From positions 18,271 to 82,270 of the forward strand of contig JBBDKG010000013.1 in assembly GCA_040879435.1 (NCBI GenBank): a stretch of DNA of 64,000 bases. Direction: 5' to 3'. Origin of the DNA: Minisyncoccota bacterium (GTDB taxonomy: Bacteria; Patescibacteriota; Minisyncoccia; Phycocordibacterales; UBA918). The translations under genes and the position numbers were made by a program. Shown here in pieces: positions 1 to 64,000 of this stretch; positions within the stretch are counted from its first letter, which is position 1, and every line of letters begins with the position of its first letter. The notes under the pieces are model-generated. The model searched no databases. It had not been told where the DNA came from and worked only from the letters and a program-made list of their open reading frames with translations.

Positions 1-226
1 TACGTTCTGGAGACCTGCTTTGCCTTTCAAGTGTCGCACTATTGCCTCCTCTGCAGTTTCCGAAACGTCGATCAGACCACCGATGAACGCTTCTGCGTTG
101 GTGTAATGCGGTGGGCGGTGTACGGCATCGATCAATACCTGCAACGTCCCGTCATGAATACCGAAAAGGACTGCGTCAACGGCCACAGCGGCGAATCGTA
201 AGCGCTCAGGAGCTTTGTTTACCATG
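1..226 (-). CDS. NUDIX-like hydrolase, partial (C-terminus runs off the window edge)
   Basis: The minus-strand ORF starts at ATG 224-226 and its N-terminus reads MVNKAPERLRFAAVAVDAVLFGIHDGTLQVL..GGLIDVSETAEEAIVRHLKGKAG, which resembles a NUDIX fold and box; the ORF is truncated by the window. Confidence 0.4.
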
Positions 227-282
227 ATAGTGTATATCATACATTATCATATAAATAACTCAAGGCTGAGAAGCGGAACGAC

Positions 283-819
283 TCAAACACGTGCAACCAG
301 TGCTGCGATGGCACTCTTGATACGTTCCTGTGTGCGCTCATCGGTAAGCGTGCCGTCCTCCGCGAACTTCTCACCTGCCGTTCCAAGATGGAACTCAGGC
401 TGGCCGAGCACCGTGGCATTCAGGTGAAGGAGACTCTGTTTGAGGTCATATTGCGCGACGGCTGCTCCGATCGAGCCGGATGATGCTCCGACGACAAGTA
501 CCGTTTTACCACTGAACGAATTCTCTCCATCCGGACGAGACGCCCAGTCAACGGCGTTCTTGAGCACTCCCGGCACACCGCGGTTATACTCCGGGGTCGC
601 GATGACGATCGCGTCAGCAACTTCGATCGCCTGTTTGAACGCCTGCACGGATTCGGGAACAGCTTCGGATTCAATATCCTCGTTATACAACGGAAGACCC
701 GCGATGGGTGCCTCCGTTATAGTGGTACCCTCCGGAACGGACGACATGAACGCGTTCATCAGCTTCCGGTTATACGACTCCTTTCGAAGGCTCCCAACGA
801 CCCCTACAATATGTGCCAT
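283..819 (-). CDS. NAD(P)H-dependent FMN reductase family oxidoreductase
   Basis: The 178 aa product begins MAHIVGVVGSLRKESYNRKL and contains IATPEYNRGVPGVLKNAVDW, typical of the FMN_red/YieF/ChrR family. Confidence 0.7.
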   Translation of the reverse strand: MAHIVGVVGSLRKESYNRKLMNAFMSSVPEGTTITEAPIAGLPLYNEDIESEAVPESVQAFKQAIEVADAIVIATPEYNRGVPGVLKNAVDWASRPDGENSFSGKTVLVVGASSGSIGAAVAQYDLKQSLLHLNATVLGQPEFHLGTAGEKFAEDGTLTDERTQERIKSAIAALVARV

Positions 820-915
820 AAAAACTCTGCGTTACCGAACAATATACCCTCAGACTACCACGACACCCCGGAACATAAGAAAAAAGCGCCGTGTGGCGCT
901 GTTTTCCCTTAGATG

Positions 916-1569
916 CTAGAGGAAGTATATCTGTGTGAGAAGTTTCTTGAATGCAGCACGGATCTCGCTCTCCTCGTCCTCATACTGACCGATGATCACG
1001 TAGTGCTTTCCACGATATTCGAGTACATAGGTCTCGCTTGTGAACGGGCCATTTGCGGTAAAGCGGATCGCTGCGACATTATCGACGCGGGCGTCTTCCG
1101 GCTCACCGATGCGGAGGCCGTATGCTGTGTATCCGCTGCGGGCTTCCGCCCATTCGCGCAGCGTGGGCTTTGGTGCTTCTTCGGTGGTCGTGCCGGTCGC
1201 CGGTTCGGTTGTTGTTGCCGCTTCCGGTTCGTCAAACACAAGAATGGTGATGGCCGGCATCTGACTACCGACCGCCGCCACGCCTTCTGCTGCGTCGTAG
1301 CGTACGCTATCGACGAGCGTGTATGCCTTCACCAGAGCAGGGTCGCCAAGCGCTGCGCCCTCCGGTGACTCAAGGAGCGTATACCCCTCCATGCCGGCGT
1401 AGTATGTGAACTCAAGATTCTGCGCCTCGCCGGTCACCTGTTGCGGCACCCCGGGGATCTCATATCGCTGTGGATCGTCGGTCCGATCCCACGCGTACCA
1501 GACCACTCCTGCTGCTACGATGAGGAGCACGATGATGCTTATAACAATTCGGTTCGTATTCTGTGTCAT
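916..1569 (-). CDS. hypothetical membrane-anchored protein (N-terminal TM, extracytoplasmic domain, Thr/Glu-rich linker)
   Basis: ATG start at 1567-1569; there is one N-terminal TM helix (IVISIIVLLIVAAGVVWYAW); I recognise no known domain. Confidence 0.45.
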   Translation of the reverse strand: MTQNTNRIVISIIVLLIVAAGVVWYAWDRTDDPQRYEIPGVPQQVTGEAQNLEFTYYAGMEGYTLLESPEGAALGDPALVKAYTLVDSVRYDAAEGVAAVGSQMPAITILVFDEPEAATTTEPATGTTTEEAPKPTLREWAEARSGYTAYGLRIGEPEDARVDNVAAIRFTANGPFTSETYVLEYRGKHYVIIGQYEDEESEIRAAFKKLLTQIYFL

Positions 1570-1722
1570 ATGTTACTTTCAGACTATATAAATGGTCGTT
1601 CCTGACGCTGCAACAACTATAGTGTGCACGCGATGAAGAGCTCATGAACGGATGGAACTCTGCAGGGCACTGTGCAGAGTTCCATTGTACGGCATATTGT
1701 GGGGAATGCCGAACATGTATGG

Positions 1723-2799
1723 TCATTCTCCGATATTGAGCCCACTATTGGTCGTTGCGTCAAGGTCGATGTGCGTTGCAGGCGGATTCGCAAGGTCAAC
1801 ATCAATGATCAAACCGGTCTCCTGGTCGATCGTGATGGTTCCAAGAAGGCTGAGTGCCGCTTCAACCTCACCCGCCAGCTCCTCTGCAGCCACGATACTC
1901 GCCTCTGCAGCTGCTTCTGCATTGCGAGCAAGTTCAGCGCGTGCATCGGTAATGTGCTCAGCTGCAGTGTCGAGTGTTGTTCGCATATCGTTTCTCGTCT
2001 CTGCTTCAAGTTCAGCTTCAGCGTTGATCACTCCGCGAAGTGAGGCGACACGGGCTATAACAGCCTCAAATCGTGCATCGAGATCGATCTCGCCGGCGAG
2101 CTGTGTGCTCATGAGCGCCATCGAGGACTCTTCGGCCGCATCGTTCGATGCTGACGCAAGCCGCGTGGTGACGTCTGCAGCGAGTGTATTGCCGTTTGAC
2201 GCAAACGCTGCCAGGTCGGCTGCAACCGACGCAAGGACAGTCGTTTCGATCTCAGCTGCCACATCAGCGTCAGCGCGCAAGGATGCCTCCTGCGCGACTT
2301 CCGCCTGCGCAAGGATACGTGCATGAGCCTCTGTTGCCGCTTCACCTTCAAATTCGCCGCGGGACGCAAGTTCATTCGCTTCCTCGACCCGTTCTGCCAA
2401 TAGTCCAGCCTGGAGGCGTGCTTCGGCATTGGCGCCGATCGCTGCCGCACTCCGTACATTCTCATTCACATGGATCTTCACCGGATAGAGCATGTCCCCC
2501 GGTACCGCACCCGCAGCAAGCGCAGCTGTTCCGCCGCCTGCAACCATAAGTGCGATCAGTAATGATGCGTGTATATACATAGTCTTTGTTCGGATACGTA
2601 GAAGTAATGTCGACCATACAGGCTGTTGCTGTATGTGCTCCGTAGAACGCACTACCTCCCCCTCTCTTACACCTTCAGTCACTTTATGAAAATCCGCATA
2701 CGAAGAAAGCGACTCGCGCATGCGTAGCTTGGCCTCACGCGGAAGTTCTATCTCCGCAACCTGCTTCAGATATTCGGTTGTATCGCGTTTATTCGTCAT
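1723..2799 (-). CDS. anti-sigma-factor-like membrane protein (DUF5667-like), co-operonic with the ECF sigma factor
   Basis: Its start overlaps the sigma-factor stop as ATGA (2796-2799); the product has a single TM followed by PGDMLYPVK and a long Ala/Glu-rich coiled region, which is the typical partner architecture of an ECF sigma. Confidence 0.55.
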   Translation of the reverse strand: MTNKRDTTEYLKQVAEIELPREAKLRMRESLSSYADFHKVTEGVREGEVVRSTEHIQQQPVWSTLLLRIRTKTMYIHASLLIALMVAGGGTAALAAGAVPGDMLYPVKIHVNENVRSAAAIGANAEARLQAGLLAERVEEANELASRGEFEGEAATEAHARILAQAEVAQEASLRADADVAAEIETTVLASVAADLAAFASNGNTLAADVTTRLASASNDAAEESSMALMSTQLAGEIDLDARFEAVIARVASLRGVINAEAELEAETRNDMRTTLDTAAEHITDARAELARNAEAAAEASIVAAEELAGEVEAALSLLGTITIDQETGLIIDVDLANPPATHIDLDATTNSGLNIGE

Positions 2800-3296
2800 A
2801 CGTGTAGTTGTTGTTGCAACCGCTTCACCGCTCGGTTGATACGTACCGATACAGTATTCGCTGACTCACCGATGATCTCGGCAATATCACGGGGTTCAAG
2901 GCCGTCAACGAATCGCATCACCAACACCTCGGCGTCCCCTTCACTGAGCTCTTGCATGTTCCGGACGATCTCTGCATAGGCTGCCTCTGCCTCCGACGAG
3001 AGCGACTGCCGGTCGGCGACCTGGAATCCGCCCTCCATCTTTGTGTCGAGGGAGTCACTCTTCTTCTTGCGATACCAGTCGATCACAAGGTTGTTCGCGA
3101 TAGTATAGAGGTACGACCGAGAATTGGTCATCTCCTTGCCGTTTCGAAGTGCCTGCCAGAATCGCATGAACGTGTCTTGTGTGAGATCCTCCGCCAGTTC
3201 AGCGCTGCTGGTCTTCACGACGCAAAATCGAAAGATCGCATCGCTGTATTCGTCGAATGCGTCGAGAAATGACTGTTTGAGAGAATCCTGATCCAT
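2796..3296 (-). CDS. RNA polymerase sigma-70 family ECF sigma factor
   Basis: Region 2 reads DLTQDTFMRFW..YLYTIANNLVIDWYRKK and region 4 reads VLVMRFVDGLEPRDIAEIIGESANTVSVRINRAVKRL; the likely true start is ATG at 3294-3296 (MDQDSLKQ), because the ORF track extends it upstream with an alternative start. Confidence 0.85.
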   Translation of the reverse strand: MDQDSLKQSFLDAFDEYSDAIFRFCVVKTSSAELAEDLTQDTFMRFWQALRNGKEMTNSRSYLYTIANNLVIDWYRKKKSDSLDTKMEGGFQVADRQSLSSEAEAAYAEIVRNMQELSEGDAEVLVMRFVDGLEPRDIAEIIGESANTVSVRINRAVKRLQQQLHV

Positions 3297-3427
3297 AAAA
3301 CGTTTCAGCCGGTGGTTTGTGACACACCACAAGCGTATCATAATGAGCAGCGGTGGTGTATCCATCCACACCCCCAGAGCCTCACCCGCTTGCGATACCA
3401 CTTCGATTGCTATACCCTCACGTGGAC

Positions 3428-3826
3428 ATGCCAGCAACAAAACCATTCAGTGTCCGCCGTACATCCGCCGGCCTCGGACTCGTCGCGAACAACGAATACA
3501 AAAAGGGTGACTTCATCATAGAATACACCGGCGAGATCATCACTGACGCAGAGGCCGACGAGCGTGCGAACCGGTATCTCTTTGAGATCAATGGCAGATG
3601 GACGATCGACGGCTCCGGTCGAACGAACCTCGCCAGATACATCAACCACTCGTGCCGTCCGAACGCCGAAGCGGAGGTGGACGAGCGTGCCAAGAAGGTA
3701 CGCATCTATGCGAAGAAACGTATCGAGGCAGGTGACGAACTCACCTACGACTACGGGAAGGTTCATTTCGACGAATATATACGACCGAATGGGTGCAAGT
3801 GTGAAAAGTGCATGGAGAAACAATGA
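3428..3826 (+). CDS. SET-domain protein lysine methyltransferase
   Basis: The SET signature NHSCRPN and the ELTYDY motif are present, followed by a Cys-rich post-SET motif (CKCEKC); the start is taken as ATG 3428 (MPATKPF). Confidence 0.8.
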   Translation: MPATKPFSVRRTSAGLGLVANNEYKKGDFIIEYTGEIITDAEADERANRYLFEINGRWTIDGSGRTNLARYINHSCRPNAEAEVDERAKKVRIYAKKRIEAGDELTYDYGKVHFDEYIRPNGCKCEKCMEKQ

Positions 3827-3943
3827 CGGCAAAACACCATTGTTTAAGGCACATTATATGATATAGTGCACACATACGAGCGGAATAAGGGACGCCCCGC
3901 AATCACGCCTCCTTTCGAACCGTTACCCGTTAAGCCCATACAT

Positions 3944-4618
3944 TTGAGAAAACCACATTCATCATTCAACGCAAAGTCACGAACGCGCATCAACAACGCA
4001 ATCCGCGCGCGTGAGCTTCGTGTGGTCGGCGCCAACGGCGAGAATCTTGGCGTACTGCTCCTCAACGACGCTCTGAAAGCAGCCGAAGAGGCTGGATGCG
4101 ACCTCATTGAGATCTCCCCGAACGCCAAACCACCGGTAGCCAAGATCATGGACTTCGGTCAGTACCGCTATCAGGAGAAGCGGAAAGCAAGCGAGGTGAA
4201 GGCAAAGTCGCACGTGACGGAAACAAAGAGCGTGCAAGTGAAGATCGGTACTGGCGAACATGACCAAATGCTCAAGGCCCGCCGTGCTGCCGAATGGCTT
4301 TCCGAAGGTCACCGCGTGAAAGTGGACCTCTTTCTCTGGGGCCGGTACAAGTATATGGAGCCAGCCTTCTTGAAGGAGCGACTGGAGCGCTTCCTGAAGC
4401 TTATCCCGATCGAATACAAGCTGGCGGATGAGATCAAGAAGAGCCCGAAGGGATACACAACGACGCTCGAGCGGGAGGGCAAGGCAAAATTCCAGCCAGC
4501 CAAAGAGAGTGCGAAACCTGCCCAAATCCTTGAAAAGGAGCCGAGAGAGTCGGAACAACCACCGGCAAAGTCGAAAAAGAAGTCCCTCGATGAGCTCATT
4601 GAAGGCGGTCTGCTATAG
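3944..4618 (+). CDS. infC: translation initiation factor IF-3 (non-ATG start; exact start uncertain, 3866-3950)
   Basis: The ORF contains INNAIRARELRVVGANGENLGVL..LIEISPNAKPPVAKIMDFGQYRYQ and a C-terminal domain (HVTETKSVQVKIGTGEHD), and carries a Lys-rich C-terminal tail; infC classically uses an unusual start codon and there is a TTG at 3944. Confidence 0.8.
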   Translation: MRKPHSSFNAKSRTRINNAIRARELRVVGANGENLGVLLLNDALKAAEEAGCDLIEISPNAKPPVAKIMDFGQYRYQEKRKASEVKAKSHVTETKSVQVKIGTGEHDQMLKARRAAEWLSEGHRVKVDLFLWGRYKYMEPAFLKERLERFLKLIPIEYKLADEIKKSPKGYTTTLEREGKAKFQPAKESAKPAQILEKEPRESEQPPAKSKKKSLDELIEGGLL

Positions 4619-4681
4619 CTGGACTTTAGAGGGTAACTACGGTATAGTGCACCGACTTTTGCGTTCCCGAACACGAAATGT

Positions 4682-4873
4682 ATGAAAACGAATAAATCAT
4701 TTACAAAAAGAATCAAGGTGACCAAGAACGGCAAGCTCGTTGCACGAAAGCCTGGCCAGAACCACTTCAACGCACGTCAGACCGGTCAGCAGCGCCTGAA
4801 CCGCCGCCGCACTCAGGTTCTCACGATGTCGAAGCGGATCACGCGACGATTTCTTCCTAAATCTGGTGCCTAG
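4682..4873 (+). CDS. rpmI: 50S ribosomal protein L35
   Basis: The 63 aa basic product reads MKTNKSFTKRIKVTKNGKLVARKPGQNHFNARQ and lies between infC and rplT. Confidence 0.9.
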   Translation: MKTNKSFTKRIKVTKNGKLVARKPGQNHFNARQTGQQRLNRRRTQVLTMSKRITRRFLPKSGA

Positions 4874-4908
4874 CAGCACTACCTCACTAACCGACTATCT
4901 ACTAATAT

Positions 4909-5253
4909 ATGGCACGAGTTAAAGGTGGCGTCACCGCGAACAAACGACGCAAAAAGATCCTCGAACAGGTAAAAGGGTACCGGTTCGGCCGATCGACCAA
5001 GAAACGTTCAGCACGCGACGCGATTTACCATGCACAGCTGCACGCCTTCGATCATCGAAAGGACAAGAAGGGCGATTTCCGCAGCCTCTGGATCACCCGC
5101 ATCAATGCGGTTCTGAAGAACCAGGGCATGCAATACAGCCGGTTCATCAAGCTTCTGAAGGACAAAGGCATTGCACTTGACCGGAAGGTGCTCGCCACGA
5201 TGGCGAAGGACCGCCCTGAGGCCTTCCAACGAGTTGTTGAGAAGGTGAAGTAA
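4909..5253 (+). CDS. rplT: 50S ribosomal protein L20
   Basis: The product reads MARVKGGVTANKRRKKILEQVKGYRFGRSTKKRSA. Confidence 0.95.
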   Translation: MARVKGGVTANKRRKKILEQVKGYRFGRSTKKRSARDAIYHAQLHAFDHRKDKKGDFRSLWITRINAVLKNQGMQYSRFIKLLKDKGIALDRKVLATMAKDRPEAFQRVVEKVK

Positions 5254-5286
5254 CAAAAACCCCGCACGATGTGCGGGGTTTTTGTT
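5254..5286. terminator. bidirectional intrinsic terminator after rplT
   Basis: The sequence aaaaaccccgcacgatgtgcggggtttttg forms a GC hairpin flanked by A and T runs. Confidence 0.8.
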
Positions 5287-5530
5287 ACATCTGATCTTGA
5301 GGGTCTTGTGTCTGAGAAGGCAGCTTATTTTTCGCGGTAATACTTGTAATGAACTTACGTGTTCCTACGACGAATAAAAGAAGAGAAAGTCCTCCGAGAA
5401 CCCAATTCCATGGAGGTAATGCTCCCGATACTTGCGCGACTACCTGTAGCACAGCAGCACCTAACATGTATAAGAATGGCACTTTGAGATCTTGAAATGT
5501 GATTTTCATAATCCCTATAGTAGCTTCCAT
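5285..5530 (-). CDS. small two-TM membrane protein in an AT-rich islet
   Basis: The product MEATIGIMKITFQDLKVPFLYMLGAAVLQVV...WNWVLGGLSLLLFVVG sits in a local GC drop (about 42% against about 55%) and is bracketed by two terminators. Confidence 0.35.
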   Translation of the reverse strand: MEATIGIMKITFQDLKVPFLYMLGAAVLQVVAQVSGALPPWNWVLGGLSLLLFVVGTRKFITSITAKNKLPSQTQDPQDQM

Positions 5531-5624
5531 GTTTAATTCTACAATTGTTTTCTCCACATGAAGACACTGCTGAAAAACGGCTGGACACAGGGCAGGTATC
5601 GTCCCGAGGCGTTCCCTCATATAT

Positions 5625-5660
5625 AGAAAGACCCGCGCCATCTGGCGCGGGTGTTTTTGT
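5625..5660. terminator. bidirectional intrinsic terminator (downstream of NUDIX 5682-6161)
   Basis: The stem cccgcgccatctggcgcggg is followed by tgttttt, and the reverse strand also carries a T-rich tail. Confidence 0.75.
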
Positions 5661-5681
5661 ATGCCCTCTCAGCGCAGCACT

Positions 5682-6161
5682 TTAGTCGCGCACAAGCCGA
5701 AGTGCGGTAGAAGCATATCGATGAACTTCCGGCCGCATACGCGAGTCGTCCTTTAGGAGGTCGTCAAGTTCCGTCTGCGTGAGCCAGCGACATTCTGCTC
5801 CTTTGTCCGCTTCTGTTTGCGGGTTAATCTCCCGCGAATCTGCTTTTGCAGCAAAAATGATTGATGAATGCTCATGTGTGTCCGTAACAAAATGCCGGTT
5901 CACGAACAGTGGCGGTATGAGGTCTCTGTTTGTCTCCGTATCTTTCTGCTCCCAATCAGCCGGGCCGACTAAGGATACCTTGAGTCCGACCTCCTCCCAT
6001 ACCTCACGAAGAGCTGCTTCGTTCACATCCTCACCTGGATCAATATGACCGCCAGGAGCATTCCAGATATCGTACTTCTCATGGAGTCGCAATAATACCG
6101 CATCACCGTTAACGACATATGTATCGACGCATAGATCAAGATAATAGTTTGAGTGTGCCAT
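5682..6161 (-). CDS. NUDIX hydrolase
   Basis: A NUDIX box is present: GGHIDPGEDVNEAALREVWEEVGL. Confidence 0.85.
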   Translation of the reverse strand: MAHSNYYLDLCVDTYVVNGDAVLLRLHEKYDIWNAPGGHIDPGEDVNEAALREVWEEVGLKVSLVGPADWEQKDTETNRDLIPPLFVNRHFVTDTHEHSSIIFAAKADSREINPQTEADKGAECRWLTQTELDDLLKDDSRMRPEVHRYASTALRLVRD

Positions 6162-6202
6162 GCCTGTACTATACCAAAGTCGTCTTCCTGTATGCCGCCA
6201 TG

Positions 6203-7561
6203 TTAAAACTCAATCTCAACCTGCTCACCAAGCGCCGGTGCAACAGCTGTAACCCCTAAATAATCACGCAGTCGCTGCACCAAAAAGAGTGACGCTTTCT
6301 CCTCGCCCATCGTCACGAACACCCGCTCCGCCTGCTCTCCACCTTTCGCCACGAAATCAACAAGCTGATCACGGTCAGCGTGCCCCGAGAACCCCCGGAT
6401 CTGTACGACCTGCGCCCGCACGCGGATATCCCGCCCGTCGATGGTCACCTTCTTGGCGCCGTCTACCAAACGTCGCCCCAACGACCCCACCGACTGATAC
6501 CCCACCTGCAGCAGTATGTTCGATGGATCTTCCAGGTAGTGTTGCTCATGCCTGCGGATGCGCCCCCCGTGACTCATCCCCGAGCCGGCAATGATGATCT
6601 TCGCCCCTTTCACTTCTCGTATCTTGTTCGATTCACTCGCAGAACGGGTGAATTTCAATTTCGGGAATTCAAAGATATCATCTCCCCCTTTAATCTGCTC
6701 ACGCACATCCTCTCGCAGATGATCTGCATACTGTTTGTATATACCAGTGACCTCGATGGCGAGCGGCGAGTCGAGGAACGTCGGGATCGGCTCGATTTCG
6801 CCGGACTCCATAAGGTTATTGATCTCAAGTAGCATTCCCTGTGTGCGTTCAAGCGAGAACGCCGGAATGATGAGCGTCCCGTTCTTGCGGACCGCTTCTT
6901 TGATATAGTGCGCGAGCAGGTGACTCCGCTCATCGACCTCTTCGTGCACGCGGTCACCATAGACACTTTCCATAACCAGATAGTGGTAGCCGGAAGGTGC
7001 TTCAGGCGGTGGCATCAAGGGCTGTGGGATGTTCCCGATATCGCCAGAAAAGACAATACTTCGGCCATCTCGTGTGAGCGTCACGATTGCAGAACCAAGG
7101 ATGTGACCGGCGTTTGAGAATGTGGCGGTGACGTTGTCCGGAAGCATGGTAGCTTCTCCATACTCCGCTGTTTTCCACATAGCAAGTGCCGCATCGATAT
7201 CCGCTTCCTCGTAGAGTGGTTTCGTCCCGTACCGTTCCGCCTCCATGCGCATGATGCCGTACGCGTCGCGAAGCATAACCGCAGCGAGCGCCTTGGTCGG
7301 GGCGGTCGAGTATATCGTTCCGGCGAATCCGTCGTGGACCAGCTTCGGGATGCGACCAATATGATCGGCGTGTGCGTGCGTCACTACGAGCGTCGCGACC
7401 TCTGCCGGATCGTACGGAAACGGTTCTGCGTTCGCCGCCTCGGCAAAACGGTCCCCCTGAATGAGGCCACAATCAACGAGCAGGTGTGCTGTGCCTGTGT
7501 CGAGATGGAAGTTGGCACCGGTCACTGCACCGGCGCCACCGTAGAAGCTAAGTGTTGTCAT
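6203..7561 (-). CDS. MBL-fold beta-CASP family RNA-processing nuclease (RNase J/CPSF-like)
   Basis: The VVTHAHADHIG (HxHxDH) motif is followed by a beta-CASP-like region and a C-terminal RNA-specificity-like domain; the start is taken as ATG 7561 (MTTLSFYGG). Confidence 0.7.
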   Translation of the reverse strand: MTTLSFYGGAGAVTGANFHLDTGTAHLLVDCGLIQGDRFAEAANAEPFPYDPAEVATLVVTHAHADHIGRIPKLVHDGFAGTIYSTAPTKALAAVMLRDAYGIMRMEAERYGTKPLYEEADIDAALAMWKTAEYGEATMLPDNVTATFSNAGHILGSAIVTLTRDGRSIVFSGDIGNIPQPLMPPPEAPSGYHYLVMESVYGDRVHEEVDERSHLLAHYIKEAVRKNGTLIIPAFSLERTQGMLLEINNLMESGEIEPIPTFLDSPLAIEVTGIYKQYADHLREDVREQIKGGDDIFEFPKLKFTRSASESNKIREVKGAKIIIAGSGMSHGGRIRRHEQHYLEDPSNILLQVGYQSVGSLGRRLVDGAKKVTIDGRDIRVRAQVVQIRGFSGHADRDQLVDFVAKGGEQAERVFVTMGEEKASLFLVQRLRDYLGVTAVAPALGEQVEIEF

Positions 7562-7964
7562 GGTCCAGTTTTTCAAGGTTACGAGCGACATAGAGGCCGA
7601 GGAAACCGCCGGCCACTCCCAAGATCAGGTCGGTCACGGTATCGAACACGAATCCTGACTTACCCACAACAGAATGTCCGTATAGGTATTCGAGCCATTC
7701 CCACACCACCGCAATGCAAAACAGGAAACCGAGTGCACGAGGAGTTGTCGTAAGGGAGCCAAAGACCGGTAGATGCAGATCACGTGCCGCAAAAATGCCG
7801 AGTGCGATGATAACACCGCCCAAAAAATGCATCGGGATATCAACGTTCGGATATCGCCAGTAGAGATACGTGTGAAGCAGTGCGAACTGCGCAAGTGCAA
7901 ATATTCCGAGCGCGATCACAAAGACGACCACGTTTGATTTCAGCATATCCGTCCATATTATCAC
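7548..7964 (-). CDS. polytopic membrane protein (possibly VanZ-like); start uncertain (GTG 7964 or ATG 7946)
   Basis: The product has 3-4 TM helices and contains DIPMHFLGG and AVVWEWLEY. Confidence 0.4.
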   Translation of the reverse strand: MIIWTDMLKSNVVVFVIALGIFALAQFALLHTYLYWRYPNVDIPMHFLGGVIIALGIFAARDLHLPVFGSLTTTPRALGFLFCIAVVWEWLEYLYGHSVVGKSGFVFDTVTDLILGVAGGFLGLYVARNLEKLDHDNT

Positions 7965-7965
7965 G

Positions 7966-7996
7966 AAAAAATGCCGGATTGATCCGGCACTTTTTC
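7966..7996. terminator. bidirectional hairpin/T-tract element
   Basis: The sequence is aaaaaatgccggattgatccggcactttttc. Confidence 0.6.
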
Positions 7997-8192
7997 AGGA
8001 ACCACACGCGTATGCTCCTCCTGAGTCCAGGTGGGCGCTTTTTTGTATCCGACTATTCGAAATCCAGCGAAGCTGGTTCTCGGCACAGATAGCAACTGCA
8101 AGCATCCCTGAGCAAAAAGTTTAAGCGGAACATACGTCTGTATGGTTCCACTTGTATTTTATCATGGACCGCAGTGAACATCAGATGAAAAC

Positions 8193-8229
8193 AAACCGCC
8201 GATCGTATACGATCGGCGGTTTGTTTTTG
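8193..8229. terminator. intrinsic terminator downstream of ndk
   Basis: The sequence is aaaccgccgatcgtatacgatcggcggtttgtttttg. Confidence 0.8.
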
Positions 8230-8230
8230 T

Positions 8231-8839
8231 CTAGTCCTTCGTTCCGTCAAAGTTTACGTCATACATGATCCGTTCCTGTGCCGTCACATAGTTCTGAATC
8301 TCGTCTTCACTGAACCAGAGTGCGATCTCGCGCTCCGCCTCACTCGGCTCGTCAGAACAGTGGATCAGGTTGCGTACCGCTCGGTTCTCATACGAAGAGT
8401 GTGCATAGGAATCGACGGTGTAGTCTCCACGGAGTGTACCAACATCCGATGTGGACGGTTCTGTGGTACCGGTGATCTTCTTGATCACAGCAATGGCCTG
8501 ATTCCCTTCCCAGATCATTGCAATGACCGGTGCGGCACTCATGTACACAGCGTTCGCACGGATAATATCCTTGCCGTACTCCATCGCATCCTTCTCGACC
8601 GGCAGTCCCTGATTCTTCAGGTCTTCGACGATACCGCTCCCTTTCTTCAGGAACCACTCGTCATTCTTGTTGTAGTGCTTGAAGAGGCGCTCTTCATCCG
8701 CCATGAACATCTTCATTGCTGTGCATTTAAGGCCCGTATGTTCAAACCGTTTGATAACTTCTCCGATCAAAGACCGCTGGACGGTATCGGGCTTTAGAAT
8801 AACGAATGTTCGCTCCTCGTGTGGTTGACGTGATGACAT
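8231..8839 (-). CDS. ndk: nucleoside diphosphate kinase carrying a ~45 aa internal insertion
   Basis: The product contains ERTFVILKPD and the active-site His region NLIHCSD, and is extended beyond canonical NDK length (which is about 140 aa); the start is taken as ATG 8839. Confidence 0.8.
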   Translation of the reverse strand: MSSRQPHEERTFVILKPDTVQRSLIGEVIKRFEHTGLKCTAMKMFMADEERLFKHYNKNDEWFLKKGSGIVEDLKNQGLPVEKDAMEYGKDIIRANAVYMSAAPVIAMIWEGNQAIAVIKKITGTTEPSTSDVGTLRGDYTVDSYAHSSYENRAVRNLIHCSDEPSEAEREIALWFSEDEIQNYVTAQERIMYDVNFDGTKD

Positions 8840-8883
8840 AATGTCGGTAAATATACCAAAAAATAGCCAAATCACAAGGGATT

Positions 8884-9657
8884 CTACACCTCGGTAAGAA
8901 TGAATGCCCCGTCCTCGGTGATCGCCACCGTATGCTCAAAGTGGGCACTCCGTGAACCGTCGGCGGTAAATACGCTGTACCCGTCCCCTTCGTCATCAAA
9001 TACGACCTCACGCCCACCCACGTTCACGATCGGTTCGATCGCATACACGTGCCCCACCTCAATGAGTGGCCCCCGACCCTTCTTGCCGAAGTTCGGGATC
9101 TGCGGCTCTTCGTGCACCTTGTATCCCACCCCGTGACCACAAAGTGCGTCGACGATCGAGAGACCATGCGACTCCACATACCGTTGTATAGCATTTGAGA
9201 TATCACCGATATGATTCCCTGGCTTCGCTTCCGCGATCCCTACCATGAGCGCTTCACGCGTCACGTTGATGAGTTTCTGCGACTCCTTGTCTATCGGACC
9301 GATGCCGACAGTGATACCCGAATCAACAATAAGCCTCTTGTACCCGATGGTCATGTCGATATTGACCACATCACCCTGCTCGAGCACTTCCTTCTCGGAT
9401 GGAACACCATGTTGGACCACGTCATTCACGGAAATACACGTTGCCGCCGGGTACGGCGCCGGTGCGAAGCTCGGGTGATACCCTAAAAGGGCAGGCTCCA
9501 CACCGTACTGTTCTGCAAGCTCGGTCGCCTTGTCGTCGAGGTCCTTTGTGGACATGCCCGGCTTGGCATACGCTGCGACCTCTTCGAGAATGCGTGCAAG
9601 AATACGACCACCCTCACGAAGGGTGGCGATCTCTTCAGGTGTCTTTTTTGTGATCAT
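8884..9657 (-). CDS. map: type I methionine aminopeptidase
   Basis: The product contains VVNIDMTIGY, GHGVGYKVHEEP and FAIEPIV-type metal-ligand motifs. Confidence 0.9.
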   Translation of the reverse strand: MITKKTPEEIATLREGGRILARILEEVAAYAKPGMSTKDLDDKATELAEQYGVEPALLGYHPSFAPAPYPAATCISVNDVVQHGVPSEKEVLEQGDVVNIDMTIGYKRLIVDSGITVGIGPIDKESQKLINVTREALMVGIAEAKPGNHIGDISNAIQRYVESHGLSIVDALCGHGVGYKVHEEPQIPNFGKKGRGPLIEVGHVYAIEPIVNVGGREVVFDDEGDGYSVFTADGSRSAHFEHTVAITEDGAFILTEV

Positions 9658-10250
9658 ACAAGGTCGAGTGCTGTGAGGATCTGCTGGTGTACGCCATCGA
9701 TGGTGCCGGTGCCGTCAATATCGAATACGGTCGTACCCACGCGCGCGCGGTAGTACTCGACGACCGGCTGCGTCTCCTCACGATACCAGGTGAGCCGCTC
9801 TTCGATCGACGCCGGTGTGTCGTCAGGACGAGCCCGTTCTTCCATTCGCTTCCGCACGACTTCCTCCGGTGTATCGAGGTTGATGATCGAGACCGGCGAA
9901 CGTTCGTAGAACGAGAGTGCGGACTCGAGCACGGTCGCCTCTGCGACCGTTCGCGGGAATCCGTCAATGAGGACGTGGCATTCCGGGTCGAGGTGCTCGC
10001 GCATCGCGTCCCCCCACAACACAACTGAGAGGAAAAGTGGTTGCAGGATACCCGTATTGAGGGTCTCGCTGATATGCCGTTCGGTGTATCCCTCCCCTTT
10101 GGCTGCGAGAGCGCGGAACCTGCGACCGGTCTGGATATCGATCACGCGTCGCGCAGGATCACGCTCACGAAGCACGGCATCAAGCTTTTGGATCTGTGTA
10201 CCCTTTCCGCTCCCCTGTGGGCCGATAAATATAACAGTATGTGGACTCAT
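9654..10250 (-). CDS. adk: adenylate kinase
   Basis: A P-loop (IFIGPQGSGKGTQ) and an LID/NMP region are present; there is a 4-bp overlap with map. Confidence 0.9.
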   Translation of the reverse strand: MSPHTVIFIGPQGSGKGTQIQKLDAVLRERDPARRVIDIQTGRRFRALAAKGEGYTERHISETLNTGILQPLFLSVVLWGDAMREHLDPECHVLIDGFPRTVAEATVLESALSFYERSPVSIINLDTPEEVVRKRMEERARPDDTPASIEERLTWYREETQPVVEYYRARVGTTVFDIDGTGTIDGVHQQILTALDLV

Positions 10251-10333
10251 AGAGCTTCAGTGTACGTTGGATTATGAAAAAGTCCATACAGAGAGCCGTT
10301 AAACCATCGTACGAAATGTGGTACTGTTTCCCT

Positions 10334-10900
10334 ATGCATAAGAAGATCATCACTATAGGCGGTAAGCCAGGGAGCGGAAAATCGACCATATCAAAGCGTC
10401 TTGCCGCCACACTCGGATACAAGCATTTCTCGTCTGGCGACCTGTTTCGTGCGATTGCACGTGAGAAGGACATCTCGGTCGATGCCATCAACCGTCTCGC
10501 AGAGACCGATACGTCGATCGATAAAGCCGTCGACCAGAAGCTCCGTGAACTTGGCGAACACGAAAGCGAGATCGTGATCGACTCCCGCATGGCGTGGCAC
10601 TGGATCCCGGATTCGTTCAAGTTATACCTCCAACTTGATCTATCGATCGCTGCTGACCGCATCTACAACGCGCACAACAAGGAACGGTTCCTGAACGAGG
10701 ACCATGCGCAGAATGTAAAGGAGTATGAAGAGCAGCTTACCGCGCGACTTGAGAGCGAGACGAAGCGATACATGAGCCTCTACCAGGTGACTCCGTACGA
10801 CGAAACACACTACAATCTCGTGGTGGACACGTACGCAAACAACCCGGACCAGGTTGAGGCGATCATTCTTGAATCATACGAGAAATGGCTCGGTGAATAA
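10334..10900 (+). CDS. cytidylate-kinase-like P-loop NTPase (archaeal-type CMP kinase/AAA family)
   Basis: The product begins MHKKIITIGGKPGSGKSTISKRLA; the gene is convergent with secY and interrupts the secY-adk arrangement. Confidence 0.65.
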   Translation: MHKKIITIGGKPGSGKSTISKRLAATLGYKHFSSGDLFRAIAREKDISVDAINRLAETDTSIDKAVDQKLRELGEHESEIVIDSRMAWHWIPDSFKLYLQLDLSIAADRIYNAHNKERFLNEDHAQNVKEYEEQLTARLESETKRYMSLYQVTPYDETHYNLVVDTYANNPDQVEAIILESYEKWLGE

Positions 10901-10917
10901 CGGCCACTTTCGATACA

Positions 10918-10959
10918 CAAACCGCCCCGTATCCAAGAGATACGGGGCGGTTTGTCGTT
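10918..10959. terminator. bidirectional intrinsic terminator between cmk-like and secY
   Basis: The sequence is aaaccgccccgtatccaagagatacggggcggtttgtcgttt. Confidence 0.8.
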
Positions 10960-10966
10960 TGAGCGT

Positions 10967-12238
10967 CTAGTACTCACGCATAGAGACCTGTGCGTCGAGC
11001 CGACGAATGAGGTCGAGGACCACCGAGACCACGATGAGAAGCGCCGTACCACCGATCGCAAGCGCCGTCACACCGGTCGCCATCTGCATCAGAAGCGGCA
11101 GGACCGCAACGAGACCGAGGAAGGTCGCGCCGACGAGTGTGAGGCGGGTGATGAGGTTACCAAGGTACTCTGACGTGTTCCCACCCGGACGGATGCCCGG
11201 CACGAACGCACCATTCCGTTGCAGATTCCGCGACACATTCTCCGGATCGAAGGTCACCGCTGTATAGAAGAAGGTGAAGAGGAATACCAAGAGGAAGTAC
11301 ACCGCTGCATAGAGGAACTGATTATTAAAGAAGGTCAGCAACACATCTGACGCTCGCTGAATACCCTCGATGTTGAAGGTTGAAAGAATGTTGAGAAGCA
11401 TCTGCGGGAAGAGGAGTACTGAGAGCGCGAAGATGATCGGGATCACACCGGTCTGGTTGAGGCGAAGCGGCAGGTACGAGGACGTACCGCCGTACGTCTG
11501 TCCGCCCCGGCTCTGCTTTGCGTACGTGATCGGAACCGGACGTTCAGCCTCGGTCATGACAACAACGGCATAGATCACCGCAAGCGCTGCGATCGCAAAT
11601 CCGACGTAGAGTGGAAGCTGCGTCGTTGAGAAGCCGAACATAAGCTGACTCGCTGTTGTAGGTAGGGTTGCCACGATACCGGCAAAGATGATGATCGAGA
11701 CACCGTTCCCGATACCGAACTCGGTCACGAGCTCACCGATCCACATGAGAAGCATTGAACCGCCAACGACCAAGACCACGTTCGTGACGAACTCAAAGGT
11801 AGAGAGGCCGGAGATCACCCCCTGACTCTCAAGGAGTGTGAGGAATCCGAATCCCTGGAGGACAGCGAGCGGCAGCGTGAGCATGCGCGAATACTGTGTA
11901 AACTTTGCACGTCCCGCTTCCCCTTCCTCGGTATGAAGACTCTTCATCTTTGGGGACATCACGGTCATCAACTGCATCACGATGGAGGCAGTAATGAACG
12001 GACCTACACCGAGCATCACGATCGAGAGATTGGCGAGTCCTCCACCTGAGAAGATGTTCAGAAGCCCGAGGAACTGGTTATTCGAGAAGAACTGCGCGAG
12101 TACCGCCTGATCGATTCCCGGAATAGGGATCGCTGCAAGTGCACGGAACACACAAAGCGCCGCGAGTACGAAGAGTACGCGGTTGCGGATCGTTCTGTCC
12201 GTTACAATGACCTTCAGTTTATGGATGAATGTATTCAT
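10967..12238 (-). CDS. secY: preprotein translocase subunit SecY
   Basis: The 423 aa product has 10 TM helices and begins MNTFIHKLKVIVTDRTIRNRVLFVLAALCVFR. Confidence 0.95.
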   Translation of the reverse strand: MNTFIHKLKVIVTDRTIRNRVLFVLAALCVFRALAAIPIPGIDQAVLAQFFSNNQFLGLLNIFSGGGLANLSIVMLGVGPFITASIVMQLMTVMSPKMKSLHTEEGEAGRAKFTQYSRMLTLPLAVLQGFGFLTLLESQGVISGLSTFEFVTNVVLVVGGSMLLMWIGELVTEFGIGNGVSIIIFAGIVATLPTTASQLMFGFSTTQLPLYVGFAIAALAVIYAVVVMTEAERPVPITYAKQSRGGQTYGGTSSYLPLRLNQTGVIPIIFALSVLLFPQMLLNILSTFNIEGIQRASDVLLTFFNNQFLYAAVYFLLVFLFTFFYTAVTFDPENVSRNLQRNGAFVPGIRPGGNTSEYLGNLITRLTLVGATFLGLVAVLPLLMQMATGVTALAIGGTALLIVVSVVLDLIRRLDAQVSMREY

Positions 12239-12254
12239 ACGCTCATTCTAGCGG

Positions 12255-12701
12255 TTAGGCGACGCTTCCACCAGCCTTTTCAATCTTCTCCTTTGCTGAC
12301 GCAGACACCGTACATCCGGTGACGGTGTACTTCTTGGTGATGTCGCCAGTGCCAAGGATCTTTACAGCAGGAGCCTTCCGTCCCTTTGTGGATATAAGTC
12401 CTGCCGCAACGAGTACCTTCGGATTCACCGGACCTGCTTCAAGTGACGTCTCAAGCGCTGCAAGATTCACCACGACCGGACGTACGCGCTCTGAATTCAC
12501 TGTATCTGCGCGGTTCTTTCCGTGACCACGAAGCTTCGGAAGCTTCTTGATCAGGTCGCGAACCTCCGGCCGCATGCTGTTCCCGGCGCGCGCCTTCTGT
12601 CCTTTGTGACCCCGACCCGACGTCTTGCCACGCTTTCCGCCACGACCGACGCGCTTTGCGGTCTTTCGTGCATGTGTTGGTTTTAGTTCGTGTAGTTGCA
12701 T
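12255..12701 (-). CDS. rplO: 50S ribosomal protein L15
   Basis: The product reads MQLHELKPTHARKTAKRVGRGGKRGKTSGRGHKGQ. Confidence 0.9.
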   Translation of the reverse strand: MQLHELKPTHARKTAKRVGRGGKRGKTSGRGHKGQKARAGNSMRPEVRDLIKKLPKLRGHGKNRADTVNSERVRPVVVNLAALETSLEAGPVNPKVLVAAGLISTKGRKAPAVKILGTGDITKKYTVTGCTVSASAKEKIEKAGGSVA

Positions 12702-12711
12702 AGTCAGGGTG

Positions 12712-13368
12712 TTAGTTCTTAAGAAGCTGAAGCGCCTTTATGGTCGCGCGGGCGTTGTTCAGCTTGTTCTTGCTACGAGAAAGTAGCTTTGCGGTCACGT
12801 CCTTCACGCCGGCAAGCTCCAGTACGGTACGCGCTGAAGATCCGGCGACAAGACCTCGTCCCGGTGCTGGGATGATGAGTACCTCGCTTGAGGCATACTT
12901 TGCTGCCACGTCGTGCGGGATGTGCTGATCCTTGTTCATCAGAACTGTGATCATGCACTTCTTTGCGTCACGGATCGCTTTTTCAATGGCAAGCTGTGTG
13001 TCACCGGCCTTGCCGATGCCGACACCTACCTTGCCTTTCTTGTCTCCGAGTACCATCGCGACCGAGAAGGTGAAACGGCGTCCACCGCCCATCACACGGG
13101 TCACGCGACGGATGCTGATGATCTTCTGATCGAATTCCGGTCGTGCCCGCTCAGAACGAGCACCCCCGCGTCGCGGTCGGCGCTGGTTCCGTCGTTCACC
13201 ATCCGCTCCTTGTTGTCGTCCCCGACCGCGCCCTCGTGGCGCCCCTGCAGCTGGTGGTGTACCACCAGAAGCGGGTGCATCGGCGACAGCTGCTGCTGTC
13301 TCTTTCGACGTATCGGCGGTGTTCGCCGTGTCGGTTGTAGCTTCCTGCTTTGTTATGTCTTCTGCCAT
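12712..13368 (-). CDS. rpsE: 30S ribosomal protein S5 with a low-complexity N-terminal extension
   Basis: The product contains IISIRRVTRVMGGGRRFTFSVAMVLGD; the N-terminus is Ala/Thr/Arg-rich. Confidence 0.9.
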   Translation of the reverse strand: MAEDITKQEATTDTANTADTSKETAAAVADAPASGGTPPAAGAPRGRGRGRQQGADGERRNQRRPRRGGARSERARPEFDQKIISIRRVTRVMGGGRRFTFSVAMVLGDKKGKVGVGIGKAGDTQLAIEKAIRDAKKCMITVLMNKDQHIPHDVAAKYASSEVLIIPAPGRGLVAGSSARTVLELAGVKDVTAKLLSRSKNKLNNARATIKALQLLKN

Positions 13369-13395
13369 GATGTAAATCTAGCTGCAGTTGATAAT

Positions 13396-13749
13396 TTAGA
13401 ACGCAAGTCCGTTCTCACGTGCCGCGTCTGCAAGTGCCGCAACATTGCCCTGATAGCGGAATCCACCGCGATCGAACACTGCTACACTCACCCCTGCGGC
13501 CTTCGCTTTCTCTGCGATCGTCTTCCCGACCCACGCGGCACGCTCGGTCATCGAGCTGCCGTCCGCATTTCGTGAGTCCGCAGCAGCAAGCGTTGAGCCT
13601 GTCTCATCATTGATGAGCTGGGCATACATGTACCGATTGCTGCGAAATACCGCAAGGCGCGGCCGCTCCGCTGTACCATGCACACGTGCACGAATGCGTG
13701 CGCGGCGTGACTCTCGTTGTGTTGTTTTGGTGTTGGTTGCCATATTCAA
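13396..13749 (-). CDS. rplR: 50S ribosomal protein L18
   Basis: The product contains RARIRARVHGTAERPRLAVFRSNRYMYAQLINDETGSTL. Confidence 0.9.
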   Translation of the reverse strand: MNMATNTKTTQRESRRARIRARVHGTAERPRLAVFRSNRYMYAQLINDETGSTLAAADSRNADGSSMTERAAWVGKTIAEKAKAAGVSVAVFDRGGFRYQGNVAALADAARENGLAF

Positions 13750-13753
13750 CTAG

Positions 13754-14284
13754 CTAAACGGCCTTCTTGCCCTGCTTACGGATAATGTATTCTCCCTGGT
13801 AATGGATACCCTTGCCCTTGTACGGCTCCGGCGGACGGACCGCACGGACGTTGGCGGCATACTGGCCAAGTGCCTCCTTGTCATGGCTTTCTACCGTGAC
13901 CACGTTCTTCTCAACCGTTGCGGTGACACCATCAGGGAACGGAAGTTCAACAGGGTGAGAATAGCCGACGTTCAGGACGAGAGAACTCCCACGTGCTTCA
14001 GCACGATACCCCACTCCTTCGATCTCGAGCACCTTCTTGAATCCTTCGGTCACACCCGCGATCATGTTCCGGATGTGTGCGGCGTATGTTCCCCACAGCG
14101 GATTTGCTTCTGCGCGCTGTGGTGTGACGGTGATGACACCATCTTCAAGGGCGAGCGCCACTTCTTTCTCCTTGATCGTGCGGGTAAGTGTCCCCTTCGG
14201 GCCAGTTACGGTAAGCACACCGCCTTCAAACGTCGCGGTAACCCCTGACGGGAGCGTAATTGGTTGTTTTCCTAGTCTGCTCAT
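13754..14284 (-). CDS. rplF: 50S ribosomal protein L6
   Basis: The product reads MSRLGKQPITLPSGVTATFEGGVLTVTGPKG. Confidence 0.95.
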   Translation of the reverse strand: MSRLGKQPITLPSGVTATFEGGVLTVTGPKGTLTRTIKEKEVALALEDGVITVTPQRAEANPLWGTYAAHIRNMIAGVTEGFKKVLEIEGVGYRAEARGSSLVLNVGYSHPVELPFPDGVTATVEKNVVTVESHDKEALGQYAANVRAVRPPEPYKGKGIHYQGEYIIRKQGKKAV

Positions 14285-14294
14285 ATCGTATGTG

Positions 14295-14690
14295 TTACCA
14301 GATCATGAAGAGCTGCTCACCTCCAACATGTGCCGTACGTGCCTCCTCGTCAGTGAGGATGCCCGCAGGTGTTGAGAGGATAAGGTTGCCCTTTCCGAAC
14401 TTTACCGGATAAATCTCTGCAGCCTTTGCATAGAGCCGACGACCAGGCTTACTCATACGCTTCACGCCGCTAATGCGATGGCTACCGCTCTCGTCATACT
14501 TGAGCGTCACCACAAGTGTCCGCTTCACGTCCTTCCCTGCTACCTCTGCATTCACCAGGTATCCTGCTTCGACCAGCTTTGTGGCCACTGCGTGCTTCAG
14601 GTTCGAGTACGGCAATGCCACCTGGTCCTTCTTGACCATGCCGGCGTTCTTAAGCTGGATGATGAAATCTCCGATCGTATCGCTTACCAT
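14295..14690 (-). CDS. rpsH: 30S ribosomal protein S8
   Basis: The product reads MVSDTIGDFIIQLKNAGMVKKDQVALPYS. Confidence 0.95.
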   Translation of the reverse strand: MVSDTIGDFIIQLKNAGMVKKDQVALPYSNLKHAVATKLVEAGYLVNAEVAGKDVKRTLVVTLKYDESGSHRISGVKRMSKPGRRLYAKAAEIYPVKFGKGNLILSTPAGILTDEEARTAHVGGEQLFMIW

Positions 14691-14869
14691 GATGATTTCT
14701 TTATTCCTGGTATATGTCCCTCGTGTGCCGCTTCACGGAAGCAGATTCGACACAGGTCGAAATCGCGCATGTATCCACGCTTACGGCCGCACTGCACGCA
14801 TCGACGAACGACACGGCTTTTGTATTTTGGTGTCCGTTCTGAACGGACGATAATGGATTTTCGTGCCAT
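14684..14869 (-). CDS. rpsZ: 30S ribosomal protein S14, type Z (zinc-binding)
   Basis: The 61 aa product has a CxxC...CxxC arrangement (CVQCGRKRGYMRDFDLCRIC). Confidence 0.9.
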   Translation of the reverse strand: MARKSIIVRSERTPKYKSRVVRRCVQCGRKRGYMRDFDLCRICFREAAHEGHIPGIKKSSW

Positions 14870-15054
14870 TTATAGGTCTTAGTGCTTGGCAGTATCACCG
14901 AGATGCGGTGACTTACCCCTATTAACGTCGCATATATCGCCCCACCCGCCTTCCGATCGAGAACTTTCGATTCGGCGCGTCAGATTTCCTTCAAATTGAG
15001 GAGTGTCTGCGATATATCGCTACGCGGAGTAGAATACAGCAAAATTATAAAAAA

Positions 15055-15090
15055 ACAAGGTCCGGCGAATCGATCGCCAGACCTTTTGAA
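15055..15090 (-). terminator. intrinsic terminator downstream of hypothetical gene 15107-15502
   Basis: aaggtccggcgaatcgatcgccagacctttt; the minus strand carries a T-tract. Confidence 0.6.
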
Positions 15091-15106
15091 ACGCGCCCCC
15101 CACCGC

Positions 15107-15502
15107 TTACGCTTTGCGCTGTCTCGTTCCGCCGAGCAATTCGTCGGTGAGCGCCTTCCACCCCGCTTCAGCTGCGCCGGGGACACGGTCGCCGATGTCG
15201 CGTGCTGCAGCAAAGAGTTCGTCGGTGAACTGCTTGAAGCCGGCGGAAGCATTCTTGCCCGTATGCTGGGCCTTCTCGCCAATGCCGAATGACGCAAGTG
15301 CGATCACTGCGGCAAGTTCGATTCTGACGGTTGCGGTGATGACTCCACCCGTATTGGGCTGTGCTTCGAGCACCAACCAGTCACGGACGAGCCCGTCGCC
15401 GTCCGGCTTGTGCTCGAACCGTGCGTTCGTGATAGAGAACGGAACGTCCCCCACCTGCGAACGAAAAGCCTCAAAAGCACCATTCTTGGGTTGTGTAGCC
15501 AA
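15107..15502 (-). CDS. hypothetical protein (131 aa, mixed beta/alpha, no recognisable domain)
   Basis: Clean ORF with its own terminators on both sides; the product begins MATQPKNGAFEAFRSQVGDVPF. Confidence 0.4.
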   Translation of the reverse strand: MATQPKNGAFEAFRSQVGDVPFSITNARFEHKPDGDGLVRDWLVLEAQPNTGGVITATVRIELAAVIALASFGIGEKAQHTGKNASAGFKQFTDELFAAARDIGDRVPGAAEAGWKALTDELLGGTRQRKA

Positions 15503-15551
15503 TGATCTATCCTTTCCTTCAAGAGTGTGCAGCGTACACTACGCTAGAGCA

Positions 15552-15588
15552 GAAAAAAATCAACCCCGGCAGTGACCCGCCGGGGTTG
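15552..15588 (-). terminator. intrinsic terminator downstream of the TAXI SBP gene
   Basis: The minus strand reads aaccccggcgggtcactgccggggttgattttttt. Confidence 0.8.
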
Positions 15589-15607
15589 TTCGCTAGAAGA
15601 GCAGAGC

Positions 15608-16633
15608 TCAGTCGGATGCGGGGTTGACCGCGCTCGTCGACTTGACCGACTTCGGCGTGAACACGTTCTCCCACTTCATTTCGCGGGAGGGATTGATGCG
15701 ACGCCACGCCGGATGCATTCCGGGCTCTTCCTGAAACCGGAGGATGTTCTCCCGGACGCAGGACTGGAGCTCGGAGAGTGCATTCACGAATTCGGGAGTC
15801 TTGTACTCCCACACGAAGAGGAGCGCGTCGACCGTCAGGGTCTCCGTGCCCTGGCCCGTGCTGCCGAGATTGTCGTAGCTGACCGTGGAGAGCCCGTAGA
15901 CGGACTCAACGTCCTCGGTGAGCTGCTTCCCGACCTCAAGGAGCTTGAACTCGCCTTTCGGCAGCTCTTCGATCCAGGAGGCCGGGTAGCCGACAGTGGC
16001 GATGATCGCATCGGCCTGGCCGTCGCGAATCATCTGGATCGCCTCGCCCTCGTTGCCGGCCGAGATGACGTTGAGGTTGAGACGGCCGAGCTGACCCACG
16101 ATCTTCGCCGTGGTGAGCGAGCCGCCCCAGGCGACCACCGTACGACCTTCAAGGCCGGCCACGTCGCGCAGCGGATTCTGCTGAACTTCGTAGACGGCTT
16201 CCTTGCTGCCGATCCCGGTGCCGAAGAAGCCTTCTTCGGCTTCCACGGTCATGACCGACACCATAGCGGGGACGATCACGTGGATCGCCTCCTCATGGAG
16301 CGGGAGCAGTGCCTGCACCCGCGGCATGTCGGGATTGACCTGGAGTTCGAGATACGCCTTGTCGAGCTGAGCCAGACCGCCGGGGATCTCGTTGCGGAGA
16401 ATACCCCGGATGTTGTTGTCTGATCCGCCGATCGACTTGCCGTCCTCGCCCAGGCGATGCTGAACGACGAGGGTGTCGCTGTTGCACACATCGGCGATCT
16501 GCTGGACAACGGGGTAGTACGTACCACCCTCGCCGCCGGAGCCGATCGTAAGCGTTGTCGGTGCCGCCGCGGCGAATGCCGTGCTGCCGCCGGCCACAAC
16601 TGCTGCGAGCATGAGCTGGTTCAAGTATTTCAT
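15608..16633 (-). CDS. TAXI-family TRAP-transporter solute-binding protein (orphan; no DctQM permease nearby)
   Basis: A signal peptide (MKYLNQLMLAAVVAGGSTAFAAAAP) is followed by TLTIGSGGEGGTYYP, which is characteristic of TAXI; an AGAAGGAG Shine-Dalgarno sequence precedes the ATG at 16631-16633. Confidence 0.75.
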   Translation of the reverse strand: MKYLNQLMLAAVVAGGSTAFAAAAPTTLTIGSGGEGGTYYPVVQQIADVCNSDTLVVQHRLGEDGKSIGGSDNNIRGILRNEIPGGLAQLDKAYLELQVNPDMPRVQALLPLHEEAIHVIVPAMVSVMTVEAEEGFFGTGIGSKEAVYEVQQNPLRDVAGLEGRTVVAWGGSLTTAKIVGQLGRLNLNVISAGNEGEAIQMIRDGQADAIIATVGYPASWIEELPKGEFKLLEVGKQLTEDVESVYGLSTVSYDNLGSTGQGTETLTVDALLFVWEYKTPEFVNALSELQSCVRENILRFQEEPGMHPAWRRINPSREMKWENVFTPKSVKSTSAVNPASD

Positions 16634-16667
16634 CGTGGTTCTCCTTCTTACGATGACTTCCGGTCCG

Positions 16668-16877
16668 TTACCGGAGCTTGAGTTTATTGATGGCATCCTC
16701 TTCACGCGAATCGGATACCGCCGGTCGTGCCGGGGCCGGCCGTGCGGCAGGCCCTGGCGGTTTCTTTTCTGCACGGACGGATGTTGTCGAACTCGACGAG
16801 AATCCGTCCGTGTATACATAACCGCCGCCAATGATGAGAATCATGACGATTACGGCTATGATGATGCGCCCTATCAT
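16668..16877 (-). CDS. small single-TM protein with a Pro/Ala-rich tail
   Basis: MIGRIIIAVIVMILIIGGGYVYT...; it lies between the 2-TM protein and the TAXI gene on the same strand. Confidence 0.35.
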   Translation of the reverse strand: MIGRIIIAVIVMILIIGGGYVYTDGFSSSSTTSVRAEKKPPGPAARPAPARPAVSDSREEDAINKLKLR

Positions 16878-16889
16878 GGTGCCTCCTTC

Positions 16890-17672
16890 CTAGGCCAGGA
16901 CTCTTTGCTTGTTGTCGAAGAAGTGAGGGGTCTGGAACGGCTCGTTGTCGTCCGTACCCGGATCCTTCTCATACGTGAGTCTGAGCACCTCCTGGGTGTC
17001 AGCATCCTTCTCGAGCAACATCTCGAGCTCGGCGAATGAGTCCGCGACGCTCTGTCGGACTGCGCCGATCGCCTCGCCCTTGAGGATCTCGTCGAGCGCA
17101 GCGTCGCCGCTGACGTTCTTGAGTTGACGCATGGCGCCGGAAGCTCGCTGAGCCCACTTGTGGTCCGCCTTCATGAAGCGGACTTTGCTGTGGTACTCCT
17201 GGAGCTGCTCCTCAGCGTCGCCAGCCTTGGTGCGAAGCACTGACACAGCGTTCTTCATCCGGTCCATCATTTCCTGACGGTCTGAAACGTCCTCATTCGG
17301 GAATTCCCTCTTGAGATCGTTCAGCTCATCCTGAGAGACCTTGTGTGCAGCCATCATTTGCTGCACATAGCTGACGAACTTATCGAGCGAGTTGCGCTTT
17401 TGCTGATAATCAAGCTCGAGCGTCTCGATCGGATTCATGCGAGCGTTCGCTTTCGCCAACTTGAGTGCCAGTGTCTTCATGATCCGAATGATCGAACCTG
17501 AGAAGAGGATGGCACCGGCGACGATCGCAGCGTAAACGCCGATCACCACCAGATTCGCCATCGCGAACGCTGCCATGCCGAGTACTGGACCCAGAATGGC
17601 GAGTACGAGAATGCAAACGAAGCCAAATACAGCCTTCTGCATTCCCGTCATTTCGGAGAATTTCGGCAACAT
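16890..17672 (-). CDS. 2-TM hairpin membrane protein with a cytoplasmic coiled-coil domain (possibly TelA/XpaC-like)
   Basis: ATG at 17670-17672 with an AGGAAGG Shine-Dalgarno sequence; two adjacent TM helices are followed by about 180 aa of helical, charged sequence. Confidence 0.45.
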   Translation of the reverse strand: MLPKFSEMTGMQKAVFGFVCILVLAILGPVLGMAAFAMANLVVIGVYAAIVAGAILFSGSIIRIMKTLALKLAKANARMNPIETLELDYQQKRNSLDKFVSYVQQMMAAHKVSQDELNDLKREFPNEDVSDRQEMMDRMKNAVSVLRTKAGDAEEQLQEYHSKVRFMKADHKWAQRASGAMRQLKNVSGDAALDEILKGEAIGAVRQSVADSFAELEMLLEKDADTQEVLRLTYEKDPGTDDNEPFQTPHFFDNKQRVLA

Positions 17673-17753
17673 CGAGGGATCCTTCCTTTGCTCGTTAATT
17701 GTCGAGATACTGCACAAAAATACCTGTGGACTTCACCACAGATTCCGGACGAG

Positions 17754-17782
17754 AGAGTATCACACATAGTATTGAATGTCAA
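17754..17782 (-). promoter_or_regulatory. consensus sigma70-type promoter (TTGACA-N17-extended -10 TGTGATACT) driving the TAXI island operon
   Basis: Read on the minus strand, the sequence is TTGACAttcaatactatgtgtgaTACTCT. Confidence 0.5.
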
Positions 17783-17818
17783 TATTTTCTGGAAAGGTTC
17801 CCCTCGGGGCAGTTCTAA

Positions 17819-17849
17819 GAAAAGACCGCACTTTCGTGCGGTCTTTTCT
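17819..17849. terminator. bidirectional intrinsic terminator downstream of rplE
   Basis: The sequence is gaaaagaccgcactttcgtgcggtcttttc. Confidence 0.8.
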
Positions 17850-17863
17850 ATATGTTGTTTGTC

Positions 17864-18412
17864 TTACGCAGCTACCTCCTCCTTCATGAGCGGCAGACCG
17901 ATATTTCGCAGGAATGCCTCTGCTTCCTCTTTGGACTTCGCGGTCGTCACGATAGTGATCGCGAACGAGAAGACGTCGCGGATATCCTCGTCAACGGTCT
18001 CCGGGAAGATAGTGTGCTCCTTGATACCGATGGTGATGTTCCCCATCTCATCAATGGCAGTCGGCTTGAGACCACGGAAGTCACGGGTCTGTGGGAGGGC
18101 GATATGCACCAGCTTGTCGAAAAAGTCGCGCATACGGGCGCCACGAAGGGTCACCTGGTATCCAACGACATCACCTTCACGAAGCTTGAACGATGCAATC
18201 GACTGACGCGCAGGTCGCGGTGCCGGCTTCTGGCCGGTGATGAGTGCGAGGCGATCCTGAATGAGGGCGATCTTTGCCTTGTCATCTACCTTGCCGGTAC
18301 CGACCGAGACCACGATCTTCTCCATTTTCGGCGCCTGCATCCGGTTGGTGTATGCAAAGGTGTCCTTCAAGGCATCGTAGACATGTTCGAGTTTTGCTTT
18401 GATTGGTTCCAT
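17864..18412 (-). CDS. rplE: 50S ribosomal protein L5
   Basis: MEPIKAKLEHVYDALKDTFAYTNRMQAPKMEKIVVSVGTG; the ORF track starts at an upstream TTG, and ATG 18410-18412 is preferred. Confidence 0.9.
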   Translation of the reverse strand: MEPIKAKLEHVYDALKDTFAYTNRMQAPKMEKIVVSVGTGKVDDKAKIALIQDRLALITGQKPAPRPARQSIASFKLREGDVVGYQVTLRGARMRDFFDKLVHIALPQTRDFRGLKPTAIDEMGNITIGIKEHTIFPETVDEDIRDVFSFAITIVTTAKSKEEAEAFLRNIGLPLMKEEVAA

Positions 18413-18437
18413 ACGCAAGTAGTTCTGGTGCTAATAA

Positions 18438-18737
18438 TTAAATGGTCTTTCCTGACGCACGTGAAATGCGTGACTTCGTATCTCCTTCCGTCTTGTATCC
18501 CACACGGACCGGCTTCTTCCCTTCAGTGAGGGCAACGTTTGAGATATGGATCGGAACGCTCTTCTCGATGATCTGTCCCTGTGAGCGGGTGCGGCGATTC
18601 TTCTGGTGACGGGTCACGACATTCACCCCTTCGATGAGCACTTGCTCCGTCTTCGGGAAGGCAGCGAGAACCGCACCGGACTTGCCTTTATCCTTGCCGG
18701 CGATCACCATCACATTGTCTCCTTTCTTGATCTTCAT
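18438..18737 (-). CDS. rplX: 50S ribosomal protein L24
   Basis: The product reads MKIKKGDNVMVIAGKDKGKSGAVLAAFPK (KOW motif). Confidence 0.9.
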   Translation of the reverse strand: MKIKKGDNVMVIAGKDKGKSGAVLAAFPKTEQVLIEGVNVVTRHQKNRRTRSQGQIIEKSVPIHISNVALTEGKKPVRVGYKTEGDTKSRISRASGKTI

Positions 18738-18741
18738 ATGC

Positions 18742-19113
18742 CTATACTACTTCAGGTGCCAATGACACGATCTTCTGATAACCGGCCTCTGAAAGCTCGC
18801 GCGGAATCGGACCGAACACACGGTTTGCACGCGGCTCCTTCTTTTCCTTGTCTACAAGCACGACCGCATTGTCGTCAAAACTGATGTACGAACCATCCAC
18901 GCGGCGGAACGGCTTGCGCTGTCGGACAACGACCCCGTACACGATATCCTTCTTCTTCGCCTGCTTTCGCGGTTCGGCGGTCTGTACCGAGAGCACGACC
19001 ATCTCGCCGAGCTCTGCGTACCGCTTCTTTGAGCCGCCGAGCACCTTGAACACCCGGCCGATCTTCGCGCCTGAGTTGTCCGTGATCTTTACGATTGATT
19101 GTGGTTGAATCAT
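18742..19113 (-). CDS. rplN: 50S ribosomal protein L14
   Basis: The product reads MIQPQSIVKITDNSGAKIGRVFKVLGGSKKRYA. Confidence 0.95.
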   Translation of the reverse strand: MIQPQSIVKITDNSGAKIGRVFKVLGGSKKRYAELGEMVVLSVQTAEPRKQAKKKDIVYGVVVRQRKPFRRVDGSYISFDDNAVVLVDKEKKEPRANRVFGPIPRELSEAGYQKIVSLAPEVV

Positions 19114-19120
19114 AAGCCGT

Positions 19121-19402
19121 TTATGAACCGCGAACGAGGGTGAATCGCTTCCGCTTGCTGATAGGCGTCGTCTCCTTTATCTCGACCTTCTCTCCGACCG
19201 CTGCCGTATTGCCAGCGTCATGCACGAGGTACTTCTTCGTCCGACGCAAGTATTTCTTGTATTTCGGATGTTTTGTATACCGCTCCACCGCGACCGTGCA
19301 CGTATCCTGCATCTTAGACGCGACCACCGTCCCGCGTAGCACACGGCCTCCCGCGGTGTTGCGGTCTGTCGTGGTATTCGTTGTTGTATGTTCAGTTGCC
19401 AT
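19121..19402 (-). CDS. rpsQ: 30S ribosomal protein S17
   Basis: The product contains RVLRGTVVASKMQDTCTVAVERYTKHPKYKK. Confidence 0.9.
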   Translation of the reverse strand: MATEHTTTNTTTDRNTAGGRVLRGTVVASKMQDTCTVAVERYTKHPKYKKYLRRTKKYLVHDAGNTAAVGEKVEIKETTPISKRKRFTLVRGS

Positions 19403-19413
19403 AAATATAAATG

Positions 19414-19638
19414 CTAGCGGGTTGCTTTCACGCGGCGGGTAACTTCGGTAAGTGCCTGTGCGACATGCTTTTTCGCGGTCCGTATCTTCCGTACATCCCG
19501 CAGTCCGGTCGTGAAGCGCTGCTCGCGCACAGTCTCACGCTCGGTCCGGATGAACTCCGCAAGGTCCGTATCGCTCATTTTTGAAATGTCATTCATGCTC
19601 GTCATAATCAGGTATGTATTATGCGCCCGTATCTTCAC
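19414..19638 (-). CDS. rpmC: 50S ribosomal protein L29 (true start probably internal, near 19596-19605)
   Basis: The product contains MSDTDLAEFIRTERETVREQRFTTGLRDVRKIRTAKKHVAQALT. Confidence 0.8.
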   Translation of the reverse strand: MKIRAHNTYLIMTSMNDISKMSDTDLAEFIRTERETVREQRFTTGLRDVRKIRTAKKHVAQALTEVTRRVKATR

Positions 19639-20053
19639 GGCGTACGAAGCGTGCCGTGAGCGGCAGCTTTGCCGTCGCCTTCCGCATCGCTTCGCGGGCT
19701 ACGTCTTCCGTTACTCCTTCGACCTCAAAGAGTACGCGTCCCGGTGCCACCTCGAACACGAAGTGGTCAGGGTCACCCTTACCAGAACCCATACCTACCT
19801 CAGCAGGCTTCTTGGTCATCGGCTTGTCAGGGAAGATGCGGATCCAGATCTTGCCGGTCTTGCCGAGCGTTCGGGAAATCACACGACGCGCTGCTTCGAT
19901 CTGATTCGATTTCACACGCGACGCGCTTGTCGCCTTCAAGCCATACGAACCGAACGCAACGGTAAGGCCACGCGTATCAGGACGACTTCGCTTTTCTTCG
20001 CTCTTGCGGCCAATTTGCCACTTGCGGTGTTTTACTTTCTTAGGAAACAACAT
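19619..20053 (-). CDS. rplP: 50S ribosomal protein L16
   Basis: The product reads MLFPKKVKHRKWQIGRKSEEKRSR. Confidence 0.95.
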   Translation of the reverse strand: MLFPKKVKHRKWQIGRKSEEKRSRPDTRGLTVAFGSYGLKATSASRVKSNQIEAARRVISRTLGKTGKIWIRIFPDKPMTKKPAEVGMGSGKGDPDHFVFEVAPGRVLFEVEGVTEDVAREAMRKATAKLPLTARFVRREDTGA

Positions 20054-20066
20054 AGGCTATTGTGAA

Positions 20067-20777
20067 TTATGAGCGCTCAGTGCTGCGCGCCGAGGTTTCA
20101 GTAGCGGCACGTGCGCGGCGATCTTCGAAGATCTCTCCGCGGTATACCCATACCTTGATGCCGATCACACCGTACGGGAGTGTCGCAACGACACGTGCGA
20201 AATCAATGTCAGCACGGAGTGTCTGAAGCGGGACCTGGCCACGCTTCAACTCCTCGCGGCGTGCCATATCAGCACCACCAAGGCGGCCGGCCACGATGAT
20301 GCGCACACCCTGCACGTCACGGTTCGCCATCACCTTCTCCACGGTCTGCTTCAACACACGGCGGAACGGAAATCGCTTCTCGAGTCCTTCGGCGACCATC
20401 TGACCGACGATCGCTGCACTTGATTCTGGGGAGCGGATCTCCTCAACGTCGATCTTCACCTCGGGCTTCTCCTCAAGCTTGAGCTTGCGAAGCAGCATAT
20501 CAATATCCTTCTTGAGTTTGGTCGCTCCTTCACCGGAACGGCCGATCACCAATCCCGGTCGGGAGGTCTTAATGAGTACACGAAGTAGTGTGTCATTACG
20601 CTCGATCTCAATCGCGTCTATTGACATACCTTTGAGGCGCCCAGATACCAGCTTGCGGATCGCGGCGTCCGTACGTAGGTACTCACGGTACTTCTTTGGC
20701 TCAGCAGCAAACCACCGGCTCCGCCAATCGCGGTTGATGCCGAGGCGCTGAATGAATGGATGTGCTACGTGTGTCAT
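20067..20777 (-). CDS. rpsC: 30S ribosomal protein S3
   Basis: The product has a KH domain and begins MTHVAHPFIQRLGINRDWRSRWFAAEPKKY; the start is taken as ATG 20775-20777. Confidence 0.9.
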   Translation of the reverse strand: MTHVAHPFIQRLGINRDWRSRWFAAEPKKYREYLRTDAAIRKLVSGRLKGMSIDAIEIERNDTLLRVLIKTSRPGLVIGRSGEGATKLKKDIDMLLRKLKLEEKPEVKIDVEEIRSPESSAAIVGQMVAEGLEKRFPFRRVLKQTVEKVMANRDVQGVRIIVAGRLGGADMARREELKRGQVPLQTLRADIDFARVVATLPYGVIGIKVWVYRGEIFEDRRARAATETSARSTERS

Positions 20778-20796
20778 GATAAATATGAAATTAGTA

Positions 20797-21117
20797 TTAC
20801 TCGCCGAGTTCAACGGTGATATGACTGTTCCGGCGGTTGATCGGTGACGAGCTGCCGCGTGCACGTGGCATGTATCGCTTGAGCGTTATGCCCTTGTCGA
20901 CAGTGACCCGCTCGATCGTGAGTGCCTCTGCGTGCTTCCCGCTCTGGACGGCGTTTGCGAGCGCTGACTTGATCACCTTCGCGAACGGCTCTGCAGCACG
21001 CTTATCAACAAACCGCAGCGTTGCGAGTGCATCGTTCACCTTCTTGCCACGGACCAAGTCTGCAATGAGCCGGACCTTTCGTGGTGACTGTCGGTAGTTT
21101 TTGAGTACTGCTTTCAT
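20797..21117 (-). CDS. rplV: 50S ribosomal protein L22
   Basis: The product reads MKAVLKNYRQSPRKVRLIADLVRGKKVNDALATLRF. Confidence 0.9.
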   Translation of the reverse strand: MKAVLKNYRQSPRKVRLIADLVRGKKVNDALATLRFVDKRAAEPFAKVIKSALANAVQSGKHAEALTIERVTVDKGITLKRYMPRARGSSSPINRRNSHITVELGE

Positions 21118-21126
21118 AGATGATTA

Positions 21127-21450
21127 CTATGCTTTCGCTGCCTTTGCTGCAGTGATCTCGGCCTCCTTCTTCTTCTGGTCGATCTCCTTCTGCATCTTAC
21201 CGCCGTGGCGATAGAACTTCTTTGTTGGGGCGAACTCACCGAGCCGGTGCCCTACCATCTCCTCGGATGGAGTTACCGGAAGGTGCTCCTTGCCGTTATG
21301 GACGCCGAAGGTGAACCCGACCATCTCAGGAGAAATGAGCGAATCGCGTGACCACGTCTTAACAACGCCGCCCTCGCCCGGCTTTTTGCCGGCGATCTTT
21401 TTAAGCAGCTTCTCGTCCACGTATGGACCTTTGTATAGTGATCGTGACAT
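21127..21450 (-). CDS. rpsS: 30S ribosomal protein S19 (with a short Lys/Ala C-terminal tail)
   Basis: The product begins [19 protein letters not shown]...[17 protein letters not shown]; the start is taken as ATG 21448-21450. Confidence 0.9.
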
Positions 21451-21657
21451 AGAAAATATGCGTACGGGGTATAACCTGCGTCCTAATGGTTGGTCAGAAC
21501 CCCGTGTGGAAGAAGGTAACGGCCTACCCCACACAAGTTCCCGACAATGTAGTGTGCCGTCTGCCCCAGAGCGGCATGCCGGCGAGACGTTGGAACGCGG
21601 GTGATAATACGCGAAACGGCTTGGCATGTCAACAGCATCTTAGTCAAAACGAAAGGG

Positions 21658-21683
21658 CGCCCGGGACCAACTGGTTCCCGGGC
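21658..21683 (-). terminator. probable terminator hairpin downstream of the NUDIX gene 21694-22209
   Basis: gcccgggaccaactggttcccgggc has an 8-bp GC stem, and the T-tract on the minus strand is weak. Confidence 0.45.
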
Positions 21684-21693
21684 TGCCGATAGC

Positions 21694-22209
21694 TCATACC
21701 GCGATGTCTCTGGACGGAAAGAGGAAAAGGACTTCGCGTTCCAGAAACCAGTCTTTCCACACTGGTTCGAGGATGACTTCCCTGCCATCAATCGGGAGTG
21801 GGTTGCCACGGAGTAAATAACGCATCTGTTCTCGGGAACACCAGAAGTGTCCCTTGGTCTCGTCCTTGCTCGGACGAAGCGTGCCGGTCACGTTGGTAGC
21901 GATATAGATGCGCCAGTGATGCCAGCTGCCCCCAGGCCGGCGGCACGGATTCTCCATCCGCCCTTCTGCCCAAGGAACCAGCTCGTTGGCAATGAGACCG
22001 GTTTCTTCTTGAAGCTCGTCGAGCGCTGCTTGCTCGTATCGTTTTTCTTCAGGATCGTCAGGATCGCCGTGGTCGTCGACGTGTCCTGCAGGCGCGGCGA
22101 AGCCAAAAGGTGGCTTCTTCCGGTCAATGAGCAGCAGTTTCTCATCCTGGAATACCAGGATTCCAACGGACGTATTGTCACACCGCCGTATGGCTTGGAC
22201 ATTGTTCAT
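21694..22209 (-). CDS. NUDIX hydrolase (inserted between rplB and rpsS)
   Basis: A NUDIX box (GHVDDHGDPDDPEEKRYEQAALDELQEETGL) is present; a GAGGAG Shine-Dalgarno sequence lies upstream. Confidence 0.8.
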   Translation of the reverse strand: MNNVQAIRRCDNTSVGILVFQDEKLLLIDRKKPPFGFAAPAGHVDDHGDPDDPEEKRYEQAALDELQEETGLIANELVPWAEGRMENPCRRPGGSWHHWRIYIATNVTGTLRPSKDETKGHFWCSREQMRYLLRGNPLPIDGREVILEPVWKDWFLEREVLFLFPSRDIAV

Positions 22210-22338
22210 GGAACCATCTCCTCTGTTGCAACTATAGGAACAGTACGTAATCTACCGAAAAAATCAACCGCACGAGTGATTGTGACTGAAGTGAGTAGGT
22301 GCTATAGTCTCCGTAAACAGCACCTTCTGGAGGATGAA

Positions 22339-22539
22339 ATGGCCGGACAAAAGACTGAGAAGCCGTTCGAATTCGACCCGTTCGTCAAGGATATGAACGA
22401 ACGCGCGCGGGAGGGTGTGTATGACCGTCCCGAAGCACTCGATGAGTTGCGTGCAAAAGCCTCGGCTGGCGATTTGGATGCCAAAGCCATGCTCGTGATG
22501 CACGAAGGCCTCGAACTTAACAAACGGTTCAGAACGTAA
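22339..22539 (+). CDS. small hypothetical protein (66 aa, acidic, helical)
   Basis: ATG 22339 with a GGAGGA Shine-Dalgarno sequence; the product begins MAGQKTEKPFEFDPFVKDMNERAREG. Confidence 0.3.
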   Translation: MAGQKTEKPFEFDPFVKDMNERAREGVYDRPEALDELRAKASAGDLDAKAMLVMHEGLELNKRFRT

Positions 22540-22580
22540 CTGATCTCGCCGCAAGGCCCGCAGCACCGCTGCGGGTCTTT

Positions 22581-23552
22581 CTATACCCGCGATTTCCTCT
22601 CTGCCGCCAACCACTCAACCACCTGCCCTATAACCGGCAGGTCACGTATGAACTCATGCACATTCCGATACGGACGGTGAAACGGAGTGTGGAAGAAGAG
22701 GACAATGAGTAGCAAGATACTTTGCGAGAAGGTAATACCCATCGTGAGCATGGTCCCGAAGTGGAACACAATGAGCAGAAATGCCCAGCTGCGCTGCAGC
22801 GACGGACGGATCATCACCCAGAACGCCGCTACCTGAATGAAGTAGAAGCCGGCGTAGAAGGGCCACCACCACTCCGGATGCATGATAACTGAAGGAGCGA
22901 GGATCGCCTCGCTCTGGAGCCGCAGGACCATATCGGCACTTTGGTACGCAAATGCCTGTACGTGCAATCCGTGGATCTCACCTGCCAGATACTGCGTCAC
23001 GACCGCGATCCACTTATGCATCCCGGCGAGTGTGTACGTGAGCATCACGAGCGCCTGCGCGAACCAGACATACAAAAGGAACGACCGTGCACGCGCAAAC
23101 GCCAGTCCGGCCTGATGCCACCCCGCAGGAAGGAAAACGAATACGAAGGAAGTATAGAGCCACCCGTACCACTGGTGATTGATGTGCCCAAACGAGCTTT
23201 CGAACGCATGCACCTGCCAGATCGCCAGAAACACGAGCATGCGGACAAGAAGGAAACGATGAAACAACAGGCCCAGCAACGAGGCGACGATGAACAGGAG
23301 CTTGACCACAGTCACCACCGTCGTGAACTCGAGTGATCCACTCCACCAGAGCGGCCAGAATGGGTCATAGCTTGTCCGGCCGGAGAACGATGCCTGGAGA
23401 AAGGTGAACGCAAGCAGCGGGATTACGTAGTAGTAGTATGAGACCAGCGTGCGCGCACGTGTAAGTGCCTGCGCATCACGCGCCCAAGCCGAGATAGAGA
23501 CCGGCCGAATATACGTGTGCCAAAGGTGTCTTGTTGTGCGTGCGATTTGCAT
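22581..23552 (-). CDS. polytopic membrane protein, Trp/His/Phe-rich (possibly HTTM/VKGC-like)
   Basis: ATG 23550-23552 lies 1 nt after the stop of the upstream gene; about 8 TM helices; the ORF-track N-terminus overlaps 23554-24027 in another frame and is rejected. Confidence 0.45.
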   Translation of the reverse strand: MQIARTTRHLWHTYIRPVSISAWARDAQALTRARTLVSYYYYVIPLLAFTFLQASFSGRTSYDPFWPLWWSGSLEFTTVVTVVKLLFIVASLLGLLFHRFLLVRMLVFLAIWQVHAFESSFGHINHQWYGWLYTSFVFVFLPAGWHQAGLAFARARSFLLYVWFAQALVMLTYTLAGMHKWIAVVTQYLAGEIHGLHVQAFAYQSADMVLRLQSEAILAPSVIMHPEWWWPFYAGFYFIQVAAFWVMIRPSLQRSWAFLLIVFHFGTMLTMGITFSQSILLLIVLFFHTPFHRPYRNVHEFIRDLPVIGQVVEWLAAERKSRV

Positions 23553-23553
23553 A

Positions 23554-24027
23554 TTATTCCAATTGACCCTTTCGCTCGAATGTCCCGAGGAGCACCTCTT
23601 CTTTGTACGTACCCGTTTTCCAGTACTCGACCGGGTCGATCCGCACACGACGCACGTCGTATCGAAACGGTTTATTTCCGAACAGATGCGAGACCCGTTG
23701 CTGATACATATCAATTCGCTCATCAGCACCCTTCTCGACCGCCATACCGAGCTCTTGCACGTCGGGTATGTATTCAGTTGGCGATGAGTCCGCCGCTTCA
23801 GCGATGAATCTGAGTTCCGAGAACGCAAGTGGTGGATCATACACGCTGTCTCCCCACTGATGTACAGCGATGGTGTACTCGGTCCGTTCGTTCGGGATAT
23901 AGGAGAACAACTGCCACGCGAAGAGTGGGTATGATTCGTGTATCACAAAACCCTGAAGCGGCACCGCAAAGACTGCGTACCCGATAAGCAGCGTGATCAT
24001 ACCAACCTTCACCGTTCGATACTGCAT
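23554..24027 (-). CDS. membrane-anchored hypothetical protein (N-terminal TM plus extracytoplasmic domain)
   Basis: The product begins MQYRTVKVGMITLLIGYAVFAVPLQGFV; the gene is translationally coupled to 22581-23552. Confidence 0.4.
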   Translation of the reverse strand: MQYRTVKVGMITLLIGYAVFAVPLQGFVIHESYPLFAWQLFSYIPNERTEYTIAVHQWGDSVYDPPLAFSELRFIAEAADSSPTEYIPDVQELGMAVEKGADERIDMYQQRVSHLFGNKPFRYDVRRVRIDPVEYWKTGTYKEEVLLGTFERKGQLE

Positions 24028-24043
24028 TGGGTGCAGTATAGCA

Positions 24044-24080
24044 AAACAAAAACACCTGCGGCATGCAGGTGTTTTTGTTC
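24044..24080. terminator. bidirectional intrinsic terminator immediately downstream of rplB
   Basis: The sequence is aaaacaaaaacacctgcggcatgcaggtgtttttgttc. Confidence 0.8.
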
Positions 24081-24081
24081 G

Positions 24082-24942
24082 TTATTTGCTTCCTCGCATC
24101 AACTTGCCGGGCTTGCGGCGGTTGATGATGAGCTTGTTCGAATACTTCTTTGGCTTGCGTGTCTTCTGACCCTTTCCGGTCGGACGACCCTGTGCCGTAC
24201 GCGAACGCTTATGGCCACGAGGTGCGCGACCCTCACCACCACCGTGTGGGTGGTCGACGGCGTTCTTTGCCGTACCTCGGGTCTTCGGACGAAGACGCAT
24301 GTGTCGCGCTCGTCCAGCCTTTCCGAGGTTCACGAGACGGTACTCCTCGTTCGAGACCGCACCAATAGACGCCCACGCATCTGAGAGGATACGACGGATC
24401 TCGGTCGATGGCATGCGAAGCTGTGTGTATCCGCCATCGTGCGCGACGATCTCTGCATAGTTTCCTGCAGAACGTGCGATACGAGCACCAGCTCCCGGTC
24501 GTGTCTCAATAGCGTACACGAATGTACCGACCGGTACCTTCGCAAGCGGCAGACGATTACCCCGCTTTATCGGTGCCTTCTCGGAAACAATAAAGGTGTC
24601 TCCGACCTTCATCTGCTGTGGCGCAAGTATGTACTGACGTTCACCGTCCTTATACACCACAAGCGCAATAAAGCCTGATCGGTATGGATCGTACTCGATC
24701 CGTTCCACCTTCGCTTCGACGTCACGCTTTGCGTATACGAAGTCGACATTACGGTACTTCCGCTTGTTTCCGGCGCCGCGATACCATGTGGTCGTGCGAC
24801 CCTGGCTGTTGCGGCCACCAGTTGAATGCTTTCCTTTTGTAAGCGCCTTGTGGGGCGTACTTTGGCTCGATGTCAGCTTCTTCTTGTACTCGATCACGGT
24901 CATCCCGCGTCGGCCTGCTGATGTTGGTTTATATGATTTCAT
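24082..24942 (-). CDS. rplB: 50S ribosomal protein L2
   Basis: The product reads MKSYKPTSAGRRGMTVIEYKKKL...GGGEGRAPRG. Confidence 0.95.
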   Translation of the reverse strand: MKSYKPTSAGRRGMTVIEYKKKLTSSQSTPHKALTKGKHSTGGRNSQGRTTTWYRGAGNKRKYRNVDFVYAKRDVEAKVERIEYDPYRSGFIALVVYKDGERQYILAPQQMKVGDTFIVSEKAPIKRGNRLPLAKVPVGTFVYAIETRPGAGARIARSAGNYAEIVAHDGGYTQLRMPSTEIRRILSDAWASIGAVSNEEYRLVNLGKAGRARHMRLRPKTRGTAKNAVDHPHGGGEGRAPRGHKRSRTAQGRPTGKGQKTRKPKKYSNKLIINRRKPGKLMRGSK

Positions 24943-24992
24943 AGTTGAATTACTTTGCAGGTACCCAAGTACCTATACGTGTATTGCGTCCA

Positions 24993-25376
24993 CTACATGA
25001 GCGAGATGCTGTCTCCCTTCTTGAGGTAGACGTACGCCTTCTTCATGCCTTTCTCCGATACGGTCCGACCTAGTCGGCGGGAGATGTACTGACGCGGGGC
25101 TTTGTTGACGATGTTCACCTTCACCGGCGTCACGTTATAAAGCGCTGTGATCGCCTCCGCTACGTCGTGCTTGGTCGCATCGCGGCGAACGATGAACGTA
25201 TATACGTTCTGTTCACTCTTCTGCATCGCCTTTTCAGTGATGCGCGGCTTTACGATGACCGACGAGAGGTTGCGATCTGCCACCGCCGCTACCGCAGGTC
25301 GTGCGGGTGCAGCTGTAGCTGGCGCTTTCTCGGCACTCTTCTTCGCTGGTGCCTTCTTTCGACTGAATAATGCCAT
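24993..25376 (-). CDS. rplW: 50S ribosomal protein L23 (with an Ala/Lys-rich N-terminal extension)
   Basis: The product contains VIVKPRITEKAMQKSEQNVYTFIVRRDATKHDV. Confidence 0.85.
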   Translation of the reverse strand: MALFSRKKAPAKKSAEKAPATAAPARPAVAAVADRNLSSVIVKPRITEKAMQKSEQNVYTFIVRRDATKHDVAEAITALYNVTPVKVNIVNKAPRQYISRRLGRTVSEKGMKKAYVYLKKGDSISLM

Positions 25377-25400
25377 AGTATCTCGTTACAATTCTAATAG

Positions 25401-26063
25401 TTACGATACCCGCTTCTCGAGGATCGAAACAGATGCATCCGGAGCGGTCATAATAACGTACTTGTACGTTAGGAGGTCCACCGGATTGATGTCCTTCGCC
25501 TGTGCGACGAGGAGGTTCCCAAAGTTACGGAAACTCTTCTCCGTCACCTCATTTCGCTCTGGAAGTACGATCAGCGCAGCGTTGGTCCGCTTGGTCGCGA
25601 GCCCTGCCTGCTTGCTGCCGTCTGCGAGCGCCTTCAGAATCTGCTTTGCAGTAGTTGCCTTTGGTGCCTCAAAGGCGAGTGCATCAACGAACAACACTTC
25701 GCCGTCCGCTTGCTTCTTTGAGAGCGTGCTTGCGAGCGCCTTAGCACGCATCTTCTTGTTGATCTTCTTGGTATAGTCCTTTTCGCTTCGAGGTCCGAAG
25801 GTGATACCACCACCTCGCCAGATCGGCGAACGTCGCGACCCATGGCGCGCACGACCGGTCCCCTTCTGCTTCCACGGCTTCTTTCCGCCGCCGGAAACTT
25901 CACTCCGGTCCTTCGTATGTGCCGTTCCTGCGCGTGCATTCGACTGCATTGCAATCACGACCTCGTGTACGAGATCGGGATTCCACGCCACATTGAAGAC
26001 GGTCTCAGGAAGATTCACCTTCCCGGTCGCCTTTCCTTCTACAGAAAATACTTGTGCTTCCAT
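25401..26063 (-). CDS. rplD: 50S ribosomal protein L4
   Basis: The product contains SGGGKKPWKQKGTGRARHGSRRSPIWRGGG. Confidence 0.9.
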   Translation of the reverse strand: MEAQVFSVEGKATGKVNLPETVFNVAWNPDLVHEVVIAMQSNARAGTAHTKDRSEVSGGGKKPWKQKGTGRARHGSRRSPIWRGGGITFGPRSEKDYTKKINKKMRAKALASTLSKKQADGEVLFVDALAFEAPKATTAKQILKALADGSKQAGLATKRTNAALIVLPERNEVTEKSFRNFGNLLVAQAKDINPVDLLTYKYVIMTAPDASVSILEKRVS

Positions 26064-26065
26064 GG

Positions 26066-26686
26066 TTAGATGCTTCTTACCTCTACTAATGTTCCTTTTC
26101 GACCTGGTATCGCTCCTTTAACAAGGAGCAGATTCTCTGATGCATTCACCTGAAGTACGGTGAGGTTCTTGACCGTCACCCGGTCACCGCCCATGCGGCC
26201 CGCCATGCGTGTGCCCTTCTGGACACGCTGGATGCCACCTGAACCGATCGCTCCCGGTTCACGGTGCGAGTGTTTCTGTCCGTGACTACCCGGTCCGCCA
26301 TGGAAGCCGTGCCGCTTCACACCACCCTGAAAGCCCTTACCCTTCGAGATGGCAGAGACTGCAACATTGTCTCCTGGAGCGAACATCGCCGCATCGAGTG
26401 TCTGACCCTTCTCGAACCCTTCGAGCGAGTCGTCGAACATCTTGCGTACGCGAAACTCCTTCACATACTGCACTGCCTTGCCGACATGGCCTCTTACGGC
26501 CTTGCCAACGCGATGCTCCTTCTGTTCGCCGCCGGCGACCTGAATGGACTCGTATCCATCAGAGTCTGCGGTCTTCACTTGCGTGACCGCAAGCGGCGCA
26601 ACGCGAAGTACCGTTGCTGGGTAGCAGACGCCGTTCTCATCAAAGCACTGCGTCATGCCGTCCTTTACGCCGAGAATGAATTTCAT
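26066..26686 (-). CDS. rplC: 50S ribosomal protein L3
   Basis: The product begins MKFILGVKDGMTQCFDENG and contains FQGGVKRHGF. Confidence 0.95.
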   Translation of the reverse strand: MKFILGVKDGMTQCFDENGVCYPATVLRVAPLAVTQVKTADSDGYESIQVAGGEQKEHRVGKAVRGHVGKAVQYVKEFRVRKMFDDSLEGFEKGQTLDAAMFAPGDNVAVSAISKGKGFQGGVKRHGFHGGPGSHGQKHSHREPGAIGSGGIQRVQKGTRMAGRMGGDRVTVKNLTVLQVNASENLLLVKGAIPGRKGTLVEVRSI

Positions 26687-26936
26687 TCAAATTTGCAGTT
26701 ATCTGGTAACGCTTTGCCGATGACCGTGTAACGAAAACGCGCGTACGAGTACGCGAGCACAAGCTCACGCATATATACGCGCGATTCGTGCCCATTGGTC
26801 TTCCCGAATAGGGAGTACGTAGGTCTTGGAAAGCTGGCGAGAGTATACGCTAGAGACGAGAAATTGCAAGAACACAGTTGATATTAGTACCCCGCGTGGT
26901 ACTTTAGTGGAAACAGTTTGTTCTTGGGAGGTATAC

Positions 26937-27011
26937 ATGTCTGACGTACATCCATTCCTCTACAGTCTCGGCAGCGTCGCCCCTATCTTGCCGCTGTGGC
27001 TCTACTGTTAG
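26937..27011 (+). CDS. candidate small peptide (24 aa, hydrophobic) with a consensus Shine-Dalgarno sequence
   Basis: gggaggtatacATG; the product is MSDVHPFLYSLGSVAPILPLWLYC. Confidence 0.2.
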   Translation: MSDVHPFLYSLGSVAPILPLWLYC

Positions 27012-27101
27012 ATCGCTTTCATCCGTAGAGAAGCCGTCCTCGGTCACCTGAAGTACGAGTATGGCTCATACTCTGCTCAAAAATATACTTCCGAGTTTGA
27101 C

Positions 27102-27287
27102 TTGCTTGTGACGGTGAATGCCGTAGTGGGTGCAAGCATGGGTCTCATCGTAGGAAGCGTGATCGCAGTGCTCTTCGCAGACGGGCATGCCACACTCTTT
27201 CTCTTTGCCTTGTATGGACTGACCACGTTAGTGCTCGCAATGCTGGCCGGACATCGTATCGAAGCTCGAATCCGGCCACCTGTCTAA
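27102..27287 (+). CDS. candidate small 2-TM protein (TTG start)
   Basis: The product is LVTVNAVVGASMGLIVGSVIAVLFADGHATLFLFALYGLTTLVLAMLAG. Confidence 0.25.
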   Translation: MLVTVNAVVGASMGLIVGSVIAVLFADGHATLFLFALYGLTTLVLAMLAGHRIEARIRPPV

Positions 27288-27421
27288 CGACATACGAAGA
27301 CTGTGCCGCCGCCCACTGCTGACTGCTTGCAGAAAATGGACTTTCTCCGTATGGTGGGTATAGAACAAGTTAAGCGGATGTCTTGTTCTTCGTTTCCTCA
27401 CATCCGCAAAAGGAGGTTGCC

Positions 27422-27493
27422 ATGCCGTATACGCTGGCTAAGATCAAACTCGTCTTCGGAGTACATCCGGACCTCCCCCGCCCTGATATCTAG
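27422..27493 (+). CDS. candidate small peptide (23 aa) with a consensus Shine-Dalgarno sequence
   Basis: aaaggaggttgccATG; the product is MPYTLAKIKLVFGVHPDLPRPDI; a plus-strand terminator follows (27525-27566). Confidence 0.2.
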   Translation: MPYTLAKIKLVFGVHPDLPRPDI

Positions 27494-27524
27494 CAAAGGA
27501 GAGGGCTGTTCACCCCATTCAATA

Positions 27525-27566
27525 CGCCCCGTCGCATCAAGCGGCGGGGCACTCTTGTTTTTGTAT
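27525..27566 (+). terminator. intrinsic terminator (plus strand)
   Basis: The sequence is cgccccgtcgcatcaagcggcggggcactcttgtttttg. Confidence 0.6.
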
Positions 27567-27598
27567 AGAAAAACGGACGTGCAATGGTCAGCACGTCC
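27555..27598 (-). terminator. intrinsic terminator for gene 27588-28094 (hairpin overlaps the stop codon)
   Basis: The minus strand reads ggacgtgctgaccattgcacgtccgtttttctatac. Confidence 0.6.
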
Positions 27599-28094
27599 GC
27601 CAGAATTGTTTCGCCTCGGAATATTTCATTACGAGGACTCCTTCAGTAGGAAACCCGCCGTGGGAATTGACCCACGCGGTGATCTTCTTTGACTGAGGAG
27701 GATCGGTCCGCGCGCCCGTTTTGAGGTTTCTTACCTTGTGGAAACCGAATCGCGCGTGGCGTGTGATGCATACATTGGATCGGGCCTTATCTGCCAGTAT
27801 GGCGCATGCTGAGTTGCAGGCCCCATTGACCACCAACACCCGCTTCTCGCGCTGAACAATGCGCACGAAGTTATCGAAAGCGTGGACGACCCCACCGCTG
27901 TTTGCGTTGATCACGCACGGATTCCCGCACCCAAGCGGTCCGAAGAGTGCGCGTTCAGGATCTGAAACGCCGTACTCCAACTGGTGTTCGATGCGGCTTG
28001 GGCCGAAAACTACGTGCCATCCAAGTCCGATCACCACTGCTCCGAAAGAGCCGACGATGATCCACATGATGGTATCGAGAAATTTCGAGTTCAT
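27588..28094 (-). CDS. membrane-anchored ClpP/S49-fold (NfeD-like) serine peptidase candidate
   Basis: After an N-terminal TM the product reads INANSGGVV..VVNGACNSACAIL...ITRHARFGFHK, which aligns with ClpP INSPGG..GQAASMG..IMIHQP; the Ser and His positions are conserved. Confidence 0.45.
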   Translation of the reverse strand: MNSKFLDTIMWIIVGSFGAVVIGLGWHVVFGPSRIEHQLEYGVSDPERALFGPLGCGNPCVINANSGGVVHAFDNFVRIVQREKRVLVVNGACNSACAILADKARSNVCITRHARFGFHKVRNLKTGARTDPPQSKKITAWVNSHGGFPTEGVLVMKYSEAKQFWRTC

Positions 28095-28136
28095 TGCCGC
28101 CTCCTCTCTGCTTGGGGCCTGTTTCTATCTCTTCGT

Positions 28137-28165
28137 ATACTACCACATATTTATGTATAAGTCAA
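28137..28165 (-). promoter_or_regulatory. near-consensus sigma70 promoter TTGACT-N17-TAGTAT for the ClpP-like gene
   Basis: Minus strand: ttgacttatacataaatatgtggtagtat, with a GAGGAGG Shine-Dalgarno sequence 6 nt before the ATG. Confidence 0.5.
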
Positions 28166-28184
28166 AATTATCCCCACGCACAAC

Positions 28185-28218
28185 AAAAGCCGCCAGGCAA
28201 AGCCTGGCGGCTTTTGTG
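28185..28218. terminator. bidirectional intrinsic terminator downstream of rpsJ
   Basis: The sequence is aaaagccgccaggcaaagcctggcggcttttgtg. Confidence 0.8.
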
Positions 28219-28228
28219 AAGGCAACCA

Positions 28229-28591
28229 CTAGATCATTTTGACATCGATGTTCACACCTGAGGGTAGCGAGAGGTTCGTGAGAGCCTCGATCACCTTCCC
28301 GCCCGGGTTGTGAATGTCGATGACACGCTTATGCATGCGCATCTCGAACTGTTCTCGCGCATCCTTGTGCACGAACGTTGAGCGGTTCACTGTGTACTTC
28401 TTGATCTCCGTTGGAAGTGGGATCGGTCCCACCACCTTCGCATCAAAGCGAAGTGCGGTGTCAATGATCTGCTTTACGCTCGCATCAAGGATCTTGTGTT
28501 CGTATGCACGTACGCGGATCCGTAGTTTCTGGATCTCGCCGCCGGCATCCTTGCCCTTTGCGGGAGTCTTCTTTTTCTCTGTAGTTGCCAT
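28229..28591 (-). CDS. rpsJ: 30S ribosomal protein S10
   Basis: The product contains IRIRVRAYEHKILDASVKQIIDTALRFDAKVVGPIPLPT. Confidence 0.95.
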   Translation of the reverse strand: MATTEKKKTPAKGKDAGGEIQKLRIRVRAYEHKILDASVKQIIDTALRFDAKVVGPIPLPTEIKKYTVNRSTFVHKDAREQFEMRMHKRVIDIHNPGGKVIEALTNLSLPSGVNIDVKMI

Positions 28592-28631
28592 AGTGAGTTT
28601 TTCTCGTTAGTCGCCGTAGACGGCGCGCTGA

Positions 28632-29825
28632 TTAGGCGACGATCTTCGTTACCACACCGGCACCAACCGTCTTTCCGCCTTCGCGGATCGCGAACGTCTG
28701 CTTCTCTTCGAGCGCGACCGGAGCAACCAGCTTCACTTTGAAGGTCGCGGTGTCTCCCGGCATCACCATCTCAGTTCCTTCCGCAAGGGTCACTTCACCC
28801 GTCACGTCAGTGGTGCGGATGTAGAACTGCGGCTTGTAACCACCGAAGAACGGCGTGTGTCGTCCGCCTTCTTCCTTCGAGAGTACGTATACCTCAGCTT
28901 CGAAGTCAGTGTGTGGAGTAACTGCGCCTGAAGCTGAAAGTACCTGTCCGCGGTGTACGTCCTCCTTCTTCGTACCACGGAGGAGAATACCTGCGTTGTC
29001 TCCAGCCTGCGCTGAGTCAAGAGACTTGTTGAACATTTCAACGCCGGTCACTGTCGTCTTCGTTGTATCCTTGATACCAACGATCTCGATCTCTTCACCA
29101 ACCTTGACCTGTCCGCGCTCTACACGACCGGTCACTACCGTGCCGCGTCCTTCAATCGAGAAGATGTCCTCGATCGGCATAAGGAACGGCTTGTCGAGAT
29201 CACGTTCTGGAAGCGGGAAGTATGAATCCATCGCGTCCACGAGTTCAACGACCTTCTGTCCGTACTCACCTGCAGGATCCTCAAGCGCCTTGAGGCCTGA
29301 ACCGTGGATGATCGGCGCTTCAGCACCGTCGTATCCATTCTTGGTAAGGAGCTCACGAAGCTCTTCCTCCACGAGCATAAGCATTTCCTCATCGTCGACC
29401 ATGTCGCACTTGTTGAGGAATACGATGATCTTCGGTACACCCACCTGGTGCGCCAAAAGCACGTGCTCGCGTGTCTGAGGCATCGCACCGTCTGTTGCGG
29501 CTACCACAAGTACCGCGCCGTCCATCTGTGCGGCACCGGTGATCATGTTCTTGATGTAGTCGGCGTGACCTGGCGCGTCGATGTGCGCGTAGTGTCGGTT
29601 CGGGGTCTCGTACTCAGAGTGCGAGAGAGAAATAGTAATACCGCGCGCCTTCTCTTCCGGCGCTTTGTCGATATCTTCCACCGCCTTGAGGTTGGCGCTG
29701 TAGCCGTCGCCCTTCGCGTGAAGCACGTTGAGGATCGCAGCTGTAAGCGTGGTCTTACCATGGTCAACGTGACCAATGGTACCAACGTTCATGTGCGGCT
29801 TCGATCGGTCAAAATCTGCTGCCAT
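28632..29825 (-). CDS. tuf: elongation factor Tu
   Basis: The 397 aa product contains [21 protein letters not shown] and NKCD. Confidence 0.97.
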
Positions 29826-30167
29826 AATGAATATTGATTAGATAACTAAATAATCCGCACACAGCTGCTTTTTACAATGAAAAAGCCATGCACGAGCACT
29901 CAGGGGTTGCGGCGCGAGAAACGCGCGACCTCCGGGCACACGAACGTGTGAAAGAGCAAAGTATATTTACTCCCTACAGCAAAAGCTGTAACGGTGGCGG
30001 TATGGTACATGAGTGATGTGGTGTTTGCAAGCCTTATTCCTCGATCCCACGCCCTTTGCGAACGAAAGTGAAATCTTCATAGACAGTGCCAGGTTGTACA
30101 TAATGAAGAAATTGTGAAATTATGAGGTAAAGCAACGTCACCGATCAACCAGGAAAGGAGGAAGGCG

Positions 30168-30770
30168 ATGCGTGGAAGGTTCTTTTACTATATAGCGGTG
30201 CTTCTCTGCATACTGTCTCCTTCCATAGCGGCAGGTGACAATATGAAGACGGGTACTCAGACGTCCCAACCTATTGGCCATTACGACTTCTGCCAGGTAC
30301 TTCCTACAGAATGCACGATCCGACCGCAGAAGGTCGGACCAATAGTGCTCACCGACAAGGTCTGGCTCCTGATCGTCTCGACGAACAACGAGGTCAACAG
30401 TGCCGTTCGCCCGCTGAACGACATCGATATCTACGGCCGGGACGAGGTCTGGACCTATCCAGACAATGGAAGCGGTGACTGCGAGGACTATGCCCTCCTG
30501 AAGCGGCGCGAGCTCAATCAGGCCGGCATCTCGCTTGCCAACCTTCTTATCACCGTGGTGCGCAAACCCGACGGTGAAGGGCATGCGGTACTCACGGTCC
30601 GCACGAATACAGGCGATATCGTTCTCGACAACCTCACTGACGAGGTCCGGTCGTGGCGAGACACCGGCTACCGCTTTCTGAAGCGTCAGGCCAGCTATCA
30701 CACCGGCAGGTGGGTCAGTTTCGACCGACGTGATAGAGTCGGCCATCTAGCCTCCACTGATGGAAGGTAG
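30168..30770 (+). CDS. bacterial transglutaminase-like cysteine proteinase (BTLCP family), secreted
   Basis: The product has a signal peptide and reads GSGDCEDYALLKRRELNQAGIS...GEGHAVLTV (Cys/His catalytic arrangement); a strong Shine-Dalgarno sequence (aggaaaggagga) precedes it. Confidence 0.7.
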   Translation: MRGRFFYYIAVLLCILSPSIAAGDNMKTGTQTSQPIGHYDFCQVLPTECTIRPQKVGPIVLTDKVWLLIVSTNNEVNSAVRPLNDIDIYGRDEVWTYPDNGSGDCEDYALLKRRELNQAGISLANLLITVVRKPDGEGHAVLTVRTNTGDIVLDNLTDEVRSWRDTGYRFLKRQASYHTGRWVSFDRRDRVGHLASTDGR

Positions 30771-30787
30771 GGTCGCCACCCAAACGC

Positions 30788-30821
30788 AAAAGCCCCCGAC
30801 ACAGTGCCGGGGGCTTTTTTC
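30788..30821. terminator. bidirectional intrinsic terminator (BTLCP gene / fusA)
   Basis: The sequence is aaaagcccccgacacagtgccgggggcttttttc. Confidence 0.85.
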
Positions 30822-30836
30822 TATATGACCTCTTGC

Positions 30837-33002
30837 TTATTCAGCCGCCTCAGTGGTGATACCACGCGCCTTCTTGATCTCCATCGCCACGTTCGGTGGT
30901 ACGACCGCGTAGTGGTCGAACTCCATCACCATGTTTGCCCTACCTTCGGTCATCGAACGGAGTGTGGTGGTGTATCCGAAGAGTTCGGAGAGCGGCACCA
31001 TCGCCTTGATCACCTTCACCATGTCACGGTCCTCCATACCTTCGACGAGTCCGCGCTTTGATGAGATGTTTCCGTTGATGTCACCCATGAACTTCTCCGG
31101 AGTGGTGACCTCGATCTTCATGATCGGCTCCAAGAGGACCGGATTCGCACGCTGCGCTGCCTCCTTGAAGGCATTGATGCCGGCAAGCTTGAAAGCGATC
31201 TCTGAGGAGTCCACATCGTGGTAGCTACCATCGAAGAGTTCGACGGAGATATCTTCCATCTTGTATCCGGCAACGAGACCGCGTCCCATCGCCTCACGAC
31301 AACCCTTCATCACGGCCGGGATAAACTCACCCGGGATCACACCTCCCTTGATGTTGTTGACGAACTCAAAGTGATCCTCACGAGTGACGTTCTTCTTCAC
31401 CTCCTCGTCCTCAGCAAGTGGCACCATCGGTTTGATCCTGATCTTCACATGACCATACTGACCGCGACCACCAGACTGCTTGATATATTTATGCTCCGCC
31501 TCAGCTTCGCGCTGGATGGTCTCACGATACGCAACCTGTGGCTTGCCGGTCGCGGCCTCAACTCCGAACTCGCGCTTCATACGATCAACGAGGATCTCAA
31601 GGTGGAGCTCACCCATACCCGCGATGATCGTTTCCATCGTCTCGTCGTCGGATGAGACCTTGAAGGTCGGGTCCTCGTCGGAGAGCTTCTTCAGTGCAAT
31701 ACCCATCTTCTCCTGATCGTTCTTCGTCTTCGGCTCGATACGCATCGCGACCACTGGCTCGGGAAAGGTGATCTCCTCAAGTACGATCGGCTTGTCCTCA
31801 TCACACAGTGTGTGAGACGTCTTCACGTCCTTCAGACCCACACCTGCCGCGATCTCGCCAGCGTACACCTCTTCAACCTCTTCACGTTTATCTGCCTGCA
31901 GACGGACAATACGGCCGAGACGTTCTTTCTCTCCGGTGTTCGCATTGAACACATAGCTACCTGCTTTGACGGTACCTGAATACACACGGAAGAACGTGAG
32001 CGCCCCCACGAATGGGTCGGTCTGAAGCTTGAACGCAAGTGCGCAGAACGGAGACTCATCACGCGCCTCACGTGTCTCAGGCTCATCGGTCTTCGGATTC
32101 TTGCCTTCGATCGGCGGAAGGTCCACCGGTGATGGGAGGTAGTCCACGACAGCGTCGAGAATGCGCTGTACGCCGACGTTCTTCAAAGCCGAACCGGTCA
32201 TGACCGGGAAGATCTGGTTATCGATCACCGCCTTGCGAAGTGTCTTCTGGAGTTCCTCGTAGCTTGGCTCGTTCCCTTCAAGGTACGCGTTCATCTGCGC
32301 TTCGTCGTTCTCAACGATCCGCTCCACAAGCTCACCGTGATACTTTTCAGCTTCGGCTCGGTATTCATCTGGGATCTCGTGCTCGATCACATTCATTCCC
32401 ATGTCGCCCTCGAAGGTGTATGCCTTCATCTTGAGAAGGTCGATCACACCTGAAAGGTTATCCTCCTTGCCCCATGGGATCTGGAAACGAACCGCCTTTG
32501 GAGAAAGTCGTTTCAAAATAGTGTCGTATGAACGCTCGAAGTCGGCACCGACGCGGTCCATCTTGTTGATGAAACAGATACGCGGTACCCCTGCCTCGTC
32601 AGCATAGCGCCAGTTCGTTTCGGACTGCGGCTCCACTCCGGCCACGCCGTCGAACACCACGATCGCACCGTCCAAAACACGCATCGAACGCTTCACCTCT
32701 GCGGTGAAGTCGATGTGTCCCGGTGTATCGATGATGTTGAACGTGAACTTGTGCTCTTTGCTGGTTCGGTCAGGATTCAGAGAGGGCGTCCAGTCGCAGG
32801 AAATAGCGGCGGCGGTGATGGTGATACCACGCTCACGCTCCTGGTCCATCCAGTCGGTCACGGTCTCTCCGTCGTGTACCTCGCCGATCTTGTGGCTCAT
32901 GCCGGTATAGAAGAGCACGCGCTCGGATGTGGTGGTCTTGCCGGCGTCAACGTGCGCGACAATACCGAAGTTACGTAGTCTCTCGAGTGGGAATTTTCTC
33001 AT
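30837..33002 (-). CDS. fusA: elongation factor G
   Basis: The 721 aa product reads [24 protein letters not shown]... Confidence 0.97.
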
Positions 33003-33113
33003 AAGTTGATGTTTGTATAAATAAAAACGGGCGCTGGCGCCGATTAAGTGCCGGTACTATACGGTATTTAGGATGAAACGGCAACAGTCTCCTGCCTCTG
33101 ATACAATTGACCT

Positions 33114-33545
33114 ATGCCCAAGAAAATCGTCCTTAAGACAAAAGAAACGAAGCGAAGTCCTGCCGCATTCCTCAACACGGTCACTGACAAAGAACAGCGT
33201 ACAGACGCAAAGAAACTACTCGCACTGTTCAGGAAGGTGACCGGCAAACAGCCGAAGATGTGGGGACCGTCGATCATCGGCTTTGGTTCATATACGTACA
33301 CACGCAGCAATGGTGACGTTGGTGAGTTCCTTGCAACCGGCTTCTCACCACGCAAAGGAAACCTCACGCTCTACATAATGCCGGGATACCAAAATTACGA
33401 CGATATGCTCAAGAAGCTTGGCCCCCACAAACTCGGGAAGTCGTGTTTGGATATAAAGGAACTTGAGGATATTGATACGCAGGTGCTCGAGAAACTGATC
33501 AAGAGAGGGCTGGTTGACCTGAAGAAGACGCACCTGGTGAAATAA
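33114..33545 (+). CDS. DUF1801 (YdhG-like) domain protein
   Basis: The product begins MPKKIVLKTKETKRSPAAFLNTVTDKEQRTDAKKLLALFRKVTG, with the typical DUF1801 layout. Confidence 0.55.
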   Translation: MPKKIVLKTKETKRSPAAFLNTVTDKEQRTDAKKLLALFRKVTGKQPKMWGPSIIGFGSYTYTRSNGDVGEFLATGFSPRKGNLTLYIMPGYQNYDDMLKKLGPHKLGKSCLDIKELEDIDTQVLEKLIKRGLVDLKKTHLVK

Positions 33546-33583
33546 AAACGCACATCGTATCTCGATGTGCGTTTTCTTATTCC

Positions 33584-34303
33584 CTACTCCGCAAACCAAA
33601 CGGTGATCTCAAGTGCATCGTCGTGCTCCGGCAGACCGGATGCATTCGCCTTCTGGAGAATAAGGGTGCCGCGTTTCATAAAGTCAGGATCGCCTTCGGT
33701 GTATGGGTTCGTGAATTCAAGCTCTGCCGTGAATGGAACAAAGTTGGTCGTCATCCACTCATCCTGTGCGGTCGCAAACCCTTCTGCGATGATGAGCCCG
33801 TCCCAATCAGTGAGTACTATCGGGAACGTCGCCTCAAAGTACCACTGTCCGCGTGCCTCACCTTCGATAGTGAGCGGGCTTTCGATAACCGAATCAACGG
33901 TCGGCGTTGTGAGCCGGATCAACTCTTCGTCGTCTTCCTCCTCGACCACAACATCTCCTGAGGTACAACCTTCGAACATCACCTCACCGTCAACAAGCAC
34001 GACTGATTCGGCACCCTTGTTCCAGAATACGAACGATTCATCACTGTTCGTGTATCGCGCGCCGGACGCCGCAACTGCAGGCGTGAGTTCATATGGTGTG
34101 TCGTTCAGAGTGAGGACAAGGCTCTCGTCCTCGAGAAACTCTGTTTTGAGCATCGTACCGTCTGAACAGGTCAGTGTCTCCGTGTGTACTACAACTCGAT
34201 CATCAGGATCAAGTTCAGCACTATTTGGTAGCGTAAAGTATACAAATAGTGCACCGGCAACAACGACCGCAAGTCCAAAGAGTATAAGAAGGAATGTTTT
34301 CAT
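33584..34303 (-). CDS. membrane-anchored protein with an MliC-like N-domain and a Gmad2/GerM-type Ig-like C-domain
   Basis: An N-terminal TM is followed by CSDG..ARYTNSDESFVFWNKG (MliC-like), and the C-terminus reads GEARGQWYFEATFPIVLTDWDGLIIAEG...WMTTNFVPF (Gmad2 signature). Confidence 0.55.
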   Translation of the reverse strand: MKTFLLILFGLAVVVAGALFVYFTLPNSAELDPDDRVVVHTETLTCSDGTMLKTEFLEDESLVLTLNDTPYELTPAVAASGARYTNSDESFVFWNKGAESVVLVDGEVMFEGCTSGDVVVEEEDDEELIRLTTPTVDSVIESPLTIEGEARGQWYFEATFPIVLTDWDGLIIAEGFATAQDEWMTTNFVPFTAELEFTNPYTEGDPDFMKRGTLILQKANASGLPEHDDALEITVWFAE

Positions 34304-34413
34304 ACGCTGCTAGCGTACCATACCTATCATGAAGCGGAAGTGGTGTAATAGCGCTCGCTCCTTCCCCCTGATTGTGTATACTGCGGCTAGAAAGCCCGAA
34401 CAGGAGACCTGAA

Positions 34414-34884
34414 ATGGGGATTGAAATCGAACGAAAGTTTCTTCCGAAAAACGATGACTGGCGCAACTTCGCCACCGATCCTGCGACCATACGGCAAGGA
34501 TACCTCGCGAGAGAATACGGCAACGTTGTTCGTGTACGGATCACCGATATCGAAGGTACTACGACTTCGCAGCTATGTATCAAAGGGCTCAAGCAGGGTG
34601 GTGAAATTCCCGAGTACGAGGTTTCGATACCTCACGACATGGCACTCGAACTGTTCAAGCTATGCGAATGGAGTATCAAGAAGATCCGCCGTCATGTTTA
34701 TGCTGGCGACCACACCTTTGAAATCGATGAATTCGCGGGAAATCTGCGAGGACTAGTGGTCATCGAAGTGGAACTAGGGTCTGTCGGCGAGCAAGTTGAT
34801 CTGCCAGACTGGATCGGGAAGGAAATCACCGACGACCCACGGTACAACAATGCTCACCTCTGCGAACATGGCGTTCCGGGGTGA
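34414..34884 (+). CDS. CYTH-domain protein (triphosphate tunnel metalloenzyme / class IV adenylate cyclase-like)
   Basis: The product begins MGIEIERKFL (ExExK motif); an AGGAGA Shine-Dalgarno sequence lies upstream. Confidence 0.65.
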   Translation: MGIEIERKFLPKNDDWRNFATDPATIRQGYLAREYGNVVRVRITDIEGTTTSQLCIKGLKQGGEIPEYEVSIPHDMALELFKLCEWSIKKIRRHVYAGDHTFEIDEFAGNLRGLVVIEVELGSVGEQVDLPDWIGKEITDDPRYNNAHLCEHGVPG

Positions 34885-34905
34885 CACGCCTCTTTCCCAA
34901 AAACA

Positions 34906-34935
34906 AAACGGGCCATATGGCCCGTTTTCTCTTGT
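34906..34935. terminator. bidirectional intrinsic terminator between rpsG and the cargo island
   Basis: The sequence is aaaacgggccatatggcccgttttctcttg. Confidence 0.8.
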
Positions 34936-34959
34936 CTGGTGAAAATTGCGTTCTCTTTC

Positions 34960-35433
34960 CTACCACGCAAAGTGAGCGAACGCACGGTTGGCCTCGGCCA
35001 TCTTGTGCACGTCCTCCTTCTTCTTCACTGCCGCACCTTCTTCACGGGCTGCGAGCATAAGCTCAGCAGCGAGCGCCTTGTGCATTGGCACACCTTTCTG
35101 TCCGCGAGCGGACGAGATGATCCACCGAAGCGCGAGTGCTGTTCGTCGCTCAGGACGGACCTCACGCGGTACCTGGTAGTTCGCACCACCAACACGACGT
35201 GAGCGCACCTCCATCATCGGGCCGGCATTGCGGAGCGCGGTCTCGAAGATCTCTACCGGATCCCCACCGCCTTCCTTGGCGTTCTTAATTTCTTCAAAAG
35301 CACTGTATACGATCTTGCGTGCGGTCTCCTTCTGACCACGGAGCATGATGTAGTTAATGAGTCGCTCGACGGGTACGGAACCGTACTGTACGTCGGGCTT
35401 TACCTCTGGTCGTTTCTTTATTGGTCTTCGCAT
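34960..35433 (-). CDS. rpsG: 30S ribosomal protein S7
   Basis: The product reads [42 protein letters not shown]. Confidence 0.95.
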
Positions 35434-35481
35434 AATGTCCTTTCGTTATCTATAGCGAATATAGACTATTTATAATGTAGA

Positions 35482-35895
35482 TTAATCACCCTTTGGTCGC
35501 TTTGCACCGTATCGTGAGCGTCCTCGTCGTCGTGCATCCACGCCCGTCGCGTCATACTTTCCACGAACCACGGTGTAGTTCACACCGATGTCCTTCACGC
35601 GACCGCCGCGCACCAGTACCACTGAGTGCTCCTGAAGTGTGTGGCCTTCGCCGGGAATATACGCAGTGATCTCCTGACCGTTCGTGAGACGAACGCGGGC
35701 GATCTTTCGCACCGCAGAGTTCGGCTTACGTGGGGTCTTCGTGGTCACACGCGTACACACACCCCGCTTGAACGGTGAGTTGTATCGGTTCGGCTGGTTC
35801 TTCACCTTGTTGAAGCCAGTGCCGAGCGCGCCGGTATTGGTCTTGGTGACCGGGTCGCGGCGCTTCTTTCGAGCTAGTTGATTGATGGTTGCCAT
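35482..35895 (-). CDS. rpsL: 30S ribosomal protein S12
   Basis: The product begins [20 protein letters not shown] and contains [10 protein letters not shown]-like and VRGGRVKD motifs; the start is taken as ATG 35893-35895. Confidence 0.95.
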
Positions 35896-36096
35896 ATAAA
35901 GCCCACGCAGATTACAACATATGAATACAAATCGCAAGCATCGAGGAAAAGAAAACGGCCCCGCGCTCACTGATGCTGGGGAGGAGGTCAGCGATCAGGT
36001 GCGCAGGGCCAGGAAGGTGCAATGAACATTGACGGGAACCGCCAGGAACTAATGTCCATCCCTTCCACCTGGAATCCAGCGAGGGTTCGTACCGCC

Positions 36097-36107
36097 ATTG
36101 TATCACA
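36097..36107 (-). promoter_or_regulatory. candidate extended -10 element (TGTGATACAAT) for rpsL-rpsG
   Basis: Minus strand: tgtgatacaatgg, about 200 nt upstream of the rpsL ATG. Confidence 0.35.
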
Positions 36108-36152
36108 CTTAAAAATATAGAGACCCCGCGCCAGAAAAAGCAGCGCGGGGTC
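36105..36152 (-). terminator. intrinsic terminator downstream of the M50 protease gene
   Basis: The hairpin gaccccgcgccagaaaaagcagcgcggggtc is followed by a T-tract on the minus strand. Confidence 0.7.
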
Positions 36153-36254
36153 CTTTGATCTTGGAAAGAGCCGGTCAGGAGACTGTGACGGAAACTCTTT
36201 CCAAGAGTGCCTGCTCACCTTCCGTCACAGTGTTCGAATACTGCACTCAGTCTA

Positions 36255-36899
36255 TCACAAACCACCCAATCCTGTCATAAGCTCAAAGACGGTGAAGACG
36301 AGTGTCGCGAACGGCGTCCAGAATATATTGATGAATATAAAGATAAAGAGAATGGTGGCAATGAACCCGTACTGCTCAAAGAACATGGTGAACGAGCGAT
36401 ATGACTGCGCTGCTCGATACGGGAGTAGCACGGTGAGGATCTTCGAACCATCCAGGGGCGGGATCGGGATCATGTTAAAGAGCGCCAACAGAATGTTGAG
36501 GTAGACGACGTAGGAAGCGATATCGAGAAACATCGCTGAAAGGCCGAGCACGTCCGCACTCCGTATGAGCGCACTGAACACAAGCGCGATCACGATATTG
36601 ACCAGAGGACCGGCCGCTGCCACCTTCGCCTCCCCATACCGCTGATCGGAGAGATTGTACGGGTTATACGGCACCGGCTTCGCCCACCCGAATATGAATC
36701 CGGCACTCGAAAAGAAAAGTAGCCCCGGGACGAGAATGGAGCCGATCGGGTCGAGATGCACGAGCGGATTGAAGGACAACCGTCCCTGCAAGCGGGCCGT
36801 CGGGTCGCCAAGCCAGTGTGCGGCATATCCGTGCGCCATCTCATGGAGCACGATCGAGAGAATGAGGGCAACAATGATAATGATCGCTTCTGTTCCCAT
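36255..36899 (-). CDS. site-2 protease family (peptidase M50) membrane metalloprotease
   Basis: HEMAHGYAAHWLGD (HExxH) lies within a TM helix; the product has about 6 TM helices and contains FNMIPIPPLDGSK. Confidence 0.8.
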   Translation of the reverse strand: MGTEAIIIIVALILSIVLHEMAHGYAAHWLGDPTARLQGRLSFNPLVHLDPIGSILVPGLLFFSSAGFIFGWAKPVPYNPYNLSDQRYGEAKVAAAGPLVNIVIALVFSALIRSADVLGLSAMFLDIASYVVYLNILLALFNMIPIPPLDGSKILTVLLPYRAAQSYRSFTMFFEQYGFIATILFIFIFINIFWTPFATLVFTVFELMTGLGGL

Positions 36900-37004
36900 A
36901 ACGCTCCCATACTACCCTAAAAGGATGAAAATCCTAAATCACGGGGACGGTACAGAGCCGCACGGCTTGCCAAAGAAGCGCGGTATGGTAGTATGTCGCG
37001 ACTT

Positions 37005-37247
37005 ATGGCACGGCAATGTGAAATAACGGGAAAGTCGACACAGGTCGGCGGACGATACTCAAACCGCACACGAGCGACGCAGTTCAATCCGTGCGGCAAG
37101 GTTCGTCGTGCCCCGAACCTCCAGAAGAAGCGTATCTATGTGCAGGAGCTCCAGAAGTACGTGACAGTGAACATCTCCACCAAGGCGATCCGCACCATTG
37201 CAAAGAACGGCGCGTACCAGACATTGAAGAAAGCAGGACTCATCTAA
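37005..37247 (+). CDS. rpmB: 50S ribosomal protein L28
   Basis: The product begins MARQCEITGKSTQVGGRYSNRTRATQFNP. Confidence 0.85.
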   Translation: MARQCEITGKSTQVGGRYSNRTRATQFNPCGKVRRAPNLQKKRIYVQELQKYVTVNISTKAIRTIAKNGAYQTLKKAGLI

Positions 37248-37248
37248 C

Positions 37249-37282
37249 AAAAACGGCACCAATTGGTGCTGTTTTTGTTTTG
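37249..37282. terminator. bidirectional intrinsic terminator after rpmB
   Basis: The sequence is aaaaacggcaccaattggtgctgtttttgttttg. Confidence 0.85.
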
Positions 37283-38551
37283 CTATCCTTTCCAGGCATC
37301 TATTTCCACCAGTAACTCATCGCCCCAGTGGCAGGTGAGCACATCAGTGCCTTTAAAGTTGTGCTTGTCGTAATCATTGAACTCTTGAGAACACCGTGAC
37401 CACGCACGAGCACGTGTATACCCGCTTCCTCCCACGATCTGTTGATCATTCAACATAATACGAAGGGTATCGGTCACTTCGTGATTATCCTGCACATATA
37501 CCCGAATGGAGTCTGAGACGTCACGATAGTTTGTGTCACATACAACCTCGACTTCTTCTAGAAAACCGCGTGAATCAACAGAGTTGAAGTGGACACGACC
37601 ATACTCAGAACTATTCGACACCCGCCGATTCCAATCGTGAGTAACGTCGAATGAACCTTTGTCAAAATATCCTGTTACCGTACAGCTATCTATGTCTCCT
37701 CTCGGGTAGTACCGGAATTCATACTGATCGTCAGCATCGGCTGTGACATTGAGCGTACTGCGGTCTACTCCATTCACATAGAGCGAAACGGACGGTGCAA
37801 TAACCGTGAGGCGAGTCGAACAATGCTCTGTCTCTCCGCTCTCTCCCGTTGCGGTAAGGTGGATCGTTTCAGAACCAACGACATCAGCATCGAACCTGAC
37901 TGCACCAGAGCGACCTACTGAACCTGACGGTAGATCGAACTGTGAGGAGCGTGAGGAGAACTCGACCGTGTCAGCATTATCAGTATCCCATTCCACTCTA
38001 ATATCCTCTCCGTAGTAGTACTCTGACTTATCACTGGTTACGCTACAGCGTACATTTTCTCGTTGCGCAGTAGGAGCATGTACGACCTCAGAGTCTATTG
38101 AAGTGGTCACTGGCTGAATCCAATTTTCAGCACTCCAGCCCACATACCCAACATCCCTGTTATTCTCATAATCGATGTACCACCAGGTGTACCCGTCAGC
38201 GTATCGTGGACCTGAAAGTATCACTCCCGTGTAATAGGCTGGCACGTACCCATACACAGCTCCATGCACACTCGGGTTCCCACGCACCTTCAAATTACTT
38301 GTTGTACGGACCGTATCACCAACAGAAAGTTCCATGTCAGAGATCACTTCAGTTGCAACCGTCCGCTTTCCAATAAGTTGCTGTTGAAGCTCAGCAACAA
38401 TTTTTAGAAGCTCCTGTATTTGCTGTTCAAGAGCACTTACGTTCGTCTGAGCATGAGCTGGTTTGCTGGTAGCAATGGTTCCAACTATAACCAAAGCAAT
38501 GACGACCCCTACGGTCACTACTCGCTTCCCTTTTAAACTAAATTGAGTCAT
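37283..38551 (-). CDS. secreted hypothetical protein with a coiled-coil and a bacterial SH3-like domain
   Basis: The product has a signal peptide (MTQFSLKGKRVVTVGVVIALVIVGTIATSKPAHA), and the region VRGNPSVHGAVYGYV..GYTWWYIDYENNRDVGYVGW is SH3b-like. Confidence 0.45.
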   Translation of the reverse strand: MTQFSLKGKRVVTVGVVIALVIVGTIATSKPAHAQTNVSALEQQIQELLKIVAELQQQLIGKRTVATEVISDMELSVGDTVRTTSNLKVRGNPSVHGAVYGYVPAYYTGVILSGPRYADGYTWWYIDYENNRDVGYVGWSAENWIQPVTTSIDSEVVHAPTAQRENVRCSVTSDKSEYYYGEDIRVEWDTDNADTVEFSSRSSQFDLPSGSVGRSGAVRFDADVVGSETIHLTATGESGETEHCSTRLTVIAPSVSLYVNGVDRSTLNVTADADDQYEFRYYPRGDIDSCTVTGYFDKGSFDVTHDWNRRVSNSSEYGRVHFNSVDSRGFLEEVEVVCDTNYRDVSDSIRVYVQDNHEVTDTLRIMLNDQQIVGGSGYTRARAWSRCSQEFNDYDKHNFKGTDVLTCHWGDELLVEIDAWKG

Positions 38552-38628
38552 GTGTATCTTATTACCTAAAAATAGAACTACCGCAGCTATTCGTCTAGAC
38601 CATAACACACATTGTTTAAAAAGCAAGG

Positions 38629-39486
38629 CTACCGAACTCGCACCATTATCCCATCACTTTCCAACTCAATAGCTCCATCTTTGGTCGAGAGGACCTCTAC
38701 GTCAAACAACGCAAGTGTGTCGAGCACCTCCTCGTGCGGATGGCCGTACGAGTTATCTGCGCCGGCTGAGATAACGCCATACACCGGAGCAACCACCTCA
38801 ACAAACCCTCTGTCCGACGACGTGCGCGAACCGTGGTGCCCTGCCTTCAGCACCTCGCTCTTAAGTGACGCCCCGTATGTATCAACGAGTTGCCGCTCCA
38901 CACTCGAAGGCGCATCGCCGGTGAGCAGGATGTCGGTCTCACCGTATGAGATACGCACGACGATCGACGACGCGTTGCTCTCCATATGTGTCGGGTCAGT
39001 TGTGGGGAACAGCACGCTCATGGTCGTTGATGCACCGAGCGCGAACTCCTGTCCGGCACGTGCGTAGACTACCTCCGCATTCTCTCCGGTCACCCCCGTT
39101 CGGAATGCATCATTCACTGCTGTATCGCTCTCATTCGCGGTCAGAAGGACCGTGCTGACGTCGTACCGCTCCAGAACCGGAACCAGCCCGCCGATGTGGT
39201 CCGCATCAGGGTGGGTCGCCACCACCATATCGATGGTGCGGTCAAAGGGGCCTAACGCACGCGCCAGTTCCGCGAGCACACCCCGGTTCCGTCCTCCGTC
39301 GATAAGGACCTCAACACCATCAGGTGTTTCAATGAGAATCGCGTCTCCCTGTCCGACGTCAAGGAAGGTCACGGTGAACATCTCTCCCTCAGCGCTGGTG
39401 AGATACGGCACGCTCCAGACGAGCGCCGCGCACACGGCAAGAGAAAACAGAATGTATGCGCGCACTTGTATGACCCGCTCGTTCAT
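38629..39486 (-). CDS. ComEC-type MBL-fold metallo-hydrolase domain protein (the C-terminal domain of ComEC as a separate gene)
   Basis: An N-terminal TM is followed by TFLDVGQGDAILIETPDG...VATHPDADHIGG...KAGHHGS. Confidence 0.7.
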   Translation of the reverse strand: MNERVIQVRAYILFSLAVCAALVWSVPYLTSAEGEMFTVTFLDVGQGDAILIETPDGVEVLIDGGRNRGVLAELARALGPFDRTIDMVVATHPDADHIGGLVPVLERYDVSTVLLTANESDTAVNDAFRTGVTGENAEVVYARAGQEFALGASTTMSVLFPTTDPTHMESNASSIVVRISYGETDILLTGDAPSSVERQLVDTYGASLKSEVLKAGHHGSRTSSDRGFVEVVAPVYGVISAGADNSYGHPHEEVLDTLALFDVEVLSTKDGAIELESDGIMVRVR

Positions 39487-39543
39487 TCATTCATTCTACA
39501 TCCCCGCGCATGATACAATCGAAATTATCATTACCCGTCACAC

Positions 39544-40134
39544 ATGAACACTATGACCTACGAACCAAAGACATTCGATATCCCCGAACTCGACAGCATC
39601 TCGCGCCAGTCTATCGATGAGCATCTCAAGCTGTACCAAGGATACGTGAAACACGTGAACCTCATTCACGAAAAGATCGCGGAGATGAAAGAGGATTCCG
39701 AGAAGAACGCGTATGCACTCGCGGAGATACAGCGGCGGCTTGGGTTCGAGTTCGGCGGTATGAAGAATCATGAGGCATACTTCACACAATTCGAAGGCGG
39801 TCCGAAGGACGTCGACACCGAGAGCGAACTATACAAAAGCTGCGCGTACCTGTGGGGCTCATGGAACGACTTCCTCGCACAGTTCCGTGCGACCGCGATG
39901 ACACGCGGTGTGGGGTGGGCAATGCTCTATTTGGACACGAGCGCGAAGCGACTCGTGATGACCTGGGTCGACGAGCAACACATCGGCCAACTGACGGACG
40001 TCTCGATCGTACTGGCACTCGATATGTGGGAGCACTCATACATGCTCGACTACCCGCCGAGTGAGAAGGCCAAGTATGTTGATGCGTTCTTCAAGAATCT
40101 CAATTGGGAAACGGTGGCAGGCCGCATATCCTAG
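39544..40134 (+). CDS. Fe/Mn superoxide dismutase
   Basis: The product contains DMWEHSYMLDY and HLKLYQGYV; its length is typical of Fe/Mn superoxide dismutases. Confidence 0.92.
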   Translation: MNTMTYEPKTFDIPELDSISRQSIDEHLKLYQGYVKHVNLIHEKIAEMKEDSEKNAYALAEIQRRLGFEFGGMKNHEAYFTQFEGGPKDVDTESELYKSCAYLWGSWNDFLAQFRATAMTRGVGWAMLYLDTSAKRLVMTWVDEQHIGQLTDVSIVLALDMWEHSYMLDYPPSEKAKYVDAFFKNLNWETVAGRIS

Positions 40135-40147
40135 CACGAAACGAAAC

Positions 40148-40186
40148 AAAGCCCGTCGGGAGCGAATCCCGGCGGGCTTTTTTGTG
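40148..40186. terminator. intrinsic terminator after the superoxide dismutase gene
   Basis: The sequence is aaagcccgtcgggagcgaatcccggcgggctttttt. Confidence 0.75.
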
Positions 40187-40189
40187 GTG

Positions 40190-40276
40190 TCATGGGAGTA
40201 CTCCCATGACGGCTGCGCCGATGAAGGCGAACACAGCGCAGAAAACAAGTGCATTGATCGGTCTCGAAAGTCCCAT
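40190..40276 (-). CDS. candidate 28 aa hydrophobic peptide downstream of the comEC membrane gene
   Basis: The minus strand reads caggaggtattcctcATG and the product is MGLSRPINALVFCAVFAFIGAAVMGVLP; its stop lies inside a 20-bp perfect palindrome. Confidence 0.2.
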   Translation of the reverse strand: MGLSRPINALVFCAVFAFIGAAVMGVLP

Positions 40277-40351
40277 GAGGAATACCTCCTGTTCACTTGT
40301 GTAAAAATATACTACCCCAATTTCACCGCTGTTTGCAGTTTTGCAATACGA

Positions 40352-41839
40352 TCAAACATCTGACAAGTCCGCCCGTATACTTTGACGCCGCGATACATAC
40401 CATATTCCCACACCCATGACCACATATGCACCGACCATAAGGGAAAAAGGAAAGGCCGGTACGACAAAGGCAGCGAACGGGAGTGTTGCGAACCATCCAG
40501 CAACTTCGAGTATATAGAGGAGCGATAGATACGCGAGGAACGCGAACGGCATCGCTGCAACAGAAGACAGCGCAGCAACGACGCCGGTGCAGAATGTGAG
40601 GAGCATCGCGAGTGGCACCATCGGAAGTACCAATACGTTCACAACGACCGACACCACCGAGAACTCACCGATCTGATACAGCAAGAGTGGCCAGACGATC
40701 AGCTGGGTCGCGAGCGTGGCAACAAGGAACTCCCGCACACCGATCGTGCGAGGGACGAGGGCGAGCCGCGCCTCCAACTGCGGCGCGACCATAATGAGAC
40801 CGAGCGTTGCAAGGAACGAGAGTTGAAAGCCCGGATCAAACACAAGAAGGTACGGATTCACAAACAACATGGCAGCACCGGCGATGCAGAGCGCGCGCAA
40901 CACATCATACGTTTCGCCGAATCCTTGAGCTACCAGCAGAAGTCCTGCCATGATACTCGCCCGCAGTACGGTCGGACTGAGTCCTACCAGAAGCGCAAAG
41001 AGTGCTACCGCGATGATACCGACCACCATTCGTGCCCGTAGTCCGAAGAGGAAGGAGAGGCAGAACAGCACGAAGGCCACCACGAGCATGACGTTGTATC
41101 CGGACAGCACCACGATGTGGATGATACCGGTGCGACGGAACACCAGCTCCAACTCTTCGCCGAGCGCCCGTTTCTCACCAAGCAGAAGTCCTTCGCCAAG
41201 ACCGACCATCGGTTCGGGAATAAGGGACTCGATGTTGTCCATGAACGAGTGCTTCCATACGAGGAGTCCATGCATGAGCCAATTGCCGTCCCACCCATTC
41301 AGTCGCTCCACCTGCGGGTAGATCATCATGTATGAAACGCCGCGCGCTTGAAGATACCCTGGGTAATTGAACGTACGGCCGAGGTCGGTCTCGAACGATT
41401 CGGGTTTCGCAAGTTCTCCGGTCACGGCGACCTGTTCCCCGTACGCGTGATCACCGAAGGCATCAGTGATGACGAGAATACGGCCAACGTCCGTTTCAAT
41501 ATATAAATGTGTGGTCGCGCTGCGCACATCCGGTTCGCGGACGATCGTACCCTCAACGCTCACCTCACTCCCCACTCGGGACTCAAAGGCAGGAATTATC
41601 TCATTCCAATCAGCGATCTCCATACGGAGCACGCCGAAGGACATAAAGAGGATTGCGAGCGCTGCATACAGTACGGCAGGATCCGAGACTGCACCACGAT
41701 TCCGCTGCCACAGACACGCCAGAACAAACGCAAGCATCACGGCGGCGGCAATTGCCGGCAGACCGACCGCAAAGAACGAGCGGATGAAGATACCGAGTGT
41801 GAATGCGATGACACCGACATACACAAACGAGGCATGCAT
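40352..41839 (-). CDS. comEC: ComEC/Rec2 DNA-uptake channel, membrane portion (DUF4131 OB-fold plus Competence domain)
   Basis: The 495 aa product is polytopic, with an N-terminal OB-like region (VSVEGTIVREP) followed by the competence-domain TM bundle. Confidence 0.75.
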   Translation of the reverse strand: MHASFVYVGVIAFTLGIFIRSFFAVGLPAIAAAVMLAFVLACLWQRNRGAVSDPAVLYAALAILFMSFGVLRMEIADWNEIIPAFESRVGSEVSVEGTIVREPDVRSATTHLYIETDVGRILVITDAFGDHAYGEQVAVTGELAKPESFETDLGRTFNYPGYLQARGVSYMMIYPQVERLNGWDGNWLMHGLLVWKHSFMDNIESLIPEPMVGLGEGLLLGEKRALGEELELVFRRTGIIHIVVLSGYNVMLVVAFVLFCLSFLFGLRARMVVGIIAVALFALLVGLSPTVLRASIMAGLLLVAQGFGETYDVLRALCIAGAAMLFVNPYLLVFDPGFQLSFLATLGLIMVAPQLEARLALVPRTIGVREFLVATLATQLIVWPLLLYQIGEFSVVSVVVNVLVLPMVPLAMLLTFCTGVVAALSSVAAMPFAFLAYLSLLYILEVAGWFATLPFAAFVVPAFPFSLMVGAYVVMGVGIWYVSRRQSIRADLSDV

Positions 41840-41847
41840 TCACTGCA

Positions 41848-41887
41848 GTGTACCAAACGAAAAGGCCGCCCGGTGGTGGGCGGCCTG
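41848..41887 (-). terminator. intrinsic terminator downstream of the DUF465 gene
   Basis: The minus strand reads aggccgcccaccaccgggcggccttttcgtttgg. Confidence 0.65.
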
Positions 41888-41907
41888 AGACGAAGAGCGG
41901 GCGTCAG

Positions 41908-42096
41908 TCACTCGGCGGGAATTGCAGACGAAAGGCGAAGTGCGGCGATCTGGTCCTTGAGCGCAAGTTTCTTCTTTTTCAGTTTGTTGATCTCGGGATC
42001 AAGCTTGGGGTCGTGTGCCGAAACAGCGACACGCACCTTATCCTCGAGGAGTGCGTGCTTGTGCCGCAACTCGGCTATATGCGATTCAAGACTCAT
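41908..42096 (-). CDS. DUF465 (YdcH-like) small coiled-coil protein
   Basis: The product is MSLESHIAELRHKHALLEDKVRVAVSAHDPKLDPEINKLKKKKLALKDQI. Confidence 0.55.
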   Translation of the reverse strand: MSLESHIAELRHKHALLEDKVRVAVSAHDPKLDPEINKLKKKKLALKDQIAALRLSSAIPAE

Positions 42097-42183
42097 GAAG
42101 TCCTCCCGTTTCTTGCGTTAAAATCGCTGCGTACAAGTTCTAGAAACCATACTAATGAAATCCCCTCGTACGTCAAGCCCAAT

Positions 42184-42606
42184 CTACACCGCCGCATCAA
42201 TCGCTTCGTTCACCAACCGGTCCGCCTCTTTGTTGCGCTCCCGCTTCACATGCGTGAGTATGAGATTCGGAAAACTCGAAACACGAAGATTGTGGATCTC
42301 GATAAAAAGCGGGACGAGGCCTGGCTCTTTGATCTGATACTCACCATTCAGCTGCTTCTTCACCAGCTCGCTGTCCATACGGAGTTCCACCGCCATCTCT
42401 TTCGTCTTCTTTCCGTAGAGCGCCTTCAGGGTCTGGAGCGCTTTGGCAACTGCCTGGTACTCAGCAAAATTGTTCGTGCTGTTGCCGATGTATTCTTTCT
42501 CCTCACGCACGACTGCACCCTTCGCGTCAACGATATACACGCCAATTCCTGCCGGTCCGGGATTCCCACGCGCTCCTCCGTCGGTGTATGCAATGATGTG
42601 CTTCAT
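42184..42606 (-). CDS. rnhA: ribonuclease HI
   Basis: The product begins MKHIIAYTDGGARGNPGPAGIGV and contains NNFAEYQAVAKAL. Confidence 0.9.
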   Translation of the reverse strand: MKHIIAYTDGGARGNPGPAGIGVYIVDAKGAVVREEKEYIGNSTNNFAEYQAVAKALQTLKALYGKKTKEMAVELRMDSELVKKQLNGEYQIKEPGLVPLFIEIHNLRVSSFPNLILTHVKRERNKEADRLVNEAIDAAV

Positions 42607-42664
42607 AGGTGTACTCTAGCATTAAAAAATGCGGCCCGCCAAAATGACGGGCCGCGGTGAGGCC

Positions 42665-42835
42665 TCACGCATCGTCTGAACCGTTCAAGCGCCTGAGGCT
42701 ACGGAGCTGGTTGGCGATCGAATCCCAGGGTTCACGCTCTTCCCGAACATGCGTGTGGTTCAGGATCCGCCCTTCCGGTTGCGGTCGCCTCAAGCGTTTC
42801 GCAATTGCGAGCTGCTCCTGAATATTGCTACCCAT
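42665..42835 (-). CDS. small hypothetical protein
   Basis: The ORF starts MGSNIQEQLAIAKRLRRPQPEGRILNHTHVREEREPWD, and I recognise no domain. Confidence 0.25.
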   Translation of the reverse strand: MGSNIQEQLAIAKRLRRPQPEGRILNHTHVREEREPWDSIANQLRSLRRLNGSDDA

Positions 42836-42879
42836 TCTACACCTTCCTTTCCTCGCCCTCCGTCCAAGATACGTCCTGG

Positions 42880-44577
42880 TCAAAGAATGTCAACGACACG
42901 CAGCCGTATCTGCCGACGGCCCATAAAGTATGACTCCTCCACATGTCCGATCAGACGTACCTGCTTCCCCACCTCAGGCAGGGCGGTGAACGACTCCGGT
43001 GTACTGAAGAATGCAATCGCCTCGATTGACCTGCCATCCACATCGAACAGTAGTTTCAGATGCTCTTTCGTTTTCCCGAACACCGATACTTCTTTCGGTA
43101 CCACATCAGGGAACGCAAAGAGCGGCTTTGGGTTCCCCATACCAAACGGACCGAGCGCCGCAAGTGTGGCGCACAATTTCTCGTCCACTGCCGAAAGAGT
43201 CAATTCCCCATCCACCACAATTTCCTCGTTGACCACAGCCTGCTCCCCAAGCAGCGCGTATGCGCTGTTCAACCGTTCGGGAAACGCGAACACGTGATCA
43301 TCGTGTACCGCAAACCCGCCGGACATGTGGTGTCCGCCATGCTCTAGGAAGATCTCAGATACTGCATTCATGAGTGCCACGACACTCGTCTGTCCATCAG
43401 ACCGGCACGACCCTTTGATAACACCGTGCCCGTCGCGTCCCCATATGAACGCGGGTCGCTGGTACGTCTCCGCGAGACTGTTGGCGGCAAGTCCGGCGAG
43501 TGCCGGGCGCCACTCAGGGCTCCCCATCACTAAGACCGGCGGCAGTTCAATGAGTTCGTTGATGCGCTTCTTGAGCTCTTTCGTCATGGACGCGACCAAC
43601 CCTTTGCGCTCATTGTTCAGCTTCTCAAGGTGTGCCACACGAGCACCCGCATCACTCTCGTCGCGGTCTGCAAGCATATGGAATGCGTCTTCCGGCGTAT
43701 CCATCCGTGATGCGGCATTGATCCGCGGTCCGATGGTAAAGCCGATGTCATCCTCGGTCACATATCGTTGGTTGAGGCGCGCTTTGCGAAACAAATGCTG
43801 CAGCCCAGGACGGCGTGACTTGCGCAGCACCATGAGTCCATACTTTGCGAAGACACGGTTCTCACCCACAAGCGGCACCATGTCGCTCACCGTCGCAAGC
43901 CCTACCATATCGAGAAGCCACTTCTCACGACCCGGCGCGAGTGTGAACCCGCCACGTGCAATGAGTGCTTCGACCATCTTGAACGCAACCCCCGCACCAC
44001 AGAGTTCCTGGAACGGATACGAACCCCCCGCCTTCGGGTTCACCAGCGCATACGCACCAAGTGGTGTCTTGGACGGCTCATGGTGGTCGGTGACGATCAC
44101 ATCCACCCCGAGCTCCTTCGCGACTGCAACTGCCGCATGATCCCCTGAGCCGCAGTCCACCGTGATGATGAGCTTCGCGCCGTCTGCAGCGATCTTCTCC
44201 ACCGCTTCAACATTCAGCCCGAACCCTTCGAAGTGCCGATGCGGGATATAGTTCGTAAAGTTTGAGAAGCCAATGTCGGTAAAAAAATCATAGAGCACCA
44301 CAGCTCCCGGAATACCGTCGCAATCGTAGTCGGAATAGATAACGATGTGTTCATTCTCGCTAATGGCTTGCAGTATCCGTGCCACTGCGTTCTCCATATC
44401 AGGGAGCAGAAACGGGTCATGCCGGTCGGTATCGTAGTTGGGATTCAGAAACGCTTCTGCAGCAGCAGCGTCAGTGACGCCCTGTCGATGGAGGATGCCT
44501 GTTGTGAGTGGATCATACGTTGAAAGTGCCGCTTGAACGGATTCTGGGACTGGTTCAACGGTACGGTACGATCGCAT
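42880..44577 (-). CDS. recJ: single-stranded-DNA-specific exonuclease RecJ
   Basis: DHH motifs are present (HIVIYSDYDCDGIPG, VIVTDHHEP) together with DHHA1 (GGGHHMSGG); the start may be at 44577-44622. Confidence 0.85.
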   Translation of the reverse strand: MRSYRTVEPVPESVQAALSTYDPLTTGILHRQGVTDAAAAEAFLNPNYDTDRHDPFLLPDMENAVARILQAISENEHIVIYSDYDCDGIPGAVVLYDFFTDIGFSNFTNYIPHRHFEGFGLNVEAVEKIAADGAKLIITVDCGSGDHAAVAVAKELGVDVIVTDHHEPSKTPLGAYALVNPKAGGSYPFQELCGAGVAFKMVEALIARGGFTLAPGREKWLLDMVGLATVSDMVPLVGENRVFAKYGLMVLRKSRRPGLQHLFRKARLNQRYVTEDDIGFTIGPRINAASRMDTPEDAFHMLADRDESDAGARVAHLEKLNNERKGLVASMTKELKKRINELIELPPVLVMGSPEWRPALAGLAANSLAETYQRPAFIWGRDGHGVIKGSCRSDGQTSVVALMNAVSEIFLEHGGHHMSGGFAVHDDHVFAFPERLNSAYALLGEQAVVNEEIVVDGELTLSAVDEKLCATLAALGPFGMGNPKPLFAFPDVVPKEVSVFGKTKEHLKLLFDVDGRSIEAIAFFSTPESFTALPEVGKQVRLIGHVEESYFMGRRQIRLRVVDIL

Positions 44578-44603
44578 AGAAAGCCATGATATCATGACCG
44601 CGT

Positions 44604-45011
44604 ATGACCTCCCTTTTTTCAAAGATCGTCAAGCGTGAGATCCCCGCACACATCGTGTATGAGGACGACGTGTGTATTGTTATTCTTGATAAGTTCCCCT
44701 CTATCAAAGGTCAGTCGCTCGTCATTCCGAAGGCCGAGGTCGACTACGCGTTCGATCTTCCGGACGATATCTACCACCACCTGTTCGATATCGCCAAAAT
44801 GGTAGCCCACGCACTCGACACCACGTTCGACACCGAACGCACTTGTCTTATTGTCGAAGGATTCGAAGTGCCACACGTGCATATCAAGCTCTACCCGGTG
44901 CCGAAGGGTACAGCAGCCCTTGGTCCCCTTCTCACACAAGGCAGCGAAGCACCCGACGAAGAGCTTGCTGCCACAGCCGCAGAACTCAGGACTGCTATTA
45001 CTCGCGTGTAG
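44604..45011 (+). CDS. HIT-family (histidine triad) protein
   Basis: The product begins MTSLFSKIVKREIPAHIVYEDD and contains VPHVHIKLYP (a histidine-triad variant). Confidence 0.8.
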   Translation: MTSLFSKIVKREIPAHIVYEDDVCIVILDKFPSIKGQSLVIPKAEVDYAFDLPDDIYHHLFDIAKMVAHALDTTFDTERTCLIVEGFEVPHVHIKLYPVPKGTAALGPLLTQGSEAPDEELAATAAELRTAITRV

Positions 45012-46128
45012 TTATCGCCTCAATACCCGGCAGGGTACCGGTCTCAAGGAACGTGAGCATGGCGCCACCGGCGGTCGAGAGGAACCCGAACCTATCCTCA
45101 AGACAAAGTGACTCGATCGATGCGATGGTGTCACCGCCGCCGACGACCGAGTGTGTCGGTGCGGCAGCTATCTTCTCTGCAAGCCGTTCCGTTGCGGTCG
45201 AGAACCCGTCCTGGTAGTACCCAAGCGGTCCGTTCCAGAGGATCGTCCGTGCGGCAGCGACATAGCTTTCGAGCATATCAATGGTCTTCGGTCCGGCGTC
45301 CATTATTTTCTCCTCCGGCTTCACTGCGTCAGGCGTCGTCACCCGTATGTATGCATCGGTCTTCACGGTCACATCGACCGGCAGCAACAGATTCGGCGCG
45401 GACAGTATCGGACTACCCGACAGGTCAGCTTCCGAGATGAGTGATGTTCCTATTTCATACCCCTTCGCCCGCCAGATGTCGTGTGCGAGTGCGCCACCGA
45501 CGAACACATGGTCGTACGTCGCAAGATACTGCTCAACGAGCGGCAGTTTGGTTTCGAACTTCGCCCCGCCGAGCACGAGGAGCGACGGTGCGAGTGGTTC
45601 GAACATTGCCGAAAGCGCTTCGTACTCGGCACAGAACGTGACGCCGGCGTATGAGGGCAGCAGTTCCGGTACACCAACAATGGATGCATGCGAACGGTGC
45701 GACGCCGCGAATGCGTCATTTATATAGATACCAGCGAGTGAGGCGAGTGCTTTTGCAAATGCAGGGTCATTTGCTTTCTCCCCCTCGTGCTGCCGGAGGT
45801 TCTCAAGCAGGAGTACGTCGCCGTCTTCGAGATCGTTGCGCGCCTTCACCACAGCAGGACCGGTCGTCTCACCACACCACGCAAGCGGCAGCATGTCAGA
45901 GAGCGCTTCATACACCGGACGGAGCGTTTCCTCCGGTTCACGTCCGATGTGTCCGACCATGATCGTGCGTGCACCGTGCGCACGCAGGAATTCCACTGTA
46001 CGTACAGTCCGCGTCAGACGGAAGCGATTCGTCACCTGACCGTCGACGACCGGCACATTCAGCGATGCGCGAAGCAATACATATTTCCCTGCAAGGTCAC
46101 CTGCAGAAGTGATGTCAGGAAGGTTCAT
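44998..46128 (-). CDS. pgk: phosphoglycerate kinase
   Basis: MNLPDITSAGDLAGKYVLLRASLNVPV...; the ORF track over-extends the N-terminus, and ATG 46126-46128 is preferred. Confidence 0.95.
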   Translation of the reverse strand: MNLPDITSAGDLAGKYVLLRASLNVPVVDGQVTNRFRLTRTVRTVEFLRAHGARTIMVGHIGREPEETLRPVYEALSDMLPLAWCGETTGPAVVKARNDLEDGDVLLLENLRQHEGEKANDPAFAKALASLAGIYINDAFAASHRSHASIVGVPELLPSYAGVTFCAEYEALSAMFEPLAPSLLVLGGAKFETKLPLVEQYLATYDHVFVGGALAHDIWRAKGYEIGTSLISEADLSGSPILSAPNLLLPVDVTVKTDAYIRVTTPDAVKPEEKIMDAGPKTIDMLESYVAAARTILWNGPLGYYQDGFSTATERLAEKIAAAPTHSVVGGGDTIASIESLCLEDRFGFLSTAGGAMLTFLETGTLPGIEAITTRE

Positions 46129-46147
46129 AGAAAAAACGAACACGCTG

Positions 46148-46930
46148 CTACTTCCGGGTATGTTCCCGTGCACACGCGATAATGCCGGCAAACTCAGTTG
46201 CGCGGAGACTCGCGCCGCCAACGAGGAATCCGTCCACCTGTCCCTCGGCAAGCAGCTCGGTGGCATTGTACTTGGTGACCGAACCGCCGTAGAGGACCCG
46301 TACCTTGGCAGCCGGTGTACGACCAAAGAGATCGGTGAGCACTTTCTGGATAAAAAGTTTCATTTCGTACACATCCGCCGGCGCCGGGGTCTTGCCCGAC
46401 CCGACCGCCCACACCGGCTCGTATGCGATGGTGACGTATGAGAATGCTGCTGGATCGAGTCCTTTGAGTGCCGCTGTGAGTTGCGCCTCTACCGTATTGA
46501 AATACCCTCCCTGTTTATCCCGTGACGATTCGCCAACACATACAATGGCACTCATCTTATTCCCTACCACCTGCAATACATCCTTGTATATCTCTGCATC
46601 ACTCTCGCCGAGCGCACGACGCTCTGAGTGACCGAGAATGATGAACCGTGTTCCAACACTCTTGAGCATCGACACCGATACTTCACCGGTGAACGCGCCA
46701 CCGGACTCGTAGAACACATCTTGTGCACCGAGGGTAACGCGGCCGGAAGGAGACAGTGCAGCCAGTGGCGCAATGTATGGAAATGGCGGTGCGACCACGA
46801 CCCGCACTGCCGTTGGACGCGTACCGAGACGGTCCTGAATATCGTGAAAGAGTTTCCGCGCATTACCGATCGTCGGCGGGTTCATTTTCCAGTTTCCCAC
46901 AACCAGCAGTTCACGTTTTTTTGTTGGCAT
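46148..46930 (-). CDS. tpiA: triosephosphate isomerase
   Basis: The product begins MPTKKRELLVVGNWKMN and contains IAYEPVWAVGSG. Confidence 0.92.
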   Translation of the reverse strand: MPTKKRELLVVGNWKMNPPTIGNARKLFHDIQDRLGTRPTAVRVVVAPPFPYIAPLAALSPSGRVTLGAQDVFYESGGAFTGEVSVSMLKSVGTRFIILGHSERRALGESDAEIYKDVLQVVGNKMSAIVCVGESSRDKQGGYFNTVEAQLTAALKGLDPAAFSYVTIAYEPVWAVGSGKTPAPADVYEMKLFIQKVLTDLFGRTPAAKVRVLYGGSVTKYNATELLAEGQVDGFLVGGASLRATEFAGIIACAREHTRK

Positions 46931-46983
46931 AGTGCAATTGTACCGCATCACCCCCGATTCACCAGTTTCACCACCGCACGTCA

Positions 46984-48447
46984 CTACTCCACCTCCCGCC
47001 ACTCGATGAACTCATACGAATCAGAAGTGTCTGGCGTAAGCGGCGGTGGATTGCTGACCAGGTCACGGTCATATGAGTTATACCGCGTATCGAACCCCGA
47101 GATGAACGTACCACCTGACGACCACTTGCTCCCCACACGACCATTGGAAACGATAGTGCCGTTCACCGTGAGCGTGTCACGGTAGATGTACTCTTCAAAG
47201 AGAGTGTCGTAGTTAACACACCAGAACCAGAACCACTCCACACACTCGGACGGGAGCCTGTTGGCCGCATAGTGATTGCGGCCGAACCGGCCATTCTGTG
47301 CCACGAAGATACCGTTCACGGTCATGTCGTCGGGCACCACCAATCCGAGCAACACATCGTTCTCCGCGACCGCAAGCAGTCCCGAATCCTCGTTGGCATA
47401 GGTGATGTTGTCATTGAGAATGATCGACGGATTCACACCGGTCGAGTCGAGGTCCGCAGCAACGATCGTCACCCGTCCGTTCACCGTTCCCTCAAGCCAC
47501 ACCTTGTCCTCAACAAACAGTACCGCGCAGTCGTCCGGAATATCATATGTACCCACCGGATCATCATCCTCGATCACATGCCGCTCGTACTGCCAGCCGC
47601 CTTCGGTCGTGTATCCGTAGTAGTTATAGGTGCTGTCAACGTCGAAGAGACTGACCGTGCCGTCGCTATTGAATCGAACGCGATATCCGTAGTGTCCTGA
47701 TGGCGCGATGTAGAGTCCGCCGCCGTTCTGGGCCTTGTCCTGCATGGTCGCCAGATCGACCGTAATGCCGGTGAAACTGATCGGTGGCTGCGGAAAGACC
47801 CAAAGGTCGCTCCCGGTTCCGTCTCCATAGACCGCATCCACAATGTCGCCTTCATCGTCCGGATCACACGGAATCGAACCATCACACTCCCAGTCCTCCT
47901 GACCACTTGATACGATCGAGTTGTTGGTACCGTCCATACGAATGACCCCGTTACTATGGTACGGGCCGATGATGGTACGGTCAGGACCTGCCCAGACGTT
48001 CGCATTGATGATGTATGCATACTCGGCGACCGTCGGGCGCATGTATCGGGCATACACTGTCCGTGTACTGTCCGGCTCCCCGTCCACTATACCGGTCGAT
48101 TCGATCTCGATCGATGTGATGTCGCCACAGAGATTCGTACCCGAGACAGAGAGCGAGTACTCCCCGACCACATCACCTTCTGAGTCCTCATACTCCTTGA
48201 TGTATGGTCCCTCCTCGCCAGTGCCGTTAGTGAGGTCGTTCGGGTTGTGCGCAAGATACCATTTATAGTAGCTGAGACCTGCCTCAGCGATTGCAAGCGC
48301 CTGCTCCTCATGCTTCTTCATCTCCTGCACCTGCGACTGGTTGATGACGAATCCCATGAACGCCACAAGCATCAGAAAGAATACTGCACCGAAGATCAAT
48401 ACCAGTACTGCAAGGAAGCCATGTTGCTTTGATGTGTGTGATCTCAT
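46984..48447 (-). CDS. pilus-associated / pseudopilin-like protein (noncanonical N-terminal hydrophobic segment)
   Basis: MRSHTSKQHGFLAVLVLIFGAVFFLMLVAF; it is the last gene of the pilB-pilC-prepilin operon. Confidence 0.45.
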   Translation of the reverse strand: MRSHTSKQHGFLAVLVLIFGAVFFLMLVAFMGFVINQSQVQEMKKHEEQALAIAEAGLSYYKWYLAHNPNDLTNGTGEEGPYIKEYEDSEGDVVGEYSLSVSGTNLCGDITSIEIESTGIVDGEPDSTRTVYARYMRPTVAEYAYIINANVWAGPDRTIIGPYHSNGVIRMDGTNNSIVSSGQEDWECDGSIPCDPDDEGDIVDAVYGDGTGSDLWVFPQPPISFTGITVDLATMQDKAQNGGGLYIAPSGHYGYRVRFNSDGTVSLFDVDSTYNYYGYTTEGGWQYERHVIEDDDPVGTYDIPDDCAVLFVEDKVWLEGTVNGRVTIVAADLDSTGVNPSIILNDNITYANEDSGLLAVAENDVLLGLVVPDDMTVNGIFVAQNGRFGRNHYAANRLPSECVEWFWFWCVNYDTLFEEYIYRDTLTVNGTIVSNGRVGSKWSSGGTFISGFDTRYNSYDRDLVSNPPPLTPDTSDSYEFIEWREVE

Positions 48448-49067
48448 AGGGACTCTTTCAGGTTACGCAGCGAGGCACTCGACCGCAGCATGAACTCTCC
48501 TGGATCACGCACCGGATCGATGTTGACGATGAGATGCACGTCAACATAGCGGACGTCAGTGACAGTCCCCGATGGCGCAAGGACTGCTCCGTCACCGTCA
48601 TAATAGGTGAAGATCGGAAGGTCCTGCAGACCATTCTGTACGTACTCGGAAATGGTGATGGTCTCGTCTTCCGTATCATCATACTCCGGCGGCGATCCGG
48701 TTGCATTGTATATCCGCTTATACAGCGTGGTGTCGGTAAGCTCATACTCGACAAGCTCGACACTGAAGTCACGGTCGATATCACTATAGAAACTCACGCT
48801 CGAGGTACCCATCGCAACCAGCGGGAACGCCCCATTATCAGCAAAGGTCATCTCACGCATGTCGCGCACCAGAAGTTCCACACCACGCCGCGCATGTTCG
48901 ACCTGATACGACTGCGCGACCGTGTACGCATTGTATCGGTAGAACGATGCGATCGCATTGAAGATCACGAGACTGATGACCGAGAACAGGGTAAGGACCA
49001 CGAGCATTTCCGCGAACGAAAAGCCGCGGTTTCGGTGTATATGCGATGATCGTCTAGTGTATTTCAT
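48444..49067 (-). CDS. prepilin-type N-terminal cleavage/methylation domain protein (minor pilin)
   Basis: The N-terminus reads RGFSFAEMLVVLTLFSVISL, a class III signal peptide (G/FxxxE). Confidence 0.7.
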   Translation of the reverse strand: MKYTRRSSHIHRNRGFSFAEMLVVLTLFSVISLVIFNAIASFYRYNAYTVAQSYQVEHARRGVELLVRDMREMTFADNGAFPLVAMGTSSVSFYSDIDRDFSVELVEYELTDTTLYKRIYNATGSPPEYDDTEDETITISEYVQNGLQDLPIFTYYDGDGAVLAPSGTVTDVRYVDVHLIVNIDPVRDPGEFMLRSSASLRNLKESL

Positions 49068-49075
49068 ACTGCAAC

Positions 49076-50836
49076 TTATTCGAGGTTCAGCTCAACGGTC
49101 ATCTGCGTCTGGCCGCTGATCGGAACACTGTTCTCCACATACTCACCATACCCCGCTGTGGTGACGGTCACGGTGTATGTGTCTGCGGACAGTCCACCGA
49201 AGAACACCTGCCCGTAGGTGCCGGTCGTAGCGGTCTCACTGAACCCATCACCGGCGAGCACCACTTCAGCACCAGAGATCAGGCTTCCGTCCGCATCGAC
49301 CACCGACACATGGAGCGAGTGTGCGGTGTGTGTATCGAGCGTGAACACCAACTCATCCGCGACACCGGGCTCAAGCGTGTACGGAAGGAGTCCTTCGACC
49401 TCAACGATATCGTACCCTTCAGCGGCTCCGTCCACGGTGATCGTATAGAGATCCCATTCGAGTCCGGACAACTGTACCTCTCCCGATCCGTCGGTCGTGA
49501 CCGCGTTCTCATACTTCAGTACCGGCGACCCACCGTGTTCTCCGATGGTCTTGTTGCCGATTATATCGAACGTCACGTCAGAAAGCGGCGTGCGTTCAGT
49601 GACATGGGTGATGCTCCACGAGTCGAGGCTCGGTGTCTCATTAGGGTCGGACGAGGTGAGCGTTGCACCAAGCGCAAGCCGCGGATACGTTGCTGTCGAT
49701 ACTCCCTCTATATCCACCGGTCCGTCCGAAAATCCCGTGCTGTTTTGCGGCAGCACTGCGTCCGGGATGAGCGTGTAGCTTGTACTGGTACCGCTTCCCG
49801 TGACGCTATACAGGTGAACAGTGAATGCTGTATTCGGCGTGGTCGACCCCACGAGGTCGAACGTATCCCATGAATCAAGTAACGACGGCTCGCTCGTGAG
49901 CGAGTACGCTTCGCCGGACGCACTATAGGTTCCGGCGCTACCGGAAAGGACAAGTGCGCCACCGCTCGTTGTGACGTCAGACGCGTTCACCACACCGCTC
50001 ATATCATCGAACGTATCTTCGTACGTTTCCGTCTGCGGCGGCGTGAAGGCGGTGATCAAGAGCGAGCTCAACGCATCGATCGCAAAATTGACGGTCGAGA
50101 CGGTGCCGGTGAGCACCGAGACATGCGGCGGGTTCGGACTCGAATTGGTCGGCGTACTGCTGTATGTCTGGTCGGTCGAGTATCCCGCTTTGGTTGCAGT
50201 GATCTGGTATCCCGAGAGTGGGGGCGCTCCGGGAAAGTTCGCAATACCGTTCGCGTTCGTCTGTACGGTCACATCGATCGTTGATGTACCGGTATCGTTG
50301 AACACGCGTACGTTTGCATCTGCTACCGGCTGCACGTTCGCGTCAAACACATTGATGAACAGTGTACCGCCACCAGTTGTGGACTCGATACCATTCGGGA
50401 TGATATCGGTCGCAAGCGCAAGCGACTCCTCACTACCCCGCAATACCCAAGAATATTCCACCTTCACCGTCTTGCTGTCCTCCGTGACACCATTCTCATC
50501 GTCGATGCCGAATCCGTCCTCTGGGCGGTCGAGATACTGCACAAGGATACGCTCAGTGTATGTGATGCCATTTAGGGTCGTGGTCGCTGTTTGGGGTAGC
50601 GGCCCGTCCGGGATACCGCCCGTGGTCCCCACACTGTCGTACGGTAGCGACCGGATGTATTCAAGCTTGGCGATCGCGAGCGAGCGCGCACCTGACTCAG
50701 CCTTTGATGTACCGATCAACTCGACCATGACCCGTACGCCGGCGAACAATCCACTGAACATGAGCGTCACCAGTGCAGACACCACGATGACCTCAACGAG
50801 TGAGAAGCCGCGTGTCTGGTGTCTGCATACATGCAT
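49076..50836 (-). CDS. large prepilin-type protein with Ig-like/carboxypeptidase-regulatory-like repeats
   Basis: The N-terminus reads TRGFSLVEVIVVSALVTLMF; the 586 aa product is Thr/Ser-rich. Confidence 0.65.
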   Translation of the reverse strand: MHVCRHQTRGFSLVEVIVVSALVTLMFSGLFAGVRVMVELIGTSKAESGARSLAIAKLEYIRSLPYDSVGTTGGIPDGPLPQTATTTLNGITYTERILVQYLDRPEDGFGIDDENGVTEDSKTVKVEYSWVLRGSEESLALATDIIPNGIESTTGGGTLFINVFDANVQPVADANVRVFNDTGTSTIDVTVQTNANGIANFPGAPPLSGYQITATKAGYSTDQTYSSTPTNSSPNPPHVSVLTGTVSTVNFAIDALSSLLITAFTPPQTETYEDTFDDMSGVVNASDVTTSGGALVLSGSAGTYSASGEAYSLTSEPSLLDSWDTFDLVGSTTPNTAFTVHLYSVTGSGTSTSYTLIPDAVLPQNSTGFSDGPVDIEGVSTATYPRLALGATLTSSDPNETPSLDSWSITHVTERTPLSDVTFDIIGNKTIGEHGGSPVLKYENAVTTDGSGEVQLSGLEWDLYTITVDGAAEGYDIVEVEGLLPYTLEPGVADELVFTLDTHTAHSLHVSVVDADGSLISGAEVVLAGDGFSETATTGTYGQVFFGGLSADTYTVTVTTAGYGEYVENSVPISGQTQMTVELNLE

Positions 50837-50840
50837 ATTG

Positions 50841-52067
50841 TTATATGCTATCGGAGATCGAGTAGATCGGTGCGATCATCGCGAGTGCGAAGAACCCGAC
50901 CGTACCGCCGATCACCACCATCAGGACCGGTTCGATGATAGTGGAGAGGTCTTTGGTCTTCTGCTCGACCTCCTGTTCGTAAAAGTCGGCAAGTTGCGTG
51001 AGCATGCGCGAGATAAGGCCAGTCTCCTCCCCCACAAGGATCATCTCACCAACGAACACCGGATAGAGGTCCACACGCGCAATGAAGGCCTCTGAGAGTG
51101 GTGACCCTTTTTCGACCTTTTTCGCCGCTTCGCGAATGACTGGTTTGTAGTAGACGTTCTGAATCACCTCCTCGGTAATGTTGAGTGCGCGAATGACATC
51201 AACACCAGAAGTGAGGAGTGACGAGAGCGTGCGCGCGGTGCGGGCCGCATTCGTCTCCCTCACCATCGTACCGATCACCGGAAGTTTCAAAATGACGTAG
51301 TGAAAGATGCGCTTCCCGATGCGCGTACGGAGCGAGTAGATGAACCCTGCGACCGCACTGATCATACCGAGGATCACCAAGAGCGTGTGTGCGACCATGA
51401 AATCGGATGTTGCAATGAGCACCTCGGTCATAACCGGTAGGTCGACCTCCAGTTTCTTGAACGTCCCGGTGATGGACGGCATCACGTAGATCATCATAAG
51501 GATACCGATAATGACCATGATGATAAGGACGATCGACGGATAGATCATCGCCCCGCGGATCTTCTTTTTGAGCGTGGACGTCCGCTCCATCTGCACGCCG
51601 AGTACCTGCAGCGCCTCGGCCATACTGCCCCCCTCCTCTCCCGCGTGTACCATCGCGACATACAGATCATCGAACACCTCAGGGTGTGCTTCAAGTGACT
51701 GGTAGAAAGAATCACCTTTTTGGATCCGCGCCTCAAGGTCGCGCACCACTCTCTTCAATTTCGGGTTGCTGCTCTGCCGCTCGATCACCGTGAGCGCCCG
51801 CGAGAGCGGGAGCCCTGCTGTGATCATGGAGCTGAGGTTGCGGGTGAACATCACCAGGTCGTCATTTGAGACACGGCTGATGAATGCATTGATACGCTCC
51901 ATATTCATCAGCTTCTTCAGCGAGAACTTCCGCTCAGCGGCGACCGAAGTGACCGTATGTCCTTCTGTACGTGCCCGGTCGTAGACCGCAAAGCGGTCCT
52001 TCGCCTCGACGGTATTGGTGACCGCCTCCCCGCTCGCGTCTGTTCCTTTATAGGTAAATTTTGGCAT
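50841..52067 (-). CDS. pilC: type IV pilus assembly platform protein PilC (GspF family)
   Basis: Two GspF repeats, three TM helices and a conserved N-terminal region (MPKFTYKGTDASGE). Confidence 0.9.
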   Translation of the reverse strand: MPKFTYKGTDASGEAVTNTVEAKDRFAVYDRARTEGHTVTSVAAERKFSLKKLMNMERINAFISRVSNDDLVMFTRNLSSMITAGLPLSRALTVIERQSSNPKLKRVVRDLEARIQKGDSFYQSLEAHPEVFDDLYVAMVHAGEEGGSMAEALQVLGVQMERTSTLKKKIRGAMIYPSIVLIIMVIIGILMMIYVMPSITGTFKKLEVDLPVMTEVLIATSDFMVAHTLLVILGMISAVAGFIYSLRTRIGKRIFHYVILKLPVIGTMVRETNAARTARTLSSLLTSGVDVIRALNITEEVIQNVYYKPVIREAAKKVEKGSPLSEAFIARVDLYPVFVGEMILVGEETGLISRMLTQLADFYEQEVEQKTKDLSTIIEPVLMVVIGGTVGFFALAMIAPIYSISDSI

Positions 52068-52078
52068 ACCGTATCCCG

Positions 52079-53830
52079 TTACTCATTAATGACCCGCAAC
52101 ACCTCCTCGATCGTGGTGACCCCCTGCGCCGCCTTGAAGATGCCGTCCTCAAGCATCGTGAGCATCCCCTCCTCTCGTGACTGTGCTTCAAGAGCATCCG
52201 CCGTAGCGTCCTTCGCGACCAGTTCCTTGATGGTCGGAGAGACCCGTAGCACTTCCTGGATGCCGACACGACCTTTGTATGCTTCCTCCTCCTTCCCTTC
52301 CTTCGGACGGTGGAACTCGATCGAGTTCCAGGTAACTCCTTTTTTGATCACACCCTCTTCAGCAAGCGCGTCGAGGACGCGGTCCATGTCCGCATGCTTG
52401 GCAAGTTTCGCCCGTTCGTTCGTTGAAAGTGTATAGGTCTCGCAATGTTCCTTCTCGATCTTCCGCACCAGCCGCTGTCCCACCGCCACACGGAGCGTCG
52501 AGACCAAGAGGAAAGACTCAACCCCCATGTCGAGCAGGCGAGCGACGGTCGCCGACGAGGAGTTTGTGTGCACGGTCGCAAGCACCAAGTGCCCGGTGAG
52601 TGCAGCGTTGATAGCAAGGCTCGCTGTTTCCTGGTCGCGGATCTCACCGACCATGATGATGTCCGGGTCCTGACGCATCAAGGAGCGGAGACCGGTCGCG
52701 AAGGTAAAGCCGATATCCGGTTTCACCTGCGTCTGGTTGATACGCGGCATCTGATACTCGATCGGGTCTTCGATCGTTGAAATATTCACTTCAGGCGTGT
52801 TCAGTAGATCGAGTATGGTATAGAGCGTGGTGGTCTTTCCCGAACCGGTCGGACCGGTCACGAGGATGATGCCGGTCGTCTGACGCATCGCGGTATGGAC
52901 ACGTTCAAGCGACTCACCGTGAAAGCCGACCCCCTCAAGGTTGAATCCTGAACGGTTCTCACGCAGGAGGCGCATCACGATCTTCTCCCCGAAGAAGATC
53001 GGAAGCACGGACACGCGGAACGAGACCTTCTGTCCATCCATCTCCATCTTGAACCGGCCGTCCTGCGGCAACCGCTTCTGGTCGAGTTTGAGGTTTGAGA
53101 GCACCTTGATACGCGCAGCAATGGTGTCTGACGCGTGCTTCGGAAGTGTCATCGCATCGTGCAGGATGCCGTCGATGCGGTACCGAACGAGTACCTGCTC
53201 CTCCATCGGCTCAATGTGGATATCAGATGCCCCTTGGATGATCGCATGGCGAAGGAGTGTGTCGACGATACGGACGACCGGCAGATCCTCGGCCATTTTC
53301 TTCAGGTCTGCCTCACTCACATCCTTCCCATCTTCGTTCTCGATGACCTTAAGCGACGACGACTCCTTCATAATGATGTCACCGAACTCGTCCTTGAGTG
53401 TCTTCTGGTACAGGCGGAGTGCCTCGCGCACTGATTCGGTGTCGGTGAGGCGCGGAAGGATCTTCAGTCCGACCTTCTTTTTGATGAAGTCGATCGCCGG
53501 TAGGTCAGCAGTATCGAGCATGGCGACCTCAAGTGCGTCATCGTGCTTCTTGAATGCGATGATGTTGTGGTTACGGGCGACTGGCTCCGGAATGAGTGAG
53601 AGTACCGCGAAATCGATCTTCTGACCCTTCAGGGACACGAACGGAATGCCGAGCACGTACGACTCGATACGTCGCATATCATCCTCACCCAGGTATCCCC
53701 CGGAGACAAGGGCTTCGGCAAGCGACCGTTTTTCCTTCTCTGCCGCCTGCTCGGCCACAGCAATATCCTTCTTCGCCACTAGACCCGCGTCGGTAATGAA
53801 TCGCTTCAATTGTTCATCTTGTATTCGCAT
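52079..53830 (-). CDS. pilB: type IV pilus assembly ATPase PilB (GspE family)
   Basis: Walker A (VTGPTGSGKTTTLY), a GspE N-domain and a tetracysteine-like C-terminal region; the start is ATG 53830 or GTG 53842. Confidence 0.9.
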   Translation of the reverse strand: MRIQDEQLKRFITDAGLVAKKDIAVAEQAAEKEKRSLAEALVSGGYLGEDDMRRIESYVLGIPFVSLKGQKIDFAVLSLIPEPVARNHNIIAFKKHDDALEVAMLDTADLPAIDFIKKKVGLKILPRLTDTESVREALRLYQKTLKDEFGDIIMKESSSLKVIENEDGKDVSEADLKKMAEDLPVVRIVDTLLRHAIIQGASDIHIEPMEEQVLVRYRIDGILHDAMTLPKHASDTIAARIKVLSNLKLDQKRLPQDGRFKMEMDGQKVSFRVSVLPIFFGEKIVMRLLRENRSGFNLEGVGFHGESLERVHTAMRQTTGIILVTGPTGSGKTTTLYTILDLLNTPEVNISTIEDPIEYQMPRINQTQVKPDIGFTFATGLRSLMRQDPDIIMVGEIRDQETASLAINAALTGHLVLATVHTNSSSATVARLLDMGVESFLLVSTLRVAVGQRLVRKIEKEHCETYTLSTNERAKLAKHADMDRVLDALAEEGVIKKGVTWNSIEFHRPKEGKEEEAYKGRVGIQEVLRVSPTIKELVAKDATADALEAQSREEGMLTMLEDGIFKAAQGVTTIEEVLRVINE

Positions 53831-53849
53831 AGAACGCACCACAAACCTG

Positions 53850-53863
53850 TGACCGATCGGTCA
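53850..53863. promoter_or_regulatory. perfect 14-bp palindrome tgaccgatcggtca immediately upstream of pilB (candidate operator)
   Basis: The palindrome lies 8-20 nt upstream of the pilB start. Confidence 0.3.
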
Positions 53864-53996
53864 GCTGTTTCTTTTATTATACCAGCAGCAGTACACGTTG
53901 CGTTGCGATAAGGTGTTGAAGACACGCACCATCCTCTCTTGCATAGATATCAGTACGGGTGTGGAATAGAGGTCGGCATGCACACGGGAGGTGAGG

Positions 53997-54155
53997 ATGC
54001 GCCAAAATGAGTTCTATCGATACGAGGGCGGTGAATTTCTTGAGGAGCAGGCACGAACGAAGCAGTTCCGCTGGAAGTGGGTGGTGATAGCGGGAGGCGT
54101 GGCATTGCTTGCGATCGTCGGTTCCAGTTTTGACTTCTTTCGTACTCCGGTGTAG
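53997..54155 (+). CDS. candidate small single-TM protein upstream of nusA
   Basis: gggaggtgaggATG; the product is MRQNEFYRYEGGEFLEEQARTKQFRWKWVVIAGGVALLAIVGSSFDFFRTPV. Confidence 0.3.
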   Translation: MRQNEFYRYEGGEFLEEQARTKQFRWKWVVIAGGVALLAIVGSSFDFFRTPV

Positions 54156-54248
54156 AGTACGCACATGACAGTAACGCTCGGCCTCTCGGCCGGGCGTTCC
54201 TTGTTACAAACGCTCAACTTTTATTACCATTCGATAAGTTTTAGTAAC

Positions 54249-55646
54249 ATGTTTGACCTAAAAGTGATCAACGCCGTCCTCGCAGAAATGGAGGAGGAAC
54301 GCGGTATTCCCCGCGAACGTATGCTCGACGCCATCGAGCAGGCGCTTGCGACCGCATACAAGAAGGAGTTCGGCAAACGCGGCCAGATCGTACGCACGGA
54401 ATTTGATATTGCCACCGGCACCACCACCTTCAACCAGATCAAGATCGTCGTCGACGAGAGTATGATACGTGATGAGGATGAGGAAGACGAGGAGGATGAG
54501 CCAACGGACGATGAGACCATCGAACTGGACAAGAAGGTCCGCTTTGATCCGGAAAAGCACATCATGATCGAGAGCGCACGTCTCATCAAAAAGGACGTGC
54601 AGGTGGGTGATGAGCTTGTATTCCCGCTTGAACCAAAGGATGACTTTGGCCGTATCGCAGCACAGACCGCAAAACAGGTCATCATCCAGAAGATCCGTGA
54701 AGCGGAAAAGGATTCTGCGCTCGCAGAGTTCGGCCAGAAAGAGGGCGACATTGTGGTCGGCCACGCACAGCGGTTTGAACGTGGCAACCTCTACGTGGAC
54801 CTTGGCCGTGTGACCGGTATCATGCCGTACGACGAGCAGATTCCTGGCGAGCGCTTCCGACCTGGTGAACGTATCCGCGCACTACTCCTCACCGTCGACG
54901 AGACCGCCCGAGGCATCTATCTCAAACTGACACGCTCGCACCCGAATTTCCTCGCCACACTCTTCGCGATCGAAGCGCCTGAACTTGCGAATGGTTCTAT
55001 TGAGATCAAAGCGATTGCACGTGAAGCCGGTTCCCGCTCGAAGATCGCTGTCGCATCACTTGATGAGCACCTTGACCCGGTCGGATCACTGGTCGGCCAG
55101 CGCGGTGTTCGTGTGGCGACGGTCATGAGTGAGCTCGGAGGTGAAAAGATCGACGTCATCGAGTGGTCACCTGATCCTATGGAATTCATTGAAGAGGCCC
55201 TCTCGCCTGCGCACGTACTGTCCGTACGAATCGAGACAGAGCCCAATGATGAGGCCGGTGACCGAGGACATGCGATCGTTGAGGTCGCACCCGACCAGCA
55301 GTCGCTTGCGATCGGACGCGGCGGACAGAATGTACGCCTTGCTGCAAAACTGACTGGCTGGAAGATCGATATTGTCTCTGCACAGACCGGCGAGCAGGTC
55401 GCGGAAGCTGAGGGTGACTCTGTGGAGATCGCGGACAAGGTCGAAGCGGAGCCAGTGGTAGAGAGCGTGCCTACTGAAACTGACGAAACAGCGGACCGTG
55501 ACGAGACAGAAACAACGAAACAAGAAGAAGATACTACCGATACTCCAGAGGCAGCCGAGGAGAAAGTTGAAGAAGGAAAAGAGATGGCTGAAGCGGAAGA
55601 TGAGAAATCTGCTGGTGATGACAACGACACTGAAAAGAGTGCATAA
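54249..55646 (+). CDS. nusA: transcription termination/antitermination factor NusA with an acidic C-terminal tail
   Basis: MFDLKVINAVLAEMEEERGIPRE...; S1 and KH domains (GQRGVRVATV, IGRGGQNVRLAAKLTGWKIDI). Confidence 0.9.
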   Translation: MFDLKVINAVLAEMEEERGIPRERMLDAIEQALATAYKKEFGKRGQIVRTEFDIATGTTTFNQIKIVVDESMIRDEDEEDEEDEPTDDETIELDKKVRFDPEKHIMIESARLIKKDVQVGDELVFPLEPKDDFGRIAAQTAKQVIIQKIREAEKDSALAEFGQKEGDIVVGHAQRFERGNLYVDLGRVTGIMPYDEQIPGERFRPGERIRALLLTVDETARGIYLKLTRSHPNFLATLFAIEAPELANGSIEIKAIAREAGSRSKIAVASLDEHLDPVGSLVGQRGVRVATVMSELGGEKIDVIEWSPDPMEFIEEALSPAHVLSVRIETEPNDEAGDRGHAIVEVAPDQQSLAIGRGGQNVRLAAKLTGWKIDIVSAQTGEQVAEAEGDSVEIADKVEAEPVVESVPTETDETADRDETETTKQEEDTTDTPEAAEEKVEEGKEMAEAEDEKSAGDDNDTEKSA

Positions 55647-55688
55647 TACTTGGAAACAACTTACAACACGTAACCACACACATACGTT

Positions 55689-56213
55689 ATGAACCTACTA
55701 CACGACATCCCTGCAGGAACCGCTGACGAAATGAACGTCATCATCGAGATCCCGAAGTACTCGAAGAACAAGTACGAGATCGACAAAGAGACGGGCATCA
55801 TCGCACTCGACCGTGTGATGCATTCAGCGCAAGACTACCCATTCGACTACGGCTTCGTGCCGCAGACCCTCTACGATGACGGCGACGCGCTTGATGTCGT
55901 GGTGATCACGACCTATCCGCTTGCACCCGGCATCCTCTTGAAAGCACGCCCGGTCGCGATCATGGAGATGGTCGACGGCGGTGAACGCGACGACAAGGTC
56001 GTTGCAGTGCCGGTCGAGGACCCGCGCTTCGACAACGTCAAGGACCTCAAAGATCTCAATCAGCACTTTCAGAAGGAAATGAGTCACTTCTTTGAAACAT
56101 ACAAGAAAGTACAGAACAAAGAGGTTTCAGTAGGAGCATGGCATGGGGCGGACGAGGCCAAAAAAGCATTCGAGAAGAGTCGCGAGATGTACGAGGCGAA
56201 GAAAACCGCTTAA
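55689..56213 (+). CDS. ppa: inorganic pyrophosphatase (family I)
   Basis: The product contains EIPKYSKNKYEID and DGDALDVVV. Confidence 0.92.
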   Translation: MNLLHDIPAGTADEMNVIIEIPKYSKNKYEIDKETGIIALDRVMHSAQDYPFDYGFVPQTLYDDGDALDVVVITTYPLAPGILLKARPVAIMEMVDGGERDDKVVAVPVEDPRFDNVKDLKDLNQHFQKEMSHFFETYKKVQNKEVSVGAWHGADEAKKAFEKSREMYEAKKTA

Positions 56214-56222
56214 ACTAACAAC

Positions 56223-56258
56223 AAACGGCCGGTCTCCATGTAGACCGGCCGTTTGTTG
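56223..56258. terminator. intrinsic terminator after ppa
   Basis: The sequence is aaacggccggtctccatgtagaccggccgtttgttg. Confidence 0.85.
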
Positions 56259-56352
56259 TGCATAATTGCCGTTTTGTATTACCTGACACAGGCTTATACT
56301 TGAGGGCAAGCCGCTGAGGAGGTATGGCACTGTCCCACCACTAACACAACCT

Positions 56353-57024
56353 ATGCATAAAACATTCAAACAGCTCAAGATCACCTTTACCACCATTTCC
56401 CTGCTCGTCCTACTCGTCGTCTCGTTCATTCTGTTCGTTGCCCAGATAGCACTTGCTCAATCCCCCGACGTCCGGACAGGGGTCGAAACGCGCCAAACGA
56501 CAACGACCGGCACGTCATCGCGTCCAATGCTCTCAGAGCGGCGAGCAGCATTCCAAACGCTCCGCGAATCATTCGCAGCAGCGCAGGCAGACCATCGCGC
56601 AACCCGAGCCGAACGGATCGCCGAGATACAGGAACGCCGTGCTGAGAACCGAGCCGCTCTCACCGCTGCGGCACAGTCGCGGATAAACACACTGGCTGAT
56701 ACTGCCGCAGACCGCCTGATCGCTGAGGCTGAGAAGCTCGCAGCGATCGTGGACCGGATGCAGACATACGCAGAGACACTTTCCGGTCAGGGAGTTGACG
56801 TTGCGGCAGAGGTCGCCGCGCTTGAAAGTGTTGACGCGCTACTTGAAGACGCACTTGCAGCACTTCGTGGCATCGATATCGATATTGAATACATCGTCAC
56901 CTCCGACAAACCTATGACGGATTGGAGTGAGGTACGTGCACAGTTTGTGCGGATCAAAGACGTTCTCATCGAAGCACGTCAGCTACTGCGCGAGACCGTC
57001 GTTGCTCTTAAGGCAAAGCAATAA
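56353..57024 (+). CDS. secreted/membrane-anchored coiled-coil hypothetical protein
   Basis: Signal/anchor (ITFTTISLLVLLVVSFILFVAQIALA) followed by Ala/Glu/Arg-rich helices. Confidence 0.4.
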   Translation: MHKTFKQLKITFTTISLLVLLVVSFILFVAQIALAQSPDVRTGVETRQTTTTGTSSRPMLSERRAAFQTLRESFAAAQADHRATRAERIAEIQERRAENRAALTAAAQSRINTLADTAADRLIAEAEKLAAIVDRMQTYAETLSGQGVDVAAEVAALESVDALLEDALAALRGIDIDIEYIVTSDKPMTDWSEVRAQFVRIKDVLIEARQLLRETVVALKAKQ

Positions 57025-57039
57025 TCATTGAAACTATCT

Positions 57040-57477
57040 ATGGAACAGAACCAACCACAGCCAGAACAAAACCAGGCACCGGACATCTCGGATGCGGAGT
57101 TGAAGATGCCTGAAGAACAGTTCGGTGAATCGGAACCGGTGAAGGAAGGCCGCGGAATGCTTGTACCTCTCCTCATCCTACTTATCCTCGCATTGGCTGG
57201 CATACTGGGTGCGCTCGTTCTCTGGGGTGAGGAACTGATGGGAATCATACTTGGCGAACAGACTCCTGAGCAGGAAGAGGCTATGGAGTCCACTGCGACC
57301 ACAAGCGACGAAATGACCGCCGATACAACAGGAGCTGAGACAGCTGCAACACAACCGGACTTTAATGCTATCGAGGCAGAGCTTGAAGGTGACGGCTTTA
57401 CCACCTTTGAGAACGACATGGGTGCAATTGATTCGGAGATCGAGAACGACACGCAGTCCACAACGACCACTGAGTAG
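57040..57477 (+). CDS. acidic single-TM hypothetical protein
   Basis: MEQNQPQPEQ...GRGMLVPLLILLILALAGILGALVLW, followed by a Glu/Thr/Asp-rich tail. Confidence 0.35.
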   Translation: MEQNQPQPEQNQAPDISDAELKMPEEQFGESEPVKEGRGMLVPLLILLILALAGILGALVLWGEELMGIILGEQTPEQEEAMESTATTSDEMTADTTGAETAATQPDFNAIEAELEGDGFTTFENDMGAIDSEIENDTQSTTTTE

Positions 57478-57489
57478 CTACCGTGACAC

Positions 57490-57530
57490 AAACACCCGCC
57501 CGGCAATGCTGGGCGGGTGTTTGCATTTTC
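57490..57530 (+). terminator. intrinsic terminator
   Basis: The sequence is aaacacccgcccggcaatgctgggcgggtgtttgcattttc. Confidence 0.8.
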
Positions 57531-57584
57531 AAGTGAGACCAGTACACTACGCCGGTCAATTGCATACATAACACTATTGAAACA

Positions 57585-58745
57585 ATGGATTACATAAAAA
57601 ACTTCACCGTCACAAAAGGCACCGGCTCGGAGGTCACCATCACCGGTGAGATTCCGTTTGAGGAAGTCGAGAAGCACCGGAGTGCTGCGCTAAAGAAGCT
57701 AGGTGCGAACGTGAAGCTTGACGGTTTCCGTGAAGGTCATGTTCCTGAGGATGTGCTCGTGCGCACGGTCGGCGACGGGGCACTCATGGCTGAGATGGCA
57801 GAACGTGCTCTTGCTCGTGCATACCCTGCGGTGGTGAAGGAGCATACACTAGATGTGGTCGGCCACCCACAGATACAGATCACGAAACTTGCACCGGACA
57901 ATCCGCTCGGATTCACCGCCACGGTCGCAGTTCTCCCTGAGATCACGCTTCCTGATGTGAAGCAGGTTGCGAAAGAGACCAACCTCGGGAAGGCTGCAAC
58001 CGAAGTCACCGACGAAGAGGTAGAAACGCAGGTGAAGGATATCCTTCGCCAGAAGCTTGCCTACGAACGCCTGCAGAAAAAGGCGGCTGCGAAGAAGAAC
58101 GACGACGGTACGGTCGACCTCCCCACACCTGAAACACATACACACGCCGACGGCACCGTGCACGAAGGACCGGCACACGACGATCCGGCAGAAGAAGTGA
58201 AAGCGGTAACCGACGATGAGCTACCCGAACTCACTGATGAGTATGTGAAGGAACTCGGACAACCGGGACAGTTCGAGACAGTAGCGGACTTTAAATCAAA
58301 ACTCAAAGAGCACCTGCAGATCGAGAAGGAACGTGAAGTGAAGGCCGCCCACCGTGCACTGATCACCGACAAGATCATCGAAGAAAGTGCTTTTGAAGTA
58401 CCAAAGGTGATGATCGACGCCGAACTGAACCAAATGTTCGCCCAGATGAACGAGGACCTCACTCGTGCAAACCTGAAGATCGACGACTACCTCACACACA
58501 TCAAGAAAACAAAGGAGGACCTCGAGAATGAGTGGCGTCCGGCTGCTGAAAAGCGTGCCCGACTCCAACTGATACTCAATGAGATCGCGAAGAAGGAAGA
58601 TATCAAACCGGACCAGGCTGCGGTCGAGCAGGAGGTAGAGAACCTGCTTGAGCAGTACAAGGACGCGGACGAAACACGAGTGCGGACGTACGTCGCGTCA
58701 GTGCTTCAGAACGAGGCGGTGATGCAGATGCTGGAGAGTCAATAA
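57585..58745 (+). CDS. tig: trigger factor (short form, 386 aa)
   Basis: Ribosome-binding N-domain (MDYIKNFTVTKGTGSEVTITGEIPFEEVEKHR...FREGHVP) and a C-terminal chaperone domain. Confidence 0.8.
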   Translation: MDYIKNFTVTKGTGSEVTITGEIPFEEVEKHRSAALKKLGANVKLDGFREGHVPEDVLVRTVGDGALMAEMAERALARAYPAVVKEHTLDVVGHPQIQITKLAPDNPLGFTATVAVLPEITLPDVKQVAKETNLGKAATEVTDEEVETQVKDILRQKLAYERLQKKAAAKKNDDGTVDLPTPETHTHADGTVHEGPAHDDPAEEVKAVTDDELPELTDEYVKELGQPGQFETVADFKSKLKEHLQIEKEREVKAAHRALITDKIIEESAFEVPKVMIDAELNQMFAQMNEDLTRANLKIDDYLTHIKKTKEDLENEWRPAAEKRARLQLILNEIAKKEDIKPDQAAVEQEVENLLEQYKDADETRVRTYVASVLQNEAVMQMLESQ

Positions 58746-58811
58746 CAATACATCGCGCATAGAAAAAACCCGCCGATTGCTCGGCGGGTTTCGTTTGAAG
58801 ATCAGGAGCGT

Positions 58812-59927
58812 TCAGAACATCGGACCTGACGAATCAATCGCTTGATTGATTTGCGCGCGCAACGTACCGCGGTGATCATCATCTTCTCCCTGCGAAGGAG
58901 TGAGGAGAGTCGTTTCCTCCGTGAGGATCCGCTCGATCGCTGCTGCTTCAAGCAGAAATGGACCGTACTGGGCCACGATTGCGATAGCGTCCCCTTGATT
59001 CACATGCACGATGGGATCAAAAAGGTCCGAAAAACGCACCATTTCGCGGCGCAGCACCGGCTGAGCAATTTCTCGGAGCTGTACATCGATTTTTGGCACG
59101 AACTCGACCGCATCCGGTTCCGCTGTGACAAAAAAGTCAACGCCGTTCTTGTCAAGAAGCACGATCTTCTCAGCCACCTGTTGCGGCGGGGTCGGGAGAT
59201 TGATCGTAAGTTTCGCGACAGCATCTGCTGGCGTCCGATTACCAGGGAAGAGATCGCGAAGAAGATCAAGGTGCGACTTCCCGCGGAGGTACGCTCGCAC
59301 AACACGACGCGGATTATAGCTCGACGGGAGCCCTTTGAACAAGAATATGACCGCGGCAAAAGCCAACGTCGTCCCGAGCATTACTTGCACCCACCCTGAC
59401 ATTGGTCCAAAAAATGAGTCGATCGATACAGGGGCTACAAAAACGACACCGAGCGCCAGGCAAACATAGACGATGTTCAAGGTAAAAAGACGCTCTGTAA
59501 TGGGAATGAAGTCAGGCATCGCCGCATTCACAGACCCATTCTCGTTGAATCCGAACTCGAATAGGTCATACTGCTTCCGAATGGCATCCCACGCACCGCG
59601 TGGAATGAGCGCAAGCGGTTCAACACCAATCTTCGTGAGCTTGTCACGAAGCGCCCTCGCATCCCGTTCATACTGGTCGATATCAGCCCGGAGCTTCGCG
59701 ATCTGGTACAGGTGTTCGTTCGAGATACGCTGCCTTGTCTTCTGCTCCTCGCGCGCAGCGTGATCGATGTCCCGTATCTCGAGACCGTTGATAATCCGCG
59801 TTTGCGGGATCTCCTCGTCGATTGTCGGGTTCGCTGCTCGCTCTTTCAGGGTCGCTATGCGTACGGCAACCCGCTCCTCAACGGTACGTTCAATCTCTTT
59901 GAACGTCTCTGCATGTGGATGAATCAT
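58812..59927 (-). CDS. hypothetical membrane protein (N-terminal coiled coil, 2 TM, C-terminal domain)
   Basis: 371 aa; TM helices at LNIVYVCLALGVVFVAPV and VQVMLGTTLAFAAVIFLF. Confidence 0.45.
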   Translation of the reverse strand: MIHPHAETFKEIERTVEERVAVRIATLKERAANPTIDEEIPQTRIINGLEIRDIDHAAREEQKTRQRISNEHLYQIAKLRADIDQYERDARALRDKLTKIGVEPLALIPRGAWDAIRKQYDLFEFGFNENGSVNAAMPDFIPITERLFTLNIVYVCLALGVVFVAPVSIDSFFGPMSGWVQVMLGTTLAFAAVIFLFKGLPSSYNPRRVVRAYLRGKSHLDLLRDLFPGNRTPADAVAKLTINLPTPPQQVAEKIVLLDKNGVDFFVTAEPDAVEFVPKIDVQLREIAQPVLRREMVRFSDLFDPIVHVNQGDAIAIVAQYGPFLLEAAAIERILTEETTLLTPSQGEDDDHRGTLRAQINQAIDSSGPMF

Positions 59928-60064
59928 TGTTTCACTCCTCCTTGGCTTCTTTCATTGACGGAGAACTCTGCGGGTAGCATATACACACATCGAAAGAAGT
60001 CAATGACCTGGCATCTCTATACATACCATGATAGGTTTGCAACAGATGGAGAAGGAACGGAATA

Positions 60065-60325
60065 ATGATCGAAACACCACTCGAGTGGTTTGTGGTAATC
60101 ATCGGCACAGTCACTTTCTTCGCCGGATGGTATTGCCATAAGAAAGCCTTCAAGTACACGATGTCGGAGCTCCTATCTGATCCGCTAGGCTTGGTGTACC
60201 GCAAAGAAATGCACAATATGCTAAGTTTTCTGTGCTTTACGACGAGCCTCTTTGCCGCAGGATTTGTCTTGAACGTGACCGCTATACTCTTCGTTGGCAT
60301 CGCTATTTTTGTGGTGACGCGATAG
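60065..60325 (+). CDS. small membrane protein (2-3 TM)
   Basis: The product begins MIETPLEWFVVIIGTVTFFAGWYCHKK and ends LFAAGFVLNVTAILFVGIAIFVV. Confidence 0.4.
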   Translation: MIETPLEWFVVIIGTVTFFAGWYCHKKAFKYTMSELLSDPLGLVYRKEMHNMLSFLCFTTSLFAAGFVLNVTAILFVGIAIFVVTR

Positions 60326-60333
60326 AGATACGA

Positions 60334-60367
60334 GAGCCCGCCGGTGTACCGGCGGGCTTTTATATGG
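60334..60367 (+). terminator. intrinsic terminator
   Basis: The sequence is gagcccgccggtgtaccggcgggcttttatatgg. Confidence 0.75.
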
Positions 60368-60421
60368 ATTGTCTCTCCCCTTTCTGCTACCATGCGTGCA
60401 CAGGTTAATTTGGAATTGGAT

Positions 60422-61021
60422 ATGGAAAAAGATATAAGTACACAGAACATGCTCGTACCGATGGTCATCGAGAAGACCGTGGGCGGCGAACGCGCATTCG
60501 ACATCTATTCACGACTACTAAAAGAACGCATCATCTTTGTGACCGGCCCGATCGAGGATCATATGGCAAACCTTGTGGTGGCCCAGCTCCTCTTTCTTGA
60601 GGCAGAGGACCCGAAGAAGGACATCTTCCTATACATCAACTCCCCGGGAGGAAGTGTCACTTCGACACTCGCGATGATCGACACCATGCACCACATCAAA
60701 CCGGACGTTGCGACCGTATGTGTGGGTATGGCGGCATCTGGTGGAGCGCTATTGCTCTCGCAGGGCGCGAAGGGCAAGCGATACATGCTCCCGAACGCGG
60801 AAGTGATGATCCATCAACCACTTGGTGGCGCGCAGGGTCAGGCCTCAGACATCGAGATCACTGCCCGCCACATCCTCAAGACACGTGAACGGCTGAACAA
60901 GATGCTTGCGAAGGCGACCAAGCAGCCTCTCGCAAAGATCGAGAAGGACGTTGACCGTGACTTCTTCATGGACGCAGAGGAGTCAAAAAAGTACGGCATC
61001 ATTGACGAAGTATACAAGTAG
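60422..61021 (+). CDS. clpP: ATP-dependent Clp protease proteolytic subunit
   Basis: The product contains [18 protein letters not shown]...[14 protein letters not shown]...MIHQPLGG (Ser-His-Asp triad). Confidence 0.92.
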
Positions 61022-61171
61022 GCAGCTAAACGACCGAGAACAACGAGCGTCGCCCTTCGGGCGGCGCTCGTTGCTTTTATGGCGCATTTTGGTAGTGTTG
61101 ACACATACAACGTACGGTTGCCTGACAGATACGGACGCACGACTGCATTATTTATCAATCACACATACACT

Positions 61172-62701
61172 ATGCCCATACTGATAGCACTTGGCGCGGC
61201 TGGTGTTGCATTGCTCCTTGGGATCATCGCCGGATACTATCTCCGGTACTTCCACGCACTCTCGAAACATTCGTCGATCGAACTGGAACTCAAGGAAAAG
61301 ACGCTTGAGGCCGAACGACGGGCGATTGAGATCGTTGAACGCGCCGAAACGAAGGCCGAAAAGCTCGAACGTGAGACGAAGGACGCGTGCCGCACCCGCG
61401 AAGAGAAACTGCAACACAAAGAGGAGCGACTAGAAAAAAAGGAGGAACTGCTCGATGAGAGACAAATCGAGGTCGACTCGCAGATCGAGCATGTGCGCAC
61501 GAAGATCGACGAGATCAAACGCATCAAGACACAGCTCGATGAACGTGGTGGGGAACTTCAGTCAAAACTGGAGGAGATCGCCGGCCTCACCAAAGAGGAG
61601 GCGCTGGAACGTCTGTTGGCGACAGTTGAAACGGAGCGGGAGCAGGACATGGTGTCCCGCATCACCAAACTCCAGATGCTCGGTGACGAGCAATATGAAT
61701 CAAAGGCACGCGACCTGCTGCTTGCTGCTATTCATCGTGTGGGCAATACCATGCCGACCAACATCATGACCGCGAGTGTTGAACTACCGAGTGATGACCT
61801 CAAGGGCAAGATCATCGGAAAAGAAGGTCGCAACGTACGTGCATTCGAACGTATGACCGGCGTTGATGTGCTCATCGACGATACGCCTGGATACGTCATT
61901 CTCTCCTCGTTCGACCCGATTCGACGGGAGATCGCTCGTGTGGCGCTTGAGGCACTCCTCAAGGACGGACGCATTCAGCCAGCAAAGATCGAGGAAGTGG
62001 TCGAGGACGCACGCAAATCGGTCGCCACGACCATCCGCCAGATGGGCGAGAAGGCGGCGTACGAAGCAGGGGTATCAAATCTACATCCGGACCTCATCAC
62101 CATTCTTGGACGATTGCACTTCCGCACCAGCTACGGACAGAATGTTCTCTGGCACTCGGTTGAGATGGCACATATCGCCGGTATGATCGCTGAAGAAGTC
62201 GGTGCGGATGTGAACACAGCGCGGGCGGGTGCACTCCTTCACGACATCGGGAAGACCGTGAGTCACGAGGTGCAGGGTACGCATGTTGAGATCGGTATCC
62301 GCATCCTCAAGAAGTACGGGGTTGACGAGAAGGTCATCCTCGCAATGCGTGCGCACCACGAGGAGTATCCATACGAGACGCCTGAATCCATCATCGTACA
62401 GGTTGCCGACGCGGTCTCAGGCGGGCGGCCCGGAGCGCGGCGCGACTCCATCGAGAACTACATCAAGCGTCTGACCGAGCTTGAATCGATCGCGAATGCC
62501 CTTTCCGGTGTTGAACGTGCGTTCGCTATCGCTGCCGGTCGTGAGATACGCGTGTTGGTGAATCCGACCGAACTCAATGAGTTCCAGACACACGAACTCG
62601 CACGTACTATCGCAACAACGATCGAGGCTCAGCTTCGATACCCTGGCGAGATTAAGGTGCATGTGATCCGGGAAACGAGAGTTATCTCGTACGCTCGCTA
62701 A
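61172..62701 (+). CDS. rny: ribonuclease Y
   Basis: An N-terminal TM, a coiled coil, a KH domain (KGKIIGKEGRNVRAFERMTGVDVLIDD) and an HD domain (ALLHDIGK...H). Confidence 0.9.
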   Translation: MPILIALGAAGVALLLGIIAGYYLRYFHALSKHSSIELELKEKTLEAERRAIEIVERAETKAEKLERETKDACRTREEKLQHKEERLEKKEELLDERQIEVDSQIEHVRTKIDEIKRIKTQLDERGGELQSKLEEIAGLTKEEALERLLATVETEREQDMVSRITKLQMLGDEQYESKARDLLLAAIHRVGNTMPTNIMTASVELPSDDLKGKIIGKEGRNVRAFERMTGVDVLIDDTPGYVILSSFDPIRREIARVALEALLKDGRIQPAKIEEVVEDARKSVATTIRQMGEKAAYEAGVSNLHPDLITILGRLHFRTSYGQNVLWHSVEMAHIAGMIAEEVGADVNTARAGALLHDIGKTVSHEVQGTHVEIGIRILKKYGVDEKVILAMRAHHEEYPYETPESIIVQVADAVSGGRPGARRDSIENYIKRLTELESIANALSGVERAFAIAAGREIRVLVNPTELNEFQTHELARTIATTIEAQLRYPGEIKVHVIRETRVISYAR

Positions 62702-62702
62702 C

Positions 62703-62736
62703 AAAACTCCCGGTATTGCCGGGAGTTTTGTTATTG
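62703..62736. terminator. intrinsic terminator between rny and pheA
   Basis: The sequence is aaaactcccggtattgccgggagttttgttattg. Confidence 0.8.
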
Positions 62737-63294
62737 CAGCTTCTTAGCCGCGATGAAGGTCGTGTAGTTATACTTCAGGTCCTGAATGGAGGTCTCGAGA
62801 ACTTCAAGTCCGTAGAGGTCGGCACACCGCCGCGGTGCAATGACCGCAGTGGTACTTGGGAGTTCCCCATCGTGGAGCGCCTTTGCGGCTGCTGCAGTGT
62901 CCTTGAATTCGGCGATCTCAGCATCCGGCCACGCACGTTTGAGGTACATACGGCACTGTTTAATGGCCTGGTCGTGTGAGGTGATGCAGGTAATATGGGA
63001 GGCTGTAACACCCGGTAATACCAGGAGATTGTGGTGTACGTCGAGTTCGAACATCCGTTCGATGACGAACTGATGTTTTGCCATCGCATGCACCGCATCG
63101 ATCACGATACCGCCATTGCTGTTCTCGATCGGGAAGATCCCACGATCGATCTCCCCTGTTTCAAGGCTTGTAAGCACCGTTTCTGCGGAAATAAGGGGCA
63201 CTATCTCCCCCGCTGCGATCTTCTCAAGTTGCAGATACATCTCTCCTGCCTGTTCAGAAAAGCTCCCGCGTGCACCCATAACACCGATCTTCAT
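62731..63294 (-). CDS. pheA: prephenate dehydratase catalytic (PDT) domain protein lacking an ACT domain
   Basis: The product begins MKIGVMGARGSFSEQAG and contains TCITSHDQAIKQC and FIAAKK; the start is ATG 63294 or 63312. Confidence 0.7.
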   Translation of the reverse strand: MKIGVMGARGSFSEQAGEMYLQLEKIAAGEIVPLISAETVLTSLETGEIDRGIFPIENSNGGIVIDAVHAMAKHQFVIERMFELDVHHNLLVLPGVTASHITCITSHDQAIKQCRMYLKRAWPDAEIAEFKDTAAAAKALHDGELPSTTAVIAPRRCADLYGLEVLETSIQDLKYNYTTFIAAKKLQ

Positions 63295-63483
63295 AGGGTG
63301 TGATGATACCATACTGACTTTTCTGCGACCTTCCATAAAAAATTACGACACAAAAACATCGTCCCACAAGTCATTGCAGCAGGAAAACCTTGCTATATAA
63401 TGTTTTCAAGCCAATTTAAGCGGCAGTGTCGCATTCGCGTCACGAATCATTACACGCCAGTTATAAAATTCTTCAGAACATTT

Positions 63484-63756
63484 ATGAACAAGGCAGACAT
63501 CATCAACAAAGTGCATGAAGAGCTCGACGTTACCAAGGCGGATGCAGAGCGCGCGGTAGAAACGGTGATCAGCAGCATCGTGAACGCGCTTAAGGACGGC
63601 ACTGAGGTCTCAATCGCAGGTCTTGGTATCTTCTCAGCCAAGATGCGAAACGCACGCAGCGCGCGCAACCCTCGCACCGGCGAGACCATTCAGGTCCCTG
63701 CAATGCGCGTACCAAAGTTCCGCGCAGCGAAGGCGCTCAAGGATGCGGTGAAGTAA
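63484..63756 (+). CDS. hup: HU-family DNA-binding protein
   Basis: The product begins MNKADIINKVHEELDVTKADAERAVETVISSI and contains GFGIFSAKMRNARSARNPRTGETIQVPA. Confidence 0.9.
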   Translation: MNKADIINKVHEELDVTKADAERAVETVISSIVNALKDGTEVSIAGLGIFSAKMRNARSARNPRTGETIQVPAMRVPKFRAAKALKDAVK

Positions 63757-63774
63757 CCACCTCTCTAAAGATAC

Positions 63775-63810
63775 AAAACCCCGTAGGCAAGACCTACGGG
63801 GTTTTGTATA
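63775..63810 (+). terminator. intrinsic terminator after hup
   Basis: The sequence is aaaaccccgtaggcaagacctacggggttttgtata. Confidence 0.85.
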
Positions 63811-63890
63811 CACGTACGGATAGAACACCAAGAATACTCGCAAACAGTGCTAAACTGAGCTCAGTACCGGTTCACTAGGGAGATGACCTC

Positions 63891-64000
63891 GATGATCAGT
63901 GGAATCAGAAAGTGGTGGATGCGTTCCGTCTGGAATGATGTGCGGCGGATGTATCGTACCTTCCCGTTCACTACGAAAGACTCCCACGAGAAACAGTGGC
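63891..64000 (+). CDS. partial ORF (N-terminus only), Trp/Arg-rich
   Basis: gggagatgacctcgATG; MISGIRKWWMRSVWNDVRRMYRTF...; the ORF runs off the window end. Confidence 0.2.

Follow-up and report, generated by a model that had tools for sequence, protein, structure and literature searches.

A TAXI-type binding protein accompanied by a two-helix and a small single-pass membrane protein: an undescribed module of Patescibacteria and large phages

TAXI binding proteins and an island between two ribosomal genes

TAXI-type TRAP systems, represented here by VcGluP-VcGluQM and TtGluBP, combine an exported binding protein with a fused DctQM permease, and Y45 has been identified as the key residue in the VcGluP binding site (PMC11574862). 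Another arrangement is the TAXI-GltS system of Bordetella pertussis, in which the TAXI protein (BP0403) is coupled genetically, and sometimes fused, to a non-TRAP partner; the partner, GltS, is a Na+/glutamate symporter of polytopic build, suggested to work by an elevator-type mechanism (PMC12344293). TAXI-GltS is thus a precedent for a TAXI protein that left the TRAP permease. Solute-binding proteins are also known from phages as auxiliary metabolic genes such as cyanophage PstS, which come alone and depend on host permeases.

The window analysed here, a stretch of 64,000 nucleotides, belongs to a Candidatus Paceibacterota (Patescibacteria) contig, the public copy of which has identical gene calls and Pfam labels. 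Three genes, here called A, B and C, are lodged on the minus strand between rplE and rpsZ, inside the ribosomal-protein cluster of this tiny genome, together with the ORFan D; C encodes the TAXI protein. The features are:

17864-18418, minus strand: rplE (ribosomal protein L5), upstream flank, from the open reading frame list; Pfam labels Ribosomal_L5 and L5_C in the public copy, which is identical
17818-17849, minus strand: palindromic terminator-like hairpin directly 3' of rplE, listed by the scan on the plus strand, 14-pair stem
17754-17782, minus strand: promoter-like element read from the sequence, TTGACA, 14 nt, TGa, TACTCT (extended -10, weak hexamer)
17722-17743, minus strand: hairpin with T-run in the leader 5' of A, a terminator-like match in the scan
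16890-17672, minus strand: gene A, 260 aa, from the open reading frame list
17487-17633, minus strand: transmembrane hairpin of A, residues ~14-62, rich in small residues, from alignments and AF2 secondary structure
17418-17435, minus strand: codons of the NPIETL motif of A, residues 80-85, position read from the sequence
16668-16877, minus strand: gene B, 69 aa, from the open reading frame list
16671-16697, minus strand: C-terminal motif of B, DAINKLKLR, at the extreme end of the protein and in line with the pattern of its family, hydrophobic-K-x-hydrophobic-K-hydrophobic-x
15608-16633, minus strand: gene C, 341 aa, from the open reading frame list
16511-16543, minus strand: codons of the GSGGEGGTYYP ligand-binding loop of C, including Y39, invariant columns, from alignment to 8s4j and 1us4
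15561-15588, minus strand: intrinsic-terminator-like hairpin ending A-B-C, 12-pair stem with 9 G-C pairs, then ATTTTTTTCT
15107-15502, minus strand: gene D, 131 aa, TTG start, from the open reading frame list
15057-15085, minus strand: terminator-like hairpin after D, from the terminator scan
14684-14869, minus strand: rpsZ (ribosomal protein S14), downstream flank, from the open reading frame list; the homologous position in L006 has Pfam Ribosomal_S14

The coordinates that an earlier, sequence-only reading had given for A, B, C and D are all correct. A and B are separated by 12 nt and B and C by 34 nt, and the strong Shine-Dalgarno sequences ascribed to the three genes can be read in front of each of them (AAGGAAGGA, GGAAGGAGG and AGAAGGAG). 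Likewise, the terminator placed 3' of C (15552-15588) and the separate one assigned to D were recovered as terminator-like hairpins in the scan, which observed 7 such sites in the region versus 3.2 expected. The operon anatomy, with its short gaps, individual Shine-Dalgarno sequences and flanking terminators, supports A-B-C as one unit. At the other end, TTTTCTT follows the stem of the rplE hairpin on the minus strand as well, and this hairpin is predicted to set the island apart from the upstream ribosomal genes. The consensus promoter proposed for the unit survives in part: its TTGACA (17782-17777) is perfect and is followed after 14 nt by TGaTACTCT, whereas the -10 hexamer matches at just 3/6 positions, is not consensus and for this reason was not called by the consensus scan. 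A promoter upstream of A is plausible from the letters. The fold of the A leader is unexceptional (z = -1.04), and no Rfam family matched it. That this A-B-C copy is an independently transcribed island is part of the explanation to which we give somewhat better than even chances. D is an ORFan outside the module, a singleton cluster with no match in Pfam, NCBIfam or PHROG, no similarity to the same-position genes of other modules and no phage match.

The TAXI protein and its constant partners

The assignment of C to the TAXI proteins was largely borne out, and the sequence quoted for it, TLTIGSGGEGGTYYP, is present in C. The protein scored 37.8 bits against Pfam NMT1_3 (PF16868, gathering score 27), and a PDB profile search retrieved TAXI chains at 1e-15 to 4e-11. 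With the AF2 model of C (pLDDT 87.2), the top 7 Foldseek matches in the PDB were all TAXI structures (E 3e-16 to 3e-14, TM 0.55-0.68), the next tier following at 1e-8; the best matches include 4ddd, 9ibo, 1us4, 8u79, 8s4j and 9ibp. As modelled, C has the two-lobe cluster-F binding-protein fold and is nearest to the solved TAXI structures. The N-terminus, MKYLNQLMLAAVVAGGSTAFAAAAP, reads by eye as a putative signal peptide with basic n-region, hydrophobic core and AxA site, and lacks a lipobox cysteine; via this peptide C is predicted to be exported. Residues Y39/S71/Q89/H113/E115 align with Y45/S75/Q93/H123/E125 of VcGluP and are invariant in the clade; with the phage copies included, the positions aligned with Y45 and E125 are invariant and that of Q93 is at least 90% conserved. 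Judged by this alignment, the residues with which TAXI proteins that bind glutamate contact their ligand are retained in C, and its ligand is probably amino-acid-like or carboxylate-like.

Fold, Tyr/Ser/Gln/His/Glu ligand contacts and export are thus features that C would share with the TAXI-type TRAP systems. However, C differs from them in several respects. It stays under the cut-off of the stricter NCBIfam model TIGR02122 TRAP_TAXI (64.4 versus 84.35 bits). An insertion follows residue ~120 of C, and its cysteine pair (C50/C292) is invariant and also kept in the phage copies. Moreover, the clade of C is without an adjacent DctQM and has two obligate partners, of which one joins two transmembrane helices to a helical bundle and the other crosses the membrane once. 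No DctQM-like permease adjoined any of the 28 modules scanned, and none of the polytopic reading frames within the 64-kb window, namely SecY, ComEC, an M50 peptidase, a T2SS F protein and one 419-aa frame (22581-23840, about 4 transmembrane helices, no Pfam match), is DctQM-like.

The TAXI protein had been taken for an orphan. This label proved wrong, because C is one part of a self-contained and widespread phage-linked module; the co-occurrence check proposed at the same time found A, B and C together wherever this TAXI clade occurs. The triad is present in 7/7 independent Patescibacteria contexts examined, 4 of them with non-ribosomal flanks and 3 at the L5/S14 site, which is also where related Paceibacteria have the module. 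It is likewise found in large phages that are in culture, 143-344 kb in size and infecting Ralstonia, Achromobacter and Vibrio (Motura, RP12/RP31, phiRSL1, RsoM2USA, RYC, Va1 and K354). A and B lie upstream in 30/30 IMG/VR loci seeded on C, and a TAXI gene was found in 10/12 loci seeded on A. The PHROG family of C is phrog_6856, an uncharacterised phage family, matched by the copy in the window at E = 1.1e-16 and by that of Motura at 1.4e-46. Synteny is conserved in dozens of unrelated contigs and is therefore beyond chance, and no neighbour gene beyond A, B and C is conserved. Among the phage copies, the neighbours comprise genes of NAD salvage (phiRSL1, RYC, L023), an ADP-ribosylglycohydrolase (L027), polyamine synthesis (Motura) and ABC transporter parts (RP12), and these metabolic neighbours vary from phage to phage.

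Gene fusions also occur, A with B in P0199 and A with a transmembrane segment and a periplasmic head in P0167 and P0172, and in L023 a single membrane-anchored SBP_bac_3-LysM protein takes the place of B and C. Fusions and replacement point to a physical linkage of the parts. The A family can also pair with heads other than TAXI, either the SBP_bac_3-LysM type or a beta-rich protein that is not a binding-protein fold. Like the cyanophage PstS type, the phage-borne C is predicted to be exported and stands among metabolic genes; unlike it, the C clade always brings two membrane proteins of its own. No published description of the triad was found. A-B-C is an undescribed module, in which a TAXI protein has as partners a membrane protein of two helices and a small putative tether, and not its usual TRAP transporter.

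A putative small membrane base and its possible mode of action

Protein A consists of an N-in transmembrane hairpin and a cytoplasmic three-helix domain of ~190 aa; its AF2 model (pLDDT 79.6) has helices at residues 10-31, 40-79, 81-123, 130-185 and 201-234. P29 is invariant in a 16-sequence alignment and nearly so in the 98-sequence family alignment, in which NPIETL, located where the juxtamembrane helix gives way to the first long helix of the cytoplasmic part, provides the sole invariant columns. The copy in the window matches phrog_27316 over residues 16-230 (E = 2.3e-8), as do 96/98 family members (best 5.8e-50), and this family is large, uncharacterised and without a Pfam model. The kinship of A with TelA or XpaC that had been suggested found no HMM support: TelA (PF05816) and XpaC (PF10112) are absent from the Pfam hits of the A protein in the window at E up to 1 and from the 25 Pfam families listed for the 98 family members, only 2 of which weakly match a "tellurite resistance" PHROG. 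Weak matches to Holin-X (PF07332, holin superfamily III) occur in 20/98 members, with a best E = 5.9e-4 and all under the gathering score (for example 15 bits versus a cut-off of 28.4), whereas the A protein in the window has no match to it in the Pfam search; in the A of L018 the matching span covers the hairpin region. In both families, two helices rich in small residues form an N-in/C-in hairpin, and a basic amphipathic helix follows. Unlike Holin-X, A has the additional cytoplasmic domain, and the module is located outside lysis cassettes.

Protein B has a transmembrane helix at the N-terminus, then a linker rich in proline and lastly the conserved C-terminal motif. Most of the B proteins that belong to TAXI-type modules end in this kind of motif; modules with a beta-rich head lack it. 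We propose that B tethers C to the membrane, its tail with the conserved motif being extracytoplasmic.

Collectively, our data support, with modest confidence, the notion that A, B and C form one self-contained envelope module, which is shared by large or giant phages and some bacteria and acts as a non-TRAP binding-protein-dependent device. This agrees with the earlier reading, which had suggested a signalling or uptake module with non-canonical membrane partners. In such a device C would be exported and bind a small ligand in the classical TAXI pocket, B may hold it at the membrane surface, and A would serve as membrane base, the two-helix hairpin being continuous with the cytoplasmic helical bundle. 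A would probably assemble with B and with itself, and C would have A and B as partners instead of a DctQM permease. Ligand-loaded C might then dock on the A/B base and open or feed an oligomeric pore of small helices, so that a metabolite could enter by facilitated diffusion and be trapped by cytoplasmic enzymes. A comparable concept, a binding-protein fold controlling a pore of few helices per subunit, is realised in the prokaryotic ionotropic glutamate receptor GluR0, and 1us4, the earliest structure of a TAXI protein, went into the PDB under the name "putative GluR0 ligand binding core". However, the binding domain of GluR0 is fused to a P-loop channel, whereas A, B and C are separate proteins, A is without a P-loop, and the pore is a proposal.

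Uptake appears somewhat likelier to us than sensing or membrane protection. Hints in this direction are the salvage and transport genes next to the phage copies, the weak Holin-X likeness and the GltS precedent. It counts against uptake that, in contrast to GltS, the A/B pair has three transmembrane helices in all, with no recognisable transporter fold and no visible energy-coupling element. Furthermore, the lack of conservation among the metabolic neighbours and a Holin-X likeness far below threshold count against the explanation preferred here, and the pairing of the A family with a beta-rich head that lacks a binding-protein fold is easier to reconcile with a generic sensor or scaffold than with a solute channel. 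It might even be, as a tentative extension, that the modules represent a new class of binding-protein-dependent machines with exchangeable heads (TAXI, family-3 binding protein with LysM, beta-rich), a short tether and a minimal base of two-helix hairpin and ESCRT-III/BAR-like bundle, functioning as ligand-gated scavenging pore or in ligand-coupled membrane remodelling, which giant phages spread and ultra-small Patescibacteria adopted.

Sensing, distant permeases and phage conflict

Among the alternatives, a ligand-sensing or membrane-protection device fares best, although we consider it rather unlikely. Here, A would be a membrane-anchored scaffold similar to PspA/Vipp1 (ESCRT-III) or BAR proteins and B would correspond to PspB/PspC or LiaI. 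The state of the envelope or of a nutrient would be reported by C or another head, ligand occupancy might be passed on to the cytoplasmic bundle as a signal, and A would stabilise or remodel the membrane or sequester a cytoplasmic partner, in phages possibly shielding the host membrane during long infections. The A model had Vipp1, PspA and CHMP2A-CHMP3 as top Foldseek hits in the PDB over ~200 columns with probabilities up to 0.97; however, the E-values of ~0.13 are not significant, and long helical bundles match many folds non-specifically. As modelled, A may share with PspA, Vipp1 and LiaH a long helical hairpin with shorter helices behind it and, ahead of it, a basic amphipathic helix and an N-cap motif, and the motif after its second transmembrane helix, [ND]-P-x-x-x-L-E, presumably resembles the point where alpha0 meets alpha1 in PspA/Vipp1. 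Those systems, too, include small membrane partners of the single-pass or hairpin type (PspB/PspC, LiaI). In contrast to these proteins, A is itself an integral membrane protein and shows no significant sequence or profile similarity to them: hhalign of the 98-sequence A profile gave 1.8% probability for E. coli PspA and 0.8% for YjfJ, and Pfam PspA_IM30 (PF04012) was matched at E = 0.63 by the A in the window and at 0.087 by one phage member, far under the gathering score of 33.9 bits. The likeness of the modelled A to ESCRT-III/PspA is hence a weak lead at the fold level only. That the periplasmic heads can be exchanged (TAXI, SBP_bac_3-LysM, beta-rich) would suit a sensor of modular design, and the module of Motura adjoins DUF1190 and glutathionylspermidine synthase genes, a pair that in E. 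coli shares an operon with the PspA-family gene yjfJ. Against a sensor stand the lack of an output domain and of a conserved cytoplasmic partner gene. Unlike A-B-C, the Psp and Lia systems do not include a periplasmic binding protein.

It is improbable that C is an ordinary TAXI protein working for a DctQM or another polytopic transporter whose gene lies in the phage host or at a distant site of the Patescibacteria genome, with A and B as its retainers or positioners or as unrelated neighbours. The lone binding-protein genes with which phages use host permeases, as with cyanophage PstS, would speak for such a role. So would the fact that other TAXI proteins are not known except as subunits of transporters, and that there are orphan genes for TRAP binding proteins (PMC12344293). 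However, A and B accompany this TAXI clade in 100% of loci, the 30 seeded on C included, the A-B and A-head fusions argue for one complex, and the triad spans hosts as unlike as Patescibacteria, Ralstonia and Vibrio, which fits a host-independent partner set better than reliance on unrelated host permeases.

Equally improbable is a phage conflict or lysis-control device, in which a periplasmic sensor would serve superinfection exclusion or holin regulation and the Patescibacteria copies would be domesticated or remnant phage genes: this would agree with the PHROG families of A and C, which occur mainly on large, jumbo and mega-phage contigs, with the weakly Holin-X-like hairpin, with LysM in the head of L023, also a domain of endolysins, with the much faster divergence of A compared to C between Patescibacteria copies (23-28% versus 44-62% identity) and with the higher G+C of C (0.62-0.64) relative to the flanks (0.51-0.57), but the same chromosomal site is kept in Paceibacteria with ribosomal proteins just 60-89% identical, implying long-term keeping by the cell, no other phage genes flank the module in the window, the phage copies stand among early or metabolic genes instead of lysis cassettes, and the ligand pocket, needless for exclusion, is strictly conserved.

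Gene island at the L5-S14 junction

The ribosomal protein genes on the minus strand follow the order S3, L16, L29, S17, L14, L24, L5, S14, S8, L6, L18, S5, L15 and SecY, and the junction between L5 and S14 is broken by an island of four genes, which are called A to D here. The region comprises the following features:

17864-18418, minus strand: rplE (L5), 5' flank of the island
17849-17818: terminator-like hairpin (palindrome) directly 3' of rplE
16890-17672, minus strand: gene A, 260 aa, two-helix transmembrane hairpin protein
16668-16877, minus strand: gene B, 69 aa, single-pass membrane protein
15608-16633, minus strand: gene C, 341 aa, TAXI-fold binding protein
15588-15561: terminator-like hairpin 3' of C
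15107-15502, minus strand: gene D, 131 aa, ORFan
15085-15057: terminator-like hairpin 3' of D
14684-14869, minus strand: rpsZ (S14), 3' flank of the island

The same gene calls exist on the public contig that is identical to the window, and its proteins are listed by NCBI under a metagenome-assembled genome of Candidatus Paceibacterota. The intergenic gaps are short (12 nt between A and B, 34 nt between B and C), and a strong Shine-Dalgarno sequence precedes A, B and C alike. The terminator-like hairpins after rplE, C and D indicate that the island is transcriptionally insulated from the ribosomal genes. The genes, Shine-Dalgarno sequences and terminators noticed in the sequence-only reading were all recovered, except that its label of a consensus promoter holds only in part. 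The candidate upstream of A shows a perfect TTGACA at 17782-17777 and a TGn extension, however, the -10 element TACTCT is weak and the candidate was not called by the consensus scan. At 17722-17743, downstream of this putative promoter and ahead of the Shine-Dalgarno sequence of A, the leader contains a hairpin and then ATTTTTGTG; this element could act as an attenuator. A riboswitch or other known leader RNA ahead of A was rejected, because the comparison of the leader with Rfam returned only sub-threshold terminator look-alikes and no family match, and the folding of the complete leader is not unusual (z = -1.04).

The palindrome behind rplE and the island's own terminators also split the spc-type ribosomal operon; therefore, rpsZ and the later genes need either a promoter in the spacer of about 190 nt after D (14870-15056) or read-through. 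The G+C content of C is 0.62-0.64 compared with 0.51-0.57 in the flanks. Further downstream, the S5 open reading frame (12712-13368) carries a low-complexity N-terminal extension of about 80 aa, first Ala/Thr-rich and then Arg/Gly-rich, and the gene caller of the public contig divided this region into genes of 59 and 126 aa.

Distribution and composition of the A-B-C module

The sequence-only reading regarded the TAXI protein as an orphan; instead it is one part of a widespread A-B-C module. The co-occurrence of the three genes in other genomes was confirmed in seven independent Patescibacteria contexts, in large phages and in viral contigs, and their order is the same in every homologue of C or A with enough flanking sequence. 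D was rejected as a fourth component, since it is a singleton without family match and the genes at the same position elsewhere are unrelated. Among the compared Patescibacteria loci, the module follows L5 in L004 and precedes S14 in L006, while the flanks in L002, L003, L005 and L009 are unrelated. In the three genomes that have the module at L5/S14, the ribosomal proteins and their counterparts in the window share 60-89% identity, which indicates that the insertion is old and has been retained. Comparing the window with L002, L003 and L004, the C proteins share 44-62% identity and the A proteins only 23-28%. Either A evolves much faster, or bases (A) and heads (the periplasmic protein, C or its substitute) have been recombined. 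In the records of their metagenome-assembled genomes, three module-bearing contigs are labelled Patiriisocius sp. (L017/L006), Micavibrio sp. (L021/L002) and Bifidobacteriaceae (L020). L006 and the window share 46-47% identity in the module proteins and 61-85% in the ribosomal proteins, hence the label of L006 looks like a case of mis-binning.

The module is also present in cultured large phages with genomes from 143 to 344 kb:

Achromobacter phage Motura: 72369-74202
Ralstonia phages RP12 and RP31: ORF195-194-193
Ralstonia phage phiRSL1: ORF096, then ORF100-101
Ralstonia phage RsoM2USA: genes 54-53-52
Vibrio phages RYC, Va1 and K354: module present

The A protein of RsoM2USA is too divergent for the HMM of the A family and contains the motif NIDPIAVL. 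Among IMG/VR loci found with A, the TAXI gene follows right after A and B in 10 of 12. In the reciprocal test with C, A precedes on the same strand and B lies immediately before C in all 30 loci, some of which are near-duplicates. Other conserved neighbours that could name a pathway were not found, except for one phage lineage in which the whole neighbourhood is shared.

B always shows the same layout, i.e. a short basic N-terminus, one transmembrane helix, a low-complexity or proline-rich linker and a C-terminal end. In most TAXI-type modules this end, which is predicted to lie outside the cytoplasm, carries the conserved motif hydrophobic-K-x-hydrophobic-K-hydrophobic-x (DAINKLKLR in the window; DLKNLKIQ, MKSLKIE, LKSLSIN and similar in phages), which is weaker or different in Motura, RP12 and the Vibrio phages. 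The B proteins of modules with different heads are without it. Gene fusions provide information on the topology. The protein P0199 is a fusion of A and B, and in P0167 and P0172 the A part is fused via a hydrophobic segment to an alternative head. According to these arrangements, the C-terminal domain of A is cytoplasmic and the heads lie on the outer side of the membrane, in agreement with the positive-inside distribution. On the viral contig L023, which has no B gene, A is directly followed by a single protein (3161-4255) that carries, after an N-terminal membrane anchor, an SBP_bac_3 domain and, at the C-terminus, a peptidoglycan-binding LysM domain. This protein replaces B and the TAXI protein. 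We read these findings such that B is a membrane tether for a soluble head and that A is the constant base on which the head is exchangeable.

A second module type was found in loci of the Verrucomicrobia type and in some phage loci (L011, L012, L014, L018, L020, L044). Its third gene product is beta-rich, secreted and conserved, has about 350 aa, and showed no relative in Pfam, among PDB sequences or among TAXI proteins. The fusions P0167 and P0172 also belong to this type. An interpretation as divergent TAXI protein was rejected (hhalign probability 1.4%, no PDB sequence relative). In three loci the beta-rich head is followed by a protein of about 180-200 aa, which from its sequence may be outer-membrane-barrel-like. 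The locus L031 carries the beta-rich head and a TAXI gene together.

The TAXI protein and its proposed membrane base

The assignment of C to the TAXI proteins was borne out in fold and binding pocket, although the protein is divergent. It scores 37.8 bits with the Pfam model NMT1_3 (gathering score 27), whereas the 64.4 bits obtained with the narrower model TIGR02122 stay below the cut-off of 84.35. A profile of the C clade matches the solved TAXI proteins 1us4, 8u79, 8s4j, 9ibo and 4ddd at 1e-15 to 4e-11. The AF2 model of C has a pLDDT of 87.2, and a Foldseek search of the PDB puts seven TAXI proteins at the top (E 3e-16 to 3e-14), with the next match at 1e-8. In VcGluP (8s4j), glutamate is held by Y45, S75, Q93, H123 and E125 (PMC11574862). 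These residues align with Y39, S71, Q89, H113 and E115 of C, which are invariant in the C clade. When phage homologues are included in the alignment, the equivalents of Y45 and E125 are still invariant, and the glutamine equivalent to Q93 as well as the cysteine pair C50/C292 are kept in at least 90% of the sequences. The signal peptide of C has an AxA site and no lipobox. We conclude that C is predicted to be an exported, functional small-molecule binder, whose ligand is probably amino-acid-like or carboxylate-like.

A, the proposed membrane base, belongs to a large family. A single-sequence word-index search found 13 relatives, a profile search 106, and an exhaustive phmmer search 249 representatives of clusters formed at 50% identity, with lengths of 230-300 aa in almost every case. 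In an alignment of 98 members, no columns are invariant except those of the motif NPIETL (residues 80-85), which immediately follows the second transmembrane helix. Neither Pfam nor NCBIfam has a model for the family, and a relation to TelA or XpaC, as suggested earlier, found no HMM support. It corresponds to phrog_27316, a family of unknown function matched by 96 of the 98 members, while C matches phrog_6856. In the AF2 model of A (pLDDT 79.6, above 90 across residues 90-170), the helices 10-31 and 40-79 form a transmembrane hairpin that continues into three long cytoplasmic helices (81-123, 130-185, 201-234). Vipp1, PspA and CHMP2A-CHMP3 rank first in Foldseek, with E values of only about 0.13. 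Homology to PspA by sequence was rejected (PF04012 with E = 0.63 and 0.087; hhalign probabilities against E. coli PspA and YjfJ below 2%), hence the modelled likeness is a weak fold lead. Holin-X is weakly matched by 20 of the 98 members, always below threshold, and its span, where shown (A of L018), corresponds to the hairpin region. Taken together, A looks like a holin-like hairpin that carries an ESCRT-III or BAR-like bundle, but it does not belong to any of these families. Weak matches of A to phage small terminase, Rad50/SMC, PADLOC JetC, PbeC and LmuB, or syntaxin were far under the cut-offs and were dismissed as coiled-coil noise.

Possible roles of the module

To our knowledge, the only systems known to have a TAXI protein as a subunit are TRAP transporters and, since recently, GltS. 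A DctQM-like polytopic neighbour was absent from all 28 modules scanned, and no DctQM was found within the 64-kb window. The non-canonical membrane partners supposed in the sequence-only reading are supported, and that reading is extended by the wide distribution of the three-gene module and its link to large and giant phages. Our literature search on TAXI proteins with such partners and on the phage genes found no description of the module. We rate it as a form of binding-protein-dependent membrane system, and there is a substantial chance that its membrane base represents a new mechanism.

Several phage neighbourhoods contain metabolic genes. The module is accompanied by NMNAT/Nudix and NAPRTase-family enzymes in phiRSL1 (L035) and by PRPP synthase and an NAPRTase-family enzyme in RYC (L036), a NadR-like protein is encoded two genes upstream in L023 (86-1141), and L027 harbors an ADP-ribosylglycohydrolase (9034-9825). 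It might be possible that the binding protein near these NAD-salvage and ADP-ribose genes supplies a pyridine precursor. In Motura (L016, 5001-9724) the genes downstream of the module encode homospermidine synthase, a DUF1190 protein and glutathionylspermidine synthase. A functional parallel is possible between the latter pair and the yjfI-yjfC operon of E. coli K-12 (L042), which includes yjfJ (PspA family), yjfM (DUF1190) and yjfC (Gsp-synthase-like ligase). In RP12 (L038, 6912-8434) the genes directly after the module encode two ABC-type components, a binding protein (SBP_bac_11) and a permease subunit (BPD_transp_1), with no ATPase visible nearby. These salvage and transport themes vary and are not conserved; hence, the neighbours are taken as hints only.

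In the proposed mechanism, B would hold C at the membrane, A and B would associate within the membrane, and ligand-bound C would act on the A/B base. An uptake system would then consist of a few-helix pore fed or gated by the binding protein, followed by metabolic trapping inside the cell. This uptake role is favoured, because Patescibacteria, which have few recognisable transporters, depend on scavenging, because transport is the only known function of TAXI proteins, and because the module neighbours are scavenging genes. It is also favoured by the precedent of another TAXI protein that has already switched its membrane partner (PMC12344293). The strongest alternative is a device for sensing or for PspA-like protection of the membrane, with which the head that is not a solute-binding protein and the fold lead of A fit better. 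Two further roles are less likely, in which C would only be kept for a permease encoded far away, or the module would be a phage device for conflict or lysis control.

An entire TAXI clade with obligate partners of three transmembrane helices in total would be a second escape from the TRAP paradigm, and it may reveal a new way of moving or sensing a metabolite. For phage biology, the module provides a handle on recurrent viral dark matter (phrog_27316, phrog_6856). Its carriers include many jumbo- and mega-phages, some of them in culture (phiRSL1, RP12, Motura and the Vibrio phages), where it may serve the supply of NAD or polyamine precursors or host membrane integrity over long infections. 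The phage systems with culturable hosts make the question directly testable. In Patescibacteria, the fixed site in the ribosomal cluster makes the module a candidate uptake or host-sensing device. Elsewhere in the window, a ComEC protein with Competence and DUF4131 domains (40352-41839) and a T2SSF platform protein of type II secretion or type IV pili (50841-52067) are encoded; such machinery for DNA uptake and pili is a usual feature of Patescibacteria.

Follow-up and report, generated by a model that had tools for sequence, protein, structure and literature searches.

Organization of the rpsJ-rplC junction

In the Candidatus Paceibacterota MAG considered here, rplC (26066-26686, minus strand) and rpsJ (28229-28591, minus strand) are parted by a gap of exactly 26687-28228, which bears out an earlier estimate that S10 and L3 are separated by about 1.5 kb. 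Positions are those of the window, that is, the whole 64,000-nucleotide stretch of DNA that was analysed. Adjacency of S10 and L3 is otherwise near-universal. Table 1 gives an overview of the features found within the gap.

Table 1. Features of the spacer between rplC and rpsJ, in order of position
Feature	Position	Strand	Remarks
rplC 5' leader	26687..26835	-	conserved motif, long hairpin, then TTTTCGTT
Promoter-like site TTGCAA-16-TATACT for the rplC operon	26842..26869	-	comparable sites upstream of rplC in relatives
116-codon frame, small membrane protein with about 3 TM segments	26937..27287	+	GGGAGG at 26926-26931; in-frame TAG at 27009-27011
Candidate 23-codon ORF MPYTLAKIKLVFGVHPDLPRPDI	27422..27493	+	AAGGAGG at 27410-27416; GGAGG 5 nt ahead of ATG
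Intrinsic-terminator-like hairpin (10 pairs, 9 G-C) and T-run	27526..27560	+	would end the plus-strand unit
Intrinsic-terminator-like hairpin and T-run	27572..27601	-	overlaps the stop codon of the 168-aa gene
168-aa signal-anchored protein; predicted extracytoplasmic domain at about residues 57-168, minimal ClpP/crotonase fold	27588..28094	-	AF2 model and family profile
Strong Shine-Dalgarno sequence AGAGGAGG	28100..28107	-	5 nt ahead of the ATG of the 168-aa gene
Promoter-like site, sigma-70 type, TTGACT-17-(TG)TAGTAT	28137..28165	-	upstream of the 168-aa gene
Perfect inverted repeat, 16 bp, 3-nt loop, 100% complementary	28183..28217	.	directly 3' of the rpsJ stop codon

Transcription of tuf-rpsJ would stop at a terminator after rpsJ, and rplC-rplD-rplW-rplB would start anew from a promoter and leader of its own. 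The inverted repeat behind rpsJ has a G+C-rich core between A4 and T4 and therefore has the appearance of a bidirectional terminator, at which the tuf-rpsJ transcript would end. The transcript boundaries around the spacer are putative, their ends being pattern matches.

The content of the junction varies among relatives. Across 80 related rplC loci, the rpsJ-rplC gap measures 694-3559 bp in the nearest relatives versus less than 150 bp in many others, and the cargo, which includes ParE toxin genes, differs and is unrelated from genome to genome. When the spacer was compared with all loci by tblastx and blastn, its sole conserved part was the rplC leader. Since the junction divides two separately transcribed operons, it would be able to take in foreign genes. 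Our favoured reading, held with moderate confidence, is that the gap between S10 and L3 is a variable spacer dividing two operons and that it contains two independent convergent units here and no single functional module. The first unit would be a self-contained one-gene cassette consisting of a promoter, a strong Shine-Dalgarno sequence, an ORF and a terminator, with a 168-aa protein as its product. The second, a plus-strand unit beside the rplC leader, would comprise a broken gene for a 116-aa protein with about three TM segments, then a candidate 23-codon ORF and then a terminator.

A broken membrane-protein gene and a short ORF

The original prediction placed on the plus strand two short ORFs for candidate peptides, a separate ORF with two TM segments, and a terminator. 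The terminator was found as a hairpin at 27526-27550 followed by a T-run. The first short ORF, of 24 aa at 26937-27011, does exist and has GGAGG 5 nt ahead of its ATG, but it represents the truncated 5' end of a 116-codon frame. The two-TM ORF is not a separate gene, as it continues the frame of the 24-aa ORF and is parted from it by the one TAG at 27009-27011. Joined across this codon, the frame is 81% identical to an intact 116-aa homologue, P0163, which has Trp at the TAG position. The homologue came to light only with the joined frame; the 61-aa two-TM piece searched alone found only itself. PGAP annotates only the last 49 codons of the frame (27138-27287). Codon 25 of the frame reads TAG in place of TGG in this assembly, a nonsense change that reflects either a pseudogene or an assembly error. 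Recoding of TAG was considered as well and was rejected because rpsJ itself ends in TAG. The intact homologue, on a contig of ERR3697022, adjoins a presumed rplC, recognized by geometry alone (248 nt versus 250 nt here).

For the downstream 23-codon ORF, all of the evidence consists of its Shine-Dalgarno sequence and a codon score of 0.23, which is weakly coding-like; the ORF has no entry in the protein collection and no relative in any locus examined. GGAGG followed by a start codon occurs at 43 sites in the window, mostly inside other genes, and because the combination is common by chance here, the motif alone is weak evidence. Within the spacer, GGAGG-ATG is over-represented, with 3 sites versus about 0.2 expected from the window-wide rate. 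Estimated coding likelihood ratios were about 0.5 (24-aa piece), 2.8 (23-aa ORF) and 3.3 (C-terminal part of the broken frame), and the underlying distributions overlap too much to decide.

The 168-aa gene, its neighbours and its origin

The 168-aa ORF at 27588-28094 (minus strand) is present as described and corresponds to the NCBI hypothetical protein WDZ93_02790; its TM anchor is one N-terminal hydrophobic segment at residues 12-30. The expression signals ascribed to it were likewise located. The promoter-like site TTGACT-N17-TAGTAT runs from 28165 to 28137 and has a TG extension in addition, and the Shine-Dalgarno sequence reads AGAGGAGG and lies 5 nt ahead of the ATG. Similar sites, of the form TTGCAT...TGTATAAT, occur upstream of rplC in related genomes, and this promoter type therefore appears to be used in the clade. 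A Shine-Dalgarno sequence is absent from 54 of the 70 long ORFs in the genome, and the strong one of the 168-aa gene is among very few.

The proximity of this gene to the short ORFs had suggested a peptide-maturation or signalling module, in which a membrane protease processes or senses adjoining, strongly translated peptides. All of the genes do lie inside 1.5 kb, both short ORFs follow strong Shine-Dalgarno sequences, which this genome seldom uses, the plus-strand unit has its own terminator, and the codon score of the 23-aa ORF is mildly coding-like. Such a module is nonetheless very improbable. The supposed 24-aa peptide is a fragment of a membrane-protein gene whose frame is intact in a relative, and the genes are convergent, each with its own terminator. 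The 168-aa gene lacks conserved neighbours: in 15 further loci with relatives of its product, no neighbour is shared and no relative of the small ORFs is present, and no copy of the gene itself occurs at any of the 80 related rplC loci. The nearest relative of the 168-aa gene anywhere is just 51% identical, whereas the 116-aa gene has a close relative, which suggests separate histories.

The 168-aa gene was probably acquired horizontally, as its family is also found in Alphaproteobacteria, in prophage-like regions and in phages. Its codon score is 0.13 versus 0.32 ± 0.16 for native genes, and a strong Shine-Dalgarno sequence, in a genome where so many long ORFs have none, is a further sign of a foreign gene. 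One could go further and regard the whole island as the decayed remnant of a prophage or mobile element between rpsJ and rplC, with the 168-aa gene as a surviving phage accessory gene. A PHROG match (phrog_19619, E = 7e-7), top BFVD matches to phage 'putative secreted' proteins, a relative encoded on a Methylobacterium plasmid within a prophage-like block that also contains tail and lysozyme genes, and the broken gene next door would all fit this proposal. It is improbable, however, as the window contains no integrase, tRNA or flanking direct repeats around the island, the GC content is the same as that of the surroundings, and a tblastn search of 50,697 phage records returned no match. Moreover, a second organism appears to have the 116-aa gene adjoining a presumed rplC, and it is therefore not evident that this gene belongs to the same insertion.

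A family with a minimal ClpP/crotonase fold

The family of the 168-aa protein comprises 2,386 representatives (E < 1e-3; clusters at 50% identity) and is covered by no Pfam or NCBIfam model. Among 145 family representatives, C93, S95, C97 and H119 are 100% conserved, G67/G68 99% and D102 98%. The key elements of the protein are GG67-68, C93-x-S95-x-C97, H119 and six conserved cysteines. The AF2 model (pLDDT 86.6) places an N-terminal helix at residues 3-29 and predicts a strand at 87-94, Ser95, a helix at 96-103, strands at 108-110 and 115-118, and then His119. As modelled, the protein has the alpha/beta fold of the ClpP/crotonase class; both fold searches rank ClpP proteases above crotonases. 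TM-scores are only about 0.4.

Relatives of the 168-aa protein bear signal peptides, and lipobox-like motifs are present in 51 of 159. By its predicted topology, the protein would be tethered by a signal anchor and its domain would lie outside the cell. The ectodomain would be a stripped-down ClpP/crotonase fold that dispenses with the ClpP handle and N-terminal docking region. The active site would follow the same order as in ClpP, beginning with a GG oxyanion-hole motif, continuing with Ser95 at the strand-to-helix elbow and ending with His119, which closes the next-but-one strand. Across the family, C109 and C168 are lost together, while C56 and C60 mostly co-occur; these patterns suggest C109-C168 and C56-C60 disulfides, and a C93-C97 disulfide is a guess. 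The protein would most likely act as an ATP-independent, disulfide-stabilised Ser/His hydrolase, be it a peptidase, amidase or esterase, with envelope or extracellular substrates.

Alternatively, the ClpP/crotonase fold may serve another purpose: C93-x-S-x-C97, H119 and D102 might build a metal site or a Cys-His centre, or the protein might be a disulfide-rich binding module devoid of catalysis. The invariance of C93 and C97 equals that of S95 and H119, and with these two cysteines on either side of Ser95 the chemistry could instead be Cys-based or metal-dependent. A conserved counterpart of ClpP Asp171 was not found by manual motif alignment, in which the residue three positions ahead of M156 varies (consensus G-x-L-x-M); the sole near-invariant acidic residue of the family is D102, on the Ser helix. 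In addition, no peptidase family matches the protein significantly in sequence, and the crotonase superfamily contains many non-protease enzymes. We nevertheless regard a role other than hydrolysis as unlikely. Outside the cell, crotonase chemistry that depends on CoA is implausible, Ser95 and His119 sit at a strand-to-helix elbow and a strand end as they do in ClpP, the GG motif is nearly invariant, and the fold searches favour ClpP proteases. The paired loss and co-occurrence of cysteines also suit disulfides over metal ligands. A Ser/His hydrolase therefore remains the preferred assignment.

Comparison with known proteases

The original prediction aligned the 168-aa protein to the ClpP core with the Ser and His positions conserved. 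The ClpP-type fold and the invariance of S95 and H119 (145 representatives) uphold part of this claim, but no significant match to ClpP exists at the sequence level. CLP_protease (PF00574) was matched neither by the protein at E ≤ 1 nor by 49 family members at E ≤ 0.01, and the Pfam profiles NfeD and S49 gave no match to the protein either. Searches of PDB sequences by phmmer and hmmsearch with three profiles retrieved no ClpP, and neither hhalign nor an HMM search gave a significant match to ClpP sequences. Sequence homology to ClpP, S49 or NfeD was rejected, with nothing significant in Pfam, NCBIfam at threshold, PDB or hhalign. The spacing of the motifs is 28 residues from GG to Ser and 24 from Ser to His, compared with 30 and 25 for ClpP of E. 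coli. Automated pairwise alignment puts the ClpP SPGG on a second, C-terminal NSHGG motif of the 168-aa protein; therefore, the proposed equivalence of Ser and His is drawn from the fold rank, the order of secondary-structure elements and the motif spacing and not from residue-level superposition.

Several features set the protein apart from ClpP (MEROPS S14). The ClpP domain is about 190 residues long with a handle and N-terminal docking loops, which build a tetradecameric chamber and dock an AAA+ partner, whereas the domain here is about 110 and has neither; just 12 residues lead from H119 to the next conserved block, and the N-terminus is a TM anchor with no handle region. In contrast to ClpP, the protein is cysteine-rich and predicted to be extracytoplasmic and signal-anchored, and so it could not partner an AAA+ unfoldase. 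The sole sequence models touched by the family are those of ClpP-related phage head-maturation proteases, NF045542 (Clp_rel_HeadMat) and NF045540. The former is matched below threshold by 7 of 49 members at E ≤ 0.1 (best E = 2.5e-6) and the latter by one member. For the 168-aa protein itself, the NF045542 match covers residues 62-130, spanning the GG, Ser and His motifs, and misses the curated cut-off (15.4 versus 120 bits). A prohead protease would not have the signal anchor found here, and no phage structural (capsid-module) genes are near the 168-aa gene within the window.

Turning to membrane proteases, SppA (S49) and the NfeD 1510-N protease employ a Ser-Lys dyad. The 168-aa family differs in that His119 is invariant while the adjoining K120 is shared by just 70 of 145 representatives; the protein has no match to Pfam Peptidase_S49 or NfeD, no Ser-Lys dyad and no stomatin partner gene. 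It is a plausible Ser/His hydrolase outside the ClpP, SppA and NfeD families. More tentatively, and with slightly less than even confidence, we propose a hitherto undescribed family of 'mini-ClpP' Ser/His peptidases in Alphaproteobacteria, Patescibacteria and phages, which would be secreted or membrane-anchored and stapled by disulfides, having no handle, no ATPase partner and a C-x-S-x-C...H signature.

The rplC leader

Within the rplC leader, the conserved motif GACCAATGGGCAC lies at 26800..26788, and the long hairpin has a conserved apical stem-loop, GYGAGC-(T)TGT-GCTCGC, at about 26738-26783. The fold has a z-score of -3.7. Leaders occur in long and short versions that differ in architecture, and they were judged by single-sequence folds and motif enrichment, as MAFFT misaligned the 3' arms. 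A cmscan search of 26000-30900 (E ≤ 1) yielded no Rfam match in the leader and three weak, unrelated sRNA matches, all elsewhere. From its sequence, the leader looks like a transcription attenuator.

The S10-operon leader of E. coli is a site of L4-mediated attenuation. The candidate leader, which combines a promoter-like site with a conserved motif and a terminator-like hairpin shortly ahead of the L3-L4-L23-L2 block, would have the same regulatory position and logic. The two differ in that the leader here precedes rplC, while that of E. coli precedes rpsJ. One report (PMC3616713) describes E. coli ribosomal-protein leaders as largely confined to Gammaproteobacteria.

Significance

Two cautions for gene finding arise from this locus: a Shine-Dalgarno motif is no marker of native genes in this genome, and a short peptide ORF preceded by one can turn out to be the remnant of a broken gene. 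In this Paceibacterota clade, the adjacency of S10 and L3 is broken and the junction behaves as a cargo site, while the L3-L4-L23-L2 block appears to have a promoter of its own and a conserved leader resembling an attenuator. To our knowledge, no ribosomal-protein autoregulation has been described in this phylum, and the rplC leader offers a testable candidate for it in Patescibacteria. The family of the 168-aa protein has thousands of members, some in phages, for which there is no current Pfam or NCBIfam model. If catalytically active, it would constitute a very small, ATP-independent, extracytoplasmic branch of the ClpP/crotonase-fold peptidases and, should the mini-ClpP reading be true, would merit a peptidase family of its own. 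The rplC leader and this uncharacterised mini-ClpP-fold family are the parts of the locus worth following.

Family, predicted fold and putative active site of p168

The protein referred to here as p168 is encoded between rpsJ (S10) and rplC (L3) in this Candidatus Paceibacterota (Patescibacteria/CPR) MAG, in an island whose coordinates, as first noted, match the rpsJ–rplC intergenic region exactly. It is identical to NCBI MEX0918058.1, annotated 'hypothetical protein WDZ93_02790'. Its sole NCBIfam match, which is sub-threshold, is to a ClpP-related head-maturation protease model (E = 0.013, residues 62-130), while PHROGs returned phrog_19619 (function unknown; E = 7e-7). A word-indexed search recovered 11 relatives at 40-51% identity, and a profile searched against 1.84 billion cluster representatives extended the family to 2,386 representatives (E < 1e-3), of which 138 reach E < 1e-30; almost all are 150-240 aa long. 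A ClpP-related prohead protease model is matched by 7 of 49 family members, with a best E of 2.5e-6.

In an alignment of 145 representatives, C93, S95, C97 and H119 are conserved at 100%, followed by G67/G68 (99%), D102, C109 and C168 (98%) and R105 (94%). The relatives carry N-terminal signal peptides, with lipobox-like motifs in 51 of 159, and p168 itself has one hydrophobic segment (residues 12-30). C109 and C168 are lost jointly in 3 of the 145 members, and C56 mostly occurs with C60, a pattern that fits disulfide pairs within an extracytoplasmic domain.

An AlphaFold2 model built on a 12-sequence alignment has a mean pLDDT of 86.6, exceeding 90 for residues 60-168, and Foldseek matched it to ClpP (E = 1e-4) and 1510-N (E = 4e-4). 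In the predicted secondary structure, Ser95 follows strand 87-94 and precedes helix 96-103, and His119 sits where strand 115-118 ends, which is the topological order of the ClpP nucleophile and base. The motifs are spaced 28 residues from GG to Ser and 24 from Ser to His, the corresponding spacings in E. coli ClpP being 30 and 25. Manual motif alignment found no conserved equivalent of ClpP Asp171 in the family, and the domain, at ~110 residues, is without the handle and N-terminal region of ClpP. The original prediction of a ClpP fold was a good one. We conclude that p168 has a predicted ClpP/crotonase fold, and a role as a Ser/His hydrolase is plausible. Membership of ClpP, S49 or NfeD was rejected, since no sequence method used gave a significant alignment to ClpP and no Pfam family matched p168 at E ≤ 1.

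Two similar N-S-x-G-G motifs are present in p168, INANSGGVV (residues 61-69) and WVNSHGGFP (141-149), and pairwise alignment with ClpP favours the second, C-terminal NSHGG motif. The pair, which may reflect repeated beta-beta-alpha units of the fold, complicates motif-based assignment.

Short open reading frames and genomic neighbours

On the opposite strand, two short ORFs with Shine-Dalgarno (SD) sequences and a two-transmembrane (2-TM) ORF had been described. These sequences exist, but the 24-aa ORF (26937-27011) is not a separate gene: it shares one frame with the 2-TM ORF (27102-27287), split by a single TAG at 27009-27011. Searched alone, the 61-aa 2-TM piece has no homologue; the joined 116-aa sequence matches P0163, a 116-aa protein in the Logan assembly of ERR3697022, at 81% identity across its whole length, the two sharing start and end and differing by no indels. 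P0163 has Trp at the position of the TAG, and the remaining 21 substitutions are mostly conservative (mean BLOSUM62 +0.6). Since the frame is single and P0163 is intact with Trp at the TAG, the '24-aa peptide' is, as judged from sequence, the truncated start of a gene whose membrane-protein product would have about three TM segments. On the 1,129-bp contig of P0163 the start of a minus-strand gene lies 248 nt before the ORF, and 250 nt separate rplC from the 116-aa frame in the window; this geometry suggests that the neighbour is rplC. Recoding of TAG was rejected because rpsJ ends in TAG, making it an ordinary stop codon in this genome. The nonsense change marks either a genuine pseudogene or a fault in the assembly; the PGAP annotation is limited to the final 49 codons of the frame.

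The 23-aa ORF is absent from the protein collection, has no relative in the loci compared and has a weakly coding-like codon score. Antisense within it, at 27466 (minus strand), a GGGGGAGG-plus-ATG site (GGAGG) opens a 22-codon ORF. One or both of these overlapping sites are probably spurious, and this overlap indicates that SD-plus-ATG sites also arise by chance in the spacer.

Relatives of p168 are encoded at 15 further loci, on high-GC contigs resembling Alphaproteobacteria, on a few low-GC contigs of CPR type and on a Methylobacterium plasmid. The neighbouring genes differ throughout (ArsC/TrkH; gyrB/pheST; ychF; lysozyme and tail genes in a prophage-like block), and none of the 15 has a relative of the 116-aa or 23-aa ORF. 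No p168 relative occurs in 80 rplC loci from GTDB species representatives. In the window the two units are convergent, each with its own predicted terminator. The suggestion that a membrane protease and short peptides form a processing or signalling module fails for at least one 'peptide' and lacks support for the other, with no shared neighbours in the 15 loci.

In the viral library, p168 is matched best by a 'putative secreted protein' of 167 aa from Rhizobium phage Paso (E = 2e-8). A relative with 39.7% identity, on Methylobacterium indicum plasmid pVL1_2 (111444-111932), lies in the prophage-like block directly downstream of genes for a tail protein, tail protein X, lysozyme and several small hypothetical proteins. 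This setting hints that phage-borne members have an envelope- or lysis-associated role.

Features of the region and of related rplC loci (L numbers, loci of related Patescibacteria)
Feature	Position	Strand	Remarks
fusA	30837-33002	-	
BTLCP/Peptidase_C93 gene	30168-30770	+	between fusA and tuf; Pfam Peptidase_C93 E = 2e-61; transglutaminase-like cysteine peptidase; strong SD AAAGGAGGAAGG
tuf	28632-29825	-	
rpsJ	28229-28591	-	
rpsJ–rplC gap			1,542 bp
p168 gene	27588-28094	-	
23-aa ORF	27422-27493	+	AAGGAGG 5 nt before ATG; predicted plus-strand terminator 33 nt downstream
116-aa frame	26937-27287	+	
rplC leader elements	26687-26869	-	promoter-like site 26869..26842; motif GACCAATGGGCAC; long, terminator-like hairpin, then T-run
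rplC	26066-26686	-	then rplD, rplW, rplB
rplW	24993-25376		
371-aa orphan ORF	58812-59927	-	strongest SD in window (AAGGAGG); no Pfam match
Leader in relatives	L005 about 5890-5990; L007 about 4330-4440; L008 about 4685-4790		
S10–L3 variable cargo junction	L005-L009, L012, L016, L030, L041, L048, L052		gaps 0.7-3.6 kb

The rplC leader and the S10–L3 junction

In relatives, the only conserved part of the spacer is the 100-150 nt directly upstream of rplC, with shorter versions in L009, L012, L016, L034, L040, L041 and L045. The apical stem-loop of the leader hairpin is conserved, and the outer stem varies in sequence yet keeps its complementarity across the window, L005, L007 and L008. The window's leader is unusually stable in folding (z = -3.7), and RNAalifold gives a conserved alternative pairing of GGGCAC with GUGCUC, which could be an antiterminator. 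The leader motif, also written GACCAATGG(GCAC), was searched as [AG]ACC[AT][AC]TGG and shows a 31-fold enrichment within the 220 nt preceding rplC across the loci (10 matches in 17.4 kb versus 30 in 1.65 Mb), a hairpin and T-run following it in every instance there. With no Rfam match in the region, the leader is a candidate for a new ribosomal-protein autoregulatory attenuator in Paceibacteria.

The S10–L3 distance in the nearest relatives (L3 identity 51-71%) is 694, 2072, 946, 3559, 1034, 1472, 941, 931, 911 and 1203 bp, and in many other Patescibacteria it is < 150 bp. The cargo ORFs are mutually unrelated, with ParE-type toxins in two genomes (L012, L048), and the junction is a variable cargo site in the clade. 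A perfect 16-bp inverted repeat between A and T runs lies 3' of rpsJ; together with the rplC promoter-like site and leader, it points to tuf-rpsJ and rplC-rplB being transcribed separately in the clade, which would explain why cargo genes can settle here. In L005, the closest relative, the corresponding position holds a copy of the BTLCP gene with 54% identity, and this insertion is therefore older than the p168 gene. In their translations, S10 and L23 (rplW) carry N-terminal extensions rich in Lys, Ala and Pro, about 20 and 35 residues long.

Shine-Dalgarno usage and possibly acquired genes

An SD of ≥ 4 nt is absent from the start of 54 of the 70 long ORFs in the window, tuf, fusA, rpsJ and rplC among them, and the genome makes almost no use of such sequences. 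GGAGG-based SDs occur only before the p168 gene, the 116-aa frame, the 23-aa ORF, the BTLCP gene and the 371-aa orphan, which may be another acquired gene. Since SDs are rare on long ORFs and most of the 43 sites at which GGAGG precedes a start codon lie inside genes, a 'perfect SD' is no marker of native genes here. Instead, strong SDs seem to mark accessory, possibly acquired genes, and the lower codon score of the p168 gene (0.13; native genes average 0.32, sd 0.16) points in the same direction. What remains is p168 as a new, unannotated variant of the ClpP-fold enzymes that probably entered a variable inter-operon spacer as cargo.

Follow-up and report, generated by a model that had tools for sequence, protein, structure and literature searches.

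The window analysed here, a stretch of 64 kb, belongs to a metagenome-assembled genome (MAG) of the Paceibacterota (CPR/Patescibacteria) and carries, between its genes for EF-Tu (tuf) and EF-G (fusA), a gene of the transglutaminase-like cysteine protease family (BTLCP, or Peptidase_C93) that reads on the opposite strand (Table 1). A first-pass annotation of this DNA had proposed such an arrangement, and the Pfam assignments of the gene and of both its flanks bear it out. EF-Tu is 88-90% identical to the EF-Tu of related Paceibacterota loci, and EF-G, the product of the largest ORF of the window, is 81-86% identical to its Paceibacterota counterparts; its closest relatives, from about 65% identity upward, are without exception Patescibacteria-type MAGs, although their record names vary. 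In an independent Logan assembly (L001, SRR27977663), the sequence from the tuf start through the BTLCP gene and into fusA recurs at 100% identity, and both junctions are therefore real. No tRNA genes or known RNA families were found in the tuf-BTLCP-fusA intergenic region, and an antisense ORF that overlaps the BTLCP gene (30138-30746, minus strand) had no family match in the Pfam scan.

Table 1. Features of the interval between tuf and fusA and of its flanks, in window coordinates.
Feature	Position	Strand	Description and basis
tuf	28632-29825	-	EF-Tu, 397 aa; left flank of the slot; Pfam GTP_EFTU, D2, D3 domains
Conserved structured 5' leader of tuf	29849-29997	-	Aligned over 16 loci (A4); part of tuf rather than of the BTLCP gene
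Long hairpin within the tuf leader	29894-29941	-	RNAalifold
tuf promoter-like element	30002-30030	-	-35 TTGCAA (30025-30030), 17-nt spacer, -10 TACCAT (30002-30007)
Own upstream region of the BTLCP gene	30031-30167	+	About 137 nt; weak sigma-70-like match and Shine-Dalgarno sequence
Shine-Dalgarno sequence GGAGG	30157-30161	+	6 nt before the ATG
BTLCP (Peptidase_C93) gene, R-type	30168-30770	+	200 aa; Pfam PF06035, E 2e-61
Putative signal peptide, residues 1-22	30168-30233	+	Judged by eye only
Cys105 codon	30480-30482	+	Catalytic triad
His139 codon	30582-30584	+	Catalytic triad
Asp154 codon	30627-30629	+	Catalytic triad
Two-way intrinsic terminator hairpin	30788-30821	both	Convergent BTLCP gene and fusA; folding, A-run/T-run
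fusA	30837-33002	-	EF-G, 721 aa; right flank of the slot; Pfam EF-G domain set

The protein matches the PF06035 profile with 207 bits, against a gathering cutoff of 27, over profile positions 2-160 of 162, the domain spanning residues 29-188. Both motifs singled out by the first-pass annotation, GSGDCEDYALL and HAVLTV (here within GHAVLTV), are present, and the Cys-His-Asp triad falls on C105, H139, and D154, which align with the triad region of the LapG structures 4U65_E and 4FGO. In an alignment of 30 homologues (A3), 60 columns are invariant, among them the triad and the neighbors of the Cys, and the ORF of the window keeps all 60. The stretch G103-D104-C105-E106-D107, likewise invariant among the 30 homologues, has the same residues in the aligned LapG sequences. 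The acidic residues of this D-C-E-D motif reportedly coordinate Ca2+. In LapG itself, the catalytic nucleophile is C135 (PMC3032545) and calcium binds close to the active site (PMC4359373).

The AF2 model of the protein has pLDDT values of 84-97 in its core, and a Foldseek search of the PDB with this model returned LapG chains as its top six matches (probability 1.0, rmsd 2.8 Å over 110 residues); LapG structures are thus the best PDB matches of the protein by sequence and by fold. As modeled, the protein has a transglutaminase-like (papain-like) fold. Such a fold would also suit a transglutaminase (cross-linker) or a deamidase acting on envelope components instead of a protease, and cross-linking or deamidation has been left open for BTLCP domains, the target of HvyA being unknown (PMC4241560). 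We nevertheless regard this alternative as unlikely, since LapG proteins, the only members of the family whose reaction has been demonstrated, act as proteases by means of the same triad (PMC3032545) and are also those that the fold resembles best.

As for export, which had been proposed as well, the N-terminus resembles a signal peptide when judged by eye: MRGR is followed by a hydrophobic stretch of 16 residues and then by SIAA and GD. The product annotated by NCBI is shorter (175 aa); it starts at Met26 and would be without the signal peptide. A similar N-terminus is conserved in P0023, in P0024, and in the R-type gene of the related assembly L091. The ORF is most likely a functional gene, predicted from its sequence to encode a Sec-exported BTLCP cysteine protease of PF06035, the family of LapG and HvyA, and this protease is probably Ca2+-dependent.

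The 342 nt that separate the start codons of tuf and the BTLCP gene (29826-30167) had been taken as one divergent promoter region with opposite, co-regulated expression. Only part of this description stands, as about 137 nt belong to the BTLCP gene and the rest is mostly the promoter and leader of tuf; none of the results obtained speaks for co-regulation. Within the BTLCP portion, a sigma-70-like match (TTCATA-17-CATAAT, 30076-30104) agrees at 9 of 12 positions and is not above chance in the promoter scan. The strong Shine-Dalgarno sequence ascribed to the gene is indeed there, and the surrounding 5' untranslated string, CAACCAGGAAAGGAGG, is common to the R-type cassettes of L088 and L089 and absent from Rhizobiales genes. 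On the tuf side, the pattern TTGCA(A/T)-N17/18-TAnnAT is conserved in the 17 loci where a regex scan located it, which leads us to infer that the element at this position acts as the tuf promoter.

Downstream of that element, the tuf leader contains a hairpin for which RNAalifold, applied to the 16 loci, finds 20 pairs, 14 of them with compensatory double changes. Within these pairs 92.8% of the cells are paired (23-54% in slid controls), and the covariation score of 0.50, against 0.25 in shuffled alignments, was reached in 0 of 500 shuffles. The structure call concerns this central hairpin, the MAFFT alignment being out of register at the 5' hairpin of the leader. An nhmmer profile recovers the leader in each of the 24 locus records whose EF-Tu is at least 84% identical, irrespective of the upstream content, and the element usually ends 20-29 nt before the ATG. 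It has no match in Rfam, even at E values up to 10, and its hairpin is a candidate new regulatory RNA.

At the other end of the gene, the shared bidirectional terminator that had been noticed between the convergent BTLCP and fusA genes is stable on both strands. A simple terminator scan missed it because its loop has 9 nt, and folding was therefore used instead: the hairpin has arms GCCCCCG/CGGGGGC, is preceded by an A-run and followed by a T-run, and has a folding energy of -23.2 kcal/mol on the plus strand (z -2.8) and -30.4 on the minus strand (z -3.3), with 0 of 200 shuffles as stable. Comparable hairpins follow the stop codons of other BTLCP cassettes.

Comparison with related genomes changes the view of the locus. 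The starting assumption was that fusA and tuf are normally adjacent, which is not the case here: in 14 close relatives, chosen by an EF-Tu identity of at least 84%, the two genes stand 1.0-4.6 kb apart in 11 genomes and 300-400 nt apart in the other 3, and the long gaps are filled by variable genes. At least eight other related assemblies (at least nine with the window) carry a BTLCP-family gene at the same position and on the same strand, namely L012, L088, L089, L090, L091-93, L094, L095, and L096-97, which makes the site a recurrent cassette slot and not the result of a single insertion. Between genomes, homology ends a short way upstream of the tuf promoter and restarts at the fusA stop codon; the slot lies between these two points, with the tuf promoter and leader outside it. 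In Kaiserbacteria-like relatives, its cargo is variable and consists mostly of secreted or membrane proteins; the BTLCP genes found in it lie on the opposite strand, each with its own promoter region, a strong Shine-Dalgarno sequence, and its own terminator. The cassette is patchy, since only 1 of 80 GTDB species-representative loci has a BTLCP gene near fusA. Island proteins of the relatives (141 aa, about 175 aa, and 184 aa) gave no matches in Pfam, PHROGs, or NCBIfam, and in the PDB only weak ones to artificial alphaRep repeat proteins; our impression is that the 141-aa protein may be PD-(D/E)xK-like. With its interchangeable secreted cargo and, as described below, a BTLCP paralogue without the Cys, the slot is a convenient marker locus for strain variation.

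These observations bear on a reading close to the original one, in which a unique insertion splits fusA from tuf and leaves an orphan LapG-like protease, deprived of its c-di-GMP partner and co-regulated with tuf by a shared divergent promoter. The divergent arrangement of the two genes would fit, as would the spacing of 50-250 nt between fusA and tuf in distant bacteria. The reported absence of c-di-GMP genes also proved correct, with no GGDEF, EAL, HAMP-LapD, PilZ, or HD-GYP domain found by Pfam in the 56 ORFs scanned across the window. Against such a reading stand the filled slots of the relatives and a tuf promoter and leader that are conserved regardless of the upstream gene. Nor does the pairing of BTLCPs with c-di-GMP genes elsewhere make the window anomalous, as had been implied, since the nearest homologues, those of the Rhizobiales, never have c-di-GMP neighbors. 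HvyA and other alphaproteobacterial BTLCPs like it stand alone (PMC4241560). The LapG equivalog model NF045674 (NCBIfam) scores the protein at 36.8 bits, against a cutoff of 320, and by this measure the protein is not a LapG ortholog. Uniqueness and LapG orthology are already largely refuted, and we consider this reading very unlikely.

The BTLCP genes of the slot fall into three deeply divergent types, which we call R (that of the window), X, and K. The X type is catalytically intact, whereas the K type has lost the nucleophilic Cys, although purifying selection persists on it (dN/dS 0.18, L012 vs L090); the X and K cassettes have promoter and signal peptide in common. R-type genes sit at the same site in four other CPR lineages, and L091 has K and R genes in tandem, with R downstream of K. 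This tandem rules out that the K type, with its Cys-to-Met change in L012, is a fast-diverged orthologue of R or its replacement in situ, and K groups with R in 0 of 100 bootstraps. A serine-rich scallop protein of 6335 aa (P0136), which matched the K-type N-terminus in 27 stretches, was discarded as a low-complexity artefact.

The closest named homologues of the R type are all from Rhizobiales. It shows 71-77% local and 66-67% aligned identity to proteins of Rhizobiaceae, Mesorhizobium, and Aminobacter, and forms with the BTLCPs of Rhizobiaceae and Phyllobacteriaceae a clade recovered in 99 of 100 neighbor-joining (NJ) bootstraps, which places the protein of the window with alphaproteobacterial BTLCPs; R groups with X or K in none. 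The sequence comparison thus shows the R lineage to be specifically related to a chromosomal BTLCP conserved in these two families. Such kinship, in a MAG, might raise the suspicion of an assembly chimera or binning contamination, with a Rhizobiales fragment wrongly joined into a CPR contig. However, CPR genes lie on both sides of the gene within one contig, the Logan assembly repeats both junctions, and the other CPR lineages have the R type at the same site. At the DNA level, similarity to Rhizobiales loci is only 79% and is confined to 30391-30715, inside the ORF. The GC3 of the gene is 0.677, within the range of host genes (0.55-0.71) and below that of the Rhizobiales orthologues (0.75-0.81), and its Shine-Dalgarno sequence is of CPR type; host-like codon composition and ribosome-binding site argue for an old inter-phylum transfer, not contamination. 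The latter is effectively refuted, and we find it hardly credible. As similarity stops within the ORF, the boundaries of the captured fragment are not visible; a search for transferred flanking DNA found no Rhizobiales similarity outside the ORF. A nearby gene considered as a second Rhizobiales acquisition (orf168, 27588-28094) was rejected, its relatives being only 40-51% identical and of unknown or Chloroflexota origin.

The direction of transfer is less immediate. The trees are NJ trees on about 200 columns, and within the clade of R and Rhizobiales, monophyly of CPR-R is recovered in 21% of the bootstraps and that of Rhizobiales in 30%, so the number and direction of transfers were inferred from outgroup context and distribution. 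BTLCPs might be native to the CPR slot, the gene of Rhizobiaceae and Phyllobacteriaceae deriving from a CPR donor: three BTLCP lineages share one slot, the common promoter and signal peptide of X and K suggest long residence, and the bootstraps in which Rhizobiales are monophyletic leave CPR-R outside. But the next outgroup of the clade, P0163, lies in a proteobacterial RuBisCO/katG context, BTLCPs are particularly widespread in alphaproteobacteria (PMC4241560), and R, as noted, never joins X or K. The position of the R gene in L091, downstream of K, is as expected of an added copy, and a census of JGI metagenomes with the X-type alignment, which is a generic pattern, gave as its best 80 loci high-GC relatives, none of them beside tuf or fusA. 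The reverse transfer is therefore rather improbable in our judgement.

Whether the gene matters to its host can be approached through selection. The slot tolerates very varied cargo, with frequent gain and loss, K-type relatives have lost the catalytic Cys, and the dN/dS of the R type (0.31, L088 vs L089) is relaxed with respect to the 0.02-0.06 of the flanking genes, all of which would agree with a passenger gene, in decay or without function, carried in an intergenic slot that permits it. However, the ORF is intact and keeps every invariant column, it is equipped with a strong Shine-Dalgarno sequence and its own terminator, dN/dS stays below 1 for the R type as well as the K type, and its composition has been adjusted to that of the host, which implies long retention. 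That the gene is such a passenger thus appears very improbable.

The explanation that best accounts for the whole, to which we assign a probability of about 0.7, is that of an intact, exported BTLCP protease in a recurrent fusA-tuf slot of CPR bacteria, the R type having been captured long ago from alphaproteobacteria. According to this explanation, a CPR lineage would have taken up an alphaproteobacterial BTLCP gene and re-fitted it with a CPR-type ribosome-binding site and signal peptide; its codon composition would have shifted toward that of the host, and the gene would then have been inherited or exchanged among these CPR genomes. The gene of the window is, in this sense, a foreign accessory gene. 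Its product is most likely, to judge from its sequence, a stand-alone, exported, Ca2+-dependent protease at the cell surface. CPR bacteria are thought to lack an outer membrane. On this assumption, the enzyme, presumably exported through SecY, would be active on the cell surface or extracellularly, where it may cleave surface or envelope proteins, and its control would lie in its own expression level and not in a LapD/c-di-GMP receptor.

A further, joint reading, which we regard as speculative and doubtful, takes the fusA-tuf slot as a host-interaction locus of Kaiserbacteria-like CPR epibionts, in which the secreted BTLCPs X, K, and R would be old alleles swapped by homologous recombination, with the ultra-conserved EF-G/EF-Tu genes serving as arms, and R would have been captured from a Rhizobiales host and used against its envelope. 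The R allele might then release an adhesin, as LapG does, or suppress the capsule, as HvyA does. If true, genome data would here give a first indication of the hosts of this CPR lineage.

To our knowledge, the BTLCP proteases described to date are periplasmic enzymes of Proteobacteria, in biofilm release (LapG) and capsule control (HvyA), and in the literature searched we found no mention of "transglutaminase-like" together with Patescibacteria. An intact, long-retained CPR copy, predicted to be exported, suggests that the family is used outside the diderm periplasm. The specific kinship with Rhizobiales offers a rare and datable record of genes having moved between one CPR lineage and one particular order of bacteria, and a testable lead for organisms whose hosts are mostly unknown. 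As the view of how BTLCPs work is unchanged by these findings, their impact is moderate.

Among the known systems, LapG of Pseudomonas fluorescens and Legionella pneumophila (PDB 4U65, 4FGO/4FGP/4FGQ; PMC3032545, PMC4359373) has the same Pfam family, fold, triad, and D-C-E-D motif as the protein of the window, but the two are only 21-25% identical. LapG works with a periplasm bounded by an outer membrane, which the host of the window probably lacks, and with the LapD receptor, a LapA-type giant adhesin, and a T1SS, none of which was found among the scanned window ORFs. The sole structurally characterised CPR cysteine protease that surfaced among our matches was CPR-C4 (PDB 7OB6/7PJO). It likewise has a papain-like core, with a weak fold match to the BTLCP protein (E 4e-3), but belongs to another family (12% identity, TM about 0.3).

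The BTLCPs of Rhizobiaceae and Phyllobacteriaceae (P0005, P0002, and P0074 among them; Mesorhizobium, Aminobacter, and Rhizobiaceae MAGs) resemble that of the window in the triad and the GDCEDY motif, with 205-209 aa against 200 and 66-77% identity; they have an N-terminal signal sequence, as is predicted for the protein of the window, and they too stand alone, with no c-di-GMP neighbor. They reside, however, in a conserved chromosomal neighborhood (dnaK-dnaJ-...-pyrF-...-phaZ-BTLCP-comM-gshB) of a large diderm genome, whereas the gene of the window is flanked by fusA and tuf in a small CPR genome and has a rebuilt Shine-Dalgarno sequence, a different N-terminus, and a lower GC3. HvyA of Caulobacter crescentus (orthologues SMc00998 / NGR_c12490) is likewise a stand-alone BTLCP with a C-H-D triad and Sec export (PMC4241560), the latter predicted for the protein of the window; some Rhizobiales paralogues fail to complement hvyA (PMC4241560). 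HvyA, of 272 aa, is encoded within a locus for capsule export and acts in the periplasm to block capsulation (PMC4241560), whereas the scanned ORFs of the window include no Wza, Wzc, or polysaccharide genes. The activity of HvyA is set by its own expression and not by c-di-GMP (PMC4241560), and it is this mode of control that we propose for the BTLCP protease of the window.

A gene for a transglutaminase-like cysteine protease (BTLCP) lies between fusA and tuf, as the first-pass annotation had stated, and it gives a known enzyme family an additional member from an unusual phylum and an unusual setting. The product of the 200-aa ORF matches PF06035 (Peptidase_C93, BTLCP) over nearly the whole profile (E 2e-61, 207 bits against a cutoff of 27), which bears out the family assignment; the antisense ORF overlapping the gene has no family match in the Pfam scan. 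The Cys-His-Asp triad looked for is present as C105, H139 and D154, in GDCED...GHAVL...VLDN, and its region is aligned in the best PDB sequence matches, LapG of P. fluorescens (4U65_E) and of L. pneumophila (4FGO). LapG chains are also the top six fold matches (probability 1.0) of the AlphaFold model, whose core pLDDT is 84–97. By inspection alone, the N-terminus (MRGR, a 16-residue hydrophobic stretch, then SIAA/GD) resembles a Sec signal. In the NCBI annotation of the MAG, translation begins at Met26 (175 aa, P0001), which leaves out 30168–30242 and with it this predicted signal peptide; the upstream ATG carries the Shine-Dalgarno sequence already proposed for the gene (GGAGG, 6 nt upstream), and sister genes of CPR genomes conserve the longer N-terminus. 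The terminator suggested between the gene and fusA likewise holds, as the 66-nt gap contains a GC-rich hairpin, with an A-run 5' and a T-run 3', that folds stably on both strands (-23 and -30 kcal/mol; z -2.8 and -3.3). The gene is intact, with triad, fold, Shine-Dalgarno sequence and terminator, in a conserved slot, and the earlier interpretation as a whole is partly supported.

The view that fusA and tuf are normally adjacent does not apply to this group. In the 14 loci that share at least 84% EF-Tu identity with the window, the gap is 1.0–4.6 kb in 11 and 300–400 nt in three; in distant bacteria it is 50–250 nt. The cargo varies by genome and consists mostly of predicted secreted or membrane proteins, including a PKD and peptidoglycan-binding protein (locus L008) and a HAD phosphatase (L024), and many of these cargo proteins have no family match. 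Nucleotide homology between genomes breaks off a short way upstream of tuf's promoter and restarts at the fusA stop. The fusA–tuf interval is thus a slot in which cassettes recur, and three BTLCP lineages (R, X and K) occupy it, one of them of a Rhizobiales type (R, the window's) and one catalytically dead (K).

At locus L012 (Kaiserbacteria RIFOXYB1_FULL_46_14) the gene in the same place and orientation encodes a PF06035 protein of 217 aa (E 5e-18), only 27% identical to the window's and with Met at the catalytic Cys position. Further loci were traced from the tree neighbours of the window protein and from relatives of the L012 protein. Apart from the window's, the genomes that carry a BTLCP here are mutually close (EF-G 91–96%, EF-Tu 96–99% identical), and the window genome is more distant from them (EF-G 81–84%, EF-Tu 88–93%, the 93% resting on a 92-aa fragment). 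In an HMM scan of all loci, only one of 80 species-representative loci had a BTLCP within 6 kb of fusA. Since their 141-aa proteins are 60–65% identical, the islands of L012, L088 and L091 are homologous. This 141-aa protein is conserved and cytoplasmic, and the ~175-aa protein next to fusA evolves very fast (22–28% identity across genomes); neither matches Pfam, PHROGs or NCBIfam, and in the PDB they match only artificial alphaRep repeat proteins, and these weakly.

Coordinates and gene order of the features discussed (window positions unless a locus is named; semicolons separate loci)
Feature	Position	Strand	Remark
tuf	28632-29825	-	Pfam domain set
BTLCP ORF, 200 aa	30168-30770	+	PF06035; between tuf and fusA
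fusA	30837-33002	-	Pfam domain set
tuf promoter-like site TTGCAA-N17-TACCAT	30025-30030 and 30002-30007	-	conserved in relatives
tuf 5' leader	29849-29997	-	invariant blocks; conserved in relatives
Leader hairpin, 20 pairs	29894-29941	-	compensatory double changes at 14 pairs
168-aa ORF	27588-28094	-	one predicted N-terminal transmembrane stretch; between rpsJ and rplC
DUF1801 gene	33114-33545	+	between rpsG and fusA
Gmad2 + MliC-domain protein	33584-34303	-	between rpsG and fusA
CYTH-domain protein	34372-34884	+	between rpsG and fusA
NMT1_3-like ORF, 407 aa	15608-16831		inside ribosomal superoperon
NUDIX gene	21694-22209		inside ribosomal superoperon
K-type genes	L012:8623-9276; L090:294-956; L091:6001-6684	-; +; +	Cys-less, BTLCP-like
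141-aa island genes	L088:1322-1747; L091:7573-7998; L012:8103-8525	+; +; -	none in window
~175-aa island genes	L088:1787-2311; L091:8041-8571; L012:7558-8070; L094:6806-7360	-; -; +; -	none in window
L088, L089			tuf, R-type (62-65% identical to window's), 141-aa gene, 174-aa gene, fusA
L090			K-type, 165-aa gene, fusA
L091-93			tuf, K-type and R-type in tandem, 141-aa gene, 176-aa gene, fusA
L094			tuf, X-type (236 aa, intact GDCED), 184-aa gene, cut ORF (84-96% identical to EF-G C-termini)
L095			X-type between starts of tuf and fusA
L096			single X-type; full tuf-BTLCP-fusA layout as in window
L097			single X-type; shorter contig, fusA side only visible

The best 120 database matches of the window protein are 60–77% identical to it, and every named one is from Rhizobiaceae, Mesorhizobium, Aminobacter or Oryzicola. 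In a neighbour-joining analysis (81 sequences, 197 columns, 100 bootstraps), the R-type proteins of CPR genomes and those of Rhizobiales form one clade (99/100), with poorly supported branching inside it (monophyly 21% and 30%, respectively). The Rhizobiales gene has a neighbourhood conserved in two genomes (dnaK-dnaJ-...-pyrF-...-phaZ-BTLCP-comM-gshB), and the next outgroup, P0163, sits amid RuBisCO, cbbX and katG genes, a proteobacterial context; a transfer in the reverse direction, from CPR to Rhizobiales, is unlikely. DNA similarity to Rhizobiales (79%) is confined to 30391–30715, and the 5'UTR and Shine-Dalgarno string CAACCAGGAAAGGAGG is common to the window, L088 and L089 and absent from Rhizobiales. 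The GC3 of the window gene, 0.677, falls in the range of host genes (0.55–0.71) and outside that of Rhizobiales orthologues (0.75–0.81). In an independent Logan assembly the stretch from the tuf start across the BTLCP gene and into fusA is 100% identical, and contamination as the source of a Rhizobiales-like gene is excluded. We infer from these comparisons that the R-type is an alphaproteobacterial gene captured long ago, which would then have been adjusted to its host and have spread by descent or exchange within the CPR group.

The three types are only 16–32% identical to one another. K-type proteins were monophyletic in 100/100 bootstraps, with seven further Cys-less clusters included, and were joined to R in 0/100; X proteins cluster with P0155, P0157 and P0187, and the P0155 and P0187 genes are located in the same slot. 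In the K family (at least 11 clusters), Met or another residue replaces the catalytic Cys and some members also lack the His. The dN/dS values (R 0.31, K 0.18) show purifying selection on both types in these sister lineages, and since K proteins are Cys-less yet selected they are probably functional non-enzymes. In L091 a K-type gene immediately precedes an R-type gene that looks active, and the two may form a pseudoenzyme–enzyme pair. The X and K cassettes, which share a promoter-like TTGAAA-N17-TAT..T and, in K of L091 and X of L094, a signal-peptide start MFA(M/L)xTLK, are by their sequences allelic. Between L096 (X) and L012 (K), the flanks tuf and fusA have dS of 0.6 and 1.3, against a BTLCP dN of 0.91; between the K-type loci L091 and L012, BTLCP dN is 0.68, its own dS is saturated, and tuf dS is 0.56. 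On these values the cassette alleles would be older than the genes beside them, or would have been exchanged between genomes. Unequal dS in adjacent island genes of L088 and L089 (BTLCP 0.15, 141-aa gene 0.52, 174-aa gene 1.27) suggests recombination inside the island and a mosaic history.

The interval 29826–30167 had been read as a divergent promoter region. The ~200 nt adjoining tuf are strongly conserved in relatives, and since they hold the promoter-like site and the leader of tuf, the region serves for the most part to control tuf itself. The BTLCP gene is left with just ~137 nt, in which the promoter match is weak and not above chance, and the suggested co-regulation of the two genes finds no support here. 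The leader hairpin is paired in 92.8% of cells (slid controls 23–54%), and its covariation score was reached by 0/500 shuffles. An nhmmer profile found the leader in each of the 24 locus records whose EF-Tu reaches 84% identity and in none of the more distant loci; it usually ends 20–29 nt upstream of the tuf ATG, before which no obvious Shine-Dalgarno sequence is seen. No Rfam match appears in the region even at E up to 10, and the leader is a candidate new cis-regulatory RNA. Together with the recurrent slot and its three BTLCP lineages, it gives the locus an interest that is moderate overall.

NCBI assigns the proteins identical to the window's to a Candidatus Paceibacterota MAG (now Minisyncoccota, within CPR/Patescibacteria). 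By EF-G, the closest species-representative genomes are MAGs of Patescibacteria type (65–86% identity) under varying names, Kaiserbacteria, Nomurabacteria and Saccharibacteria among them. The window content is typical of CPR, with comEC, a cluster of type IV pilus genes and a ribosomal superoperon interspersed with extra genes. Between 15608 and 23840 that superoperon is broken at several points by non-ribosomal ORFs, including unknown ones of 275 and 419 aa, and three further non-ribosomal genes (33114–34884) separate rpsG from fusA; a few relatives (L021, L029, L017) also have DUF1801 and Gmad2 homologues near fusA. The 168-aa ORF was found in none of the related loci compared; it has only 12 database relatives (40–51% identity), of which one is named Chloroflexota, and it matches phrog_19619 weakly. 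Ribosomal proteins L23 (127 aa), S19 (166 aa) and S3 (265 aa) are unusually long, and no tRNA, tmRNA or Rfam family reached threshold across the 64 kb. The comEC and pilus genes (40352–41839 and 46984–53842) include PilB-like T2SSE, PilC-like T2SSF and two N-methyl pilin-like proteins, the 586-aa one of which carries CarboxypepD_reg/SpaA/Big_1 domains. It is by way of such surface machinery that an exported protease could matter.

In the working that we propose, the enzyme would be exported via Sec and, by analogy with LapG, would carry out Ca2+-dependent proteolysis. CPR cells are thought to have no outer membrane, and for this reason it would act extracellularly or at the cell surface. Its activity would be controlled by the gene's own expression; that it acts where the bacterium meets a host cell is speculation.

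As first reported, c-di-GMP genes are missing near the BTLCP gene: GGDEF, EAL, PilZ, HD-GYP and T1SS domains are absent from the 56 ORFs scanned in the 64-kb window. This is not an anomaly, because the Rhizobiales orthologues also have no such neighbours and HvyA-type alphaproteobacterial BTLCPs are stand-alone periplasmic enzymes, regulated through abundance (PMC4241560). In LapG itself, C135 is essential (PMC3032545) and calcium lies near the active site (PMC4359373). With 36.8 bits on the LapG equivalog model NF045674, far under the cutoff of 320, the window protein is not a LapG orthologue.
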